A stretch of DNA of 59,603 nt from an uncultured Clostridia bacterium (GCA_945949385.1 CAMFEL010000001.1:1-59603); one strand, 5' to 3'. Counted from the first letter of the stretch, positions 1-59,603 are shown. Numbers and translations are program-made. The notes: generated by a model not told the origin, from the sequence alone.

Positions 1-156
1 GCCGGACAGGGTACCGTTGACGGCTGGCTTGAGGATGAGGAGCTTACAGACAGTACCGGCAGGCTGAAAAAAATACCGTACAAAGAGACCTCCGGCTATG
101 TAAAAAAGGTCTCAAAGGCAAATGAAGTTTATAAAAGGCTGTATTTTGATAACTGA
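1..156 (+). CDS. C-terminal fragment of a probable lytic transglycosylase (Slt-like); 5' end lies outside the window
   Basis: Frame +1 is open from the window edge to TGA at 154-156. The tail ...IPYKETSGYVKKVSKANEVYKRLYFDN resembles C-termini of Slt-type transglycosylases. It is absent from the ORF track because it has no start codon. Confidence 0.45.
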   Translation, partial: AGQGTVDGWLEDEELTDSTGRLKKIPYKETSGYVKKVSKANEVYKRLYFDN

Positions 157-204
157 CAGCCATTGATATAATCACAGAGTTCACACATACGAAAGGAAAC
201 AAAG

Positions 205-1626
205 ATGGAAAAAAATACGGAAAACAAGAGTATGAGCGAAGCGCTTGCGGACAGGCTTTTCTACCGCAAAAAAACCGCTTTTGAAGTAATGAGCGACAAA
301 GAACTTTCCGCGGCAATGGAATACGCAAGGGGTTACGCCGAATATCTTTTCAATTCAAAAACGGAAAGGGAAGCGGTAAAAACCTCCGTGGAAATGCTTA
401 AAAAGCAGGGATTTATACAGTACCGTCTGGGCGACAGTATAGAGCGCGGCGGCAGATATTATCTTAACAACAGAGACAAAAGTCTGTTTGCGTTCCGTAT
501 CGGCACCGAGGATATAAATAACGGTATGCGCATATGCGCCGCCCATATAGATTCTCCCAGACTCGATCTGAAGCAGAATCCTCTGTATGAGGACTCCGGT
601 TTCGCATATCTTAAAACTCACTATTACGGCGGTCTGCGCAAGTATCAGTGGCCGACTTTGCCGCTTGCCCTGCACGGCACCGTCACCCTTTCCGGAGGAA
701 AGAATGTGGATGTTTGTATCGGGGAGGACATCGGCGATCCCGTGCTTATGATAAGCGACCTGCTTCCTCATCTCAGCGGCGAGCAGGGAAAAAAGCCTCT
801 CGACCACGCCTACGACGGCGAAGCCTTAAACGCCGTTGCCTGCGCCTCTCCTTACCGCGAAAACGGCGCGGCGGCCGATACCTCGGATGCCGTAAAGCTT
901 AACCTTATGAAGCTTCTGAACGAAAAATACGGCATAAAAGAAGCCGATTTTATGACAGCGGAGCTTTGCCTCGTTCCTGCCGGACGGCCCGTGGATATAG
1001 GTCTTGACCGCTGGCTTATGGGTGGCTACGGTCATGACGATAAAGTATGCGCATATCCCGCTCTGACCGCTCTGTGCGACAGCACAGACAGCCGTCACAC
1101 CGTTATGTGCGTGCTTGCCGACAAAGAGGAAACGGGCAGCGACGGAGTTACGGGTATGCAGTGCAGTCTCTTTTCCGAGCTTATTGACGAGATTGCCGAG
1201 TCTCTCGGCGGCAGCGGCAGAGTATGCAGAAGCCGTTCCTCCTGCCTTTCCACCGATGTGAGCGCCGCTTACGACCCCGGCTTTTCCGACTGCTTTGAAA
1301 AACGTAATACCGCCTTTGCGGGAAGCGGTGTTGTAATAAATAAATACAACGGTGCAAGAGGAAAATCCTCCACCAGCGACGCTTCAAGCGAATATCTGGG
1401 AAAGCTGCGCGATATTTTCGACGCCGACGGCGTGCTGTGGCAGACAGCGGAGCCGGGTAAGGTAGACTGCGGCGGCAGCGGCACGGTTGCCAGATTTATT
1501 GCAAATCACAATATTGACACAGTGGACATCGGCGTCCCCGTTATTTCCATGCATGCACCCTTCGAGGCCATATCCAAGGTTGACCTTTACTTTGCTTACA
1601 GAGCATTTCTGGCTTTTTACAGGTAG
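205..1626 (+). CDS. M18-family aminopeptidase
   Basis: 473 aa ORF with RBS GAAAGGAAA upstream. Blocks such as ICAAHIDSPRLDLKQNPLYE and HDDKVCAYP are typical of M18 (aspartyl/Ape) aminopeptidases. Confidence 0.8.
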   Translation: MEKNTENKSMSEALADRLFYRKKTAFEVMSDKELSAAMEYARGYAEYLFNSKTEREAVKTSVEMLKKQGFIQYRLGDSIERGGRYYLNNRDKSLFAFRIGTEDINNGMRICAAHIDSPRLDLKQNPLYEDSGFAYLKTHYYGGLRKYQWPTLPLALHGTVTLSGGKNVDVCIGEDIGDPVLMISDLLPHLSGEQGKKPLDHAYDGEALNAVACASPYRENGAAADTSDAVKLNLMKLLNEKYGIKEADFMTAELCLVPAGRPVDIGLDRWLMGGYGHDDKVCAYPALTALCDSTDSRHTVMCVLADKEETGSDGVTGMQCSLFSELIDEIAESLGGSGRVCRSRSSCLSTDVSAAYDPGFSDCFEKRNTAFAGSGVVINKYNGARGKSSTSDASSEYLGKLRDIFDADGVLWQTAEPGKVDCGGSGTVARFIANHNIDTVDIGVPVISMHAPFEAISKVDLYFAYRAFLAFYR

Positions 1627-1690
1627 CTTGCGCTATCGGCGCTTCGGCGCCGAGAAATAATGCAAAACCTGAAAAGAGTCGGAGATTTAT

Positions 1691-2764
1691 ATGATAAACA
1701 AGCTGAAAGAAGTTAAAGAAAGATATAAAGACATAGAGGCGTCTCTTGCGCTGCCGGAAACGCTCAGCGACAACGAGCGCTACAAAAAGCTTATGCGCGA
1801 GTACAAAGAGCTCACTCCGCTTATGGAGGAGTTTGAAGGCTACGAAATAATCGCCGCCGAAATGAAGGACGCCGCCTTTTTGATGGAAAGCGAGTCCGAC
1901 GCGGAAATGCGCGCCATGGCTCAGGAGGAATACTATCTTCTCCGCGACAGACTGCGCGATTCGGAGCAAAAGCTGAAAATTCTGCTTCTTCCCAAAGACC
2001 CCAACGACGAAAAAGACGTTGCGGTAGAGATACGGGCAGGAGCGGGAGGTGAGGAAGCGGCGCTGTTTGCCGCGGTGCTTTACCGTATGTACAGTATGTA
2101 CGCGGACAGGAGGGGCTTCAAAACCGAGGTTATGTCGCAAAATGAAACGGAGCTTGGCGGCTTTAAGGAAATAACCTTTACCGTATCGGGCTCTGGCGCA
2201 TACTCCCGGTTTAAGTTTGAGTCAGGCGTCCACCGGGTGCAGAGAGTACCCGAAACGGAGTCCTCGGGACGGATACAGACCTCCACCGCCACCGTTGCGG
2301 TTCTGCCCGAGGTTGAAGATGTAAGCGTAGAGCTTGACCCGAAGGATCTGGAAATCGAGACCTGCAAGTCAAGCGGAGCGGGCGGACAGCACATAAATAA
2401 AACGGAATCCGCCATACGTATCATACACAAGCCTACGGGTATAGTGGTAGAGTGTCAGGACGAGCGCAGTCAGTTCAAAAACAAGGATAAGGCGATGAAA
2501 CTGCTCCGCGCAAAGCTGTACGATATGAAGCAGCGGGAGCAGAACGAGAAGATCGCCGGGGAGCGGCGCAGTCAGGTCGGTACGGGTGACAGAAGCGAGC
2601 GCATACGCACCTACAATTTCCGCGAAGGCAGGGTGTCGGATCACCGCATAGGGTTGACGCTTTATACCCTTGACAGCATAGTCAACGGCGACATAGACGC
2701 TCTCGTTGACGCGCTGAGTGCCGCAGACACCGCCGAAAAGCTCAGGGGAGGGGACTCGCTTTGA
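1691..2764 (+). CDS. prfA: Peptide chain release factor 1
   Basis: 357 aa with the GGQ motif (SSGAGGQHINKTESAIRIIH) and an RF1-type tripeptide region (RVPETESSGRIQTSTATVAVLPE). Confidence 0.95.
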   Translation: MINKLKEVKERYKDIEASLALPETLSDNERYKKLMREYKELTPLMEEFEGYEIIAAEMKDAAFLMESESDAEMRAMAQEEYYLLRDRLRDSEQKLKILLLPKDPNDEKDVAVEIRAGAGGEEAALFAAVLYRMYSMYADRRGFKTEVMSQNETELGGFKEITFTVSGSGAYSRFKFESGVHRVQRVPETESSGRIQTSTATVAVLPEVEDVSVELDPKDLEIETCKSSGAGGQHINKTESAIRIIHKPTGIVVECQDERSQFKNKDKAMKLLRAKLYDMKQREQNEKIAGERRSQVGTGDRSERIRTYNFREGRVSDHRIGLTLYTLDSIVNGDIDALVDALSAADTAEKLRGGDSL

Positions 2765-3783
2765 TTACTGAGTATATAAAAGTGACCCCGCAGGATACGG
2801 AAATACTGACAAAGGCGGGCGAAATCATCCGATCCGGCGGTCTTGTGGCTTTTCCTACCGAGACAGTTTACGGTCTCGGCGGCAATGCATATGACCCAAA
2901 GGCTTCGGAGAAAATCTTTGCGGCAAAAGGCCGCCCCGGTGACAATCCGCTTATAGTTCATGTTGCCGCCCCCGAGGACGCCGAGGCATTTGCATATACC
3001 AACGAAACCTATTACAAACTGTGCCGGCGCTTTGCGCCCGGCCCTTTGACCGTGATTCTTCCGAAAAAAGATATTATTCCCCTGTCGGTCACGGGCGGAC
3101 TGGACACTGTAGCGGTTCGCTGTCCCTCCCATCCCGTTGCAAGAGCGCTGATAAAGGCTGCCGGGGTGCCGATCGCGGCGCCATCCGCCAACATTTCCGG
3201 CGCGCCGTCACCAACATCCGCAAGCCATGTGCTTCACGATATGGACGGGCGAATTGAAATGATACTTGACGGCGGGTGCTGCGATATAGGTGTGGAATCC
3301 ACCGTAATAAAAATCGAAGACGGCGTCTGCACAGTCCTTCGCCCCGGAGATATCATTCCCCGTGAGCTTTGCTCCGTAATACCCGATGTACGGGTTGCGG
3401 CAGCGGTAACAGACCCGACGGCAGCGGGAGACAAGCCACAGTCACCGGGTATGAAATACAAGCATTACGCCCCGGCCTCCCGTCTGGTTCTGCTTGACGG
3501 AGACAGGGAACAGTTCAAAGAGTACGTAAACTCACAAAAAGGAAAATGCGCGGTGCTTGCATATACGGAAGAGATAGGCAACTTTACCCGCGCTTTCGTA
3601 ATGGACATCGGGGCAAGCGGCGACGCCCATACGCAGATGAAGCGCCTGTTTTCGCTTCTGAGGGACACTGACAGCCTTTGCGCTGATGTTATCTACGCAC
3701 ACCTGCCGCCGAAAACAGACGAATTTCTGGCACTTTACAACAGAATTATAAGAGCAGCGGGATGCGATATCGTCAAGCTTTAG
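2761..3783 (+). CDS. tsaC: L-threonylcarbamoyladenylate synthase (Sua5/YwlC/TsaC family, long form with C-terminal Sua5 domain)
   Basis: 340 aa with the GGLVAFPTETVYGLGGNAYD signature. The TTG start overlaps the prfA stop (TTGA); the exact start is uncertain. Confidence 0.85.
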   Translation: MITEYIKVTPQDTEILTKAGEIIRSGGLVAFPTETVYGLGGNAYDPKASEKIFAAKGRPGDNPLIVHVAAPEDAEAFAYTNETYYKLCRRFAPGPLTVILPKKDIIPLSVTGGLDTVAVRCPSHPVARALIKAAGVPIAAPSANISGAPSPTSASHVLHDMDGRIEMILDGGCCDIGVESTVIKIEDGVCTVLRPGDIIPRELCSVIPDVRVAAAVTDPTAAGDKPQSPGMKYKHYAPASRLVLLDGDREQFKEYVNSQKGKCAVLAYTEEIGNFTRAFVMDIGASGDAHTQMKRLFSLLRDTDSLCADVIYAHLPPKTDEFLALYNRIIRAAGCDIVKL

Positions 3784-3850
3784 TCCGCAAAGTCTCATAA
3801 CTGGGCACACATTGTATTGAAATAAATAATGATTTGAAAGGTACGGTTTT

Positions 3851-6088
3851 ATGGCAAGAAAGAAAAAGACAGCAGAAACAGTTGAAGCACCCGAGGCTGA
3901 GATACTTGATCAGCCTATTACCGAGACTATTGAGTCAAACTATATGCCGTACGCCATGAGCGTCATAATTTCCCGCGCCATACCGGAGATAGACGGCTTC
4001 AAACCCTCTCACCGCAAGCTGCTTTACACCATGTACGATATGGGTCTGCTTACGGGTCCCAGGACAAAAAGCGCAAATATCGTGGGCGCTACCATGCACC
4101 TTAACCCTCACGGCGACGCTTCTATCTATGAAACAATGGTTCGCCTCACAAGAGGCAACGAGGCGCTGCTGCATCCCTTTATTGACTCAAAGGGTTCTTT
4201 CGGTAAGCAGTACAGCCGCGATATGGCATACGCCGCCTCCCGTTATACAGAGGCAAAGCTTGACCCCATATGCAACGAGCTTTTCTCGGGCATTGACAAA
4301 AACGCCGTTGATATGGTGCCGAACTATGACAACACCACGGTTGAGCCCGTACTGCTGCCCACCACTTTTCCCAATATTCTCGTTTCTCCCAATATGGGGA
4401 TTGCAGTAGGTATGGCTTCAAACATATGTTCGTTTAACCTTGCAGAGGTATGTGACGGTACCATCGCGCTGCTGAAAAATCCCCGCATTACGGTTGACAA
4501 AATGATGACGCTGATAAAAGCGCCCGATTTTCCCGGCGGCGCCATGCTGCTTTATGACCGCGACCAGATGAAGGAAATATTCGAAACAGGCCACGGCAGC
4601 GTAAAACTTCGCGCCCGCTACTCCTATGACCGCGAAAACAACTGCATAGATATAATCCAGATACCTTATTCCACCTCCATAGAAGCTATTATGAAAAAGA
4701 TAGTGGATATGATAAAAGAGGGCAAGCTCAAAGAGGTTAAGGACGTGCGCGACGAAATAGACCTTAACGGCTTCAAGCTAACTCTTGACCTTGCAAGAGG
4801 CACAGACCCGGACAAGCTTATGGCAAAGCTTTACCGCCAGACCCCTCTCCAGGACGAATTCAGCTGCAATTTCAATGTGCTTATAGATTCCGCTCCCCGT
4901 CTTTTGGGTGTTATCGGTATACTGGAGGAATGGATCAAATTCCGTATTTCCTGCCTGTCCGGAGAGCTGCGCTTTGACCTGGGAAAGAAAAAGGACAAGC
5001 TGCACCTTTTGAAAGCGCTGTCAAAAGTCCTTCTTGATATTGACAAGGCAATAAAGATTATCCGCGAGACTGAAAAGGAAAGCGATGTTGTGCCGAATCT
5101 TATGGAAGGCTTTTCTATTGACCGCGTGCAGGCAGAGTATATTGCGGAAATCAAGCTCCGCCATCTGAATCACGAGTACCTTATAAACCGCGTTCACGAG
5201 ATAGAGAGCCTGCAGGCGGATATTAAAAATATAGAGGAAATACTTGCGGACGAAATCAAGCTTAAAGCGGTCATTGCCGGACAGCTTGCGGAGATAAAGA
5301 AAAAATACGGAAAGCCCCGCAAAACTCAGATCGTCTACACGGACGAAATGCCCGAGGAGGCACCGGCTGAGGATGTGGAAAACTACTCCTGCCGCGTGGT
5401 GCTTACCCGCGACGGATATTTCAAAAAGATCACTCAGCAATCTCTGCGCGGCAACGACGAGCACCGCCTCAAGGACGGCGACGAAATAGTATGCTCCGAG
5501 GACTGCGAAAACCGTAACGATTTTATCGTCTTTACGGATAAATGTCAGGTGTATAAGGCAAAGGTTGCGGATTTTGAGCCATGCAAAGCGTCGGCTCTGG
5601 GCGATTATCTGCCTTCAAAGCTGGGCTTTGACGAGGGAGAAAAGCCTGTGGTTATGAAAGTGATGGGCGCGGATTTCGATTCAAGCCATCATATGATATT
5701 TATTTTCAAAAACGGCAAGGGTGTGCGTATCCCTCTCAGCGCTTACGAAACAAAGTCCAACAGACGCAGACTTACGGGCGCATATTCCTCGGCGTCTCCT
5801 CTTGCAGCCGCCATATACGAAAAGGAAACCGTAGATGTGCTTCTTGTTTCCGACGCCGGAAAGGGAATACTCATAAAATCCTCGCTTATTCCGGAAAAAA
5901 CCACAAGAACCGCTTCCGGTGTTATCCTGTTCCAGCTAAAGAAAAAGCAGCAGATAGCCGATGCTGTTGCCGGAGAAGCGCTTAATAAGTATCCCGACGC
6001 TTCAAAGTGCCGAAAAATTAAAATTCCCGCAGTAGGCTCCTCATTGCTGATTCCGGATGTTTCGGAACTTCAAATGACTATTGAATAG
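3851..6088 (+). CDS. Type IIA topoisomerase subunit A (ParC/GyrA-like, topo IV-like)
   Basis: 745 aa with the N-terminal block MPYAMSVIISRAIPEIDGFKPSHRKLLY and catalytic Tyr context AASRYTEAKL. The GyrA-box position reads QSLRGNDEHR rather than QRRGGKG. Confidence 0.8.
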   Translation: MARKKKTAETVEAPEAEILDQPITETIESNYMPYAMSVIISRAIPEIDGFKPSHRKLLYTMYDMGLLTGPRTKSANIVGATMHLNPHGDASIYETMVRLTRGNEALLHPFIDSKGSFGKQYSRDMAYAASRYTEAKLDPICNELFSGIDKNAVDMVPNYDNTTVEPVLLPTTFPNILVSPNMGIAVGMASNICSFNLAEVCDGTIALLKNPRITVDKMMTLIKAPDFPGGAMLLYDRDQMKEIFETGHGSVKLRARYSYDRENNCIDIIQIPYSTSIEAIMKKIVDMIKEGKLKEVKDVRDEIDLNGFKLTLDLARGTDPDKLMAKLYRQTPLQDEFSCNFNVLIDSAPRLLGVIGILEEWIKFRISCLSGELRFDLGKKKDKLHLLKALSKVLLDIDKAIKIIRETEKESDVVPNLMEGFSIDRVQAEYIAEIKLRHLNHEYLINRVHEIESLQADIKNIEEILADEIKLKAVIAGQLAEIKKKYGKPRKTQIVYTDEMPEEAPAEDVENYSCRVVLTRDGYFKKITQQSLRGNDEHRLKDGDEIVCSEDCENRNDFIVFTDKCQVYKAKVADFEPCKASALGDYLPSKLGFDEGEKPVVMKVMGADFDSSHHMIFIFKNGKGVRIPLSAYETKSNRRRLTGAYSSASPLAAAIYEKETVDVLLVSDAGKGILIKSSLIPEKTTRTASGVILFQLKKKQQIADAVAGEALNKYPDASKCRKIKIPAVGSSLLIPDVSELQMTIE

Positions 6089-6134
6089 CCGCTGCAGATA
6101 AAAACAAAAACATCAAGAAAGGAACGGGCATATA

Positions 6135-6239
6135 ATGTCAGAGAAGACAAGAAAAACAATCGTCCGCACCGTCGCCATTGTTCTTGCGGCGCTTATGGTT
6201 GCGGGCGGCTGTGCTACAATAATTATGTATCTGCTTTAA
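6135..6239 (+). CDS. Possible 34-aa small membrane peptide (MSEKTRKTIVRTVAIVLAALMVAGGCATIIMYLL)
   Basis: ATG is preceded by GAAAGGAAC. The peptide has one hydrophobic helix after a basic N-terminus and ends 21 nt before the MFS gene. It is below the ORF-track size cutoff. Confidence 0.3.
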   Translation: MSEKTRKTIVRTVAIVLAALMVAGGCATIIMYLL

Positions 6240-6260
6240 TAACACCGGAGCTTTTCATCT

Positions 6261-7529
6261 ATGCATTCCACGTTCAGAAAAACAAGAGCCGCCTGCTACA
6301 CAGGCTATGTAACGCAGGCAATAACGGTAAACCTGGCACCTCTTCTGTTTGTAACCTTTCAGGACAGATTTGATCTGTCTCTGGGATATATCGCCGCACT
6401 CACCCTTATTACATTTTTCATTCAGATATGTATTGATGCGGCGGCAATCAAATTCGTTGAAAAAACAAGCTACCGCTTTCTTGCGGCATCCAGTCAGCTT
6501 TGCTCACTTATGGGACTTGTGATGCTTGCCTTTCTGCCTTATCTCATAATGCCCGAGGTCGGTATACTTATTGCCGTCCTTGTGTATTCCTCCGGCAGCG
6601 GCCTGTCGGAAGTAGTGCTCAGCCCGCTGATCGAGGCGCTGCCGGCGGAAAAAGACTCCGGCGGCAACGTCATGACACTTATGCACTCCTTTTATTCATG
6701 GGGGCAGGCGGCGGTCATACTTATTTCAACCTTCCTTCTGAAACTGGTAGGCAGCGACCTGTGGTTCCTGCTTCCGCTGTTCTGGGCTCTTGTACCGTTT
6801 TTCAATACAATCGCGTTTCTGCGCGTGCCCCTTGCGGATATGACGGTACACGCTGAGGGGCACGGAGTAATACATATGCTCAGAGAGCCGGCATTTATTA
6901 CCGCGTTTTTTATGATGATATGCGCGGGAGCCGCTGAGCAGGCAATGGCTCAGTGGGCGTCAATGTTTGCGGAAAAAGGACTGGGCGTTTCCAAAGTCGT
7001 GGGAGACATACTGGGTCCCTGTATGTTCGCCGTTATGATGGGCATAGGGCGTACCGCACACGGTCTGTGGGGAAGGCGCTTTGTAATGTCAAAGCTGCTC
7101 ATTATGCTTTCGGCTTTTACCGCCGTGTGCTACGCCGTTTGCGTGTTTGTACCCGTTCCGCTTGCCTCGCTTCTCGCCTGCGGCTTTACCGGTCTCGGAG
7201 TAAGCATTATGTGGCCGGGAATGCTGACTCTGTGTTCACATAAATATCCCCGCGCAGGGGCGTCCATGTTTGCGATGCTTGCGCTGGGAGGGGACATTGG
7301 CTGCTCGGTCGGACCGTATATCGCAGGTCTGTTTTCCGACACGGTTTCTCAGGCCACGGAAAAATCGGGATATGCGTTTGAGCTTTGTGTCCGGCTCGGT
7401 CTTGACGGAGAACAACTGGGGCTTCGCGCAGGCTTTCTTGCAGCTTCCGTTTTTCCTATCCTGATGCTTATAGGCGTAACAATTCTGAATAAAAAAGGCT
7501 TTGATAAAAATGAAATTCAAGGACAGTAA
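6261..7529 (+). CDS. MFS transporter
   Basis: 422 aa with about 12 predicted hydrophobic segments, a typical MFS layout, and RBS GGAG. Confidence 0.8.
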   Translation: MHSTFRKTRAACYTGYVTQAITVNLAPLLFVTFQDRFDLSLGYIAALTLITFFIQICIDAAAIKFVEKTSYRFLAASSQLCSLMGLVMLAFLPYLIMPEVGILIAVLVYSSGSGLSEVVLSPLIEALPAEKDSGGNVMTLMHSFYSWGQAAVILISTFLLKLVGSDLWFLLPLFWALVPFFNTIAFLRVPLADMTVHAEGHGVIHMLREPAFITAFFMMICAGAAEQAMAQWASMFAEKGLGVSKVVGDILGPCMFAVMMGIGRTAHGLWGRRFVMSKLLIMLSAFTAVCYAVCVFVPVPLASLLACGFTGLGVSIMWPGMLTLCSHKYPRAGASMFAMLALGGDIGCSVGPYIAGLFSDTVSQATEKSGYAFELCVRLGLDGEQLGLRAGFLAASVFPILMLIGVTILNKKGFDKNEIQGQ

Positions 7530-9537
7530 AAAATTTTCTCTGAAAAAATTCCTGTTGCTGCCGCCCGTTTTCTCGGCGGCAGCGTCGGTTATAATGACTG
7601 TTGTCGTCGAGTCGCTGTCGCGGCACGACTTTTTCGGCGGTTTTAAGTTTATTTACGAGCATCCGCAGTTCTTTATACTGAACTGCCTCATAATCTTTGC
7701 CGCCATGTCGCTTACATATTTCTCACCCAAACGCTTCTTTACGCAGTTTATGGTGCTGTTCGTGTTTTTCGCCTTGGGAGTTACGAATTTCGTATTGCTG
7801 TTTACGAGGACTCAGCCCTTTGAAGCCGTGGATATATCTATCCTGCGCACGGGCATTTCCATCGTAAACGTATATCTCAATACCTTTGAGATTATCCTTA
7901 TCATCGCCGCTGTCGTTCTGTCTGTAGCAGGGCTTGTGCTCCTTTGCATAAAAACGAAAAAACATCCGGTACAAATACGCTATACCGCTGTTTTTGCTCT
8001 CATTTCCGTTGCTGTCTGCGCCGCCTGTATTACATTTTACTCCGTATTCGGGCTTATACCCTCAAATCTCGGCGACGCTAACGACGCTTACGAAAAATAC
8101 GGCTTTACATACTGCTTTGCCAGAAGCATTTTCGACAGAGGTATTTCCGAGCCGGAGGATTATTCGGAAGCGACGGTTGAAGAAATTCTGGAATCCGTGG
8201 GAAGCGACAGGACGGACAAGCCTAAGACAAAGCCCAATATTATAATGATACAGCTTGAAAGCTTTATGGATCCGTCATATTTCAAAAATATTGAATTTGA
8301 AACAGACCCCGTACCCAATTACATCCGCCTGAAAGAAGAAGGTCTTTCCGGACTTATGAGCGTTCCCAATGTAGGAAGCGGCACCGCCAACACGGAGTTT
8401 GAGGTGCTTACGGGTATGTGCCTTGACTATTTCGGCACGGGAGAATACCCGTATAAGACCATACTTCAGTCACGCAACTGCGAAACGGTGTGCTACAATC
8501 TCGGAGAACTCGGATATTCCTCCCACGCCTTTCATAACCATACCGGAACATTTTATAACAGAAATACCGCCTATAAAAATTTGGGTTTTGACACCTTTAC
8601 TCCCGTGGAATATATGAATTCCTACGAAACAAATCCTCTCGGCTGGGTAAAAGATTATGTACTTACGGAACAGACAATCGACGCTCTTGACTCAACAGAG
8701 GGACGGGATTTCGTGTTTGCCGTCACCGTGCAGGGACACGGTAAATATCCGGAAACGCCCGTAGACGGGGAAAAGCTAATTAAAGCCGAATTTGACGGTG
8801 AATACAGCGAAGGCTATATTCATCAGATGGAATACTACGCTTATCAGCTTTGGGAAACTGACGATTTTCTCGGTCGACTTATAAATCAGCTTGAAGACTA
8901 CGGCGAAAAATGCGTAGTGGTAGCATACGGCGACCATCAGCCCAGCCTTGAATATACGGCGGATGATATTTCGCTTCCGGACAAGCACGCCGTCGAATAT
9001 GTTGTGTGGGCAAATTTCGATATGGGACTTACTGCGGGTGAGAGACACGATCTTGAATCATATCAGTTAAGCGCATATGTGCTTTCAAGACTTGGAATAA
9101 ACAACGGAACTATAACAAAGCTGCATCAGAATTACTACGTAAACGACGATTATCAGCGCGCACTGGAAATGCTTCAATACGATATGCTGTACGGCGAATC
9201 ATACGGCAGCGAGGACAAGTATATATCGCCGGAGATGAAAATGGGAGTACACGATATCAGCGTAAACGATGTAAATATAATAGGTGAAGACACATATATT
9301 ATTGGGCGCGGCTTTACGCAGGCAAGTAATGTAAAAATCAACGGTCGGGGCGCCGAGAGCATTTATATTTCCGACAGCGTTCTTCTGCTGCGGGACAGAG
9401 TGCTTCAGGACGGCGACTCCGTGAGCATTCATCAGATAACCAACGACTTTGTGGAGCTCGGATGCTCGGAAGAGTACATATACTATATAGACGAACACGC
9501 GGACGCACCTATCAACAGTTATGACACAGAAGATTAA
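7510..9537 (+). CDS. LTA synthase / sulfatase-family membrane protein (LtaS-like) with an extra C-terminal domain
   Basis: N-terminal TM helices are followed by MIQLESFMDP and NVGSGTANTEFEVLTG (nucleophile Thr block) of the LtaS family. The ATG at 7510 overlaps the MFS 3' end by 20 nt. Confidence 0.8.
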   Translation: MKFKDSKKFSLKKFLLLPPVFSAAASVIMTVVVESLSRHDFFGGFKFIYEHPQFFILNCLIIFAAMSLTYFSPKRFFTQFMVLFVFFALGVTNFVLLFTRTQPFEAVDISILRTGISIVNVYLNTFEIILIIAAVVLSVAGLVLLCIKTKKHPVQIRYTAVFALISVAVCAACITFYSVFGLIPSNLGDANDAYEKYGFTYCFARSIFDRGISEPEDYSEATVEEILESVGSDRTDKPKTKPNIIMIQLESFMDPSYFKNIEFETDPVPNYIRLKEEGLSGLMSVPNVGSGTANTEFEVLTGMCLDYFGTGEYPYKTILQSRNCETVCYNLGELGYSSHAFHNHTGTFYNRNTAYKNLGFDTFTPVEYMNSYETNPLGWVKDYVLTEQTIDALDSTEGRDFVFAVTVQGHGKYPETPVDGEKLIKAEFDGEYSEGYIHQMEYYAYQLWETDDFLGRLINQLEDYGEKCVVVAYGDHQPSLEYTADDISLPDKHAVEYVVWANFDMGLTAGERHDLESYQLSAYVLSRLGINNGTITKLHQNYYVNDDYQRALEMLQYDMLYGESYGSEDKYISPEMKMGVHDISVNDVNIIGEDTYIIGRGFTQASNVKINGRGAESIYISDSVLLLRDRVLQDGDSVSIHQITNDFVELGCSEEYIYYIDEHADAPINSYDTED

Positions 9538-9544
9538 AAATAGC

Positions 9545-9574
9545 AAAAAACTGCCCACGGGCAGTTTTTTGTTT
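9545..9574. terminator. Bidirectional rho-independent terminator between the ltaS-like gene and sigF
   Basis: AAAAAA-CTGCC-CACG-GGCAG-TTTTTT. Confidence 0.6.
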
Positions 9575-9583
9575 ACCTAACAA

Positions 9584-10303
9584 CTACACAATATCGCGTC
9601 GCAGCGCCGCAATTATCTTTTTTTCCTCGCGGGAGATCTTCACCTGCGACAGTCCCAGTATATCCGCCACCTGCTGCTGCGACATATCCCTGAAATAACG
9701 GAGAATTATAATCCGCCGCGACTGTTCATCCAGCTTTGACATTGCCTCTGACAAAGCTATACGCTCCACTGTATGCTCAAGAGAAGCGGAGCTGTCCTCC
9801 ACCGTGCCCTCCACGGTAAAATCCCCGTCGTCACCTATGGGCTCTGACAGAGATGCTACGGGGCGGGAGGAATCAAGAGCCTCTCTGACCGCGTCAAGGT
9901 CAATTCCCGTAAGCTGTGAAAGCTCCTCCATGTGCGGCTCTCTGCCGTGCTGCTCCATAAATTTTTCCCGACAGCGCAAGAGAACAGCGCAGTTGCGCTT
10001 GTTCTCACGGCTCACCTTTATAAGTCCGTCATCGCGCAGAAACTTGCGTATTTCTCCCACTATGAGAGGTACCGCATAAGTGGAAAAGGCAGTACCGCGC
10101 TTTGTATCAAAGGTACGGATCGCTTTTAGCATACCCATCAGCGCTATCTGAATAAGATCCTCATTTTCCACACCACGCCCCTGAAACCGACGTGCAAGGG
10201 AAGCGGCAAGGGCATAATTGGTTTTTATCAGCTCTTCCGTGGCGTTGCTGTCTCCGCTCTGAGACAGTTCTATGTTTGCAAGATTATCACTGTATGAGTT
10301 CAC
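9584..10303 (-). CDS. sigF: Sporulation sigma factor sigma-F
   Basis: 239 aa sigma-70 family protein (FSTYAVPLIVGEIRKFLRDDGLIKVSR; region 4 QQQVADILGLSQVKISREEKK). It is the third gene after spoIIAA/spoIIAB. The start is GTG with AGGAGG upstream. Confidence 0.9.
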   Translation of the reverse strand: MNSYSDNLANIELSQSGDSNATEELIKTNYALAASLARRFQGRGVENEDLIQIALMGMLKAIRTFDTKRGTAFSTYAVPLIVGEIRKFLRDDGLIKVSRENKRNCAVLLRCREKFMEQHGREPHMEELSQLTGIDLDAVREALDSSRPVASLSEPIGDDGDFTVEGTVEDSSASLEHTVERIALSEAMSKLDEQSRRIIILRYFRDMSQQQVADILGLSQVKISREEKKIIAALRRDIV

Positions 10304-10318
10304 TCATTTCACTCCCTC

Positions 10319-10777
10319 CTATGTATCGGAGCGAAGGGAGGACAGTTTTTTCGTAAGCGTCACTTTCGTGCCTTTTCCCCTGCGGCTTATGACGCGAACG
10401 CCGTCGGTGAAATTCTCCATAACCGTAAAGCCCATGCCGCTGCGCTCACCGTCGGGGTCAGTGGTAAACAGAGGCTGCATGGCTTCTTCTATGTTATCTA
10501 TTCCGCAGCCCTTGTCACGGATCTCAATGCGCACGCTTCTGTCGGAATAAGCCTTCATTGTCATATACACCGTGCCGACGGTATTTTTGTAAGCGTGAAC
10601 CGTGCAGTTTGTAACAGCCTCCGACACGGCGCATTTCATATCCGCAAGCTCCGATACCGTGGGGTCAAGCTGAGTCATAAACGCCGACGCCAGAGAGCGG
10701 GCGAGAGATTCATTGCGAGACAGTGATTCAAAGCTTACTTTAAGGGTGTTTTCACAACTTTTTTCTTTACTTTTCAT
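10319..10777 (-). CDS. spoIIAB: Anti-sigma F factor (serine kinase) SpoIIAB
   Basis: 152 aa HATPase_c-like protein (EAVTNCTVHAY ... DKGCGI ... GMGFTVM), placed between spoIIAA and sigF. Confidence 0.9.
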   Translation of the reverse strand: MKSKEKSCENTLKVSFESLSRNESLARSLASAFMTQLDPTVSELADMKCAVSEAVTNCTVHAYKNTVGTVYMTMKAYSDRSVRIEIRDKGCGIDNIEEAMQPLFTTDPDGERSGMGFTVMENFTDGVRVISRRGKGTKVTLTKKLSSLRSDT

Positions 10778-10782
10778 TATTT

Positions 10783-11142
10783 TTATCCGCGCCTTTCCGT
10801 TTTTTCTGTATTTGAGTTTTCCTCTCCGTATTTTATTATGCGTTCAAGTCCCGCCATATCGAACATTCGCTTTACGGCGGGAGCGGTGCGGGGGACGGAA
10901 AACCCGATACCGTATTCACGTGCTTTCTGATACCTGCCCAGCACAACGCCCAGACCGGAGCTGTCCATAAAGGTAACGCCCCCCATATCGATTACAAGCT
11001 CCGAGGGGGATTCATCTCTGAGCCGCTTGTCTATCTCCTCACGGATGCTTTTTGCCGAATGGTGATCTATCTCGCCCCGAATAGTACATTTCAGCACGCC
11101 TCGGCTTTGGGAAAAATATGCGTCCGCGCTTTTGAATTCCAT
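10783..11142 (-). CDS. spoIIAA: Anti-anti-sigma factor SpoIIAA (STAS domain)
   Basis: STAS pattern GEIDHHSA...FMDSSGLGVVLGRY. I chose the start at the fourth Met because AAAGGA lies 9 nt upstream; the track's first ATG abuts the RBS. Confidence 0.85.
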   Translation of the reverse strand: MEFKSADAYFSQSRGVLKCTIRGEIDHHSAKSIREEIDKRLRDESPSELVIDMGGVTFMDSSGLGVVLGRYQKAREYGIGFSVPRTAPAVKRMFDMAGLERIIKYGEENSNTEKTERRG

Positions 11143-11264
11143 ATGCTTCATTCCTTTCGTTTGCTTGTGGTTATTATTCTATATATAACGGTGTGCGATT
11201 TTTGTCAAAGCGGGAGACAAGTTAAAATTTTTCGTTGACGGGGAATGGCAGAAAGGTAAATACT

Positions 11265-12488
11265 ATGTCACAGCTTACGGGAGCCGCCGTAGTCGGTCAG
11301 TCCGGAGGACCCACAGCGGCTATAAACGCCACTCTTGCCGGAGTCATTAAAGGAGTAATGGGTAAAGAATGTATAACAAAGCTTTACGGAATGCGCAACG
11401 GCATCGAGGGCTTTATGCGAGAAGACCTTACAGATCTTTCGGAGTTCTTTGGAAACGCACCGGAAAAGCTGGACACTCTGTGCGCAACTCCCGCCGCGGC
11501 ACTTGGCTCCTGCAGAAAAAAACTGCCCGAAGCGTCGGACAGAGAGTTTTACGAAAAACTGATCGCTCTTTTCAAAAAATATGACATCCGCTATTTCTTC
11601 TATATAGGCGGAAACGACTCCATGGATACGGTAGCAAAGCTTACCGCATATCTCATGGACAGCGATTGGGAAATGCGCGTCGTAGGCGTTCCCAAGACGA
11701 TTGACAACGACCTTGCGGGCACAGACCATACCCCGGGCTACGGCAGCGCCGCAAAGTATATTGCCGCCACTGTTTCCGAAATAATCCGCGATACCGCAGT
11801 ATATACGGTAAAAGCAGTTACCATAGTTGAAATCATGGGACGTGACGCAGGCTGGCTCACCGCAGCGGCAGGACTTATGCGTGCCGCAAATATGCCCGCT
11901 CCCGACCTTATATATTTGCCCGAGGTGCCTTTCAGCTTTGACAGATTTCTTGAAGATGTAAAAGCCGCCCTCAGTGTTCATCCCAATGTTGTAGTGGCGG
12001 TATCAGAGGGTGTGCGCGACGAAAACGGCAGATATGCAGGTGAGGGCGCTCAAAGCGGCGCCGCGGATGTTTTCGGCCATAAATACCTGTCCGGCACCGG
12101 AAAGGCTCTGGAGCTTTATATAAAAGAAAAACTGGGCTGCAAGGTGCGCAGCGTAGAACTTAATCTACCTCAGCGCTGTGCCGCTCATCTTCAGTCCGCC
12201 ACCGATATAAAAGAATCTCTCGGAGTGGGAGCCGCCGCAGTTAACGCCGCAGTTGACGGTGCAAGCGGATGTATGATGGCAATGGAGAGAAGCGGAGAAT
12301 ACGATATAAGCTTCGTTGCCAAAGACATATCCGGCATTGCAAACGCCGTAAGAAGCGTGCCGAGAGAAATGATAAACGGGCGCGGCAACAATGTTACCGA
12401 CCGATGTCTTGAATATATTCTCCCTCTTATTCAGGGAGAAGTACACAACGAATTCAAAAACGGGCTTCCGGTACACCTTGTACTGTGA
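11265..12488 (+). CDS. pfp: Phosphofructokinase, probably pyrophosphate-dependent (PFP)
   Basis: GQSGGPTAAINA, IGGNDSMDT and PKTIDNDL blocks. It has D and K at the two positions where ATP-PFKs have G (GGDGS / PGTIDND). The ATG at 11265 has GAAAGG upstream. Confidence 0.75.
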   Translation: MSQLTGAAVVGQSGGPTAAINATLAGVIKGVMGKECITKLYGMRNGIEGFMREDLTDLSEFFGNAPEKLDTLCATPAAALGSCRKKLPEASDREFYEKLIALFKKYDIRYFFYIGGNDSMDTVAKLTAYLMDSDWEMRVVGVPKTIDNDLAGTDHTPGYGSAAKYIAATVSEIIRDTAVYTVKAVTIVEIMGRDAGWLTAAAGLMRAANMPAPDLIYLPEVPFSFDRFLEDVKAALSVHPNVVVAVSEGVRDENGRYAGEGAQSGAADVFGHKYLSGTGKALELYIKEKLGCKVRSVELNLPQRCAAHLQSATDIKESLGVGAAAVNAAVDGASGCMMAMERSGEYDISFVAKDISGIANAVRSVPREMINGRGNNVTDRCLEYILPLIQGEVHNEFKNGLPVHLVL

Positions 12489-12556
12489 AACGCCTGCTTA
12501 ATGCGCTCAATATCAGCTTTCAGGCTGAATAATAAATAATATAAGGAGAAACCAAA

Positions 12557-13705
12557 ATGGCAAGCAGAATCGTACTTAACACAATTTCCTACCACGGACA
12601 CGGTGCCGTTGAAAACATCGTACCCGAGCTAAAATCCAGAGGCTATAAAAAGGCCTTTGTGTGCACCGACCCCGATCTTATAAAGTTCGGCGTTGCGGCA
12701 AAGGTTACCGACCTTCTTGACCGCGAAGGATTTCCTTATGAGGTATACAGCAATATTAAGGCAAACCCCACTATTGAAAATGTTCAGTCCGGAGTCGAGG
12801 CGTTCAGGAAAGCCGATACCGATTGCATCGTAGCTATCGGCGGCGGAAGCGCAATGGATACCGCCAAGGCAATCGGAATTATAGTAAACAATCCCGAGTT
12901 TGCCGATGTCAGAAGCCTTGAGGGCGTTGCTCCCACAAAAAAACACGCGGTATTTACCATAGCAGTACCCACAACCGCAGGTACTGCTGCCGAGGTTACA
13001 ATCAACTATGTTATTACCGATGTTGAGAAAAAGCGCAAATTCGTTTGCGTTGACACCAATGACATTCCCGAAATCGCCGTTGTCGACCCCGATATGATGG
13101 CATCCATGCCCAAGGGACTTACTGCGGCTACCGGTATGGATGCACTGACCCACGCTATTGAAGGCTATATTACAAAGGGCGCGTGCACCATTTCCGATAT
13201 GTTCCATCTTGAAGCAATCCGCCTTATTTCCGAAAATCTGCGCGCAGCCGTTAGAAACGAGCCCGACGGACGCGAGGGCATGGCTCTCGGTCAGTACATT
13301 GCCGGAATGGGATTTTCCAATGTAGGACTGGGTATCGTTCACAGTATGGCGCACGGACTCAGCGCGCTTTACGACACTCCTCACGGCGTAGCTTGCGCTA
13401 TTATCCTGCCTACGGGTCTTGAGTACAACAAAGGCGAGGCAGGCAAGCGTTACAGAGCAGTCGGACGTGCTATGGGAGTTGAAGGGATTGACGCCATGAG
13501 CGATGCTGAAGCCGCTGACGCTACTATCGCTGCCGTTAAGAAGCTGTCCGCTGATGTGGGAATTCCCGCAGACCTTAAGGGAATTCTGAAAGAAGAGGAT
13601 GTTGCATTCCTGGCGGAAAGCGCATATGCGGACGCCTGCCGTCCCGGAAATCCCCGCAACACCAGCGTCGGGGAGATCGCCGAGCTGTACCGCAGCCTTA
13701 TGTGA
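12557..13705 (+). CDS. fucO: Iron-containing alcohol dehydrogenase, lactaldehyde reductase-like
   Basis: 382 aa, near-collinear with E. coli FucO blocks as I recall them (NNPEFADVRSLEG, PTTAGTAAEVTINYVITD, KFVCVD, DALTHAIEGYIT, GMGFSNVGLG). Confidence 0.8.
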   Translation: MASRIVLNTISYHGHGAVENIVPELKSRGYKKAFVCTDPDLIKFGVAAKVTDLLDREGFPYEVYSNIKANPTIENVQSGVEAFRKADTDCIVAIGGGSAMDTAKAIGIIVNNPEFADVRSLEGVAPTKKHAVFTIAVPTTAGTAAEVTINYVITDVEKKRKFVCVDTNDIPEIAVVDPDMMASMPKGLTAATGMDALTHAIEGYITKGACTISDMFHLEAIRLISENLRAAVRNEPDGREGMALGQYIAGMGFSNVGLGIVHSMAHGLSALYDTPHGVACAIILPTGLEYNKGEAGKRYRAVGRAMGVEGIDAMSDAEAADATIAAVKKLSADVGIPADLKGILKEEDVAFLAESAYADACRPGNPRNTSVGEIAELYRSLM

Positions 13706-13723
13706 TTTGAAATTTGTCCTAAC

Positions 13724-13758
13724 AAAAAACGCGGTCGGTCGCTCCGATCGCGTTTTTT
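13724..13758. terminator. Bidirectional terminator after fucO
   Basis: AAAAAACGCGGTCGG-tcgct-CCGATCGCGTTTTTT. Confidence 0.6.
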
Positions 13759-13769
13759 GTTCCTGTTTT

Positions 13770-13982
13770 TTATCTCGCCATATCCGCAAGGTTCTGCATA
13801 ACAGTCGCTACCGTGTCCATGGCGCTTGCCGCCTTTTCACGCAGACACTCGGGCTTTTTGCGGTGCTGAGGCTTTTTCGACTTCATCATCACCGCCGCCG
13901 CTGTACCGATTGCGCTGCCGATAACCATGCCGCCGGCTATATATTTTGCAAGGCAAAGCATCTGAGGGTTGTTTTTATGCAT
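13770..13982 (-). CDS. Small membrane protein (70 aa), hypothetical
   Basis: One hydrophobic helix (IAGGMVIGSAIGTAAAVMM). AAAGG lies 10 nt before the internal ATG at 13982. Confidence 0.4.
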   Translation of the reverse strand: MHKNNPQMLCLAKYIAGGMVIGSAIGTAAAVMMKSKKPQHRKKPECLREKAASAMDTVATVMQNLADMAR

Positions 13983-14065
13983 ATTCGTCCGACCTTTCAT
14001 ATTACTGTAATTTGCTTTACATTAATATTATTGGCTCGGTGAATTTAATTATATATGCCAAATTT

Positions 14066-14839
14066 TCAGCGTTTTTCCGTATTTATGATATTTTGGCGAA
14101 GAATTTCATATGCCAGCACGGAGGCGGCAGACGCAGCCGACAGGGAACCTCGGAAATTTCTGCCGTAATCAAGTCGGACAACTATATCAGCCCTCTCCAA
14201 TGTTTTTGCCGATATGCCCCGCTTTTCGCCGCCTACGATCAGAAACAGGGGCAGGGAAAGGTCTGCTGAAAAAGCAGATACGGAATTGCGTATTCCCGCC
14301 GCCGCAACACGCACGCCGTGCGCCTTAAAAAAGCTGCAGGCGTTTTCGGGCTCGCTGATATACATGGGAATAAGCTCCGACGCCCCGGCAGATGCGCGGC
14401 AGACTACTCCCGCAGCGCTCATCCAGCTTCGGGGAGTTAAAATTACCGCGTCTGCACCCGCAGCATAAACGGTGCGCAGAGCATAGCCGAAATTATAGGG
14501 GTCTTCAATGCCGTCAATCATTACATAAAACCCTTTTCCCTCCGGCAGCGGGTCTTGCAGAGGAGCGATTTCACGCTCGCCGCACAAAGCGATTATACCG
14601 CCGTGAGTATTTCCCGTGGTCAGAGGGTCAATTTCATCACCGTCGCATAAGCATATTTCAAAGCCGTCCCTCTCCGAACAGCGCTTCAGAAAAGAGGTTT
14701 CGCGTATCTTCTTTTTCGCTTTTTCTCTGTCAATAAGTACTCTTTCTATTTTTCGGTGCCCGCCGTTTATAACGGCGGAAATTGAAGTCATACCCTCAAA
14801 TACGGTGGACGCCGCCTGTCTCGTTTCTTCTTTTTTCAT
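14066..14839 (-). CDS. TrmH/SpoU-family RNA 2'-O-methyltransferase (RlmB-like)
   Basis: 257 aa with SpoU motifs (IEDPYNFGYALRTVYAAGADAV; LIVGGEKRGIS; GSLSAASAASVLAYE). Confidence 0.8.
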   Translation of the reverse strand: MKKEETRQAASTVFEGMTSISAVINGGHRKIERVLIDREKAKKKIRETSFLKRCSERDGFEICLCDGDEIDPLTTGNTHGGIIALCGEREIAPLQDPLPEGKGFYVMIDGIEDPYNFGYALRTVYAAGADAVILTPRSWMSAAGVVCRASAGASELIPMYISEPENACSFFKAHGVRVAAAGIRNSVSAFSADLSLPLFLIVGGEKRGISAKTLERADIVVRLDYGRNFRGSLSAASAASVLAYEILRQNIINTEKR

Positions 14840-14873
14840 ATTGTACCCGGCTCAGATTCAAAGTATGATCAGC

Positions 14874-14900
14874 AAAAAAGAGGGGGAAACCCTCTCTTTT
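14874..14900 (-). terminator. Terminator after prfB
   Basis: On the minus strand: AGAGGG-tttcc-CCCTCT followed by TTTTTTG. Confidence 0.6.
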
Positions 14901-14903
14901 GCA

Positions 14904-16016
14904 TCAGTTTTTGTTTGCATTCATTTTCAGATAAGCGTTGATAAAGCCGTCAATATTTCCGTCCATTACGCTTTGAATATTGCCGTCCTCATAACCTGTT
15001 CTCGTATCCTTTGCCAAAGTATAGGGCATAAAGACATAAGAGCGGATCTGGGCGCCCCATTCAATATTGGTTTTGTTGCCCTGAATATCCTCGATACGCT
15101 CAAGCTTTTCCCGCTGTTTTATCTCCATAAGCTTGGATTTCAGCATTTTCATGGCGGTTTCTTTGTTCTGGAGCTGACTGCGCTCCGTCTGACAGCCTAC
15201 CACAATGCCTGTGGGGATATGAACTATACGGATAGCGGAGTCTGTTTTGTTTATATGCTGTCCCCCTGCGCCGCTTGAACGGTGAGCCGTTATTTCAAGA
15301 TCCTCGTCGCGTATCTCGATGGAGTTATCGTCCTCAAATTCGGGAAGCACTTCAACGGAAGCGAAGGATGTGTGCCGTCTGCCCGAACCGTCAAAGGGAG
15401 AAATACGCACCAGGCGGTGTACGCCGTTTTCGCTTTTAAGGTAGCCGTAAGCGTTGAGGCCCTCTATGGTAATGGTAGCGGACTTTATGCCCGCCTCGTC
15501 GCCGTCAAGCCAGTCAATAAGCTTGACCGTGTATCCGTGGCTCTCGCCCCAGCGTGTATACATGCGGTACAGCATCTGCGCCCAGTCCTGAGCCTCGGTG
15601 CCGCCTGCGCCGGGATGGAAAGAGAGAATAGCGTTGTTGTGGTCGTATTCACCGGACAGAAGCACTTCTATGCGCTGTTTTTCTTCTTCTGCTTCTATCT
15701 CTTTTGTTTCGTTCAGTATCTCGTCCTTGAGACTTTCGTCGTTTGCCTCGATAGCAAGCTCGCAAAGCGTTACCGCGTCTTCAAGCTTTGCGCAAAGCTT
15801 TTCGTATCTTTCTATCTTATCTTTTATCTGCTTTGTCTGGCGCAGTATCTTGCCGGAATTTTCCTGATCGTTCCAGAAATCCGGCTCAAGAGCCTTTTTG
15901 TCAAGCTCCTCCGCCTCTTTTTTCAAGTCCTCGATCCTGAGAGCGCTGCCCAGCTCTTTAAGGTCGCTCCTGAAGTTTGTAAGCTTATATTTTGCTTCTT
16001 CAATTTCAATTATCAT
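14904..16016 (-). CDS. prfB: Peptide chain release factor 2, encoded in one uninterrupted frame
   Basis: 370 aa with the SPF motif (RISPFDGSGRRHTSFASVEVLPE) and GGQ (SSGAGGQHINKTDSAIRIVH). No in-frame UGA or CUU-UGA shift site near codon 25. Confidence 0.95.
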   Translation of the reverse strand: MIIEIEEAKYKLTNFRSDLKELGSALRIEDLKKEAEELDKKALEPDFWNDQENSGKILRQTKQIKDKIERYEKLCAKLEDAVTLCELAIEANDESLKDEILNETKEIEAEEEKQRIEVLLSGEYDHNNAILSFHPGAGGTEAQDWAQMLYRMYTRWGESHGYTVKLIDWLDGDEAGIKSATITIEGLNAYGYLKSENGVHRLVRISPFDGSGRRHTSFASVEVLPEFEDDNSIEIRDEDLEITAHRSSGAGGQHINKTDSAIRIVHIPTGIVVGCQTERSQLQNKETAMKMLKSKLMEIKQREKLERIEDIQGNKTNIEWGAQIRSYVFMPYTLAKDTRTGYEDGNIQSVMDGNIDGFINAYLKMNANKN

Positions 16017-16068
16017 TGCAATAACCGTTCCTTTCCTGTTTGCTTATGAGTCCGAAGCGGAATATAAG

Positions 16069-16278
16069 CTAATCGTCCGTGTCAATATCTACATAGTCAA
16101 GACAGGGTGCCTTAATGCTTTTGGGAGGGACTCTTTTTACGGGGTCGTATGAAAATTTTCTGCATCTCCAGCCGGCGGGAACAACTCCCCGCATACGGCA
16201 GAGCATTACGGAACTGTCATACATACGTGCGGCGTTTTCACATACGGCGCATATACATTCGCTTTTATCCGGTTTCAT
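16069..16278 (-). CDS. Small Cys-rich protein (69 aa), hypothetical
   Basis: MKPDKSECICAVCENAARMYDSSVMLCRMRGVVPAGWRCRKF... with GGAGG 6 nt before the second ATG. It lies 52 nt upstream of prfB on the same strand. Confidence 0.45.
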   Translation of the reverse strand: MKPDKSECICAVCENAARMYDSSVMLCRMRGVVPAGWRCRKFSYDPVKRVPPKSIKAPCLDYVDIDTDD

Positions 16279-16344
16279 ACACATCCTCCTTTTTGCATTG
16301 CTTATATTATTATATAAAAACCGCGCCGATAAATCAAGCGGTTT

Positions 16345-17430
16345 TTACATTTTGTACGCTTTTATAAGCAATTTTACCGAAAAGGCTGTTATCAGAGCCG
16401 CAGATGCAATATACAGCGGCGGTGAGAATTGCAGAAAGGTCTGAAGAAACAGACTCCCGGTGCAGGGCATATATTTTTCGCAGAGCAGAAAACCTGCCGC
16501 TCCGCACATAAGCCCCTGCAAAAGCTTTACAAAGAATGTGCGCTTTAGCGAAAGTCCCAAGGGAAATGTAAAGGCTCCCGCCTGACAGAATACGGAAAGG
16601 CCGGAAAATCCAAGTGCAAAGCCGCAGAAAAAGCCTCCCAACCGATTGCCGGACGCTGCAAGCAGCGCTCCCAGCTTTGACGCTTCCGTCAGCTCAAAAA
16701 CCGCGGCGACGCCGGAGGTAAGTACAGGGGATGCCAAATCCGTCAGACACGATATATATGAAATGACGACGGCAAAAACCGTTACAAAGCCGCACACATT
16801 CAAACAGGCCCCCACAGAGTCCCTGACAGCAAAAAGAAATGCCGATAAAAGAGGCTCTCTTACGGTTGAAGCGGCAGTCTTAGCTTCATTTTTATCCGGT
16901 CTTGCGATTATACGGTTAATAAATACCCCTGCAATAACTGCCGACACAAGCTGCGCAAAATACATAAGCCAACCGAAAACCGCGCTGTTCCAGAATACGG
17001 AGCCTATAACCGACACAACAAAGGACGGACCCGTATTGTTTGCAACGGAAATAAGCACCTCAGCCTGCGTTTTTGTAACGGTGCCTCTGCGGTAAAGCTC
17101 CGCTGCGGTCTTAGCTCCCAGGGGAAAGCCGCACAGAAACCCCAGAATTACCGCAGAGGATGCCTCGGCGGGAAGCCCGAAAAGCTTCGCCGCGGGAAGT
17201 CTGCGGGAAATAGAGTCCGCGGCACCGGTGGTAACCAGCATTGAGGACACTACCATATAAGGAAAAAGCGCGGGAATAAGTCGGCTGAGACACATAGACA
17301 CAGCCGACTGCGCCGCCCTTGATGAAGCTTCGCCGAAAACCGTAAGTATAAGGCACAGCGCGCACAGAAACAGGCAGAGAAGTACGCCTTTGCGGCTTTT
17401 GCGGTTTATGTCGTTTATCCTTTCTTTCAT
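16345..17430 (-). CDS. ylbJ: Sporulation integral membrane protein YlbJ-like (nucleoside-recognition/Gate-type membrane protein)
   Basis: 361 aa polytopic membrane protein. The N-terminal block LSRLIPALFPYMVVSSML is typical of YlbJ, and the context is sporulation genes. Confidence 0.65.
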   Translation of the reverse strand: MKERINDINRKSRKGVLLCLFLCALCLILTVFGEASSRAAQSAVSMCLSRLIPALFPYMVVSSMLVTTGAADSISRRLPAAKLFGLPAEASSAVILGFLCGFPLGAKTAAELYRRGTVTKTQAEVLISVANNTGPSFVVSVIGSVFWNSAVFGWLMYFAQLVSAVIAGVFINRIIARPDKNEAKTAASTVREPLLSAFLFAVRDSVGACLNVCGFVTVFAVVISYISCLTDLASPVLTSGVAAVFELTEASKLGALLAASGNRLGGFFCGFALGFSGLSVFCQAGAFTFPLGLSLKRTFFVKLLQGLMCGAAGFLLCEKYMPCTGSLFLQTFLQFSPPLYIASAALITAFSVKLLIKAYKM

Positions 17431-17525
17431 TAGTCAGCTCCGTTTGTCATATTATTCAGTAGAATATATGCCGCCGCGCACTTTATATTTCCCGTGCGGC
17501 AGCGATGACGGAGGACAGAGTATTT

Positions 17526-17807
17526 ATGAAAACACTGAAAGAAAAATGTACTTCGCTTTTTGAGAGAATAAGCGAGGAGGCGGGAGCGGCGCCCCTTATA
17601 GAACTGCACGGCAGCGGAGAAGTGCTTATTTCAGGCTGCCGCGGAATAATAGACTATGACAGCACATCAATCACGGTGGAAACCCCCTGCGGGCTTATGA
17701 CACTTAAAGGAAAAGGACTTACTGTGTCGGTATTCCGCGGAGATATAATGTCAGTAGAGGGAAAAGTATCCCTATTGTGCTTCGGGGAGGCGGAAAATGC
17801 TGATTGA
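17526..17807 (+). CDS. yqfC: Sporulation protein YqfC (YabP/YqfC family)
   Basis: 93 aa from the ATG with GGAGGA 10 nt upstream. YabP-like repeats are present (LISGCRGIIDYDSTSITVET...LTVSVF) and yqfD follows directly. Confidence 0.8.
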   Translation: MKTLKEKCTSLFERISEEAGAAPLIELHGSGEVLISGCRGIIDYDSTSITVETPCGLMTLKGKGLTVSVFRGDIMSVEGKVSLLCFGEAENAD

Positions 17808-19005
17808 TTTACTGTTCGGCACGGCAGTGCTTACTTTTCCCGCCAAAAGGTGCGCCGAAATACTGAACGCCGCCGCCCGCCTTGATATACATTTCCGTCC
17901 CCCCGTAACAGACAAAGATATAACCGTTTTGAAAATACCCCTGCGCTCCGCCTCTCCGCTTCTTTGCTCCGTTTGCTGTGCCGATGAAATAAAACTACAA
18001 ACAAAGGGGCTTTTACCTTTCGTTCTCCGATATAAAAAGCGGTGGGGAATTGCGGCAGGCGCTTTGATTTTTGTATTTCTGACAGCTCTGTCGTCAAATG
18101 TAATATGGAGCGTGGATGTGACCGGAAATAAAAACATCAGCGACAAATATATCACTGATATTCTTGCAAATCTCGGATGCAGACCGGGCGCCTTTTACTC
18201 TTCCATCGACTTTGACACTTTGCATAACAGATTTCTTATGGAAAGCGAGGGAATAGGCTGGATTTCCGTAAATATGAACGGCACCCGCGCAAATGTGGAG
18301 GTAAGAGAGACCTCCGTCGGAGAGAGAGAAGCAGACAGTACATATTATAATCTGATAGCGGCAGAGGACGGGCAGATTGAGAGAATTGCCGCAATAGAGG
18401 GGAAGCCGCAGGTAAAAATTTCTCAAACCGTTGAAAAAGGTCAGCTTCTTGTCAGCGGAATACTCAGCAGGGAAGAGGGCGGCATAAGGCTTGAAAGCGC
18501 CTCTGGAAGCGTATACGCAAAGGTAACGAGAAATTTTTCCGTAAGCGTACCTCTGAAAACGGAAAAAAAGGTATACACGGGAGAGAAAACAGAAAAAAAG
18601 AGCGTAACTTTTTTCAGTTTTAATATAAATCTTTTTACAAACAGTAGAATTCCATATGACTTTTATGATACAATAGAAACGGAGAAGAGGCTTTATCTGT
18701 TTGACACGGCAGCCCTGCCTGTCCTTGTCGGCACTAAAGAGTACAGGGAGTATGAAAATGCTTTTGTAACACTTACCGAGGACGAAGCAAAAGACGAGGC
18801 TATGAGGCTTTACAGAGAAAAGCTGAAGGAGACTCTCGGCACGGCACAGCTTTTGTCCAAAAGTACGGATATCAGCATTGAAAACGAAGTCTGTACCGTA
18901 TCATGCAGTATTTACTGCCTTGCAGACATAGCAAAGCCCGCCCCCTTTGATATTGCGCAGGACAGTGATGATGAAGCAAAAGAAACAGAAAACGCACAAC
19001 AGTAA
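17797..19005 (+). CDS. yqfD: Sporulation protein YqfD
   Basis: 402 aa, overlapping the yqfC end by 11 nt. It has a central TM segment and the conserved yqfC-yqfD-phoH order. Confidence 0.8.
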   Translation: MLIDLLFGTAVLTFPAKRCAEILNAAARLDIHFRPPVTDKDITVLKIPLRSASPLLCSVCCADEIKLQTKGLLPFVLRYKKRWGIAAGALIFVFLTALSSNVIWSVDVTGNKNISDKYITDILANLGCRPGAFYSSIDFDTLHNRFLMESEGIGWISVNMNGTRANVEVRETSVGEREADSTYYNLIAAEDGQIERIAAIEGKPQVKISQTVEKGQLLVSGILSREEGGIRLESASGSVYAKVTRNFSVSVPLKTEKKVYTGEKTEKKSVTFFSFNINLFTNSRIPYDFYDTIETEKRLYLFDTAALPVLVGTKEYREYENAFVTLTEDEAKDEAMRLYREKLKETLGTAQLLSKSTDISIENEVCTVSCSIYCLADIAKPAPFDIAQDSDDEAKETENAQQ

Positions 19006-19034
19006 ATCGGAAATATATTTGAAAAGGATTGCAA

Positions 19035-20060
19035 ATGGCTCAAAGAACAGTAACAATACAAAACAGCGAAATGACTCTGCGTATATTCGGCAGCTTTGAC
19101 CGCAATACGCGGCGAATTGAAAACGCTTTCGGAGTTCATATTTATAACCGCGGAGGCGACGGCGAATGCGATACCGTTGTTATCGAAGGCGCAGAGGGCT
19201 CCTGTGAGCTTGCCGCCGCCGTGCTGGAGCATCTGAAGAAATTTGCCGCTCAAAGCGATGTTGTTGCCGATCAGACTGTGGATTATGTCATATCCATGGT
19301 CAGCGACGGCAGGGGAGACGAGCTTAACGGCTACGGCGAGGATTGCATTTGCATAAGCGCAAAGGGTAAGCCAATAAAAGCAAAGACCGTAGGGCAGAAG
19401 AAATATGTGGACGCCATAAAGAAAAACACCGTGGTGCTGGGCATCGGCCCCGCCGGCACGGGTAAAACCTTTCTTGCGGTAGCAATGGCAGTAAAGGCTC
19501 TGCGCGCACACGAGGTAACGAGAATAATCCTGACGCGCCCTGCCGTTGAAGCCGGGGAGAGACTTGGCTTTCTGCCCGGAGACCTGCAGTCAAAGATAGA
19601 CCCCTATCTCAGACCTTTGTATGACGCGCTTTACGAAATGCTGGGTATGGAAAACTGCTCAAGACTCATGGAAAAAATGACCATTGAAATCGCCCCCTTG
19701 GCATATATGCGCGGACGCACCCTTGACGATTGCTTTATAATCCTTGACGAGGCGCAGAACACCACACCCGAGCAGATGAAAATGTTTCTTACCCGTCTCG
19801 GCAACGGCTCAAAAGCAGTAGTGACGGGAGACCTGACTCAGACCGACCTGCCCTCGGGACAGCACAGCGGTCTTGCGGAAGCAACACGGGTTCTGCGGGG
19901 AATAGATGACATCGTAATTCACGAGTTTTCCGAAAAAGATGTGGTGCGCCACCGCCTTGTCCAGCAGATAATTCTTGCTTACGAAAAATACGGACGAGAG
20001 CGCGCACAAAAAGCAAATGCAGGTTCTAAAAAACGCTTCAAAGCGAAAAGGATACAATAG
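19035..20060 (+). CDS. phoH: PhoH-family ATPase
   Basis: Walker A GPAGTGKTFLAVAMAV, Walker B FIILDEAQN, and an N-terminal KH-like part. Confidence 0.9.
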   Translation: MAQRTVTIQNSEMTLRIFGSFDRNTRRIENAFGVHIYNRGGDGECDTVVIEGAEGSCELAAAVLEHLKKFAAQSDVVADQTVDYVISMVSDGRGDELNGYGEDCICISAKGKPIKAKTVGQKKYVDAIKKNTVVLGIGPAGTGKTFLAVAMAVKALRAHEVTRIILTRPAVEAGERLGFLPGDLQSKIDPYLRPLYDALYEMLGMENCSRLMEKMTIEIAPLAYMRGRTLDDCFIILDEAQNTTPEQMKMFLTRLGNGSKAVVTGDLTQTDLPSGQHSGLAEATRVLRGIDDIVIHEFSEKDVVRHRLVQQIILAYEKYGRERAQKANAGSKKRFKAKRIQ

Positions 20061-20072
20061 GAAAAACTGAAT

Positions 20073-20546
20073 ATGAAACTTAAAATGTATTATAAAAATT
20101 CACAGGACAAGCTGCAGGCATCTCCCGCACTTCGCGGGCTTTGCCGCAGAGCCGTTCATGCTGCGCTTACATACGAAAAGATTGATTTTGACTGCGAGGT
20201 ATCCCTGACCTTTACGGACAACGATGGGATCAGAGAGCTTAACAGAGAGTACCGCGGCATTGACAGGGAGACGGATGTGCTGTCCTTTCCCATGTACGAC
20301 TTTGCCGGCGGAGAGGAGCCGGAGCCTCCTTTTCCCGCCACTCTGGGCGATATTGTCCTGTCTCTTGAAAAAGCGCAGGCGCAGGCTGATGAATTCGGTC
20401 ACAGTTTTGAGCGAGAGACCGCATTTCTCTGCGTTCACTCAACACTTCATCTTCTCGGTTATGACCACGAGCTTTCCGATGATGACGATAGGGATATGAG
20501 AAGACGGCAGGACGGTATTATGGAAATACTGAAATTATCGAGATAA
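20073..20546 (+). CDS. ybeY: rRNA maturation endoribonuclease YbeY
   Basis: 157 aa with the zinc motif HSTLHLLGYDH. Confidence 0.9.
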   Translation: MKLKMYYKNSQDKLQASPALRGLCRRAVHAALTYEKIDFDCEVSLTFTDNDGIRELNREYRGIDRETDVLSFPMYDFAGGEEPEPPFPATLGDIVLSLEKAQAQADEFGHSFERETAFLCVHSTLHLLGYDHELSDDDDRDMRRRQDGIMEILKLSR

Positions 20547-20568
20547 CAGCGAGGTAAAAATAAGGATT

Positions 20569-21462
20569 ATGAAAAGAACCGCATTTATTGCCATAGTAGG
20601 ACGCCCCAATGTGGGAAAATCAACGCTTATGCACGCGCTTCTGGGCGAAAAAATAGCAATAGTTTCGTCAAAACCCCAGACAACCCGCAACAGAATAATG
20701 GGAGTGCTTACAAAAGGCGAGGATCAGTATGTATTTCTTGACACTCCCGGAATTCACAAGGCTAAAACGAAGCTGGGAAGCTATATGATGAAGACCGTGC
20801 GCTCCTCTCTCGGCTCAGCCGACGCCGTGATCCTCATAGCCGACGCGGGACGCTCTCCCGGAGATATAGAAAAGAACATATGCGAAAAACTGAAAGGGGA
20901 AAAGCTCCCCTCTATGCTCGTTCTCAACAAAATCGACCTCGCAAGCCGTGAAAAGATCGCGGAATCCATTGCACAGTACGCGGCTTTGTACGATTTTGAC
21001 GCCGTTGTGCCCGTAAGTGCTCTCAAAGAGAAAAATCTCGGCGATGTTATGGAAGAAGCCGAAAAATTCCTGCATGAGGGAGACTGGTTCTTTGAGGAGG
21101 ATATGATAACCGATCAGCCGGAAAAGCAGATTGCCGCCGAGATTATCAGAGAAAAGCTGCTTCGCACCCTTTCCGCAGAGATCCCCCACGGCAGCGCCGT
21201 TGTTATAGAAGAATTCAAGGAAACGGACGACCTGCTTTCCATCCGCGCCGAGATCTATTGCGAGAAAGAAAGCCATAAGGGCATTATAGTCGGCAAAAAA
21301 GGCGAAATGCTGAAGCGCATCGGCACCTACGCAAGAGAAGATCTGGAAGAATTCTTCGGAATGAAGGTATATCTCAATCTTTGGGTAAAGGTCAAGGAAA
21401 ACTGGCGCGACAGCGATTTTTCACTTAACAGCTTCGGCTTTAATCCAAAGGAAATAGACTGA
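20569..21462 (+). CDS. era: GTPase Era
   Basis: G1 GRPNVGKST, G3 DTPG, G4 NKID, and a C-terminal KH domain (KGIIVGKKGEMLKRIG). Confidence 0.95.
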   Translation: MKRTAFIAIVGRPNVGKSTLMHALLGEKIAIVSSKPQTTRNRIMGVLTKGEDQYVFLDTPGIHKAKTKLGSYMMKTVRSSLGSADAVILIADAGRSPGDIEKNICEKLKGEKLPSMLVLNKIDLASREKIAESIAQYAALYDFDAVVPVSALKEKNLGDVMEEAEKFLHEGDWFFEEDMITDQPEKQIAAEIIREKLLRTLSAEIPHGSAVVIEEFKETDDLLSIRAEIYCEKESHKGIIVGKKGEMLKRIGTYAREDLEEFFGMKVYLNLWVKVKENWRDSDFSLNSFGFNPKEID

Positions 21463-21488
21463 CACCCACAGGGGGGAGGGAAGGATCC

Positions 21489-22268
21489 ATGGCGGAACGC
21501 ATCACGGTACACGGCTTGTGCGTCAGAGAGACCGAGATCGGCGAGGCAGACAAGATAATCACCCTTGTCACAATGGAATACGGCCGCCTTTCCGTCAGCG
21601 GAAAGGGCGTAAAAAGCCTGAAAAGCCGTCATATGGCGGCGACCCAGCCCTTTGCCTACTCTCTTTTCACCCTGAGGAAATCGAAAAAGAACTATTATAT
21701 CGAGGAAAGCGAGCTTATAGAGTGCTTTTGGGAGATAAGGGGCGATATTGAAAAACTGTCCCTTGCCGCCTACATATGCGATGTGTGCGCCGATGTTTCC
21801 GTGGAGGGAGAAGCTGACCCGGAGCTTCTGCGGCTGACTCTCAACTCTCTGTTTGCCGTCAATAAAGGAATGCAGACTGAAAAGGTAAAGGCGGCTTTTG
21901 AGCTTCGCTGCGCCGAAGTTATCGGCTTTTGCCCCGATTTAACGGTTTGCGGCGCGTGCGGCTGCGAGCTTTCCGGAGACTCATATATAGACATTATGAA
22001 CGGCAGACTGCTTTGCCGCGACTGCAAGCCCCGCGCCGAGCGGGAAGAGGAGCTTGAGGGCTCTACCTCCCGTCTGTATATGCTGCTGAGTCCCGGCACC
22101 GTTGCGGCAATGCGATATATCGTCCAATCTGCACCCGAGCGCTTTTTGTCCTTTAATCTTGCCGAGGACGATATGCACCTGCTGTCGCAGGTATGCGAAG
22201 CCTATCTCACAAACCACCTTGAACACGGCTTTGGCACACTGAATTTTTACAAATCCATCTTACTGTAA
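21489..22268 (+). CDS. recO: DNA repair protein RecO
   Basis: 259 aa with an OB-fold N-terminus plus a Cys4 zinc motif (CGACGCEL...CRDC). The era-recO order is conserved. Confidence 0.9.
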   Translation: MAERITVHGLCVRETEIGEADKIITLVTMEYGRLSVSGKGVKSLKSRHMAATQPFAYSLFTLRKSKKNYYIEESELIECFWEIRGDIEKLSLAAYICDVCADVSVEGEADPELLRLTLNSLFAVNKGMQTEKVKAAFELRCAEVIGFCPDLTVCGACGCELSGDSYIDIMNGRLLCRDCKPRAEREEELEGSTSRLYMLLSPGTVAAMRYIVQSAPERFLSFNLAEDDMHLLSQVCEAYLTNHLEHGFGTLNFYKSILL

Positions 22269-22285
22269 TATTATCATTAAAGAAT

Positions 22286-24658
22286 ATGAAAACTAAAAAT
22301 CTTTATACACTTGAATTTGACAAAATACGGAAATTACTTGCCCGCCACGCAGCTACCGACGGCGCAAAGGAAATGGCGCTCTCTCTTACTCCGTCCGACG
22401 ATATTGACGAAGTAAGACTGCGTCAAAGGCGCACCGCCGACGCAAAGCTTTTAGCGGGACAAAAGGGAAATCCGTCTTTCGGCACCGTAAAAGACGTGTC
22501 CGACGCCTGCGAGCGCGCCGACAAGGGCGCTACCCTTACCACCCGCGAGCTTTTGGACTGCGCAGGGGTGCTTCGCTGCGCCCGCTCTCTCATTGAATAT
22601 TACAAAAGCGATAAAGTCGCAGAAACCTCTCTCGATGAAATATTCGAGCGGCTCATCCCCGCAAAAACCGTTGAGGACAGAATAAACCACTCCATCATAT
22701 CAGAGGATATGATATCCGATGACGCAAGTCCCGCTCTTGCGGAAATACGCCACAGTATCAGAAAGACCAATTCCAAAATAGCCGACCTTATGCAGCGCTT
22801 TACCCAGGGCGGCTCATACTCAAAATATTTGCAGGAAAACATCGTTACTACAAGAGGGGGACGCTTTGTCATTCCGGTGAAAAGCGAATACCGCAGCGCC
22901 GTTCCCGGTCTTGTACACGATACCTCCGCCTCAGGAGCCACCCTGTTTATAGAGCCTATGAGCGTAGTACAGGCAAACAACGAGCTTCGTGAGCTTCAGG
23001 CTAAGGAGGAATACGAGATAGAGCGGATACTGTACGAGCTGTCCCGGCTTGTTTCCTCCGTCAGCGGAACAATTCTTCTGAACTATTCCAACATCACCTG
23101 TATTTCTTTTGTTTTCGCCTGCTCGGAGCTTGCATATCAGATGAAAGCGGCAGAGCCGTCGGTAAGCGAGGACGGCCCCGTAAGGCTTGAAAAATGCCGC
23201 CATCCCCTTATCGGAGAAAACGCCGTGCCCGTCACAATCGAAGTCGGCGGAAAGTGGTCAATGCTTGTTATCACCGGCCCCAACACGGGCGGTAAAACCG
23301 TCTCCCTGAAAACCCTGGGCCTGTTCTGTATGATGGCTCAGGCAGGGCTGCAGCTCCCCTGTGAAAATGCAAGCGTGCGCGTTTTTGACGATATTTATTC
23401 GGACATCGGTGACGAGCAGTCCATTGAGCAGTCTCTGTCAACATTTTCCTCCCATATGGTAGGGATAGTTGATATACTTAACAGCATGACAAATCGCTCT
23501 CTGGTACTTTTCGACGAGCTTGGCAGCGGCACAGACCCCGTTGAGGGCGCGGCGCTTGCCATGTCCATACTTGAAGAGGTGCTGGAGCGCGGCGCACTCT
23601 GTGCCGCCACCACTCACTATGCGGAGCTGAAAGCCTTTGCCCTTGAGCGCGACGGCGTTTGCAACGCCTCCTGCGAGTTTGATGTGGAGACCCTGAAACC
23701 CACCTACCGTCTGATTATCGGCACACCGGGCAAATCCAACGCCTTTGCCATATCCGAAAGGCTGGGGCTCCCGAAACGCATTGTTGAGCGCGCAGGAGGA
23801 TATGTGGACAATTCAAGCCGAAGCTTTGAGGCTGTTATAGAGAAGCTGGAGGCAGAACGATTCAAACTTGAAACAGAAAGGCAAAAAGCCCGAAAGCTTC
23901 GCCTCGAATACGAGGAATTCAAAGAAAAAAGCGAAGCAGAGCTTCGAAATAAGCTGGGCAGCGCCGAGGAGGAAGCGAAAAAAGCGCGAGAAAAGGCGCG
24001 TTCCATTGTTGACAGCGCAAGAGCCACCGGCGATTATATTATGAAACAGCTTGATGAAGCGAAAAAAGCGCAGGACAAAGAGAATTTCGGCGAGGTACTT
24101 CAGAGATCCAAAAAGAATATAAAAGGCGAAGTCCGCAGCTACCTTGAAAAAAACCGCGAAAAGGAAGAGGACGACGGCTATGTGCTTCCCAGACCCCTGA
24201 AAAAGGGCGACGATGTGGAGCACCGTACTCTCGGTACAAAAGGCACTCTTTTGGAAGACCCGGACAAAAAGGGAAATGTTACCGTTCAGATGGGTATTTT
24301 GAAAACGAAATTCAATGTATCTCAGCTTAAACTGCTTGACATTGTCTCCGTTGGAGAAAAGGGAAAGCCGGGCAGCGAAAAAGCATACAGAGCCTCCGTT
24401 TCCCGCAATTTCAAGCCGGAGCTTGACGTGCGCGGTATGACAGGGGAGGATGCATGCTTTACGGTGGATAAGTATCTTGACGAGGCAATCGTTGCCCGAA
24501 TTTTCAGCGTCACCGTTATTCACGGCAAAGGAACGGGAGCACTGCGCAGCGCAATCTGGTCACGGCTGAAAAGCGACAAACGGGTTGAATCCTTCCGCGC
24601 CGGTCAGTACGGCGAAGGCGACTACGGTGTTACGATTATTGACCTTAAACACAAGTGA
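22286..24658 (+). CDS. mutS2: Endonuclease MutS2
   Basis: 790 aa with Walker A ITGPNTGGKTV, a long coiled-coil and a C-terminal Smr domain (LDVRGMTGEDA...VIHGKGTGALR). Confidence 0.95.
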   Translation: MKTKNLYTLEFDKIRKLLARHAATDGAKEMALSLTPSDDIDEVRLRQRRTADAKLLAGQKGNPSFGTVKDVSDACERADKGATLTTRELLDCAGVLRCARSLIEYYKSDKVAETSLDEIFERLIPAKTVEDRINHSIISEDMISDDASPALAEIRHSIRKTNSKIADLMQRFTQGGSYSKYLQENIVTTRGGRFVIPVKSEYRSAVPGLVHDTSASGATLFIEPMSVVQANNELRELQAKEEYEIERILYELSRLVSSVSGTILLNYSNITCISFVFACSELAYQMKAAEPSVSEDGPVRLEKCRHPLIGENAVPVTIEVGGKWSMLVITGPNTGGKTVSLKTLGLFCMMAQAGLQLPCENASVRVFDDIYSDIGDEQSIEQSLSTFSSHMVGIVDILNSMTNRSLVLFDELGSGTDPVEGAALAMSILEEVLERGALCAATTHYAELKAFALERDGVCNASCEFDVETLKPTYRLIIGTPGKSNAFAISERLGLPKRIVERAGGYVDNSSRSFEAVIEKLEAERFKLETERQKARKLRLEYEEFKEKSEAELRNKLGSAEEEAKKAREKARSIVDSARATGDYIMKQLDEAKKAQDKENFGEVLQRSKKNIKGEVRSYLEKNREKEEDDGYVLPRPLKKGDDVEHRTLGTKGTLLEDPDKKGNVTVQMGILKTKFNVSQLKLLDIVSVGEKGKPGSEKAYRASVSRNFKPELDVRGMTGEDACFTVDKYLDEAIVARIFSVTVIHGKGTGALRSAIWSRLKSDKRVESFRAGQYGEGDYGVTIIDLKHK

Positions 24659-25156
24659 TTACTGACTTTCGGACGGCAGCTCAAAGCCCTGTATAAAGCC
24701 CTGAGTGTCGGAAGAGCATATATCGCCGCCGATAACACGGTTTTTGTAAACAATAATATTTGCATAAACCGTGCCGTCATAGTCGGGATAGTTTGCTATC
24801 TCATAGGTATAGCGCATGGCGCTTTTGCCCTTGTACTCCGACAGATCGAGTCCCTGCGCTTTCTGCAGGTCGTTGTAGGAATTCATAACGCGGTCGAAAT
24901 CGGCCGGTATCTTGACCTCCACCTCTTCAACACAGCCTTCTTTGGTATCCCATCCGAACTGGGACAAAAAATTTATGCGGTCGTCTTCGGTTTTGATTTT
25001 GTCGTAGTTTACGGTGTCGCTGCCCTTAAACAGCGAGCCTGCGGCGACCCTGTCGTTTGAGGGAAGCAGTATTATCAGCACGGCGGCCGCAACCACCGCC
25101 AGTACTATTATGGCAGCAAGCTTCAGCGTATTGCTTTTAACGGAACATACAAACAT
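24659..25156 (-). CDS. Membrane-anchored DUF4830-like protein
   Basis: 165 aa from the ATG at 25156 (AAAGGGG RBS). It has an N-terminal TM anchor and a C-terminal block ...YANIIVYKNRVIGGDICS recalled from DUF4830. The longer track ORF (to 25318) lacks an RBS. Confidence 0.5.
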   Translation of the reverse strand: MFVCSVKSNTLKLAAIIVLAVVAAAVLIILLPSNDRVAAGSLFKGSDTVNYDKIKTEDDRINFLSQFGWDTKEGCVEEVEVKIPADFDRVMNSYNDLQKAQGLDLSEYKGKSAMRYTYEIANYPDYDGTVYANIIVYKNRVIGGDICSSDTQGFIQGFELPSESQ

Positions 25157-25229
25157 TATTATACCCCTTTCATCTGACAAGCGTGTTACTTCTGATTGAT
25201 TATATGCCCAAGGGACGGATTTATGACTT

Positions 25230-25778
25230 ATGATTCTGATAGTTGACAATACACAGCGAAAATTCCGCAAAAATATCAGAGGAGATATGCACCGCAAGGG
25301 AATACCCTGTGTACTCACCGATTCCTTAAGATGCGCAGAGTATATGCCGACGCGAGCCGTATTTGTAACGGAGGACTATCTGCTGAAGGACGCGCAGTAT
25401 ATTGCGGGCATATATTCCGTGCCGTATGTGCGCACCGTTTACCCCGAGGATGTCGAACAAACAGCCGAGGCAGTTTTCCGCGACGGAATAAGCAATGAAG
25501 CACCGCGCCTTGCGCACCGCCGTATAAGATATGACGGTCAGACCCTTTATTTCTGCGGAAAACCCATAGCACTGACAAGAACAGAAAAACTTGTCGTCAG
25601 CCTTTTGACTCTTTGCGAGGGATGGACGGATTCGGAGATTATAGCGGCATACTGTATGAGAAATCCCGATGACCTTAACAGTGTGGCAGTACATATCTGC
25701 AACACAAACGCAAAAGCGCGGCGGGCAACGGGGCAGGGACTTATTCTGTGCCGCCGCTTCTCCGGTTACAGCATATAA
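25230..25778 (+). CDS. OmpR/PhoB-type winged-helix DNA-binding protein with a short, incomplete receiver-like N-terminus
   Basis: The C-terminus matches the trans_reg_C pattern (IRYDGQTLYFCGKPIALTRTEKLVVSLL...NSVAVHICNTNAK...RFSGYSI). The N-terminus starts MILIVDN but is only about 90 aa. Confidence 0.55.
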   Translation: MILIVDNTQRKFRKNIRGDMHRKGIPCVLTDSLRCAEYMPTRAVFVTEDYLLKDAQYIAGIYSVPYVRTVYPEDVEQTAEAVFRDGISNEAPRLAHRRIRYDGQTLYFCGKPIALTRTEKLVVSLLTLCEGWTDSEIIAAYCMRNPDDLNSVAVHICNTNAKARRATGQGLILCRRFSGYSI

Positions 25779-25780
25779 GC

Positions 25781-25814
25781 AAAAAGCAGACTTTGTACTT
25801 AAAAGTCTGCTTTT
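25781..25814. terminator. Bidirectional terminator between the wHTH gene and manA
   Basis: AAGCAGACTTT-gtactta-AAAGTCTGCTT flanked by A- and T-tracts; it overlaps the manA stop. Confidence 0.6.
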
Positions 25815-26772
25815 AATTTTGCAGGGAAGCGGCGGCGGATACTATCTCGGCACCCCCGGTCAGAAACGTGTCTTCACAATAGGGCGGAAGACAGTAAGTA
25901 TCAGCGGCACAAACAGGATATTCCGTACCTTCACATATAAGCCTGGCACAGCCTCCGGTACACAGGAGCGCCGTGAAATCGGGAGACTTTTTGAAAACCG
26001 TCTCTCCCGTGTGCTTTATAACTCTGAAAAACTCACAGTCCGCAAGAAGCTCCCCGCCGCCTGAAGCCTTGCAAAAAGCACCGGCCGCGGCGGAAAAACG
26101 CTTTCCGTAAATCTCACTTTCCGAATACAGTCTTGCCGCCGCAAGTCCTTTTTCAATATGCAGCTGTCTTGTATGACCCTCTGCGTCAACTCTGCCGTAA
26201 TCGTATAAACGGTAAGTGGTATCGGAATTCTGCTGAATTTCAGCAAGCAGTATTCCGGCGCCGATAGAGTGTATCTGACCGGCAGGAATAAATACGGTGT
26301 CTCCCGGATATACAGGTACGAAGTTCAGTAAATCCTCAACAGAATTTCCGCCCTGCTTACAGCAATGTGCAAACTTTGCAAGACTCACTCCGTCCCGCAG
26401 TCCATAAACGATACGGGCATCGGGAACAGCGTCTATAATATACCATATCTCCGTTTTCGGCTCCGCTCCGTCCTCGTGATTTCCGGGATGTACCTGTACA
26501 GAAAGTGGGGAGGCGGAGTCGATAAATTTTATCAAAAGAGGGAAGCGGCTCTTGCCGTACAGAGATTCAAGGTACCGACCGAAGCACATTCCGGTAAAAG
26601 TGCCGTTTTCAATAATGCTTTCTCCCTCACTGCGCGCCGAAAGCTCCCAGGACTCGGCAATACGGTCAAAGGGAGCTTTCTTGTTGTATATTCTTTTCAG
26701 CTTGTCACCGCCCCATACGGCAGTATGCGCGGCGGGAATCATTTTCATAGGATATAGACTTACGTTTTCCAT
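25813..26772 (-). CDS. manA: Class I mannose-6-phosphate isomerase
   Basis: 319 aa cupin with YPMKMIPAAHTAVWGG, WELSAR, LSVQVHP and PAGQIHSIG blocks typical of type I PMI. Confidence 0.8.
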   Translation of the reverse strand: MENVSLYPMKMIPAAHTAVWGGDKLKRIYNKKAPFDRIAESWELSARSEGESIIENGTFTGMCFGRYLESLYGKSRFPLLIKFIDSASPLSVQVHPGNHEDGAEPKTEIWYIIDAVPDARIVYGLRDGVSLAKFAHCCKQGGNSVEDLLNFVPVYPGDTVFIPAGQIHSIGAGILLAEIQQNSDTTYRLYDYGRVDAEGHTRQLHIEKGLAAARLYSESEIYGKRFSAAAGAFCKASGGGELLADCEFFRVIKHTGETVFKKSPDFTALLCTGGCARLICEGTEYPVCAADTYCLPPYCEDTFLTGGAEIVSAAASLQN

Positions 26773-26796
26773 ATGAAGTATATGTATCTTCTGCTT

Positions 26797-28083
26797 TTAT
26801 TCCTCGTGCTCTTCGTCAGACTCAAGCTTTTTAATAATGACTTCCTTTACCATTTTCTCGTCGCATTTGGTAACGGTAACTTCAAGGATATTATTGTATA
26901 TAAAGGACTGTCCCTCGTCGGGAATACCTTCAAAATGTTTCTGTATCCAGCCGTTTACGGTAAGAGGTCTGTCGCTGTCGTCATCATCGTATTTCAGATC
27001 AAAATAGTCGAACATATCGTCGAGAGCCGCAGAGCAATCAACTGTAAGAGAGCCGTCCTCGGCGGGGATCATCAGTGTTTCCACCTCGTCGTGCTCATCG
27101 TACACATCTCCGATAAGCTCCTCTATTATGTCCTCCATGGTAACGATACCCATAAGTCCGCCGAACTCGTCTATAACAAACGCCATATGGCATTTTTCGT
27201 TCTGCAGATCTCTCAGAAGATCGTCAACCTTGTGATGCTTTGATACAAACAAAGGCTTCTGATAATATTTGCTGAAATCGTTTTTTCCGGTGTTGTAAGC
27301 GTAGAAAAAGTCTTTCTCATGCAGAACACCTTTTATATCGTCAATGCTGTCTCCAATGACCGGAAGCCGTGAAAAACCGGTCTCAAAAAACATCATCATT
27401 ATTTCTCTGGGGTCGGTGCCGTCCGTAACGGCAACAATGTCAATTCGCGGGGTAAGCACCTCACCGGCGGTAAGATCGCTGAATTCTATGGCGCTTCGTA
27501 TAAGCTCGCTTTCATCCTCGTCAAGACCGCCGTCGTGCTCGGCCTCGTCTACCATAGTTATAAGCTCATCCTCCGTGGTAGCCTCTCTGTCACCGGACTT
27601 GAAGACACGGTTTAAGAGCTTTTTCCAAGCGCTGAAAATTACGGTAATCGGGTACAGTATCGTAATCAGAAATGTAACAATACCGTGGGTGGACAAAACA
27701 TAACTGTCGGCGTGATCTTTTGCAATTGCCTTGGGTGATATTTCGCTGAAAATCAGCACGACTACCGTAACAATCACCGTTGATATGGCGGCAATCGCGT
27801 CATCATTCAGATAGCTGTGCAAAATCTTTACAAAGAACAGTGTACTGATTGTGGTAAGAGCGATATTAGCAATGTTGTTGCCCACGAGAATGGCGGTTAT
27901 CAGCTTATCGAATTTGTCGTCAAGCTTCATAACCGACGCGGCAGCTTTGTTGCCCGATGCGGCAAGACTCTTGATCTTTATGCGGTTAAAAGAGGTATAT
28001 GCCGTTTCGGTAGCTGAGAAAAACGCGGAAAGTGCGCAGAGTAAAATCATAGCAAGCAGCATAAATATACTGTCGCTGTCCAT
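26797..28083 (-). CDS. CNNM/HlyC-CorC family transporter (DUF21-CBS pair-CorC_HlyC)
   Basis: 428 aa with an N-terminal DUF21 membrane domain (FFSATETAYTS), a CBS pair and a C-terminal CorC domain. Confidence 0.85.
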   Translation of the reverse strand: MDSDSIFMLLAMILLCALSAFFSATETAYTSFNRIKIKSLAASGNKAAASVMKLDDKFDKLITAILVGNNIANIALTTISTLFFVKILHSYLNDDAIAAISTVIVTVVVLIFSEISPKAIAKDHADSYVLSTHGIVTFLITILYPITVIFSAWKKLLNRVFKSGDREATTEDELITMVDEAEHDGGLDEDESELIRSAIEFSDLTAGEVLTPRIDIVAVTDGTDPREIMMMFFETGFSRLPVIGDSIDDIKGVLHEKDFFYAYNTGKNDFSKYYQKPLFVSKHHKVDDLLRDLQNEKCHMAFVIDEFGGLMGIVTMEDIIEELIGDVYDEHDEVETLMIPAEDGSLTVDCSAALDDMFDYFDLKYDDDDSDRPLTVNGWIQKHFEGIPDEGQSFIYNNILEVTVTKCDEKMVKEVIIKKLESDEEHEE

Positions 28084-28132
28084 AAAATCGTTAATCCTTT
28101 CAAACTAAAGTATTAAAAGTATATCAGAGTAT

Positions 28133-28160
28133 ATTATAACAGGTTACGGAAATTTGTCAA
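28133..28160 (-). promoter_or_regulatory. Candidate sigma-A promoter of the CNNM-manA unit
   Basis: Minus strand TTGACA-16 nt-TATAAT. The -35 overlaps the perfect palindrome CAATAATTATTG (28158-28169). Confidence 0.45.
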
Positions 28161-28194
28161 TAATTATTGAGAATTATTATGTATTTCCGTCATA

Positions 28195-28233
28195 TAACAA
28201 AATCGCCCCGTAAATCATATGACTTACAGGGCG
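28195..28233 (-). terminator. Probable terminator after the ROK-like regulator gene
   Basis: CGCCCTGTAA...TTACGGGGCG hairpin (one mismatch) followed by ATTTTGTTAT on the minus strand. Confidence 0.45.
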
Positions 28234-28240
28234 TATATTG

Positions 28241-29266
28241 TCATCCGTTCAGCATTTTATCCCTGAACCAACTGTCACGAAGCTCTTGAGCCGCTGCGGC
28301 AGCCGCACCGTCTCTTATTCTTTCGCAGCGCACCTCCGGAGGTATCACTCCCAGCTTCATACAGTATTCATCGAAAATTGCGCAAGTCACATCTCTCACG
28401 GCATCAAGGTGCTTCGGCTTGTCACCCGACAGCAATATCAGATCGCAGGGAACGCAAAGCACGGAAATGCACAGATATTCCGCCAAGGTTTCGCAGAACA
28501 GTTCCGGGTCGGCTGCAGTCATCGTCATATCGTTAAGACTCATGCTGCTGTTATTTCCGACAAAGAGTCCGGCGTTTGAAAACTGACTGTTTCCGGAAGT
28601 GCCGGCACCGTTATATACAGCTTTAATATCTCCCGTATTTATATAAACGCAGAACACATTCTTATCGGCAGCCAAAGCCTGAGCGCGGCGGGCATGATAA
28701 TCTCTGGTAATGCCCCAGACGGGGCGGCAGAGAAAGGCGCTGTCTCCTTCAAGCAGTCTGGGCGGAGCATTGGTTTCACCGATATCCTGTCCGGCAGCGG
28801 CGCTTATACTCTGATAAGTCGCGGCGGGTACAAGAACCGCAGTTCCGCAGCACCTGTCGATTCTGCGTCTTTCCTTTGCAAAAGCGGCGGCACGCCTTAC
28901 AAAACCGTTGAACTCATCGTCAACGAAAATGTTTCCTCTCAGCGCATACTGCATAACATCAATAGTCCTGAGAGAAAGATCGATCATATAAAAAGAGTAG
29001 CCTCGCTCTCCAATAATATAAATCGCCGTCCAAAGCTCCGGGGAAACGGTCACCGTACGGGAGCGACGCCCGTGACGGGGATCGGCGGACATACTTTGCT
29101 TCAGTATTTTCAAAGCCACAAGAGCGTCCACCGCCTTGCCGACTGTCATAACGCTTAGCCCGCACTTTTCCGCAATTTCGGCGCGAGTAAGATTTGAACC
29201 GGACACAGCGGATCTGAAAACCTCCAGCACCGAGTCCTGTTTCAGGTTGCTGAACTCCTGTTTCAT
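28241..29266 (-). CDS. ROK-like transcriptional regulator (N-terminal wHTH plus sugar-kinase-like fold)
   Basis: The N-terminal LTRAEIAEKCGLSVMTVGKAVDALVALKILKQ is a MarR/ROK-type HTH, and the remainder resembles an ASKHA/ROK domain. I did not see the ROK CxCGxxGC zinc motif. Confidence 0.5.
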   Translation of the reverse strand: MKQEFSNLKQDSVLEVFRSAVSGSNLTRAEIAEKCGLSVMTVGKAVDALVALKILKQSMSADPRHGRRSRTVTVSPELWTAIYIIGERGYSFYMIDLSLRTIDVMQYALRGNIFVDDEFNGFVRRAAAFAKERRRIDRCCGTAVLVPAATYQSISAAAGQDIGETNAPPRLLEGDSAFLCRPVWGITRDYHARRAQALAADKNVFCVYINTGDIKAVYNGAGTSGNSQFSNAGLFVGNNSSMSLNDMTMTAADPELFCETLAEYLCISVLCVPCDLILLSGDKPKHLDAVRDVTCAIFDEYCMKLGVIPPEVRCERIRDGAAAAAAQELRDSWFRDKMLNG

Positions 29267-29298
29267 AATGCGCCTCCGTTCTGCGGTATTTCACAATT

Positions 29299-29327
29299 AT
29301 CATACATCAGCGCAGGGAAATTGTCAA
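29299..29327 (-). promoter_or_regulatory. Candidate sigma-A promoter of the ROK-like regulator
   Basis: Minus strand TTGACA-17 nt-TATGAT, about 30 nt upstream of GGAGG-ATG. Confidence 0.45.
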
Positions 29328-29460
29328 GCAACTCATAATAATGTTCTAATAATTAAAATGATTTAGATTTTAAAAATCGGCGTTTATTACAAATTTCCGC
29401 CATCATTTTCAGTCAATGTCAAAAAATATTCATATTTTTGATTTTCACGTCCAAATCTTA

Positions 29461-29489
29461 TTGACAAAACAGTTAGACAAATGTATAAT
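29461..29489 (+). promoter_or_regulatory. Consensus sigma-A promoter of the blaI-like operon with an overlapping cop-box-like dyad
   Basis: TTGACA-17 nt-TATAAT. GACAAATGTA (29476-29485) matches TACAnnTGTA at 9 of 10 positions and overlaps the -10. Confidence 0.55.
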
Positions 29490-29563
29490 GATAATTACCG
29501 CAAGAAAAACGCGCATTTATATTATGCGTTTGCATAAAACAGAAGCATATCAGGAGAATCCAG

Positions 29564-29974
29564 ATGGCAAAAACAAAAGAAGCTGCGAAAGCGGCGGAGA
29601 TCAACTATACTAAAAAGCTGCCGGACGCAGAGTATGATGTCATGGCGGCTATTTGGGACGCCGAACCTCCCGTCAACACCGCATATCTTATGGAAGCGGT
29701 GGGGCGTGAGAAGGGCTGGAAAGCCCCCACGCTCATTTCTTTTCTTGTACGCCTTGAGGATCGCGGGTTTATAGTATCGGAAAAGAAGGGAAAAGAGAGA
29801 TACTATTCTCCCGAAGCAGATCGTTCAAAATATATGCAGGCTGTTACCACCGAGTTTGTTGACCACTATCACGGCGGCTCTTTTGTGCACCTTATGGATA
29901 CTCTGTTCTGTGACAAAAGCCTGTCCGAAAAGGATATTGACGAGCTTTTGGCATGGCTTAAAACAAAATACTGA
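29564..29974 (+). CDS. BlaI/MecI/CopY-family transcriptional repressor
   Basis: 136 aa. LPDAEYDVMAAIWDAEPPVNTAYLMEAV...KAPTLISFLVRLEDRGFIVSEKKGKERYYSP is the characteristic Penicillinase_R winged helix. Confidence 0.85.
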   Translation: MAKTKEAAKAAEINYTKKLPDAEYDVMAAIWDAEPPVNTAYLMEAVGREKGWKAPTLISFLVRLEDRGFIVSEKKGKERYYSPEADRSKYMQAVTTEFVDHYHGGSFVHLMDTLFCDKSLSEKDIDELLAWLKTKY

Positions 29975-29978
29975 TTAT

Positions 29979-30716
29979 ATGATCGACAACGGGCGGCTGC
30001 GCCGCATATCCGAAGAATGCGTATATTCCCACGGCAGATATAATATAGGTACATACAGAGAAAGAAGTCAGCACCTGGTGCTGAAAAAATATTTTGAAGA
30101 AAATGCCGAGCTTCACGAAGTTCCCGTGGGGGGATATATAGCGGATATAAAAAAAGGCAACGACATAACCGAAATACAGACCTCCGGCTTTGGCTCTTTG
30201 CGCCGTAAGCTGGAGGCTTTTTCGGCACTTGACTATTCTGTAACGGTTGTATATCCCTCTCCCGTCCGTCAGAGGATAGTTTGGGTAGATCCCGACACGG
30301 GAGAACGGACCCAGGGCAGGCTGATAAACCGCCCCAAGGCCGTATATAAGCTGCTTCCGGAGCTTTTGTATATTTCAGACTTTTTCGGCAATGAGAAAAT
30401 ATGCGTACGTGCCGTCCTTCTGTGCTCCGAAAGCGTGAGACTTCTTGACGGTTTCGGAGATGACAGAAAAAGCCACGCCACCAAGCTTGACACCGTACCT
30501 GTTGAGATCCTTGACATTACAGATATAAGAGACGCAGATGCTCTGCGCGCCCTTTTGCCGTTTAATAAAGGGCAAAATCTGAAAAGCGGGGATATATCAA
30601 AGCTTTTAAGCCTGAGCCGCCGAAATCTGTGGGCGGCGCTGAAGCTGCTTGTAAAGCTTGAGATACTTATACCGTCGGCAAAAGAAGGGAACAGTATCGT
30701 CTACACCGTGACATAA
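29979..30716 (+). CDS. PD-(D/E)xK-like nuclease-fold protein with a C-terminal wHTH-like region, hypothetical
   Basis: 245 aa. The ATG lies 5 nt after the blaI-like stop and has no SD sequence. It has a D56-X8-E65-X-Q67 block (GGYIADIKKGNDITEIQTS) preceded by HEV, and a C-terminal ISKLLSLSRRNLWAALKLLVKLEIL. Confidence 0.5.
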   Translation: MIDNGRLRRISEECVYSHGRYNIGTYRERSQHLVLKKYFEENAELHEVPVGGYIADIKKGNDITEIQTSGFGSLRRKLEAFSALDYSVTVVYPSPVRQRIVWVDPDTGERTQGRLINRPKAVYKLLPELLYISDFFGNEKICVRAVLLCSESVRLLDGFGDDRKSHATKLDTVPVEILDITDIRDADALRALLPFNKGQNLKSGDISKLLSLSRRNLWAALKLLVKLEILIPSAKEGNSIVYTVT

Positions 30717-30732
30717 TAATCACAAAAGTAAT

Positions 30733-30769
30733 AGGGTATGCCGTATAAAGTTAGGCATACCCTGTTTTT
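30733..30769. terminator. Terminator between the nuclease-like gene and dpaB
   Basis: Perfect 10-bp stem AGGGTATGCC/GGCATACCCT followed by GTTTTT. Confidence 0.65.
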
Positions 30770-30773
30770 GTGC

Positions 30774-31334
30774 TTATAAAAACAAAGGACGCAGCTGCAT
30801 GCCCGATAGCATTTTTTCGTATGCTTCACCGAGACATTCAAAATCGGCAACAAGGGAATGAGGCTTTTTAAGCGGCTCATCCTGGTGCATAGGTGCGAAA
30901 TATATATTTTTTCTGTTAAGCAGCGTACCGATATTTCCCAGATTTGCCGCCATCGCGTCATTGCTTGCAAGAGCAATAAGCAGCGGCCTGTTGCATCTCA
31001 GATGAGCCTTTGCGCTCATGGTAACCGCCGTGTCGGTGATACCGGACGCAAGCTTTGCAAGAGTGTTTCCTGTGCAGGGAGCTATAATAAGCGCGTCAAG
31101 CGGCTGCGCGGGACCGAATTTTTCAGCTTCCGTTATGGTGTGAACACAGCTTCGCGCACATATTTCCTCGATCTTTTCAACCGTCTCCGACGCTTTTCCG
31201 AAGCGCGTATCGGTAAAAAAAACATTTTCGCTGACAATGGGAATAATGTCCGCGCCGCTGTCCCGAAGCCTTTTCAAAGCCTCGATGGAGCGGCTGTGTG
31301 TGCAGTAGGAGCCTGTAATAGCGTATCCTATCAC
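30774..31334 (-). CDS. spoVFB: Dipicolinate synthase subunit B
   Basis: 186 aa flavoprotein-fold protein (MIGYAITGSYCTH...IAPCTGNTLAKLA). It overlaps the spoVFA stop by 4 nt. Confidence 0.9.
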   Translation of the reverse strand: MIGYAITGSYCTHSRSIEALKRLRDSGADIIPIVSENVFFTDTRFGKASETVEKIEEICARSCVHTITEAEKFGPAQPLDALIIAPCTGNTLAKLASGITDTAVTMSAKAHLRCNRPLLIALASNDAMAANLGNIGTLLNRKNIYFAPMHQDEPLKKPHSLVADFECLGEAYEKMLSGMQLRPLFL

Positions 31335-32218
31335 TTTGTATCGCCTCGCTCCCCGTTTTCGGCAAGCATTCCACCGACGGTTCTGTATATAATACGTCCG
31401 GCAGTTTCCGGAAAATATTTCCCCGGCAGCGACAGGGCGGTTATGAGCCTGTCACCCAGCATACTTCTTGCCTCATCCGTAAAGCCGCCCGGCGCGGACG
31501 CAAGATCCACAAATACAGTGTTTCCCGCGGCTGCCGCGCACTCATCGTGTACGATCTGGCAGGGAACAGTGTTAAAGCAAACACTGCATTCCTCCGGCGA
31601 GTCAAGCCATGCGGAAAGCTCAACGCTTTTCATACCGTCGCTTTCTGCCGCCGCACGGGCAGAAACACTTCTTGCAGCCACGGTCACACGGGCACCCAGA
31701 GCGTGCACACGCATTGACAAAGCTCTGCCTATGCGCCCGTAGCCCAAAACCGCGATCTTTGAATTCCACAGAGTTTTACTGAGTCGGTTCATTGCAATAC
31801 TTACAGCGGCTTCCGCAGTGGGAACGGCGTTCATAAGGCTGAATTCCTCACGCAGGGAATAGTCGCACACTTCGTGGTTGTATTCCGCCGCCACACGCTT
31901 TACAATGTCGGCAAATTTGCCGCCGAAAATTTTCGTATCAGGCTGAACAGCCTTAAAAATGTACTCACAGTCAACGCAGCCGCGCTCCTCTCCTGCGCAA
32001 ATCAGCTTTCCGCTGCTTGTAAAAGCAGGGATGGGAAGAATCAGCGCCTCTGCGCCGTCACAGTTCTGACGCAGTTCCCGTATACGCGTCACTCCGTCAC
32101 TATCCGCCGTCTCACCCCTCCAAACTCGGCAGTCAAAGCCGTCGGCGGCAAAAAAAGACGCGCAGTAGATCAGCCGCCTGTCACCTCCGCAAAAAATCAG
32201 CTTTCTTTTTTTGTCCAT
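31331..32218 (-). CDS. spoVFA: Dipicolinate synthase subunit A
   Basis: 295 aa with an NAD-binding block (IAVLGYGRIGRALSMRVHALGARV), directly upstream of spoVFB. Confidence 0.9.
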   Translation of the reverse strand: MDKKRKLIFCGGDRRLIYCASFFAADGFDCRVWRGETADSDGVTRIRELRQNCDGAEALILPIPAFTSSGKLICAGEERGCVDCEYIFKAVQPDTKIFGGKFADIVKRVAAEYNHEVCDYSLREEFSLMNAVPTAEAAVSIAMNRLSKTLWNSKIAVLGYGRIGRALSMRVHALGARVTVAARSVSARAAAESDGMKSVELSAWLDSPEECSVCFNTVPCQIVHDECAAAAGNTVFVDLASAPGGFTDEARSMLGDRLITALSLPGKYFPETAGRIIYRTVGGMLAENGERGDTK

Positions 32219-32415
32219 AAATTTACCGTGCCTTTCAATACCAAAGCCGTGCTGCGATCATTTCAGTACATTATATGAGAATACTTCTTCGGGTGATTGT
32301 TTGACGGAGAAAAAACGTCAAAGCTTACAATGTTATGCAAGCTGAAACAATTGCAATTCATACCTTTGGCAAACACTTCATATATTCTAACGAAGTAACG
32401 ATACCGGGGTATGAT

Positions 32416-32727
32416 ATGTCACGAATTTACAAAAGCACTTCAAAATACGGGAATGACGGCGACAATAAAGAAAGATGTGTAATACTCGGCGAATACATAA
32501 TAGAAACCAATTCAACGGTAAGAGAGACAGCCTCAAGATTCGGCATAAGCAAGTCAACTGTACATAAGGATGTAACGGAAAAGCTTATGCGCACAGACAG
32601 ACAGCTATACGGAAAAGTGAAAAAGGTGCTTTCAAAAAACAAAGCTGAACGGCATTTGCGCGGCGGCAGAGCTACCAAGCTTAAATATTCGGCGCTGAGA
32701 GAACAGTATCTGAAAGAGTCCAAATAA
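32416..32727 (+). CDS. spoIIID: Stage III sporulation transcription factor SpoIIID
   Basis: LGEYIIETNSTVRETASRFGISKSTVHKDVTEKL matches the SpoIIID HTH core. I chose the start at an internal ATG; the N-terminal extent is uncertain. Confidence 0.85.
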   Translation: MSRIYKSTSKYGNDGDNKERCVILGEYIIETNSTVRETASRFGISKSTVHKDVTEKLMRTDRQLYGKVKKVLSKNKAERHLRGGRATKLKYSALREQYLKESK

Positions 32728-32745
32728 AACACAAACTTGCGCAAA

Positions 32746-32775
32746 AAGCGGACGGGGAACCGTTCGCTTTTTGCT
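32746..32775 (+). terminator. Terminator after spoIIID
   Basis: AGCGGACGG-gga-ACCGTTCGCT followed by TTTTTGCTTT. Confidence 0.55.
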
Positions 32776-32783
32776 TTGAGCGC

Positions 32784-32812
32784 TTGACAGTAATGGCTGT
32801 TTTTGCTATACT
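32784..32812 (+). promoter_or_regulatory. Candidate sigma-A promoter about 200 nt upstream of coaX
   Basis: TTGACA-17 nt-TATACT. Confidence 0.5.
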
Positions 32813-32852
32813 TTACTTGTTGCAGGTTGTTGAGCAGTTGATTTTTTTCGCC

Positions 32853-32907
32853 CGCTCCCATAGGGTCAATTATACAAAATGCAAATTTTGTATAATTGAG
32901 GGAAGCG
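32853..32907 (+). promoter_or_regulatory. Long composite hairpin in the coaX leader
   Basis: The basal helix CGCTCCC/GGGAAGCG (one bulge) carries a perfect 15-bp AT-rich helix TCAATTATACAAAAT/ATTTTGTATAATTGA capped by the GNRA-type loop GCAA. Confidence 0.4.
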
Positions 32908-33020
32908 AAAACAGCTTATAGAAGCCGATTTGAGTTTCCTGTACTTTCTCGGGCACAGGAGCTTGTCCGTACCACATGAACGCCTGCTGCTGCAAATATC
33001 AAATATTCGGAGGTGCTTAT

Positions 33021-33821
33021 ATGCTGCTGGCTGCCGATATCGGCAATACAAGTATCAGGTTTGCTCTTTTTGACGGCGACTGCGAAAAGCTTATTTACCG
33101 TTTTTCCGTTTCCTCACGCACCGAGCGCACATCCTGCGAATATGTTTTACTTATCGAGAGCTTCCTGAATTCATTTTTTTCAAAAAGCACTTCGAATTAT
33201 TCCGCTGCAGAACTTAATTCTTCGGTGATTTCTTCCGTTGTACCGCATATTACGGAGACGGTGTCGGAAGCGCTGAAAATAATTTGCAAAAAGCCGCCGT
33301 TTATAATCGGCGCGGGCACCCGAACCGGTTTTCCCATACGTATTGATGTACAGTCACAGCTTGGCGCTGACATCGTATCAAATACTTGTGCCGCATTTCG
33401 AATGTTCAAGCCTCCGTTTGCCGTAGTTGACATGGGTACGGCAACTACGGTAGCCTGCGTCGATTCCGAAGGCGCTCTGGTTGGTACAGTTATAGCTCCG
33501 GGAGCCGATGTATCCCTTAAAGCCTTGCTTAACAGCGCCGCGCTTCTGACAGATGTGCCGCTTAGCTGTCCCGACAAACTTATCGGTAAAAATTCCTATG
33601 ACAGTATCCGCAGCGGCGCTTTTTACGGCACCGTTTACGCAATTGACGGATTTATAAGAAATATTCGGGAGATGCTGTGTAAAGACGACGAAAAGCTTTC
33701 GCTTATAGGCACCGGCGGCTCTTCGCACCTGTTGGAGCATTGCAGAAACAAATTTACCGTTATACCCGACCTTACTCTGATCGGAGCGGCAGCTCTCTTC
33801 AGTTCAAATTGCGCAAAATAA
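33021..33821 (+). CDS. coaX: Type III pantothenate kinase
   Basis: 266 aa from the ATG with GGAGGTG upstream. It has MLLAADIGNTSIRFALF and DMGTATT ASKHA motifs typical of CoaX. Confidence 0.9.
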   Translation: MLLAADIGNTSIRFALFDGDCEKLIYRFSVSSRTERTSCEYVLLIESFLNSFFSKSTSNYSAAELNSSVISSVVPHITETVSEALKIICKKPPFIIGAGTRTGFPIRIDVQSQLGADIVSNTCAAFRMFKPPFAVVDMGTATTVACVDSEGALVGTVIAPGADVSLKALLNSAALLTDVPLSCPDKLIGKNSYDSIRSGAFYGTVYAIDGFIRNIREMLCKDDEKLSLIGTGGSSHLLEHCRNKFTVIPDLTLIGAAALFSSNCAK

Positions 33822-33988
33822 TACTCAATTATACAAAATCCGCAAATGTTTTTGGATTTTTAAAATAAACAACTAAATATATAACACTTTAACGGTAATC
33901 CGGCTACGGCCTGATTATATAAATTTGCATACGCCTTACCGTCAAATGACGGACGGCAGTATTGAGGTTCAAGCCCTCGGAGGTGTTT

Positions 33989-34612
33989 ATGTCTTCAGTA
34001 AAAAAAGACACAAGAAAAAAAGTGAGCCTTATGGTTCAATTGGCTTTGCTCGCCGCACTTGAGGTTGTTCTTACTTTGGTTTATATACCAATCGGAACGA
34101 TCAATCTTAATTTCGGACTTGTTCCCATAGTAGTTGCGGCAGTACTTTTCGGCCCCGGCTACGGCGCTCTTATTGGCGGAGTCTCGGGAGTTGTGACAAT
34201 GATCCAGGTGCTGACCGGACAAAGCTATTTTTATGTGTTCCTTGTATCGCAGAATCCCGTCGCCGCTTCCCTTCTCTGCGTTGTAAAAACTGCCGCGGCG
34301 GGATTTTTGGCGGGACTTGTGTTCATTCTGTTTGAAAAATTTTCAAAGTTCAGGGTTGTCAATGTGCTTGCCGCCTCCGTCGTTTGTCCTGTTGTAAATA
34401 CCGGCATTTTCGCACTGGGAATGCTCACGATCTTCGGAAAAGCACTTATGGCAGATGAAGAGATCGGAACATGGACAACCGGCGGACTAATTGCGCTTGT
34501 ATTTGTAGTTCTCATCGGCATGAACTTCTTTGTAGAGCTTGCTCTCAACATAGTGGTTTGCCCTGCGATCAGCAAAGCTCTGTTTGCCGTAAAGCGTGCC
34601 CGTCGCGGCTGA
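33989..34612 (+). CDS. ECF-transporter S component (substrate-capture subunit); possibly pantothenate-specific given its position next to coaX
   Basis: 207 aa with about 6 TM helices and the S-component architecture; GGAGGTG RBS. The substrate assignment comes only from gene context. Confidence 0.65.
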   Translation: MSSVKKDTRKKVSLMVQLALLAALEVVLTLVYIPIGTINLNFGLVPIVVAAVLFGPGYGALIGGVSGVVTMIQVLTGQSYFYVFLVSQNPVAASLLCVVKTAAAGFLAGLVFILFEKFSKFRVVNVLAASVVCPVVNTGIFALGMLTIFGKALMADEEIGTWTTGGLIALVFVVLIGMNFFVELALNIVVCPAISKALFAVKRARRG

Positions 34613-34756
34613 TAATACAAATATTTTTAACACTTGCCGGTGTCAATACCGTAAACATATATTTTTGTCGCGCTGTTTTTTGTAAATACTTGCTTTTTCG
34701 GCGATTGTGTGATATTATAATTATATTAAACTCAATTATACATATCGGAGGTTCAT

Positions 34757-35203
34757 ATGGCAGCACCCAAGGTAAAAGTAAGAGTAATGCACTCTACAAA
34801 AAAGGCAAAGGTAAAGACATTTGCAACAGCAATCGCCGAGGCTTTCAAATGCATCGTAAACGATGTTCCCCCGGCTTATCCCTGCGACAAAGAGAGAGTG
34901 GTGTTCATCGGTATGACCATCAAGGACACCCCCAACGATCAGCTCCGTCTGTTCTGCCGCGAGCTTACTCCCCAGAGAGCGCAGAATGTGGCTCTGTTCG
35001 TAGACGGCCCCAAGAAAGAAGACAATAAGGGCCTTAGAACCATTATCGAAGTTCTTAAGGAAGCAGGAACAAATGTGCTTGAGGACGATATTTACTATGT
35101 AAACGGCGGCCCCGCTGTTTTCGGCGGCAAGAAGATCAGCCTTGAGGAGCGCACCGAAATCGTTCGCTGGGCTCAGGCTGTTGTGGACAAAGTTTCCGCA
35201 TAA
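34757..35203 (+). CDS. Hypothetical 148-aa protein with a flavodoxin-like alpha/beta pattern
   Basis: Strong RBS (GGAGG, 5 nt spacer) and a clean terminator downstream. I recognise no diagnostic motif. Confidence 0.5.
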   Translation: MAAPKVKVRVMHSTKKAKVKTFATAIAEAFKCIVNDVPPAYPCDKERVVFIGMTIKDTPNDQLRLFCRELTPQRAQNVALFVDGPKKEDNKGLRTIIEVLKEAGTNVLEDDIYYVNGGPAVFGGKKISLEERTEIVRWAQAVVDKVSA

Positions 35204-35217
35204 CATACAGTATTTTC

Positions 35218-35243
35218 AAAAGCCCGACATTGTCGGGCTTTTT
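35218..35243 (+). terminator. Rho-independent terminator
   Basis: AGCCCGAC-att-GTCGGGCT followed by TTTTT. Confidence 0.7.
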
Positions 35244-35301
35244 CCTATCTTTCGTTATCTTTGGGCAAAAAACAGTTTTTTCAAAAAGTTCAATAAAACT
35301 A

Positions 35302-35330
35302 TTGACATATACTCCGACGGATGCTATACT
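35302..35330 (+). promoter_or_regulatory. Candidate sigma-A promoter of ylxM-ffh-rpsP-ylqC
   Basis: TTGACA-17 nt-TATACT, 36 nt upstream of the ylxM ATG. Confidence 0.5.
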
Positions 35331-35365
35331 ATGTAAAGTGATTTGCTTTACAGGAAGGTGAGGGT

Positions 35366-35719
35366 ATGTTCACAAAGGATATGCACATATCCCTGCTTCT
35401 TGATTTTTACGGCGATATTTTGCCGCAGCGCCGATACGAAATGACCAGCCTGTATTATAATGACGATCTGTCACTTGCCGAAATAGCGGAGATATGCGGC
35501 ATCTCCCGCCAAGGTGTCAGGGACGCTGTCAAAAAAAGCGAGAGTGAGCTTCGGGAGCTTGAAGAAAAGCTGGGACTTTGTGCAAGATTCACGGTTCTCA
35601 AATCACAGCTTAAAGAAATTTCCGGGGAAATACGCGCACTGCAAAGCGATGAAATGTCCCCTACACTTCGCGAGCGGCTGAAAGCTGTTGCCGACAGCCT
35701 CGAAACCTTAAACATATAA
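35366..35719 (+). CDS. ylxM: YlxM/UPF0122 putative DNA-binding protein (SRP-operon associated)
   Basis: 117 aa with LLDFYGDILPQRRYEMTSLYYNDDLSLAEIAEICGISRQGVRDAVKK, immediately upstream of ffh. Confidence 0.85.
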   Translation: MFTKDMHISLLLDFYGDILPQRRYEMTSLYYNDDLSLAEIAEICGISRQGVRDAVKKSESELRELEEKLGLCARFTVLKSQLKEISGEIRALQSDEMSPTLRERLKAVADSLETLNI

Positions 35720-35735
35720 ACTAACGGAGGATGCC

Positions 35736-37067
35736 ATGTTTTCAAGCCTAAGCGAAAAACTTAACAGGGCTCTCGGCAAATTCCGCAACAAGGGCAAGCT
35801 TACGGAAGCCGATATAAAAGAAGGAATGCGCGAAATAAAGCTTGCGCTTCTTGAGGCAGATGTCAGCTTTAAGGTAGCGAAAGACTTTGTCAAGGATGTA
35901 TCCGAGCGTGCCGTTGGCACCGAGGTCATGGAAAGCCTTGTGCCCTCACAGCAAATTGTAAAAATTGTTAACGAAGAGCTTATAAAGCTTATGGGTTCGT
36001 CCCGCGCAAAGCTTGAAATAGCTTCAAACCCGCCTACCGTCATTATGATGTGCGGTCTGCAGGGCGCGGGTAAAACCACTCATTGCGCAAAGCTTGCCGC
36101 TATGTATAAAAAGCAGGGCAAAAATCCTCTGCTTGTAGCCTGCGATGTCTACCGCCCCGCAGCAATCAAACAGCTTCAGGTTGTGGGCGAGCAGGTTGGC
36201 GTTCCCGTATTTGAAATGGGCGCCGGAGATCCCGTAAAAATAGCAGCCGAGGGCGTTAAATACGCAAAGAAGAGCGGCTATGATATGGTGTTTATCGACA
36301 CCGCCGGCAGACTTCATGTTGACGAAACTCTGATGAAGGAGCTTTCCGAAATAAAGAAAGCCATAGAGCCTACGGAGATCCTGCTTGTTATCGACGCCAT
36401 GCTGGGTCAGGACGCCGTAAATGTTGCAAGTTCCTTCAACGAGCTGCTTGATATTACAGGCGTTATCCTTACAAAGCTTGACGGCGACACCCGCGGCGGC
36501 GCGGCACTGTCGGTAAGACACACTACCGGAAAGCCTATAAAATTCGTGGGTACGGGTGAAAAACTTGACGCCATCGAGCCCTTTTATCCCGACAGAATGG
36601 CGTCCAGAATACTGGGCATGGGCGATGTGCTCACTCTTATCGAAAAAGCCGAGCAGGCAGTTGACGAAAAGAAAGCGGCAGAGCTTGAGCGAAAGCTTCG
36701 CGAAAACAGCTTTACCCTGTCTGATTATCTGGATCAGCTCCGTCAGCTTAAAAATATGGGCAGCCTTGACGCTCTTGTAGGTATGATCCCCGGTATGAAC
36801 AAAGGCGCGCTCAGGGACGCCAAGATCGACGAAGGAGCAATGGCGCGCACCGAAGCCATAATCCTTTCAATGACCGAAAAAGAGCGTAACCGTCCCGATA
36901 TTATCAACGGCTCCCGCCGCAAGCGCATTGCCGCCGGCAGCGGAACAAGCGTTGAAGAGGTCAACAGGCTTATGAAGCAGTACGACCAGATGAACAAAAT
37001 GTTCAAGCAGCTCAATTCCATGGGCAAAAAAGGTAAAAAGAGGATGAAAATGCCGTTTAACTTTTAA
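35736..37067 (+). CDS. ffh: Signal recognition particle protein Ffh
   Basis: 443 aa with NG-domain GLQGAGKTT, DTAGRL and TKLDGD motifs, plus a Met-rich M domain. Confidence 0.95.
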   Translation: MFSSLSEKLNRALGKFRNKGKLTEADIKEGMREIKLALLEADVSFKVAKDFVKDVSERAVGTEVMESLVPSQQIVKIVNEELIKLMGSSRAKLEIASNPPTVIMMCGLQGAGKTTHCAKLAAMYKKQGKNPLLVACDVYRPAAIKQLQVVGEQVGVPVFEMGAGDPVKIAAEGVKYAKKSGYDMVFIDTAGRLHVDETLMKELSEIKKAIEPTEILLVIDAMLGQDAVNVASSFNELLDITGVILTKLDGDTRGGAALSVRHTTGKPIKFVGTGEKLDAIEPFYPDRMASRILGMGDVLTLIEKAEQAVDEKKAAELERKLRENSFTLSDYLDQLRQLKNMGSLDALVGMIPGMNKGALRDAKIDEGAMARTEAIILSMTEKERNRPDIINGSRRKRIAAGSGTSVEEVNRLMKQYDQMNKMFKQLNSMGKKGKKRMKMPFNF

Positions 37068-37112
37068 CGGGTTTTTATATAAAAATTATATTTATTTTCG
37101 GAGGAAAAACAA

Positions 37113-37355
37113 ATGGTTAAGATCAGACTCAGAAGAATGGGCGCAAAGAAGTCTCCCTTCTACCGTGTTGTCGTTGCAGACAGCCGTTATCCCCGCGACG
37201 GTCGTTTTATTGAGGAGGTCGGTACTTACGATCCTATGACCGAACCCGCAACCGTAAAGCTTAACACGGAAAAAATCAAGGATTGGATCTCCAAGGGCGC
37301 ACAGCCTACCGACACCGTAAAGGCTCTTATCGACAACTACTCCGACGCTGAGTAA
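37113..37355 (+). CDS. rpsP: 30S ribosomal protein S16
   Basis: [25 protein letters not shown] is a canonical bS16 N-terminus. Confidence 0.95.
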
Positions 37356-37375
37356 TTCGGCGGGGAGGATGTTCG

Positions 37376-37612
37376 ATGATTGATCTTGTACGTCTTCTTG
37401 AAGACATTGCGAAATCTATCGTTGACAATCCTGACCAGGTCAAGGTGACGCAGGAGATCAACGATGATACCGTCACCCTTACCCTCAAGGTCGCAGAAAG
37501 CGATATGGGTATGGTTATCGGCAAGCACGGCAATATTGCAAAAGCTATCCGTACCGTTACCAAGGCCGCCGCAAAACTGGGCGACATGAAGGTCACGGTT
37601 GAGATCAGATAA
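37376..37612 (+). CDS. ylqC: KH-domain RNA-binding protein (YlqC/UPF0109)
   Basis: 78 aa with the GMVIGKHGNIAKAIRTV KH motif, in the conserved position after rpsP. Confidence 0.85.
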   Translation: MIDLVRLLEDIAKSIVDNPDQVKVTQEINDDTVTLTLKVAESDMGMVIGKHGNIAKAIRTVTKAAAKLGDMKVTVEIR

Positions 37613-37622
37613 ACTGCAAAAG

Positions 37623-37649
37623 AAAAAACCGCCCTCGGGCGGTTTTTTT
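37623..37649. terminator. Bidirectional terminator separating ylqC from the convergent 8-gene operon
   Basis: AAAAAA-CCGCCC-tc-GGGCGG-TTTTTTT. Confidence 0.7.
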
Positions 37650-37693
37650 CTGTAATTTAACATATCAAAACGAAGAACTTAACCGTTATGTAT

Positions 37694-38656
37694 TCAAACA
37701 TCAATCTCATCGAGATTTACCGCACGGCCGCCCTCGTTTCTGCTGCGAAGCCCGGCAATAATGATCTTCATCATTTCAACGGAATCGCTGAAGGCAACAG
37801 GCTCCTCACCTGTGCGCAGCCATTTGACAAACAGATCAAGCTGCTTTTTGAAAGCGTAATAGGAATCCTCGCAGTCAAGGTACTTTGAGCCGCGGCTTCC
37901 TATAATAAGCATACCAGCACCCGCCATGCCAATTCCCTGAGGAATATCCACACGGCAGCCGTTTTTATGCACAAGATGAACCTGTGCCTGCTCGTATGTG
38001 CCCGTGTTCTGAACAGACACAAAGCCGCTGCCAAGCAAGGGATACATCTGTTCTACGGCGTGAATACCGTAAGTCTCCCACTTTTTCGGCATGGGCGCAC
38101 AAATATACATAAGCTTTCCCATTTCATAAGTATGACCGTAGTAGGGCTCAAACTCCTTTGCATATCTCATGCAGGAGGAAGTAATAAACTGCTTTCCCTC
38201 ACGCCTCCAGTTAACAAAGGTGCGAAGATCCTCCTCGGTGTTTACAAGAGGCTTGTCAATAAACATGGGGAGCCCGGCGTCAAGAAAAGGCTTGCAGCGA
38301 TCAACATGCTCGTTCCCGTCATCGGTAGCGCAGATAACCGCGTCCACCTGTCCCAGCATTTCAATGGGATCATCCACAACATTGGGTATGCAGGACGCCT
38401 TTGCCATATGCTCAGCCATTTTTCTGTCGGCATATCCGGTACAGCAAATATGGGTAATATGCGCCCCTGGGATGCCGAAAGTCTCGGGCGGCTGCTTGTA
38501 CAAATAATCGGGAATTACAGGAAAAGGACATTCATCCATATATTCCTTGTTATAGCCGTTGAACATGGCGCTCCAGGAGTAGGGGTGTCCGTTACCCTCG
38601 GTCATACCGAGAATTCCGATTTTAAGCTCCTTATCGCCAAGGGGAAGCTTTGCCAT
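37694..38656 (-). CDS. Gfo/Idh/MocA-family oxidoreductase (atypical N-terminal nucleotide-binding loop)
   Basis: 320 aa. LKIGILGMTEGNGHPYSW replaces the usual GxGxxG, and the family EKP motif appears as FIDKPL. It is the last gene of the operon. Confidence 0.7.
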   Translation of the reverse strand: MAKLPLGDKELKIGILGMTEGNGHPYSWSAMFNGYNKEYMDECPFPVIPDYLYKQPPETFGIPGAHITHICCTGYADRKMAEHMAKASCIPNVVDDPIEMLGQVDAVICATDDGNEHVDRCKPFLDAGLPMFIDKPLVNTEEDLRTFVNWRREGKQFITSSCMRYAKEFEPYYGHTYEMGKLMYICAPMPKKWETYGIHAVEQMYPLLGSGFVSVQNTGTYEQAQVHLVHKNGCRVDIPQGIGMAGAGMLIIGSRGSKYLDCEDSYYAFKKQLDLFVKWLRTGEEPVAFSDSVEMMKIIIAGLRSRNEGGRAVNLDEIDV

Positions 38657-38712
38657 AATGATTACCTTCTTTCGATATTAGGTATTTATGTTATAAAAAT
38701 AAATTCAGCAAG

Positions 38713-39648
38713 TTACTTTTTCGGACGGGACAGAACCTTCATAATTTCGGGGATGTTCACATCTCTGAAGGTCTCTCTGATAGCCGCGGCGGTGTCCTCA
38801 CTGACAGAAGGAGCGGCGAAATACGCAGCGTTTGCGGCTACCTGTTCCTTAGTGTCGGCGCCCAGCACAAGGCTTGCAATACCGGGAATGTCACGCATAA
38901 AGGATATAGCCATTTCCGCAATGCTCATACCCTCTTTCTCGGCAAACTCACGCAGCTTTATTATCTTCGGCTTTGCGTGCTCGCAAAGAATAGGATCCGT
39001 GATCTTTTCGGGGTCAAGGAAAAACAGGCCCTGTAAAAATACGCTTCGAACAAAAACAGTATAGCCGCGGCGGCTGAGCTCGTCAACGGTACCGTCGTTA
39101 ATAAGGCGCTGATCGAAAATGCTCATAGGTATCTGCGTTGCGGTATACTCCGGATAGTTAAACATAAGCCTGATGTCCTCTGCAGTATACACGGAAACGC
39201 CCACCATATCCGTATAGCCTCTTTTTATAAGTCCCTGCATGGTCTTAGCGCACAGCTCGGGCTTAAAACGGAGGTTTGCGGCGTTGTGGAGCATAATATT
39301 GTCCACCTTATTAACACCGAGTCTTTGCAGAGAGGCCTCGGCACTCTCCACAATAAACTTTTCCACCTCGGCGTCGCTACCCTCCTCTATCATGGGCACC
39401 TTAGTGGTTATAAAAGGCTTGTTCTCAACACCTGCAAGAAAATGTCCCAGCACATCCTCGGAATTTCCGTAAGCGCGTGCGGTATCAAGGCTGTTTACAC
39501 CGCTTTCAAGAGCCGCACCCAGCATTTCCATACTCTGCTCTTCTTTAGGCTGACCGTTTTCATTGGCAATACCGTAGTTCATACCGAGCTGAACGGTACC
39601 CAAAGTCATTTTAGAAATTTTCTTGCCGCCGATCTCAGTATAAAGCAT
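38713..39648 (-). CDS. Aldo/keto reductase
   Basis: 311 aa with MTLGTVQLGMNYG and LDTARAYGNSEDVLG (catalytic Tyr context). The start overlaps the upstream stop by 1 nt (TAATG). Confidence 0.85.
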   Translation of the reverse strand: MLYTEIGGKKISKMTLGTVQLGMNYGIANENGQPKEEQSMEMLGAALESGVNSLDTARAYGNSEDVLGHFLAGVENKPFITTKVPMIEEGSDAEVEKFIVESAEASLQRLGVNKVDNIMLHNAANLRFKPELCAKTMQGLIKRGYTDMVGVSVYTAEDIRLMFNYPEYTATQIPMSIFDQRLINDGTVDELSRRGYTVFVRSVFLQGLFFLDPEKITDPILCEHAKPKIIKLREFAEKEGMSIAEMAISFMRDIPGIASLVLGADTKEQVAANAAYFAAPSVSEDTAAAIRETFRDVNIPEIMKVLSRPKK

Positions 39649-40433
39649 TATTTTATCTTCCTTCCGCTGATGTTTCTCACAATATTTCTGTAATACTGCC
39701 ACAGACCGACAACATCGGCGCCTGCGGAGATAAAGGTGTAGCCCATATCCACAAGCTCGTCAAAGTTAGCGGGGCCGCCGGTGGTACCTGCCCACTTTCC
39801 GTGACGGCGGGCACATTCCGCAATTTTTTTGCGCGCCTCGCAAACCTCAGGAAGCTCACACTCGTAAGGATGCCCTATTCCCTGACTAAAGTCGGCGGGA
39901 CCGAAGAATATCATATCAATTCCGGGAAGAGCGCAGATCTCCTCAAGCTCCGCCATGGGCTCCGGATCCTCTATCTGAACTATTACGAAACGCTCTTCGT
40001 TTGCGGTCTTAACATATTCCTGCTCGTTAACAAGGCAGTACTTGCCGTCGGCGTTGCCGCCGTCGATGGGTCTGCGTCCCACGGGATGGAATTTTGTATA
40101 GTAAACGATTTTCTTAGCCTCTTCAAGACTCATCAAATGGGGCACCATAATGCCGGCGGAATCGCCCTCAAGCGGACGGACAATATCGCTGTAACAGCCC
40201 TTTGACACTCTGGTAAGCACATCAACATCGTAGCATTTTGCGCTTCTGACGGCGTTTTCGATAAATGACCAATCGCTCGGAATGTGCTCCATATCCACCC
40301 AAACGCAGTCAAAGCCGCACATTGCCGCAATCTCAACATCGCGCTGATCCGCCAGATTGATCTTCACGCAGGTTGCCACATTTCCGCTTCTCATCTGTCT
40401 CAGCACCCTGCTCTGTCTCATATGAAATTCCAT
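39648..40433 (-). CDS. HpcH/HpaI-family class II (metal-dependent) 2-keto-3-deoxy-acid aldolase
   Basis: 261 aa with CGFDCVWVDMEH and VQIEDPE metal/substrate blocks, plus FFGPADFSQ. The ATG at 40433 has GAAAGGA 9 nt upstream. Confidence 0.8.
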   Translation of the reverse strand: MEFHMRQSRVLRQMRSGNVATCVKINLADQRDVEIAAMCGFDCVWVDMEHIPSDWSFIENAVRSAKCYDVDVLTRVSKGCYSDIVRPLEGDSAGIMVPHLMSLEEAKKIVYYTKFHPVGRRPIDGGNADGKYCLVNEQEYVKTANEERFVIVQIEDPEPMAELEEICALPGIDMIFFGPADFSQGIGHPYECELPEVCEARKKIAECARRHGKWAGTTGGPANFDELVDMGYTFISAGADVVGLWQYYRNIVRNISGRKIK

Positions 40434-40467
40434 AGTAATATTCCTTTCCAAGCTCTGCCGGTCTTAT

Positions 40468-41268
40468 TTAACGGGCGGTGTAGCCGCCGTCCACATTGAT
40501 TCCGGCACCCGTAATATAAGAGGAAGCGTCGGAAGCAAGAAAAACAAGCACGCCCTGAATGTCATTTTCATCAGCCATTCTGCCCAGATACGTCATTTTG
40601 GCATATCTCTCCAGAAACTCGGGATTCTGATGGTTAAACAGACCGCCCAGATTGAGGCAGTTTACGCGTACACCGGCTTTGCCGTATCTTCCCGCCATGA
40701 AGCGGGTAAGATTAAGCATGCCGCCCTTGTGGAAGAAATAATCGGGAGCGTCAATTGCGTCCATCTCGGGATGTCCCTCGTAAAGATAAGGATTGGAGCC
40801 GCAAATACCCATATATGAGCCGATGTTTATAATGCTGCCTCCGCCGCATTTTTCCATGTGGTCACCGAAAGCACGGGTTATGGCGAAAAGTCCGGTGGCG
40901 TTGACAGCCATAGACTTAGCAAAGTCCTCAAGAGGTGCCTCATAATCGTGCATGGGACGCAGAACGGAGTTGTTCACAAGTATATCCACGCGGCCGTTTT
41001 GCTTTATCATTCTGTCAAGAAGTGCCTTTATACTCTCCTCGTCCTCCTGATCGTAGCAGTCGGCATACACCTTATCGTAGCCCATGGAATTAAGCTCGTC
41101 GCAAAACTCCTTGCATTTTTCAAGTCCGCGGGAAGCACAGCAAACAGTTGCGCCCGCGTCGGCAAGAGCAATGACCATCTGCTTGCCGTAATAGCCGGAG
41201 CCGCCCGTCACAAGGGCGGTCTTTCCGTCAAGTCTGAATCTGTCGATAATATTGGCTTTGTTATACAT
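40468..41268 (-). CDS. Short-chain dehydrogenase/reductase (SDR)
   Basis: 266 aa with TGGSGYYGKQ (TGxxxGxG), NNSV and YFFHK (YxxxK). Confidence 0.85.
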   Translation of the reverse strand: MYNKANIIDRFRLDGKTALVTGGSGYYGKQMVIALADAGATVCCASRGLEKCKEFCDELNSMGYDKVYADCYDQEDEESIKALLDRMIKQNGRVDILVNNSVLRPMHDYEAPLEDFAKSMAVNATGLFAITRAFGDHMEKCGGGSIINIGSYMGICGSNPYLYEGHPEMDAIDAPDYFFHKGGMLNLTRFMAGRYGKAGVRVNCLNLGGLFNHQNPEFLERYAKMTYLGRMADENDIQGVLVFLASDASSYITGAGINVDGGYTAR

Positions 41269-41281
41269 ATAAGCCGTCTCC

Positions 41282-42550
41282 TCAGAAAAGTTTCTTTACA
41301 GCGTCAACAACAGCGCCGCCGGCTTCGCCGGTAAATACGGAAGTGCCTACCTCGTAACCGCCGTCATTGACTGCGTCGGGAGTAAACATATATCCGGGCA
41401 GAGAGCCGTTGGTAACCTCAAATACAAAGGTCTTCTTAGCGGGAGAAGCCGCCTTCAGCTCAAGACCGAATTCCACAAAAATCTCACCCTGAGTGGTACA
41501 GATATTTGTATCGTCGAGAGTAACGAGACACACTTCGCAGGGAAGCTCTTCATCTGTTATAGCGCCGCCCTCGGCTGCGATTTCGGCATAGTAAAATTCG
41601 TTCTCCTTGCCGAACATGGCAAGCTCGCAGTTACGCTTTGCTATGTAGTCGTCGTCGGGCATTTCTCTGAACGCCTTGCGTGCTTCTTCCATTTCGCGGC
41701 GTGCAACTTCAACCGGAGGATAGGAACGGGTGGGGAGGTCGATTTCCGCACTCTTGAAGCCTATTTCAATATCGTTTTTGAATTCCATTTTTTCAATGGT
41801 GTGGAAGATCTCAACACCGAGAGTGGAGCCAACGCGGGCAGCCTCCTCAAAGTTCTGACCCACTCTGTGGTAACGGGAGGACTGGTTGCCGCTGGTACCC
41901 TGAGCAAACATAAACTTTGCTTCGGGATATGCAAAAGAAAGGTAGCGGCGCACATATCCGGGATAATCGGCAGTAACAAGCAGGTTTTCGGCATGCAGAT
42001 ATGTGGGATGTAGAGCGTAATTGAACAGTATGCCGCGTACAGTGTCATTCATATCCTTGATACAAATAACATTCACGCTGTCGTCCTGAACACCGTTTTT
42101 GACTCGTCTGTTACCGCCCACGCCCTGCTCTTTTCCGCAGTGACCGACGCCGGTGGCAAATTTAGCCTCAAAAGTGTTGCTTCTTGCTTCAACTATTGCA
42201 GCCTCAACCTTGGGAAGAAGCTGAGCTATGTAAGACGGATCGTCATGAAGTCCTTCTGCCAGTTCGGAGGCAAGAGGCGTTGAAGACCAGGGGCCCGAAT
42301 GGGTATGAGAGGTGGTAAAGGTAATGTTGCCGCCCAGCTTTTCTCTGAGCTGTCTGCAATACTTTTTACCGAAGTACAGAAGATCGAGAGTCACCATTGT
42401 AATGCTGTCGCGTCCGTTGTCAAGATACAGCGCCCCGCAGTAAAGAGGGTCGTGTATTCCTTCGTTCGGACGGGGGCAATGGGGATAGCCCGCCATCTGC
42501 ACACCCTTTTCGGGTGAAATGTCTGCAAGTGCAATTCCTGCTTTAAGCAT
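41282..42550 (-). CDS. Neutral/alkaline-ceramidase-N-terminal-domain-like hydrolase, cytoplasmic
   Basis: 422 aa with no signal peptide. The pattern GIALADISP...MAGYP...IHDPLYCGALYL...TSHTHSGP...ALHPT matches my recollection of the neutral ceramidase-like fold. Confidence 0.55.
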   Translation of the reverse strand: MLKAGIALADISPEKGVQMAGYPHCPRPNEGIHDPLYCGALYLDNGRDSITMVTLDLLYFGKKYCRQLREKLGGNITFTTSHTHSGPWSSTPLASELAEGLHDDPSYIAQLLPKVEAAIVEARSNTFEAKFATGVGHCGKEQGVGGNRRVKNGVQDDSVNVICIKDMNDTVRGILFNYALHPTYLHAENLLVTADYPGYVRRYLSFAYPEAKFMFAQGTSGNQSSRYHRVGQNFEEAARVGSTLGVEIFHTIEKMEFKNDIEIGFKSAEIDLPTRSYPPVEVARREMEEARKAFREMPDDDYIAKRNCELAMFGKENEFYYAEIAAEGGAITDEELPCEVCLVTLDDTNICTTQGEIFVEFGLELKAASPAKKTFVFEVTNGSLPGYMFTPDAVNDGGYEVGTSVFTGEAGGAVVDAVKKLF

Positions 42551-42587
42551 AGTAATCTACCTTCTTTTCGTATAAAAACTTATAGCT

Positions 42588-43679
42588 TTACGCTTTGAAT
42601 ACATTGATAACGTCAAAATCGTCGTCAAGCACGACAATATCGGCGCGTTTTCCGGCTTCGAGGCTGCCGACCGTGCTGTCCACACGCAGAAGCCTTGCCG
42701 GATTAAGGCTTGTAACAGCGGCGATTTCCGGCAGGGAGAAGCCCAGCGCCCGGAAATTGGCAGCTACTCTGTTCATCGTAAGCTTTGAGCCGTTAAGCTC
42801 TCCGTCGAGGAAGTTAATTTCCTCGCCGTCGCCGTCGCCGCCGCAGGCGTCGGTAATTCCGATAATACTGCCGGCTCCGGCACATCTTTTTACAAGAGCC
42901 ACATATTCGGGGCGAACGTGTACGCCTTCCCTGTCGCAGATTATCTCATAAGTGAGACCCTCGCAGGAAAGAGCGGCAATATTGAAGTCCGTCTCCAGAG
43001 TACCTGCCCAACGGGTAGGAGAGATCGATGCGCCCGTTGCGTCAAACAGATGCGTAACATTTGAGGCACCGCAGGCAACGGCACGCCTTACCTGTTCGGG
43101 GGACGCCTTGCTGTGGCCGATAGAGCCCGCAATTCCGCGTTTTTTCATCTCCCGCATAAGCTGCTCTGTTCCCTCCACCTCGGGAGCAAAGGTCATATGG
43201 CGAAGTATACCGCAGTCAAGCATAGGCATATAAACGGCGGGATCGGCAAAAATATCGGCCTTTGCGCTTCTTGCTCCCAGTTCGGGATTAAGAAACGGTC
43301 CCTCAAGGTGAACACCGCATATTGTAGGACAGGTATTCATAGCCTGCCTTACGGCTTCAATGCCGTTCATAATGCCCTCTGTACCCAGATCCCGGTAAAG
43401 AGTAGCGCATACGGTTGTAGTGCCGTGAATGAAATGATACTCTGCGCAGGCGGCAGGATCCTCATGAAACCATGTAGACCCGCCGGCATGGCAGTGAATG
43501 TCAACAAAACCGGGCATTACCGTGCCGGTTTCGCTTATCACATTGGAAAGGAAGGGAGCGTCGGCTGCGCTTCCGGCGTAAACTATCTCACCGTCGCGCA
43601 CACATACGGCGCCCTTTTCAGCCACGCGATCCCGCAGGACCACGCGGCCTAAAAGCGTATATTCATCCATAACGCGCAT
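42588..43679 (-). CDS. NagA-family amidohydrolase (N-acetylhexosamine-6-phosphate deacetylase-like)
   Basis: 363 aa with PGFVDIHCHAGGS, VHLEGPFLNPE, NVTHLFDATG and GITDA. The start overlaps the upstream stop by 1 nt (TGATG). Confidence 0.75.
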   Translation of the reverse strand: MRVMDEYTLLGRVVLRDRVAEKGAVCVRDGEIVYAGSAADAPFLSNVISETGTVMPGFVDIHCHAGGSTWFHEDPAACAEYHFIHGTTTVCATLYRDLGTEGIMNGIEAVRQAMNTCPTICGVHLEGPFLNPELGARSAKADIFADPAVYMPMLDCGILRHMTFAPEVEGTEQLMREMKKRGIAGSIGHSKASPEQVRRAVACGASNVTHLFDATGASISPTRWAGTLETDFNIAALSCEGLTYEIICDREGVHVRPEYVALVKRCAGAGSIIGITDACGGDGDGEEINFLDGELNGSKLTMNRVAANFRALGFSLPEIAAVTSLNPARLLRVDSTVGSLEAGKRADIVVLDDDFDVINVFKA

Positions 43680-44611
43680 CAGTAGCCTACTGTCTCGCAG
43701 CACTCAAAGGGCTCTGCAATAGCCTCGGATACATAAACATCCGTGTCCATAAGCTGAAGTATGGAGGACGGTACAAGAGGAGTAACCTCGCCGTAGCAAA
43801 CAAGGCGGGAGATCATACGCTGCCATGCGGAATATGTACCGAATGTGGTAATAGCGTGCATCTCCAGACGGTTTCTGGAATTCTTAACATCGACGGGGCC
43901 GATGGTAGCAGCCTTGGGAGGCACATTGGCAATGTCTCCGGAGCAGCCGAAGCAGCCGTGGAGAGAGTTCTGCATAATAGTCATGGGATTAAGCGTTACC
44001 ACACGGGCTTCCATCTCCAGATATTCCTCAATGGGAGGACAGCCGAACTCGGGAGTGCAGGGATCGATGAACGCAATGTGACCTGCCCAGCCGGGGCCGG
44101 AGTAGCAAACATCAGCACCGCCGTCGCCGCAGTCAGCGATCATCTTGGAGTAATCCCTGATATTTTCGGTTGTGGGATAATGCACCTGAGACAGGGGCAT
44201 ACGGAGATCCTCGCGGATCTTTCCCCAGAAGTACTTCACATTACTGTGTGCAAAACCTGCGGCATAGTCAAGAGGAGCAATATTTCCGTCCTGATCCGCC
44301 CACTCGTCCATACAGAAAATATGTACATTGCGGCAGTTGATGTTAAGGCGGTTAATAGCCTCTGCCACAGACATATACTCAACGGGACAGGGGTTGGGGC
44401 ATATCATGACGACCTTTTCGTTCATCATATCGCTTTTTGCGATTCTGCCGATCATATCGGCAATCCATATGCCGTCGGGGCTGGGAACCACATGAATACG
44501 GAAATTGGGATTAGGATGCTTTTCCATATCCTCGCGCTTGATGTTTCTGCATCTTTCAAGCACCTCACGGTTCTTGTAGGGCACGAAGGGTGCCGGATCA
44601 AAAGTAAACAT
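43679..44611 (-). CDS. NagB-family protein (glucosamine-6-phosphate deaminase/isomerase-like) with an altered catalytic block
   Basis: 310 aa with FCMDEWAD (vs NagB FNMDEY) and SGPGWAGHIAFIDP (vs GGVGNDGHIAFNEP), plus an N-terminal extension of about 45 aa. Confidence 0.7.
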   Translation of the reverse strand: MFTFDPAPFVPYKNREVLERCRNIKREDMEKHPNPNFRIHVVPSPDGIWIADMIGRIAKSDMMNEKVVMICPNPCPVEYMSVAEAINRLNINCRNVHIFCMDEWADQDGNIAPLDYAAGFAHSNVKYFWGKIREDLRMPLSQVHYPTTENIRDYSKMIADCGDGGADVCYSGPGWAGHIAFIDPCTPEFGCPPIEEYLEMEARVVTLNPMTIMQNSLHGCFGCSGDIANVPPKAATIGPVDVKNSRNRLEMHAITTFGTYSAWQRMISRLVCYGEVTPLVPSSILQLMDTDVYVSEAIAEPFECCETVGY

Positions 44612-44641
44612 TTTACCTCTCCTTGTATGTAAAATTATTTT

Positions 44642-45940
44642 TTAATTATTTTCGGGATAAAGAATTTTCTTAACGCCCGCCGGAGGGATTTTGTACTCCG
44701 AAGCAAGCATTGCCGCTCCCAGAGATGCGGTTTCCGCAGTGTCCAGCACCTCTACGGGGATATTTGCAACCCTTGCAAGAATACGGCACCATATATCGCT
44801 TTTCGCGCCGCCGCCGAACACCTTCAGCCTGTCGGCACCGCCGAGACTCTCAACAGCCTTTGCAATATCCCTTGACACGCCCTCGTACAGAGCGTACACA
44901 ATGTCCGCCGAAGTAGTGGAAAGAGTCAGACCTCTGATTGCTCCGCCGGAGGACAGATCCGATTCAAACACGACGCCTCCCGCACCCGGAGCGGAATTCT
45001 CGGCAAGTGCGTCCATTTCCTTATAGCTCATGGAGCCGTACAGTGTTCTTGAAAGCCAGCGGAGCGCAGCTCCCGTCGTCATAAGCGCAAGCTCGGATAT
45101 ATACTCGCTGTTGCTGAAACGGAACAGCGAAGCGCCGCCGTCGTTTTCGCAAAGCTTTGATATAGCGGTAGCGGTACCGAAAGAAACGGTGCATACATCT
45201 TTTTCGATGCCCGCGCCAAGCGCCGCAAGCTTCTGATCCTGACCGCCCAAATAGACCGTGCAGCCCTCGTTAATACCGCACACCTTGCAGACCTCGGGGA
45301 GAAGCATTCCGACTTTTTCTCCCATACAGCCTACCTCCGGCAGCTTGCTTTCTTCAATACCGGCAAAATCGAGCAGCTCTTTGCTCCAGCAGCGGTTGTG
45401 AATATCGTAAGCCATTGAACCGCCGGCTACCGTGTAATCGCACATGGCGCGCCCGCAAAGCTTGAAATTAAGAAAATCAAGAGGAAACAGAATTTTGTCT
45501 GCCGCAAAGTATATGTCGGGCTTATGCTCTTTGAGCCACATAAGCTTCGGCAATGAATAATCACTCAGACAGAATTTACCCGTTACACCGTAAATATGCT
45601 TTTCTCCGAAACGCTCCAAAATCCTTGCGCATTGCCTGTCTGCACGCAAGTCAAGCCAGGAAACAGCATTGTCAAGAGTGCGTCCGTTTCTGTCAACGGG
45701 AACAAAAGAAATGCTTTGGGTGCTTACGGAAATACCGCGCACATCGCAAACACCCGACTTTTCCACAACATAGGAAAGACCCTCACAGACAAGCCGCCAC
45801 CATTCGTTGGCGTCCTGCTCCACAAATCCGTCCTTGAAAATAAGCTCATATTCTCTGTTGTACTCGCACAAAACCTCGCCAAAAGCGCCGTACATCACGG
45901 TCTTACAGCCGGTAGTGCCCAAATCTATACCTATATACAT
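44642..45940 (-). CDS. FGGY-family carbohydrate kinase
   Basis: 432 aa with MYIGIDLGTTGCK and VFGGGAKSDIWCRILA signatures. It is the first gene of the operon, with RBS AAGGTGA. Confidence 0.85.
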   Translation of the reverse strand: MYIGIDLGTTGCKTVMYGAFGEVLCEYNREYELIFKDGFVEQDANEWWRLVCEGLSYVVEKSGVCDVRGISVSTQSISFVPVDRNGRTLDNAVSWLDLRADRQCARILERFGEKHIYGVTGKFCLSDYSLPKLMWLKEHKPDIYFAADKILFPLDFLNFKLCGRAMCDYTVAGGSMAYDIHNRCWSKELLDFAGIEESKLPEVGCMGEKVGMLLPEVCKVCGINEGCTVYLGGQDQKLAALGAGIEKDVCTVSFGTATAISKLCENDGGASLFRFSNSEYISELALMTTGAALRWLSRTLYGSMSYKEMDALAENSAPGAGGVVFESDLSSGGAIRGLTLSTTSADIVYALYEGVSRDIAKAVESLGGADRLKVFGGGAKSDIWCRILARVANIPVEVLDTAETASLGAAMLASEYKIPPAGVKKILYPENN

Positions 45941-45971
45941 ATTAAATCACCTTGTATAATTTCTCCAGTAT

Positions 45972-46000
45972 ATTATAAATAAAGAAGCGCTGTTTGTCAA
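45972..46000 (-). promoter_or_regulatory. Consensus sigma-A promoter of the 8-gene operon
   Basis: Minus strand TTGACA (46000-45995)-17 nt-TATAAT (45977-45972), about 30 nt upstream of the kinase ATG. Confidence 0.55.
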
Positions 46001-46024
46001 TAAATTATCACGGCAAACAGCGCT
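45986..46024. terminator. Hairpin terminator downstream of tmcAL, overlapping the operon promoter -35
   Basis: 11-bp perfect stem AGCGCTGTTTG/CAAACAGCGCT with a 17-nt loop. It is T-rich on both flanks. Confidence 0.5.
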
Positions 46025-46063
46025 GTTTTTATTGATTTTTCGTATGTTTACAGCCTTTTCGCG

Positions 46064-47152
46064 TTATTTCTCCACAAAGGGGCGCGCCCTTGCGAAAAAT
46101 GAGCTGTCTTCAATACCGGCACATAAGGTATACAGCCTGTCCGCGGCATCGCTTTCCCTGTACTGCCGCATTGCCGCCTCATCAAGCCTTTGCCTGTCCG
46201 CAGGGTTTGTAAGCACGGGAACACTGCTGCTGCCGCGCAGAAAGGAAAGATACTTTCTGCCCGTACGGTTTGCCGCAAGAATTCTCAAAAAGCCCGGAGG
46301 CTCCCTAAGCGCCCCCGCCGTCACGGCACAGGCTTCAAAAAGCGCACATCGGCGCAGCCTCGCGTTTGTATACTGCTTTGTGGCGGCGGCAGAAAGCCAC
46401 AAAGCGGGATCGTTTACGCTTCTTGCCGCCTTAATAAGCCTTTCTCCCACGCCCCCGCCGCTTTCCGCAAAGTGGCCGCAGGCGGGTACGGTGCGGAAAT
46501 GATAAAACTCAATCTCCGTAAGGCGTGCAAAGCAGACAGGCGCGGCTCCGTACTCATTTCTGATGTCTTCCGACACTCCGTCCTTCGAGAAACGTGCCAG
46601 TATACAGTTTCTTATCTCGCTTGCGCTTTGCGTCTTTATTCGCTTTACGGGATGACACTCAATTGAGGCGCGTCTTACATATTCCGTCGCAAGTATATCG
46701 TTAGGCGAGGAATAAATACTTTCCGGAAAGCTCTCCCCCGACGCTCTCAGAGTCTCTTCCCTGTCAGCCGCGGCTCTGCCGGACTTGTGCTCTCTCCTGT
46801 CCTCAAGAATTTTCGCCGCCCGCTTCAGGGCATCAATATCCGCACATTCACTGCCGAAAAACAGCTCCTGCGCACCTGAAAGCTCCGCAAGACGCACTCC
46901 TGCCTCGGCAAAAAACTCAGCAGAGGCGGAGCAATAAGGAAAAGGAAGCTCGATTACAAGATCAACTCCGCCTTCAAGAGCCGCCCTCGCCCTCGTATAT
47001 TTGTCAAATATTGCGCTCTCACCGCGCTGAACATAGTTTCCGCTCATTACGGCCACAAGCACATCGGCATTCTCTTTTGCCCGTTCAAAAATATAGCGGT
47101 GCCCCTGATGCATGGGGTTCAGCTCACATATTACAGCAGATACTTTAACCAT
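46064..47152 (-). CDS. tmcAL: tRNA(Met) cytidine acetate ligase (TmcAL / YlbM, UPF0348 nucleotidyltransferase)
   Basis: 362 aa with the N-terminal ICELNPMHQGHRYIF HxGH-type motif and the VMSGNYVQRGE block. Confidence 0.75.
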   Translation of the reverse strand: MVKVSAVICELNPMHQGHRYIFERAKENADVLVAVMSGNYVQRGESAIFDKYTRARAALEGGVDLVIELPFPYCSASAEFFAEAGVRLAELSGAQELFFGSECADIDALKRAAKILEDRREHKSGRAAADREETLRASGESFPESIYSSPNDILATEYVRRASIECHPVKRIKTQSASEIRNCILARFSKDGVSEDIRNEYGAAPVCFARLTEIEFYHFRTVPACGHFAESGGGVGERLIKAARSVNDPALWLSAAATKQYTNARLRRCALFEACAVTAGALREPPGFLRILAANRTGRKYLSFLRGSSSVPVLTNPADRQRLDEAAMRQYRESDAADRLYTLCAGIEDSSFFARARPFVEK

Positions 47153-47178
47153 TATTTCAAATTATTCCCCGAAAAGTC

Positions 47179-47207
47179 TTGTAAAAATGTAAACATTATT
47201 GTATAAT
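47179..47207 (+). promoter_or_regulatory. Candidate sigma-A promoter of ackA
   Basis: TTGTAA-17 nt-TATAAT, about 75 nt upstream of ackA. Confidence 0.45.
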
Positions 47208-47281
47208 TATATCGTTTAAGCACTATTTTACATTAGTAACTGTTTTTTGTCAATTATTTTAATTCTGAAAGGAATATTGAA

Positions 47282-48490
47282 ATGAAAGTACTCGTAGTAA
47301 ACGCCGGAAGCTCCTCTCTTAAATATCAGCTTTTCGACACCGTAAGCGGAAGCGTTCTCGCAAAGGGAATTTGCGAGCGCATCGGTATTGACGGACGCAT
47401 TGAGCACAAGCTGCCATCCGGAGAGAAGCTGAAAAAGGACATCCCCATGCCCGACCACGCAGTCGCAACAGAGATCGTGCTGTCCTACCTTACCGATCCC
47501 GAAACCGGTTGTATCAAGGATGTCAGCGAGATCGAAGCAATCGGACACCGCATTGTCCACGGCGGCACTTATTTCACGGAGTCCGCTCTCGTTACCCCCG
47601 AGGTGATCGAAAAACTGCGCCTCTGCGTTGACCTTGCTCCTCTGCACACCCCCGCGCATATTATGGGTATCGAGGGCTGCACCGCCGCTATGCCCGGCGT
47701 TCCTCAGGTAATCGTAATCGACACCGCATTCCATCAGACCATGCCTCCCCAGGCATATACCTACGCCCTGCCTTACGAGATGTGTCAGAAGTACAGCATC
47801 CGCCGTTTCGGAGCTCACGGTACAAGCCACCGCTATGTTTCCGCCGAAATGTGCAAGATTCTCGGCAGAGTCGAGGGTACTAAAATCGTTACCTGCCATA
47901 TAGGAAACGGCTCCTCCATTTCCGCCGTAAAGGACGGCAAATGTATTGACACCTCCATGGGTATGACACCCCTTGCAGGCGTTATGATGGGTACCCGCTG
48001 CGGCGATATTGACCCCGCCGTGGTAACTTATGTTATGAAAAAGACCGGCAAGACTCCCGACGAAATGAGCGACTTCATGAATAAGGAATGCGGTTTCCTC
48101 GGTCTGTCCGGTATTTCCTCCGACAGCCGCGACATCGAAGCTGCAATTCTCAAGGGCGACGAGAGGGCGTACCTCACCGCTTCCACCCTTGCTTATCAGG
48201 TCAAAAAGTATATCGGTTCATATGCGGCAGCAATGAACGGACTTGACGCAGTTGTGTTTACCGCAGGCATGGGAGAAAACAACCCCGAGCTCAGAGAGAG
48301 AGCCTGCACGGATATGGAATATCTGGGCATAAAGATCGACCGCGAGGTAAACGCAAAGGCTCATCATCAGTCCAATACCGTTGAGCTTTCCACTCCCGAT
48401 TCCAAGGTAAAGGTATACCTTATCCCCACCAACGAGGAGCTTGTGATCGCCAGCGATACCGAGCGTATCGTTTCCGAAATGAAAAAGTAA
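47282..48490 (+). CDS. ackA: Acetate kinase
   Basis: 402 aa with MKVLVVNAGSSSLKYQLF, HRIVHGG and FTAGMGENN. Confidence 0.95.
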   Translation: MKVLVVNAGSSSLKYQLFDTVSGSVLAKGICERIGIDGRIEHKLPSGEKLKKDIPMPDHAVATEIVLSYLTDPETGCIKDVSEIEAIGHRIVHGGTYFTESALVTPEVIEKLRLCVDLAPLHTPAHIMGIEGCTAAMPGVPQVIVIDTAFHQTMPPQAYTYALPYEMCQKYSIRRFGAHGTSHRYVSAEMCKILGRVEGTKIVTCHIGNGSSISAVKDGKCIDTSMGMTPLAGVMMGTRCGDIDPAVVTYVMKKTGKTPDEMSDFMNKECGFLGLSGISSDSRDIEAAILKGDERAYLTASTLAYQVKKYIGSYAAAMNGLDAVVFTAGMGENNPELRERACTDMEYLGIKIDREVNAKAHHQSNTVELSTPDSKVKVYLIPTNEELVIASDTERIVSEMKK

Positions 48491-48522
48491 TCAAGAAATT
48501 ATACAACCGAAAAGGAGCAGAA

Positions 48523-49380
48523 ATGAAGAAGCAGTTTCCCCGTACCGAGGTTGGCGGCATTTCCCTGTCCCGCATGATAATCGGCACAAACTGGATAGCC
48601 GGCTACAGCCACAGGACTCCCAGCGCCGACCGTATGATAAAGGAAAAATTTCACGATTCCGAATCGATTGGGCCAATGCTTGACACCTTTCTTGAGTCGG
48701 GAGTCGACACCATAATGGCTCCTTTCGGTATGAATCCCCATATCTGCGACGCCGTGAAAACCGCGGAGGACAGAAACGGACGCGGTATGATAATGGTGGA
48801 CACACCGGTCATAAATGTGGACGATTCTCCCGAAGCGCGGCGCGAGGCGCAGAACACTATAAAAGCAAGCGCAGCTCTCGGTGCCAAGATCTGCCTTATA
48901 CACCATTACAGCGCAGAACAGCTAGTCAATAAGAACAGGCGAGAGATCGTGCGCCTTGACGACTACACAAAAATGATCCGCGACGCGGGGATGATCCCCG
49001 GGCTCAGCGCCCATATGCCTGAGCTTGTCATATATTCCGACGACAACGACTACGATGTTGAGACCTATATTCAGATCTACAACTGCGCGGGCTTTCTGAT
49101 GCAGGTAGAAGCAGAAGCCGTCAACTCCGTAATAAGAAACGCCAAAAAGCCGGTCATGACAATAAAATCCATGGCGGCAGGCAGAGTCACGCCCTTTGTG
49201 GGGCTGAACTTTTCATGGGCAACGCTTCGTGATTGCGATATGGTCACCGTGGGATGCTTCAGCGAGAGAGAAGCCGCGGAGGATATTGAAATATCAATGG
49301 CGGCGCTGGAGCGGCGTTTGCCGGAGATTTCCGGCAGAGCAAGCCCCGCCAAACAGCAGGCGGTGCTGGGCGGCAAATAA
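48523..49380 (+). CDS. Hypothetical 285-aa protein, distantly AKR/TIM-barrel-like, apparently co-transcribed with ackA
   Basis: 32-nt gap after ackA, RBS AAAAGGAG, and a terminator only after this gene. The N-terminal GISLSRMIIGTNW...ESGVDTIMAPFG echoes the AKR layout, but Phe occupies the position of the catalytic Tyr. Confidence 0.5.
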   Translation: MKKQFPRTEVGGISLSRMIIGTNWIAGYSHRTPSADRMIKEKFHDSESIGPMLDTFLESGVDTIMAPFGMNPHICDAVKTAEDRNGRGMIMVDTPVINVDDSPEARREAQNTIKASAALGAKICLIHHYSAEQLVNKNRREIVRLDDYTKMIRDAGMIPGLSAHMPELVIYSDDNDYDVETYIQIYNCAGFLMQVEAEAVNSVIRNAKKPVMTIKSMAAGRVTPFVGLNFSWATLRDCDMVTVGCFSEREAAEDIEISMAALERRLPEISGRASPAKQQAVLGGK

Positions 49381-49385
49381 AACCG

Positions 49386-49414
49386 AAAAAGGAATCCCGA
49401 CGGGATTCCTTTTT
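49386..49414. terminator. Bidirectional terminator
   Basis: AAAAA-GGAATCC-cgacg-GGATTCC-TTTTT. Confidence 0.7.
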
Positions 49415-49431
49415 ATGTGTTATGTAATAAA

Positions 49432-50067
49432 TCAGTTACTGCCGAGCTGAAGCCGTCTGACTTCTTCAAAAACAGCGCGGCGGCTCTTAACTTTAACAAA
49501 GTTGATGATGATAAATATAAGCGCGATCGTATTAAAGAAAGCACCGAATACGATCATTCCCACGCTGCCGCAGCGGGTAACCGCCTCACCGCAGTCCTTG
49601 TAAAGGCTGTCGATATAGCGCTGCGTCTTACCGATCATAATAAGGTCAATAACAGCAACGGGAGCAAACAGAAAGCCGTATATGAGCAATACAACACCGC
49701 CGGAAACAGCTCCGATAGCATAAATATCAGCAGAATCTGCAGAACTCAACTGATAATCGCAACGGTAATGCACGTTATTTACGGCACTGCCGATACCGCT
49801 TACCGTCATAACTATACCGATAAAAATAAGCAGCGCACACGTAACGGTAAGCACAATTCCGCACACCTTCCACGCAGTTTTTTCATGGCGGAGGTGGTTG
49901 TAAAGTGAGCGCATACATTCATCCTGAAGTGCAGGATCGCGTGGATCGTTCTGCGCACCTGTCGGAGTGCTCTGAACATATGTCGCTTTGTCATCAGTGG
50001 GATTTCCGCAACTCGGGCAGAATTTTACTCCGTCTTCAACGGGGCTGCCGCATTTTTGGCAAAACAT
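49432..50067 (-). CDS. Zinc-ribbon-domain membrane protein
   Basis: MFCQKCGSPVEDGVKFCPSCGNP zinc ribbon followed by about 4 TM helices. The ATG at 50067 has AGAGGTG upstream. Confidence 0.6.
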   Translation of the reverse strand: MFCQKCGSPVEDGVKFCPSCGNPTDDKATYVQSTPTGAQNDPRDPALQDECMRSLYNHLRHEKTAWKVCGIVLTVTCALLIFIGIVMTVSGIGSAVNNVHYRCDYQLSSADSADIYAIGAVSGGVVLLIYGFLFAPVAVIDLIMIGKTQRYIDSLYKDCGEAVTRCGSVGMIVFGAFFNTIALIFIIINFVKVKSRRAVFEEVRRLQLGSN

Positions 50068-50129
50068 ATAAAACACCTCTTTTACTTTGCTATAATTATA
50101 ATACGCATACAGCTCTGTGTCAAGAACAA

Positions 50130-51878
50130 TTATTTCACACGCATAGCTTCCACCCTATCGCGGTCGACAGGCACATTTGCGGACCAGTTTGTATGGTAGA
50201 TAACATATCCGGGCTTTGACTCCGGCGGCTTTTTTACGTTTTTCACAAGTGTATAATCTATTTCCGCGCTCGGTCTTTCCGCCGCCTTTGAATATACCGC
50301 CGCTATCATACATGCGTCGGTAAAATCCTCGGCAGGCGGCTCTTCAAGTGACGCACATTCCATAATAACATGGCTTCCCGCCATGCCCTTTGCGTGGAAC
50401 CACCAGTCCCGCCTGTCGGCTTTTTTTAAGGTCAGCCAGTCGTTAGCGGTGTTGTTCTTGCCGCAGTACACCGTGTAACCGTTCCTCGTTTTGAAGGTCA
50501 GATATGAGGGACGCGAGCTTTCTTTGGATTTCGGAATTTTCAGCCCCGACGCATATCCCGCCCGGGCAAGCTCTGCTCTGATTTCCGCAAGCTCTTTTTC
50601 CGTTTCCGCCCGCACCAGCGCGTCCTGAACACTTGCAATATATTCGATCTCCCGTTCCGATAACACTATCTGCTCGGAAAGATGAGAGCGCGCAGACTTT
50701 GCCTTCGCGTATTTTTTGTAGTATCTCTGGGCATTCTGCGCGGGAGTAAGCCGCGTGTCAAGAGGAATTTCAACCTCCTCCCCCGTTGCATAATCCATAA
50801 GAACGGCGGCATTTGCACCCTTGCGCAGCCTGTAAATATTGACAGTAATAAGGTCTCCCCAAAGCTTGTACTTTTCTCCCTCGTCGCACTCCTCAAGCTC
50901 CCTGCGGCGCACATCAAGCTTTCTCAGCGCCCTTGCATGGGCGGCAGAGACGAGATGCGTTATATCGGAAGCCTTCTGACTAAGTTTTTCTTCTCTTGCC
51001 TTATCCGCAAAATAAGTGTCCAGAAGCTCACCGAAGGTATCAAAAGTCCTGACAGTAAACCCCGAGCCGTACTGCTTCGGGGGAATAAAGCAGTATTCCC
51101 TCGCCGCTCCGCTAGCGTCAATTACCATTGAAGGCGTACCGTCACGGTTTACAATACAGCGTATCAGGTTAAAAAACACATCGCAAAGACGGGGGGCACA
51201 CTGGGAAAGCGTTGCAGAGGCGGCACCGCCGCTTTCAAAAGCGATCTCGCGGGCAACAAGGGGAGAAATGCCGGAAAAAGTTGACATAATAAACTTTTCA
51301 CACAGCCTGTCAGGGTCGGCATCGGCGCAAAGACTGTTAAACTGTTCCCTGTCAACAAAAAGAGGGTCGGTCTTGTCCTGCTTCGGCGGCTCCTCATAAA
51401 TTATGCCGGGCAGAAGAATACGCTTTCCGCTTTGAGACATCTCCGACTGCCGCAGAAGATTTATGATTTTCAGTGACTCATCGCAGAGAATAATATTTGA
51501 ATACTTTCCCATCATCTCAACGATTATGTGTTTCTTGCATCGGTACCCCAGATCGTCTCCCGCGTCAAAATCAAGTCTTACAGCCCGTTCAAATCCGAGC
51601 TGAACTCCGCCCTCAAAGGTCGCGCCCTGCAAATATTTACGAAACATCATACAAAGCATGGGCGCCTTTGCCGGGTTTTCTGCTTTTTCACCGGTAAGAC
51701 TAATTCGGGGACAGCGCGAACCTGCATTTATGAGCATACGGTGGGTCTCACCGGCACGGCGTATGACAAATATAAACTCGTCCCGCGCAGGCTGATATAT
51801 TTTTTCGACCTTGCCGCCGGCGGCGCGGTCATTTATTTCACCCGTAACAAAGGATAGCATTCCGGCATCAAAAGCCAC
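50130..51878 (-). CDS. rqcH: NFACT-family ribosome quality-control protein RqcH (FbpA-like)
   Basis: 582 aa with the N-terminal MAFDAGML...KIYQPARDEFIF block, a coiled-coil middle and a C-terminal NFACT-R domain (WWFHAKGMAGSHVI). GTG start with AAGGTGA RBS. Confidence 0.85.
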   Translation of the reverse strand: MAFDAGMLSFVTGEINDRAAGGKVEKIYQPARDEFIFVIRRAGETHRMLINAGSRCPRISLTGEKAENPAKAPMLCMMFRKYLQGATFEGGVQLGFERAVRLDFDAGDDLGYRCKKHIIVEMMGKYSNIILCDESLKIINLLRQSEMSQSGKRILLPGIIYEEPPKQDKTDPLFVDREQFNSLCADADPDRLCEKFIMSTFSGISPLVAREIAFESGGAASATLSQCAPRLCDVFFNLIRCIVNRDGTPSMVIDASGAAREYCFIPPKQYGSGFTVRTFDTFGELLDTYFADKAREEKLSQKASDITHLVSAAHARALRKLDVRRRELEECDEGEKYKLWGDLITVNIYRLRKGANAAVLMDYATGEEVEIPLDTRLTPAQNAQRYYKKYAKAKSARSHLSEQIVLSEREIEYIASVQDALVRAETEKELAEIRAELARAGYASGLKIPKSKESSRPSYLTFKTRNGYTVYCGKNNTANDWLTLKKADRRDWWFHAKGMAGSHVIMECASLEEPPAEDFTDACMIAAVYSKAAERPSAEIDYTLVKNVKKPPESKPGYVIYHTNWSANVPVDRDRVEAMRVK

Positions 51879-51940
51879 AGTTTTTCACCTTCAGTCAAAT
51901 ATTAAGTCAAATGCAGAATATCGCAAATTTCAGCATATGC

Positions 51941-52636
51941 CTATTTAAGCCCGCACACATATGAATATCGCGTGCCCGCAAGCTCAAATCCGCATTTTAA
52001 GGCAAGCGCGGAAGAAGCGGTGTTTTCGGCAGAGCATTTATACAGCACTTTTTTACCGTTGCCGATAATAAACTCACAAAGCGCCGTTACAACTGCCGAA
52101 CCGTATCCGTGTTCTCTCGCCTCCGGCGCTGTTTCCACGCTTATTTCAAGGGAATTTTCGCCGCAATCTATATCGTTAATGCCCGCATACGACAAAATTT
52201 TCCCGTTATTTACCACCGCGAATATAACATCATTCTCGCCGGTCAGTTCAATTTCACACCCCGTATCGGCACATAATCTGTCAAGCTCGCTCTGCGAATC
52301 TATTTTTATGCAATCGCCGCAAATAAGCTTTTTATTCAATTGCCTTATATCGGAAATTTCGTATTCAAGCATTACGGAGTTTTCATGCTCAAAATGCTCA
52401 TATCCCATATTTTCTGCAATTGTCTTATATTCGCTCTCTATATAACTGCGCGCCTTCTCTCCCAGCAAATCGTCTCCGCACGAGTCAATAAGCGCCTGTA
52501 CCCTGTCGGCAAGAAAGGAATATGTTGTGATCTGCATTTCTCCCGAAACGGGTATATATATTTCCAGCGGCACCGCAACACAGCTTTGCCTTGCCAGCAC
52601 AGCCGCTTCAAGTTCTTTGTCTTCAAAGCGCAGCAT
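51941..52636 (-). CDS. GNAT-family N-acetyltransferase with an uncharacterised N-terminal half
   Basis: The C-terminal EAREHGYGSAVVTAL...SAENTASSALALKCGF is an acetyl-CoA-binding GNAT pattern. Confidence 0.6.
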   Translation of the reverse strand: MLRFEDKELEAAVLARQSCVAVPLEIYIPVSGEMQITTYSFLADRVQALIDSCGDDLLGEKARSYIESEYKTIAENMGYEHFEHENSVMLEYEISDIRQLNKKLICGDCIKIDSQSELDRLCADTGCEIELTGENDVIFAVVNNGKILSYAGINDIDCGENSLEISVETAPEAREHGYGSAVVTALCEFIIGNGKKVLYKCSAENTASSALALKCGFELAGTRYSYVCGLK

Positions 52637-52815
52637 ACGCCGTCCTCCTGCAGTTTGTTTCTAAAATCATAACATAAAAGAGCCTGCATTTCAACAAATA
52701 CCCTGCAAAATTTTATTTATATCAGTTAAAAAACTGTTAAAATACTGGATTTTCGGCGCCGTATATGGTATACTTATTCAGATAATTTCATTTGTACATA
52801 AAGAAAGGACTTAAA

Positions 52816-55257
52816 ATGCCCAGATATATAGAAAAAGCCGAAAAGCTTACGCTTCCGGTGCTTCCCACAAGAGGTTTGGTGGCTTTCCCCTCCATACCCC
52901 TCAATTTCGAGGTAGAACGGGAATTTTCCGTAGCCGCTCTGGAGGCAGCGAAAGACTGTGATATGTTCGTCTTTCTCCTGTGCCAGAAATCCATTGACTG
53001 CGACGATCCCACCCCGGCAGACCTGTACGAGACAGGTACGGTATGCCGCATAAAACAGACTCTTAAAAATTCCGAGGGCATAACCCGCGTAATTGCCGAA
53101 GGCGTATGCCGCGGCACCGCCGTTTCCTTTACGGGAGTCGGCAAATGCATGTACGCCGATGTTATGACAAAAACCGTAACTCTTGCGCGTGGAGAAGCCG
53201 ACATACGCACGGAAGCGCTGCTGAGAGAGGCGACACAGTCTCTTGAAAATATGCTTTCCTTTGCGCCTGCCGATAACAGTGATTTGCTGCTTGCCGCAAG
53301 AGCCATAACAAATCCCGGTCAGGCGGCAGATTTCATTGCTTCAAGCGCCCTTGTAAAATTTGAGGACAAGCAAAAGGTGCTTGAAGTATACGAACCTCTC
53401 GCACGCCTTGAAACGCTTATAGTCATTATCGAAAGCGAAACAAAGCTTCTGGCGCTCGAAATGAGTATCCATAAAAAGGTACGCGAGGCAATAGATGAAA
53501 ATCAGCGGGACTACTATCTGCGCGAGCAGCTCAAAGTCATACAGGGCGAGCTGGGCGGCGACAGCGAAGACGAAGCGGAGGAATACTACGATAAGATAGA
53601 CGCCGCTTCCCTTCCCGACGAGGTCAGAGAAAAGCTTAACAAGGAAGTATCAAGACTTGCAAAATCTCCTTTCGGAAGTCCCGAAGCCACGGTACTGCGC
53701 AACTATCTTGACATCTGCCTTGAAATTCCGTTTAACAAGTATACGGAGGACAGGCTTGATATAGCCGCCGCAAAAAAAATACTTGACGACGACCACGACG
53801 GTCTGCAGAAACCCAAGGACCGCATACTTGAATATCTTGCGGTAAAACAGCTAAATCCCGAGCTCGGCAACCAGATAATCTGCCTCGTAGGCCCTCCCGG
53901 AGTAGGTAAAACCTCTCTGGGCGCTTCCGTAGCAAGAGCAATGAACAGAAAATTTGTCCGTGTTTCTTTAGGCGGCATCCGGGACGAAGCAGAGATACGC
54001 GGCCACAGAAAAACATATGTGGCGGCTATGCCCGGACGGATAGTCACCGCTCTCACCCAAGCGGGCAGTATGAATCCAGTTATGCTGCTTGACGAGAGAG
54101 ACAAGCTGTGCTCCGATATGAGAGGCGACCCCGCCTCAGCCCTGCTTGAAGTGCTTGACGGCGAGCAGAACAAGGCGTTCAGAGATCATTTCGTGGAAAT
54201 GCCCGTTGATCTGTCAAAGGTTATGTTCATAGCCACCGCAAACACTCTCGACACCGTTCCCCGCGCCCTGCTTGACAGGATGGAGGTGATCGAGCTTTCC
54301 ACCTACACAAAAAACGAAAAGCTTTCCATTGCCAAAAACCATCTTATACCAAAACAGCTTAAGCGACACGGACTGACCAAGCGCAATATCCGCATTTCCG
54401 ACGATGTTATATGCGAAATGATAGACGGCTACACAAGAGAATCAGGCGTCAGAAATCTGGAGCGCGAGATTGCCTCCGTGTGCCGTAAGGCGGCAAGAAT
54501 AATGATAGAGAGCGGCAAAAAGAGCCTGACCGTCAGCCGCGAGCTGCTACCCGCACTGCTGGGACCGCGCAAGTTCCTTGACGACGAAAAAAGCCTTGAA
54601 GACGAAGTCGGCGTTGTCAACGGTCTTGCATATACCTCCGTGGGAGGAGATATACTGAAGATCGAGACTTCCGTTATGGACGGCACGGGAAAGCTGGAGC
54701 TTACGGGAACACTGGGCGATGTAATGAAAGAGTCCGCCCGTATCGCGGTAAGCTATATAAGAGCCCACGCCGCAGAGCTTGGAGTTCAGAGCGATTTTTA
54801 CAAAACGAAAGACATACACATCCACGTTCCCGAGGGCGCAACGCCCAAGGACGGACCCAGCGCGGGTGTAACTATACTTTCAAGCCTTGTAAGCACGCTC
54901 ACAGGACATCCCGTACGCCGGGATACCGCCATGACGGGAGAGCTGACACTTACCGGACGGGTGCTTCCCATAGGCGGACTGAAAGAAAAGACCACCGCTG
55001 CGTGGAACGCGGGTATCAAGCGCGTGCTTATCCCCGCGGACAATGTGACCGACCTTGAAGAAATCGACCCCATAGTCCGTCAAAGCCTTTTGTTTATCCC
55101 CTGCCGCAGAGCCTCCCAAGTACTTGACGAAATACTTGTTAAGGAAAAAGCGAGCACCGCAGAAACGACCCGCGAAAGCGGGCCGAAGAGTACGGTGATC
55201 CCCGCCGAAAGCCCGGTACATACACAGCTTCAGGTTTCGGGGCGCCGGGGTAAATAA
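52816..55257 (+). CDS. lon: ATP-dependent Lon protease (endopeptidase La)
   Basis: 813 aa with a LAN domain, Walker A GPPGVGKTS and the protease Ser block PKDGPSAGVT. The ATG at 52816 has AAAGGA upstream. Confidence 0.95.
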   Translation: MPRYIEKAEKLTLPVLPTRGLVAFPSIPLNFEVEREFSVAALEAAKDCDMFVFLLCQKSIDCDDPTPADLYETGTVCRIKQTLKNSEGITRVIAEGVCRGTAVSFTGVGKCMYADVMTKTVTLARGEADIRTEALLREATQSLENMLSFAPADNSDLLLAARAITNPGQAADFIASSALVKFEDKQKVLEVYEPLARLETLIVIIESETKLLALEMSIHKKVREAIDENQRDYYLREQLKVIQGELGGDSEDEAEEYYDKIDAASLPDEVREKLNKEVSRLAKSPFGSPEATVLRNYLDICLEIPFNKYTEDRLDIAAAKKILDDDHDGLQKPKDRILEYLAVKQLNPELGNQIICLVGPPGVGKTSLGASVARAMNRKFVRVSLGGIRDEAEIRGHRKTYVAAMPGRIVTALTQAGSMNPVMLLDERDKLCSDMRGDPASALLEVLDGEQNKAFRDHFVEMPVDLSKVMFIATANTLDTVPRALLDRMEVIELSTYTKNEKLSIAKNHLIPKQLKRHGLTKRNIRISDDVICEMIDGYTRESGVRNLEREIASVCRKAARIMIESGKKSLTVSRELLPALLGPRKFLDDEKSLEDEVGVVNGLAYTSVGGDILKIETSVMDGTGKLELTGTLGDVMKESARIAVSYIRAHAAELGVQSDFYKTKDIHIHVPEGATPKDGPSAGVTILSSLVSTLTGHPVRRDTAMTGELTLTGRVLPIGGLKEKTTAAWNAGIKRVLIPADNVTDLEEIDPIVRQSLLFIPCRRASQVLDEILVKEKASTAETTRESGPKSTVIPAESPVHTQLQVSGRRGK

Positions 55258-55289
55258 CCCGGCGCAGCCTGAAAAGAAAGGACGCCACA

Positions 55290-55886
55290 TTGAACATCAA
55301 CATCAACAATGCAGAGCTTCTCATATCGGCAGGGCAGCCCCGACAGTTTCCGGCACTGCCTATACCGCAGATAGCTTTTTCCGGCCGTTCAAATGTGGGG
55401 AAAAGCTCACTGATAAACGCCCTGCTGCGCCGCAAAAGTCTTGCCCGTGTCAGCGGAACGCCGGGAAAAACGGTAACCGTGAATTTTTATAACATTGACG
55501 GCAAAATAATGTTTGTAGACCTGCCAGGTTACGGCTTTGCAAAGCGCAGTTTTGACGATAAAAAACGCTGGTCAAGGCTTACCGATGCCTATTTCACGGG
55601 CAACAGCGGCATAGACCTGCTTCGCTGTGTCATACAGCTTATAGATTCAAAGGTGGGAGCCACCGAAGACGATAAGCAGATGATACGGTATCTGCAGGAG
55701 GCAGAGATCCCGTTTCTGGTAGTCTACACAAAATGCGACAAGCTTAACGCCACTCAGACAAACGAGCTGAAATCCTCATTCGGAAGCATCGACGGTGCCG
55801 ACTGTGAAATCCTTTTCTCCGCAAAAACAGGCATGGGGCGCGACGAACTGTGGAAGGCCGCCCTGAGGCTTTGCGATATTCCGTAA
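55290..55886 (+). CDS. engB: Ribosome-biogenesis GTPase YsxC/EngB
   Basis: GRSNVGKSSLINAL, DLPGYG and TKCDK motifs. The lon-ysxC order is conserved. TTG start with GAAAGGA RBS. Confidence 0.9.
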   Translation: MNININNAELLISAGQPRQFPALPIPQIAFSGRSNVGKSSLINALLRRKSLARVSGTPGKTVTVNFYNIDGKIMFVDLPGYGFAKRSFDDKKRWSRLTDAYFTGNSGIDLLRCVIQLIDSKVGATEDDKQMIRYLQEAEIPFLVVYTKCDKLNATQTNELKSSFGSIDGADCEILFSAKTGMGRDELWKAALRLCDIP

Positions 55887-55922
55887 TATCTGAGATTTTC
55901 GACCTTACACATCGGAGGCATT

Positions 55923-56660
55923 ATGATTTATTCGCTTATAAGATCCCTTATGGCAGGAGCTGCCCCCCGCGACGTGATACCCGGTATGATATTTACCGTC
56001 ATCGTGGTGCTGTTTTCACTGTCTCTGCACGAGACATCGCACGGCTGGATGGCGTGCAAGCTGGGCGATAAAACTGCCAAATACATGGGCAGGCTCACTC
56101 TTGACCCCAGAAAGCACCTTGACCCCATAGGTACGGTATGTATGCTGCTGTTCGGCTTCGGCTGGGCAAAGCCCGTACCCGTAAACAGCCGCTATTTCAA
56201 AAAGCCGCGCCGTGATATGGCGCTTACCGCCGCAGCAGGTCCCGTATCCAATCTACTGCTGTCATTTTTGTCCTGCCTTGTATTTTGGATAATTCTGGCT
56301 TTCAGCGATTCTGCCGCAGCTTTCTTCTATTACGGCTTTGCCGGAGACGCAATTATGAATGCCTCCGTATGGCAGAAGGTACTGGCACTTATCGCTCAGC
56401 TTTTCTACTATTCCCACATACTTAATCTGTATCTTGCCATATTCAATCTTATACCCATCCCGCCCCTTGACGGCAGCCGCATACTGTTTATTTTCCTGCC
56501 CGACAGAGTATATTTCGGACTTATGAAATACGAGAGAATAATTTCCATTTTTCTTTTCGCGCTTCTGTGGATGGGGTTTTTCTCAAGATTTCTCTCAAAC
56601 ATATGCGGATATATCAGCTACGGCATGACATTCCTTATTCATCTGATACCGGGGCTTTGA
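55923..56660 (+). CDS. Site-2 protease (M50) family membrane metalloprotease
   Basis: 245 aa polytopic protein with HETSHGWMA (HExxH) and the NLIPIPPLDG motif. Confidence 0.8.
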   Translation: MIYSLIRSLMAGAAPRDVIPGMIFTVIVVLFSLSLHETSHGWMACKLGDKTAKYMGRLTLDPRKHLDPIGTVCMLLFGFGWAKPVPVNSRYFKKPRRDMALTAAAGPVSNLLLSFLSCLVFWIILAFSDSAAAFFYYGFAGDAIMNASVWQKVLALIAQLFYYSHILNLYLAIFNLIPIPPLDGSRILFIFLPDRVYFGLMKYERIISIFLFALLWMGFFSRFLSNICGYISYGMTFLIHLIPGL

Positions 56661-56661
56661 T

Positions 56662-57447
56662 ATGGAAACCATAAACTATAAGCTTGAAAAATTCGAGGGG
56701 CCTCTGGATTTGTGTCTGACGCTCATACGCAAAAACAAAATGAGCATCGACGACATACAGATTTCCGTACTGTGCGACCAGTACATGGATTATATCAAAG
56801 CTGCGGGACAGGCGGATATTGAGCTGTCAAGCGATTTTCTTCTTATGGCAAGCGAGCTTATGCTCATAAAAAGCAAAATGCTTCTGCCGAGAAACGAAGA
56901 AGAGGAAGAAGACCCCCGCGCCGCCCTTGCCGCGGCAATGATAGAGTACGAGAGGGCAAAGGAATCCTCCGTACTTCTGCGCGATATGTTCAGCCGTTAC
57001 GGCACTCGTATGATAAAGGATACAGACGAGATCGCGCCCGATAAAACCTACGTTTCTCCACACAGCGTTCAGCTTCTGTCAGCCGCCCTTGAGAGGGTTA
57101 TGAGGGAGGTAAGAGTTACGGACGAGGAAGCGCGTGAGCGTTTCAAGCCGCTTGTGGAAAAGAAAACCGTATCCGTCGCCCTAATAGTGGAAAAGCTTGC
57201 AACAAGGCTCAAATCTTCCAAAAAAGTGCGCCTTGACAGTTTTTTCCGCAGTGCGGAAAGCCGAAGCGAGCTTGTATCAATGTTTCTTGCCATGCTGGAG
57301 CTTCTTAAATCCGGTATGCTCATACTTGAGGAAGAAAACCTTGACGAAACCGACGAGGGCGTAATAGACGCGGTATCGGGGGTAACCGTTTCCCTTGAAA
57401 AGGACGCCGACATTTCCGGCATGATAAATTTGATTTCCGAAGAATAA
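56662..57447 (+). CDS. scpA: Segregation and condensation protein A
   Basis: 261 aa with FEGPLDLCLTLIRKNKMSIDDIQIS, a typical ScpA N-terminus. Confidence 0.9.
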   Translation: METINYKLEKFEGPLDLCLTLIRKNKMSIDDIQISVLCDQYMDYIKAAGQADIELSSDFLLMASELMLIKSKMLLPRNEEEEEDPRAALAAAMIEYERAKESSVLLRDMFSRYGTRMIKDTDEIAPDKTYVSPHSVQLLSAALERVMREVRVTDEEARERFKPLVEKKTVSVALIVEKLATRLKSSKKVRLDSFFRSAESRSELVSMFLAMLELLKSGMLILEEENLDETDEGVIDAVSGVTVSLEKDADISGMINLISEE

Positions 57448-57460
57448 GAGGATTTTACAA

Positions 57461-58213
57461 ATGAAACTTAGGGATACTGATACTGAGACAGCCGAAGAAG
57501 CATCTGTACAGCAGACTGCCGAGACTGCCGAGGAAGAGCTTGCGGCAGAAAGCGAAGCTTTCGAATATCTCAGCGTAGAGGAAGAAGCGCCCGCAGAGGA
57601 TGTTGACATACGCCATTGTCAGAAAATTACAGAAGCTGTGCTTTTTGCCGCCGGTTATCCCGTAAGCTATAAAAAGCTGGGGCAGGTGCTTGGCACCACG
57701 GCGGGTGCGGCCAAGCGCATAGTCCGTGAATATTCCGAAATATACAACTCCGACTGCGACTCAACTCCCCGCGGCATAATGCTGCTCTGCTTCGACGGTG
57801 CCTGTCAGCTCTGCACCCGCGAGCAGTACGGCACATATATCCGCGAGGCGCTGGGTATTCGGCGCGGCGGAAATCTGTCGCAGTCCTCCGTGGAAACGCT
57901 GGCAGTAATTGCTTATAACGAGCCTGTAACAAGAGCCTTTATTGATACAGTACGGGGCGTTGATTCCGGCTATGCCGTTTCGGCACTTTTGGAAAAACAG
58001 CTTATAGAGGCTTGCGGCAGACTTGAAGTGCCCGGCAGACCCAAGCTGTACCGCACAACGGAAAACTTTCTGAGAGTGTTCGGAATTTCCTCTCTCGACG
58101 AGCTGCCCGAGGTGGCAGTTCCCACCGCGGGAATACAGGAAAAGATAGAAATTGACAACGAGGAAGCGGCAAACACCGAAAGCGTTGAGGCAGAAAGCGA
58201 AAGCGAAGACTGA
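57461..58213 (+). CDS. scpB: Segregation and condensation protein B, with acidic N- and C-terminal extensions
   Basis: Core blocks EAVLFAAGYPVS, LSQSSVETLAVIAYNEPVTRAFID and GRPKLYRTTENFL, directly after scpA. Confidence 0.85.
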   Translation: MKLRDTDTETAEEASVQQTAETAEEELAAESEAFEYLSVEEEAPAEDVDIRHCQKITEAVLFAAGYPVSYKKLGQVLGTTAGAAKRIVREYSEIYNSDCDSTPRGIMLLCFDGACQLCTREQYGTYIREALGIRRGGNLSQSSVETLAVIAYNEPVTRAFIDTVRGVDSGYAVSALLEKQLIEACGRLEVPGRPKLYRTTENFLRVFGISSLDELPEVAVPTAGIQEKIEIDNEEAANTESVEAESESED

Positions 58214-58244
58214 TTAAAAAATCGGGAACGAAAGGAGTGAGAAT

Positions 58245-58928
58245 ATGACGGCAGTATTTATCGTTCTGGGTATTGCCGCCCTTATCACCGTAATTCTCAG
58301 GCTTTTCGTCCGCATTTATTTTACCTTTGACGGGACAGAGCTTGTCTCATATGTAAAACTGGGGCCGCTGAAAGCCATGATCATCCCCTCCCCGCCCCGA
58401 AAGCTGAAATTCAGAAAAACCGCCCGCTTCCTTCGCGGCAAAAAACTGACGCGTGCAAAGAAGCGGGGCAAATCAAAAGAGTTCGGCAGAACGGGAGACA
58501 CTCTGGAGGATCTTATTTCTCAAATTTCCGAAACAGCAAAGAACCCTGAAATCACCCGTCTTTCTCTGAAGATCGCAAAGCTTATACTTCTCTACTTCCG
58601 ATATATGATACGGGTCGAATTTTTCAAGATCCATATCGGCATAGACACTGGAGACGCCGCCTCCTCCTGCATTGCCTGCGGGGCGGCATATCAGACGGTA
58701 GCTTACGCACTTGAATTTCTCGATGTCAATACGGTGCTGAAGCCGCTTGACGACGGGGTTGTAAATATCAGTCCCGTATTTAATGACGGAAAAACAGTAT
58801 ACGATATTTCAGGCATAATACGCATCCGCCTGTTTAATATACTTCGTGCGGTTGCGACCTCCGCATTCCGGAGCGCCGCTGAAAATACACAAAACATTGC
58901 CGCCGGCGCGGCACGAAAGGATATGTAA
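58245..58928 (+). CDS. ytfI: DUF2953 / YtfI-like sporulation protein
   Basis: 227 aa with an N-terminal TM helix, positioned immediately upstream of ytfJ as in Bacillus. Confidence 0.6.
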   Translation: MTAVFIVLGIAALITVILRLFVRIYFTFDGTELVSYVKLGPLKAMIIPSPPRKLKFRKTARFLRGKKLTRAKKRGKSKEFGRTGDTLEDLISQISETAKNPEITRLSLKIAKLILLYFRYMIRVEFFKIHIGIDTGDAASSCIACGAAYQTVAYALEFLDVNTVLKPLDDGVVNISPVFNDGKTVYDISGIIRIRLFNILRAVATSAFRSAAENTQNIAAGAARKDM

Positions 58929-58930
58929 TT

Positions 58931-59389
58931 ATGAGCGAAAACAAAATCGGCGAGATCATCAAAGCGTCTGTTGAAAGCATCAAATCCTCATTCGGCGCAA
59001 ACACCGTAACAGGAGACCCCATAACCACCGCAAACGGTACGGTTATTGTGCCCGTTTCCAAACTTTCCGTAGGCTTTGCTTCCGGCGGTATAGACTATAT
59101 CGGCAAAAAAGCAAAAATAGCCGCAGCCCCCGCAGCTACCACCAATTTCGGAGGCGGCGGAGGAACAGGCGTGTCAGTTACGCCCGTAGCCTTTATCGTC
59201 ATCGCTCCCGACGGCACCGTGACTATGCTCAACGTCAACGAGCCTACCGTGCGCGAGCCTCAGGACCCCGTAAGCCAGATAATCGGCGCTATTGAGCGCT
59301 CTCCCGAGCTTATCGAGCGTCTCAAAGATGTGCTTTCAAAGAAAAAAGCCTCCTACGGCGACAATAAGGCAGAGGAAGCAAAAAACTGA
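58931..59389 (+). CDS. ytfJ: GerW/YtfJ-family sporulation protein
   Basis: 152 aa with TVTGDPITTANGTVIVPVSKLSVGFASGG and GGGGGTGVSVTPVAFIVI. Confidence 0.85.
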   Translation: MSENKIGEIIKASVESIKSSFGANTVTGDPITTANGTVIVPVSKLSVGFASGGIDYIGKKAKIAAAPAATTNFGGGGGTGVSVTPVAFIVIAPDGTVTMLNVNEPTVREPQDPVSQIIGAIERSPELIERLKDVLSKKKASYGDNKAEEAKN

Positions 59390-59481
59390 CCGTAAGCTCC
59401 TATCCCCACTGTAAATAATTGCTTGAATAAGCCGCCCCCATCCTTCAAATGCTTATAAAAAAGCATAAAAGGAGGAACAAA

Positions 59482-59603
59482 ATGCTCAGAAAAACGGCGG
59501 CTCTGATTTGCTGTGTTCTTTTTCTGTCCGCTATAATGACAGTTATATCAAGCGCGGCGGAGGATACCCCCTGCCCCAAGGTCAGCGCGCGGGGGGCGGT
59601 GCT
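59482..59603 (+). CDS. N-terminal fragment of a secreted protein, possibly a D-alanyl-D-alanine carboxypeptidase; it runs off the window
   Basis: GGAGG RBS and a signal peptide MLRKTAALICCVLFLSAIMTVISSAA. PKVSARGAV resembles the mature N-terminus of DacB/DacF-type PBPs. Confidence 0.35.
   Translation, partial: MLRKTAALICCVLFLSAIMTVISSAAEDTPCPKVSARGAV

Follow-up and report, generated by a model that had tools for sequence, protein, structure and literature searches.

Putative amino-sugar and sugar-acid modules joined in a conserved operon of eight genes from a chicken-gut Oscillospiraceae bacterium

The operon and its control region

We analyzed a 59,603-nt stretch of DNA (the window) from a chicken-gut Oscillospiraceae bacterium. 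Eight minus-strand genes extend from position 45940 to 37694, beginning with a kinase gene and ending with a Gfo/Idh/MocA-like gene. The genes, which are grouped below into modules A and B, and their control elements are as follows.

46015 to 46028, no strand: perfect 14-bp palindrome AAACAGCGCTGTTT, a candidate operator just upstream of the -35 element
45972 to 46000, minus strand: sigma-70-type promoter TTGACA-17-TATAAT, score 12/12, the best in the scanned region
45982 to 45995, no strand: imperfect repeat of the palindrome, with 2 mismatches, within the promoter spacer directly after the -35 element
44642 to 45940, minus strand: FGGY-family sugar kinase, 432 aa, module A (FGGY_N 2.8e-58, FGGY_C 8e-17)
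43679 to 44611, minus strand: NagB-fold deaminase/isomerase-like protein, 310 aa, signature gene of module A (structure and hhalign)
42588 to 43679, minus strand: NagA-like binuclear-metal amidohydrolase, 363 aa if read from the ATG sharing 1 nt with the preceding stop codon, module A (Amidohydro_1 2.7e-22)
41282 to 42550, minus strand: neutral-ceramidase-fold Zn amidase, 422 aa, module A (Ceramidase_alk 32.1 bits, exactly the cut-off)
40468 to 41268, minus strand: short-chain dehydrogenase/reductase (SDR), 266 aa, module B (adh_short_C2 1.4e-36)
39648 to 40433, minus strand: HpcH/HpaI class II pyruvate aldolase (HpcH), 261 aa, module B (HpcH_HpaI 6.4e-23)
38713 to 39648, minus strand: aldo/keto reductase (AKR), 311 aa, module B (Aldo_ket_red 1.6e-36)
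37694 to 38656, minus strand: highly divergent Gfo/Idh/MocA-like (GFO-like) oxidoreductase, 320 aa, signature gene of module B (GFO_IDH_MocA 1.8e-5, 25.8 bits)
37622 to 37649, no strand: bidirectional intrinsic terminator, stem of 12 pairs (5 of them GC), T-runs on each strand

The gaps between successive genes were 30, -1 (TGATG), 37, 13, 34, -1 (TAATG) and 56 nt, and the terminator was common to the operon and a convergent ffh-rpsP-KH unit. The original prediction of a single operon was borne out by the promoter score, the bidirectional hairpin, these short junctions and the conservation of the gene order in relatives. It is well supported that all eight are transcribed as a single unit encoding a cytoplasmic catabolic pathway. 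The further claim that each gene has its own ribosome-binding site held for seven of the eight starts, which were preceded by purine-rich runs resembling such sites; it failed for the NagA-like gene, whose start codon overlaps the stop of the gene before it. As had also been predicted, none of the eight products showed a signal-like or transmembrane segment (no 19-residue Kyte-Doolittle mean above 1.4), and the operon itself contained neither a transporter nor a regulator gene.

In the alignment of the tmcAL-kinase intergenic region from eight species (the window and seven others), TTGACA and TATAAT were invariant. The listed copy of the upstream palindrome was the sole perfect one within the window; it was kept in three related loci (L006, L009 and L010) and absent from more distant relatives. 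Judged by its sequence, the palindrome pair around the -35 element appears operator-like and may have a regulatory role, and it probably fits a repressor encoded elsewhere in the genome. Transport for the pathway is likewise encoded elsewhere in this genome.

Proteins of the two modules

Pfam and NCBIfam profiles, together with Foldseek for the NagB-like and ceramidase-like proteins, showed that all eight predicted family assignments were right, yet every protein scored below the NCBIfam equivalog cut-offs. These scores, and a full-text literature search that returned no description of the operon's substrate or pathway, agree with the earlier view that the combination matches no characterized pathway.

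The top NCBIfam model for the kinase was XylB (291 bits versus a 380-bit cut-off), and its nearest PDB sequences were E. coli xylulokinase (1e-40) and gluconate kinase (4e-32). The NagB-like protein had no match in the Pfam search and reached only 34 bits with an NCBIfam NagB model that requires 326. Foldseek with its AF2 model (pLDDT 87) placed GlcN6P deaminases at the top (1.9e-16, TM 0.67-0.83), with 6-phosphogluconolactonases ranked below, and hhalign gave a 91% probability for the comparison with E. coli NagB. In that alignment, D102, H178, D183, R203 and K233 corresponded to Asp72, His143, Glu148, Arg172 and Lys208 of E. coli NagB, whereas Asp141 was replaced by Ala and the loop GLPTGGTP by CPNPCP. 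Alignment and model thus indicate that the protein keeps the catalytic and anion-binding residues of NagB on a NagB-like fold. Its family (4337 homologues in at least 588 GTDB species) forms a tight separate clade with about one representative at 50% identity, and only 586 representatives among 1.84 billion matched at E <= 0.001.

The NagA-like protein scored 145 bits against TIGR00221 nagA (cut-off 226 bits). Alignments with T. maritima and B. subtilis NagA, from which the loop after THLF diverges, revealed the HxH, HLEGP, GHS, THLF and TDA motifs; the metal and catalytic motifs of NagA are kept. For the second amidase, Foldseek with the AF2 model (pLDDT 91) retrieved P. aeruginosa and human neutral ceramidases (1e-26 to 5e-25, TMq 0.71-0.77) and no other significant match; the protein differs from neutral ceramidases in lacking their C-terminal Ig-like domain. 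Invariant among 32 homologues were H82-T83-H84, H181, E339/E356, Y387/Y399 and R148/R149, and the conserved His, Glu, Tyr and Arg residues aligned with ceramidase zinc-site positions.

In module B, the SDR has TGxxGxxG and YxxxK; its top NCBIfam subfamily was gluconate 5-dehydrogenase (179 bits versus a 279-bit cut-off), and the KduD model gave 127 bits. The aldolase scored 80-114 bits with the HpaI, GarL and RhmA models, all far below the cut-offs, and its top PDB match was 3qz6 (9e-26). The AKR shows the D-Y-K-H catalytic tetrad motifs, and its nearest PDB sequences were MtmW (6e-14) and L-galactose dehydrogenase (5e-10). No PDB sequence matched the GFO-like protein significantly, not even when a family profile was used; GMTEGNGHPYSWSA, DKP and YGIH were invariant, and the family numbers 4325 homologues. 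The residues and motifs kept in the NagB-like, NagA-like, ceramidase-like and GFO-like proteins speak for their catalytic competence.

Conservation and gene neighborhoods

The eight genes were found complete and in identical order in other Oscillospirales species (L007-L010, L014, L015, L087 and L091). The order also occurred with two inserted genes in L019 and interrupted by contig ends in L006, L016, L020 and L104. About 12 loci from other species share it, and NagB-like identity was 70-99% across the Oscillospirales loci that do so.

Each module also occurred without the other. Module A stood as a lone four-gene unit (FGGY, ceramidase-like, NagB-like and NagA-like) in about 15 of 85 loci, for example L021, L024-L027, L029, L031 and L034, and as a three-gene unit missing the NagA-like gene in L004, L012 and L013. 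The kinase gene accompanied the NagB-like gene in 52 of the 85 loci, and a creatininase-family hydrolase took the place of the ceramidase-like gene in L033, L035, L038, L040 and L041. Module B was found alone in L086, L089, L090, L094 and many metagenome loci, where it adjoined a HemL-like aminotransferase, a BNR propeller, a YhcH/NanQ-family protein, or an OngC-like deaminase with RidA. The GFO-like gene adjoined HpcH in 30 and SDR in 35 of 46 metagenome loci. The modules were interleaved in L037 (CER-FGGY-HpcH-SDR-NagB-GFO), L105, L147, L151 and L166, and L001 holds both within a single transporter-linked cluster that starts with an SBP gene and two permease genes, followed by the GFO-like gene. 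Since such interleaving extends over several phyla, modules A and B serve one pathway.

A neighborhood check, proposed earlier, showed that the eight families co-occur elsewhere and that related loci contain transporters (ABC of two kinds, MFS and AEC) and regulators (DeoR, LacI, ROK or AraC). The presence of ribose-type ABC, MFS and AEC transporters and DeoR, LacI or ROK regulators in related loci points to an imported substrate. The original suggestion of an internally generated substrate, from cell-envelope or spore turnover, is weakened by these transporters and regulators, and the operator-like palindromes at the promoter also speak against it.

Recurrent beside module A were genes for sugar-phosphate enzymes, namely KpsF-like SIS, archaeal-type triose-phosphate isomerase (TPI), FSA/TalC and ribulose-phosphate epimerase (RPE), and also UPF0047; in L019 and L020 sugar-phosphate enzyme genes sit between the two modules. 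A DHDPS-family aldolase occurred instead of, or beside, HpcH in L041, L147, L166 and L001. L001 and L090 encode a YhcH/NanQ-family protein (85.5 bits to TIGR00022), to which L129 and L162 gave weak matches. BNR_2 propeller matches were found in 9-10 of 46 module-B loci; since Asp-box repeats are all that the BNR protein has in common with true sialidases, to which it did not align over the full length (best PDB E-value 4e-5), the hint of a sialidase is weak.

A tentative pathway and its alternatives

We tentatively propose that the operon follows the logic of sialic-acid catabolism (nan plus nag) with non-orthologous or very divergent parts, a reading that we regard as plausible though somewhat short of probable. 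From an N-acylated amino sugar, module A would produce a ketose phosphate together with ammonia and carboxylic acid(s), and module B would act on a sugar acid of the 2-keto-3-deoxy (ulosonic) class. After import, an acidic amino sugar (ulosonic or keto-deoxy) would first be made cleavable by the NAD(P) enzymes, and HpcH would then cleave it into pyruvate and an N-acyl-2-amino-2-deoxy aldose. The N-acyl amino sugar would then be phosphorylated by the FGGY kinase, the two amidases would remove the acyl group(s), and the NagB-fold enzyme would isomerize and deaminate the product to a ketose phosphate. In many relatives, the KpsF-like SIS isomerase, FSA/transaldolase, RPE and an extra TPI would lead on to central metabolism. 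That two amidases are conserved points to a pair of amide bonds, or else to a single acyl or lactam bond of an unusual kind.

The likeness to nan systems is that the pyruvate aldolase travels with the kinase, NagA-like and NagB-like genes. The predicted logic of a pyruvate-releasing aldolase combined with an amino-sugar kinase, deacylase and deaminase gained support from the neighborhoods, because DHDPS/NanA-family aldolases, a YhcH/NanQ-family protein, the BNR propeller and aminotransferases occur beside the same families in other lineages; its substrate is possibly a sialic-acid-like or multiply N-acylated sugar. On the other hand, FGGY kinases normally use ketoses, polyols or aldonates, not N-acetylhexosamine pyranoses, and no specific relation of the GFO-like protein to NanOx/YjhC was found. 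None of the three module B oxidoreductases has a definite step in this scheme, and with plain fructose 6-phosphate as the product there would be no need for KpsF-like SIS, RPE and FSA.

The occurrence of module B with an OngC-like PLP deaminase and RidA, or with HemL-like aminotransferases, fits an oxidative hexosaminate route at least equally. In such a linear eight-step pathway akin to ong and dga, a Gfo/Idh/MocA or AKR 1-dehydrogenase would oxidize an N-acyl hexosamine to the N-acyl-hexosaminate, a gluconokinase-like FGGY enzyme would phosphorylate C6, and the amidases would deacylate the product. The NagB-fold protein would act as a deaminase or phospholactonase to yield a 2-keto-3-deoxy(-6-phospho)aldonate, which HpcH would cleave to pyruvate and glyceraldehyde(-3-P). 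In line with this route, gluconate kinase is the second-best structural relative of the kinase, which matches gntK_FGGY at 9e-43; gluconate 5-dehydrogenase and KduD are the closest models for the SDR; L-galactose 1-dehydrogenase is among the PDB relatives of the AKR; an additional TPI gene is a common neighbor; and the NagB-like protein keeps the anion-site Arg and Lys while the loop matching GLPTGGTP is replaced. In L152, L161 and L167, module B lies beside an OngC-like (D-Ser-dehydratase-like) gene, RidA and an amidohydrolase, the same enzymes as in the characterized GlcNAc1A pathway (PMC9537276). However, the conserved Asp102/His178 pair, by the hhalign alignment and the established NagB mechanism, suits aldose-ketose isomerization instead, many loci have the four-gene module A without any dehydrogenase, and the KpsF-like SIS, RPE and FSA partners are left unexplained. 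We know of no precedent for cofactor-free deamination of an alpha-amino acid by a NagB-fold protein, HpcH aldolases are known for non-phosphorylated substrates, and, to our knowledge, C1-oxidized chitin products are unexpected in anoxic guts. We judge this route rather unlikely.

A quite improbable alternative is that the modules handle the two halves of an amino-sugar-uronate unit, e.g., an unsaturated glycosaminoglycan or bacterial-polysaccharide disaccharide. Module B would turn a 4-deoxy-5-keto-uronate into a KDG-type acid that is cleaved without phosphorylation, and module A would take the HexNAc half. A 4-deoxy-5-keto-uronate is a 4-hydroxy-2-keto acid, which agrees with this idea, as does the resemblance of the SDR to KduD and gluconate 5-dehydrogenase. 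A heparinase II/III-family lyase gene adjoins the GFO-like and HpcH genes in L088, but in this single locus only, and no GH88/GH105 unsaturated glucuronyl hydrolase or other glycosidase was found in the operon or most relatives. The transporters of relatives are often ribose-type ABC, i.e., monosaccharide systems, and the obligatory second amidase and the divergence of the NagA-like and NagB-like proteins from the canonical enzymes would be left unexplained.

Ordinary GlcNAc, GalNAc or ManNAc use by divergent kinase, NagA and NagB isozymes co-transcribed with an unrelated sugar-acid module, with no new pathway, would agree with the kept NagA and NagB catalytic residues and with the separate occurrence of either module, but we give it little chance, given the NagB and NagA scores far below the equivalog cut-offs, the separate NagB-like clade, the nearly constant additional ceramidase-fold or creatininase-family hydrolase, an FGGY kinase rather than a ROK or PTS one, the interleaving of the modules in several phyla, and SIS, RPE and FSA extras superfluous for a fructose-6-P product.

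It is well supported that the pathway consists of two evolutionarily separable modules acting on one substrate, and versions of the operon are present in hundreds of anaerobic species.

Operon structure and flanking genes

The operon consists of eight minus-strand genes that form module A (the FGGY kinase, NagB-like, NagA-like, and ceramidase-like proteins) and module B (the HpcH aldolase, SDR, AKR, and a divergent Gfo/Idh/MocA-like oxidoreductase, here called GFO-like).

Genes and control signals of the operon
46015..46028, no strand, perfect 14-bp palindrome AAACAGCGCTGTTT beside the promoter -35
46000..45972, minus, promoter TTGACA-17-TATAAT, 12/12 consensus match, top site of the scan
45982..45995, no strand, imperfect palindrome copy with 2 mismatches; the -35 lies between both copies
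45940..44642, minus, FGGY kinase, first gene of the operon
44611..43679, minus, NagB-like, second gene
43679..42588, minus, NagA-like, third gene
42550..41282, minus, ceramidase-like, fourth gene
41268..40468, minus, SDR, fifth gene
40433..39648, minus, HpcH aldolase, sixth gene
39648..38713, minus, AKR, seventh gene
38656..37694, minus, Gfo/Idh/MocA-like, eighth gene
37622..37649, both strands, terminator hairpin of 12 pairs with T-runs on either side

The intergenic distances along the operon are, in order, 30, -1, 37, 13, 34, -1, and 56 nt. The two overlapping junctions read TGATG and TAATG, and a purine-rich, RBS-like run is found 5' of seven of the eight starts. No hydrophobic stretch of the membrane or signal type was found in any of the eight products.

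The tmcAL-kinase intergenic region of the window was aligned with that of seven other species in which the kinase gene is likewise preceded by a tmcAL-like gene. In the alignment, the two promoter hexamers were invariant, while the flanks were variable. The palindromes around the -35 recur in close relatives only and could be operators. The possibility that the palindrome is a CcpA cre site was rejected, since the terminal TG/CA of the cre consensus is absent and the motif is not common to distant relatives. The sole sugar-type regulator candidate noticed in the window was a possible ROK-family regulator or kinase (28241..29266, minus strand; N-terminus read by eye), 17 kb from the operon.

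The gene directly upstream, on the same strand, encodes a tmcAL-like HIGH-motif nucleotidyltransferase (46064..47152, minus strand; PF05636, 1.3e-71), and ackA (47282..48490, plus strand) is divergent from it. The synteny of the tmcAL-like gene and the operon is held in seven of the related loci collected by homology to the NagB-like or GFO-like genes (L006-L010, L017, and L023; L numbers denote such loci throughout). A functional link between the two is unlikely. At the other end, the terminator hairpin is common to the operon and the convergent ffh-rpsP-KH-protein genes, which belong to a standard string of ylxM-like, ffh, rpsP, and KH-domain (ylqC-like) genes (35366..37600, plus strand). 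The usual rimM-trmD-rplS continuation is absent between the KH gene and the operon, so that a catabolic operon occupies a break in a housekeeping cluster.

Two long antisense ORFs on the plus strand were rejected as genes and regarded as shadows of conserved coding sequence: one of 365 aa within the GFO-like and AKR genes (37967..39064) and one of 258 aa within the NagB-like gene (43856..44632). When ORFs were clustered, the NagB-like antisense ORFs formed one cross-species cluster.

Family assignments of the operon proteins

The eight family calls of the original prediction were all confirmed by Pfam and NCBIfam, and none of the eight proteins reached an equivalog threshold. The FGGY kinase, the sole kinase of the operon, is closest to xylulokinase (291 bits versus a cut-off of 380) and also resembles gluconokinases. 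No ROK/NagK-type kinase or GlcNAc PTS was found in the operon, nor were PTS genes found in the flanks.

The NagB-like protein has no Pfam match, and a PDB sequence search with it returned nothing at E <= 10. Its best NCBIfam score was 34.1 bits versus a cut-off of 326, and TIGR00502 gave 29.7 versus 236.9, so the protein does not qualify as a NagB ortholog. Its predicted structure (pLDDT 87) matched GlcN6P deaminases best (1.9e-16, TM 0.67-0.83), with 6-phosphogluconolactonases ranking behind them. In the profile alignment with E. coli NagB, D102 corresponds to the catalytic Asp72, H178 to His143, and D183 to Glu148, while R203 and K233 correspond to Arg172 and Lys208 of the 6-phosphate site. 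The departures from E. coli NagB are the replacement of Asp141 by Ala and of the GLPTGGTP loop by CPNPCP. Tandem duplicates of the NagB-like gene are present in L009 (8834-10713), L010 (9050-10930), and L017 (10001-11885), and two copies were also found in L035, L038, L040, L045, and L047. The duplicated protein could be a heteromer or could catalyze two successive deaminations.

The NagA-like protein scored 145 bits with TIGR00221 (cut-off 225.65) and thus likewise falls short of NagA orthology. It keeps the metal and catalytic motifs HxH, HLEGP, GHS, THLF, and TDA, with 25-30% identity to solved NagAs.

For the ceramidase-like protein, the Pfam score (PF04734, 32.1 bits) was exactly the cut-off. 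The model (pLDDT 91) matched neutral ceramidases only in the Foldseek search (1e-26, TMq 0.71-0.77); the predicted structures settle this assignment as well as the doubtful one of the NagB-like protein. HTH(82-84), H181, E339/E356, Y387/Y399, and Arg residues are invariant. The protein has the catalytic-domain fold of the family with the residues of the Zn site, and it shares this fold and the conserved HxH, His, Glu, Tyr, and Arg with Pseudomonas aeruginosa CDase and human ASAH2. However, the protein has 422 aa, compared with 630-690 aa in ceramidases, and the target-normalized TM is about 0.5. It is about 200 residues shorter than CDase and ASAH2, lacks the C-terminal Ig-like domain, and is only 14-16% identical to them. 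Known ceramidases are secreted or membrane anchored, and no hydrophobic N-terminus or secretion signal was found on this protein. Unlike neutral ceramidases, it is encoded in a context of sugar metabolism. A 745-aa ceramidase-NagB fusion in L018 was dismissed as a stop-free upstream extension, because gene calling on that contig yields a 427-aa protein of its own (P0200).

In five loci (L033, L035, L038, L040, and L041), the ceramidase-like gene is substituted by a creatininase-family hydrolase gene (PF02633, 2.8e-54; weak match to the ring-opening hydrolase IolN) that adjoins the NagB-like gene. Such a swap resembles replacement by a non-orthologous enzyme, and it hints at a step in which a cyclic amide or a ring may be hydrolyzed. 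The replacement, together with the sugar-metabolism context, suggests that the ceramidase-like protein probably acts on a small N-acyl or lactam sugar rather than on ceramide.

In module B, the HpcH aldolase clearly belongs to its family (PF03328, 81.6 bits versus a 25-bit cut-off), whose chemistry is that of a pyruvate aldolase acting on 4-hydroxy-2-keto acids. Its TRV, QIED, and GPAD motifs, read by eye in the sequence, are consistent with the catalytic Arg and metal-ligand motifs. It is the equivalog of none of RhmA, GarL, and HpaI (80-114 bits; cut-offs 369-441). The GFO-like protein, a candidate Gfo/Idh/MocA oxidoreductase, scored 25.8 bits in Pfam (24-bit cut-off), over residues 77-150 only. 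Its DKP and YGIH motifs and its unusual N-terminal glycine-rich loop, GMTEGNGHPYSWSA, are invariant; the family is marked by GxGxxG in the Rossmann N-domain and by the catalytic motifs EKP and D/YxxxH. No significant PDB sequence relative of this protein was found even with the family profile.

Modular co-occurrence in other genomes

The closest genome locus, with 99% identity, is that of a Candidatus Avispirillum MAG (Oscillospiraceae). The NagB-like protein has 4337 homologues at 90% clustering, from at least 588 GTDB species in several phyla, with a spread over Clostridia, Christensenellaceae, Kiritimatiellia, Lentisphaerae, Verrucomicrobia, Spirochaetes, and Actinomycetota; the GFO-like protein has 4325. 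At 50% clustering, nearly all NagB-like proteins fall to one representative, and 586 of 1.84 billion representatives matched at E <= 0.001. By these sequence clusters, the NagB-like proteins form a tight clade. Annotation pipelines call members of the system "hypothetical," "neutral ceramidase," or "predicted dehydrogenase."

We then called ORFs in 85 NagB-like neighborhoods and searched them with the proteins of the window. The exact eight-gene order is complete in eight loci of other Oscillospirales (L007-L010, L014, L015, L087, and L091), carries two inserted genes in L019, and is cut by contig ends in L006, L016, L020, and L104. In about 15 loci, the four genes of module A (FGGY kinase, ceramidase-like, NagB-like, and NagA-like) form a unit of their own, and three-gene forms occur in a few more; such units usually lie among housekeeping genes. 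In more distant clades, the NagA-like/NagB-like/ceramidase-like triad is kept together with the kinase.

Recurrent partners of module A are a KpsF/GutQ-like SIS isomerase, an archaeal-type triose-phosphate isomerase, UPF0047/YjbQ, FSA/TalC, and ribulose-phosphate epimerase. DeoR, LacI, or ROK regulators and MFS, AEC, or ribose-type ABC transporters recur in the NagB-like neighborhoods, and DHDPS-family aldolases replace or accompany HpcH in some relatives. The large neighbors of module A, which were examined for glycoside hydrolases that could name the source glycan, are mostly unrelated genes (TyrRS, MutS/MutL, TrkA, a helicase-nuclease, and a GGDEF protein); only a melibiase-like gene, one for an acetyl-xylan esterase, and one for a BNR-domain protein are exceptions. 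Two adjacent proteins of about 150 aa are encoded directly 5' of the FGGY kinase in nine loci (L026, L028, L035, L036, L038, L040, L058, L105, and L166; for example, 1278-1751 and 1742-2191 in L040), and neither member of this recurrent pair matched Pfam or NCBIfam. In L001, the corresponding position is taken by two unannotated genes, of 149 and 162 aa.

Module B is also free-standing, as the neighborhoods of GFO-like genes show. A HemL-like class III aminotransferase gene and an MFS or AraC gene lie beside the lone module B in L086, L089, L108, L120, and L131. The aminotransferase is frequent with GFO-HpcH-SDR (L086, L089, L001, L108, L120, L126, and L131; for example, 8694-9992 in L089), and the three copies scanned scored 212-375 bits with glutamate-1-semialdehyde aminomutase models, below the cut-off. 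Open-chain 2-amino sugars are alpha-amino aldehydes, like the namesake substrate of that aminomutase. Other companions of module B are a BNR_2 propeller and a YhcH/NanQ-family protein in L090 (BNR was found in 9 to 10 of the 46 metagenome loci), a heparinase II/III-like lyase in L088, and, only in L152, L161, and L167 of the metagenome loci, an OngC-like PLP deaminase with RidA.

Five loci (L037, L105, L147, L151, and L166) have the two modules interleaved, and in L001 both are in one transporter-linked cluster. From these neighborhoods, we conclude that A and B are separable modules which cooperate in one pathway.

Proposed route and its alternatives

As in the original prediction, no characterized pathway was found to have this combination of genes; at the level of orthology, the operon belongs to none of nan, nag, aga, and ong. 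Full-text literature searches gave no description of the cluster, and two reviews or surveys of gut amino-sugar pathways gave canonical routes only. We infer that the system serves amino-sugar or sugar-acid catabolism, with a nan- and nag-like working built from non-orthologous or very divergent parts.

The analysis shows how the operon is built, which families and folds its proteins match, that catalytic residues are retained, and that the modules co-occur; the roles that follow are inferred from this. Module A would take up an N-acylated amino sugar and yield a ketose phosphate. Judging from its conserved Arg/Lys anion site, the NagB-fold enzyme is likely to act on a compound that is phosphorylated, or at least anionic, and the kinase step probably comes before the others. 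That both amidases are always present points to two amide bonds, or else to an acyl or lactam bond of an unusual kind. Module B would provide a pyruvate aldolase for 4-hydroxy-2-keto acids and three NAD(P) enzymes. An ulosonic amino-sugar acid would thus be split into pyruvate and an N-acyl amino sugar, the latter being consumed by module A. By analogy with sialic acid catabolism, such a scheme would be the simplest way to require both modules together. The NanA-family aldolases, NanQ-family protein, and sialidase-superfamily propeller of relatives point softly in the same direction. We did not accept the BNR_2 partner as a true sialidase, which is unproven because only its Asp-box repeats align to sialidases, or the SSF transporter of L089 as a SiaT-type sialic acid transporter, since it is PutP-like (496 bits).

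The same lyase, kinase, deacetylase, and deaminase/isomerase logic operates in nan plus nag (E. coli nanATEK-yhcH/nagBA; Ruminococcus gnavus nan with NanOx). The operon also has a candidate Gfo/Idh/MocA-family oxidoreductase, and relatives add a YhcH/NanQ-family protein, DHDPS-family aldolases, and an SBP with two permeases. However, the operon has a class II HpcH aldolase instead of the class I NanA lyase (DHDPS family), an FGGY instead of a ROK kinase, an extra ceramidase-fold amidase, an SDR, and an AKR, and its NagA-like and NagB-like proteins are far under the equivalog thresholds. Among the eight products there is no NanK (ROK), NanE, or AGE-type epimerase, and no specific similarity of the GFO-like protein to NanOx/YjhC was detectable. 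DHDPS-family genes occur in the relatives L001, L041, L147, and L166 only, with nanA models at 97-110 bits (cut-off 382).

In the Salmonella D-glucosaminate (Dga) pathway, an amino-sugar acid is deaminated to a 2-keto-3-deoxy acid that gives pyruvate. The oxidative GlcNAc1A pathway OngB-OngC-OngD-KdgK consists of a D-aminoacylase-type enzyme, a PLP deaminase, RidA, and a PfkB KdgK (PMC9537276), and the operon would have in common with it deacylation, deamination to a 2-keto-3-deoxy acid, and cleavage to pyruvate. An oxidative hexosaminate route of this kind is a serious rival, favored by the OngC/RidA contexts of module B and the gluconokinase affinities of the kinase; four-gene units without any dehydrogenase and NagB chemistry argue against it. 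None of the four Ong enzyme types was found in the operon, which, unlike ong and Dga, has a NagB-fold deaminase candidate and HpcH rather than an Eda-type KDPG aldolase. The non-phosphorylative YfaU/RhmA and GarL routes also use a class II HpcH-family aldolase for 2-keto-3-deoxy cleavage. In the operon, HpcH is joined by reductases that might act on the aldehyde product, and it has no accompanying dehydratase or lactonase.

The N-acetylgalactosamine route (AgaK/AgaA/AgaS) likewise applies a kinase, a NagA-family deacetylase, and a deaminase/isomerase to an N-acetylhexosamine, and the operon, like this route, would require additional sugar-phosphate steps after deamination. AgaS, however, is a SIS-fold enzyme, and the operon adds an amidase and all of module B. 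Neither a tagatose-6-P kinase nor a class II FBP-type aldolase was found in the operon or the surveyed loci. A disaccharide substrate of uronate and HexNAc is less likely than the proposed split of an ulosonic amino-sugar acid, as is plain GlcNAc use. The internally generated substrate of the original prediction (spore or envelope turnover) also becomes less likely, given the transporters and regulators in relatives and the operator-like palindromes here.

A bolder version of the proposed route is that the operon and its relatives encode the first catabolic pathway for nonulosonic acids of bacteria or for other acidic amino sugars that are di-N-acylated, with three new enzyme activities; we consider this improbable. 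The substrates may then be pseudaminic or legionaminic acids, 2,4-diacetamido-2,4,6-trideoxyhexose cores, or 2,3-diacetamido sugars, and the two amidases, tandem NagB-like duplicates, and aminotransferases would match two amide/amine groups. The new activities would be a class II HpcH "ulosonate lyase," a cytoplasmic ceramidase-fold sugar N-deacylase, and a Pfam-less NagB-fold deaminase.

Amino sugars and sialic-acid-like sugars, which decorate host and microbe surfaces, rank among the major sources of carbon and nitrogen in guts, sediments, and digesters. The system described here is widespread and wholly uncharacterized, with enzymes from familiar superfamilies; it combines a family that has no Pfam entry with a re-purposed ceramidase fold and a very divergent GFO clade. 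The substrate may be ordinary, and if it is a common sugar (such as GlcNAc or ManNAc), the system would come down to a modest example of non-orthologous replacement. The identity of the substrate would give a function to the Pfam-less NagB-fold family, to the cytoplasmic bacterial branch of the ceramidase fold, and to the very divergent Gfo/Idh/MocA clade, and would add a nutrient niche to metabolic models of the gut microbiome.
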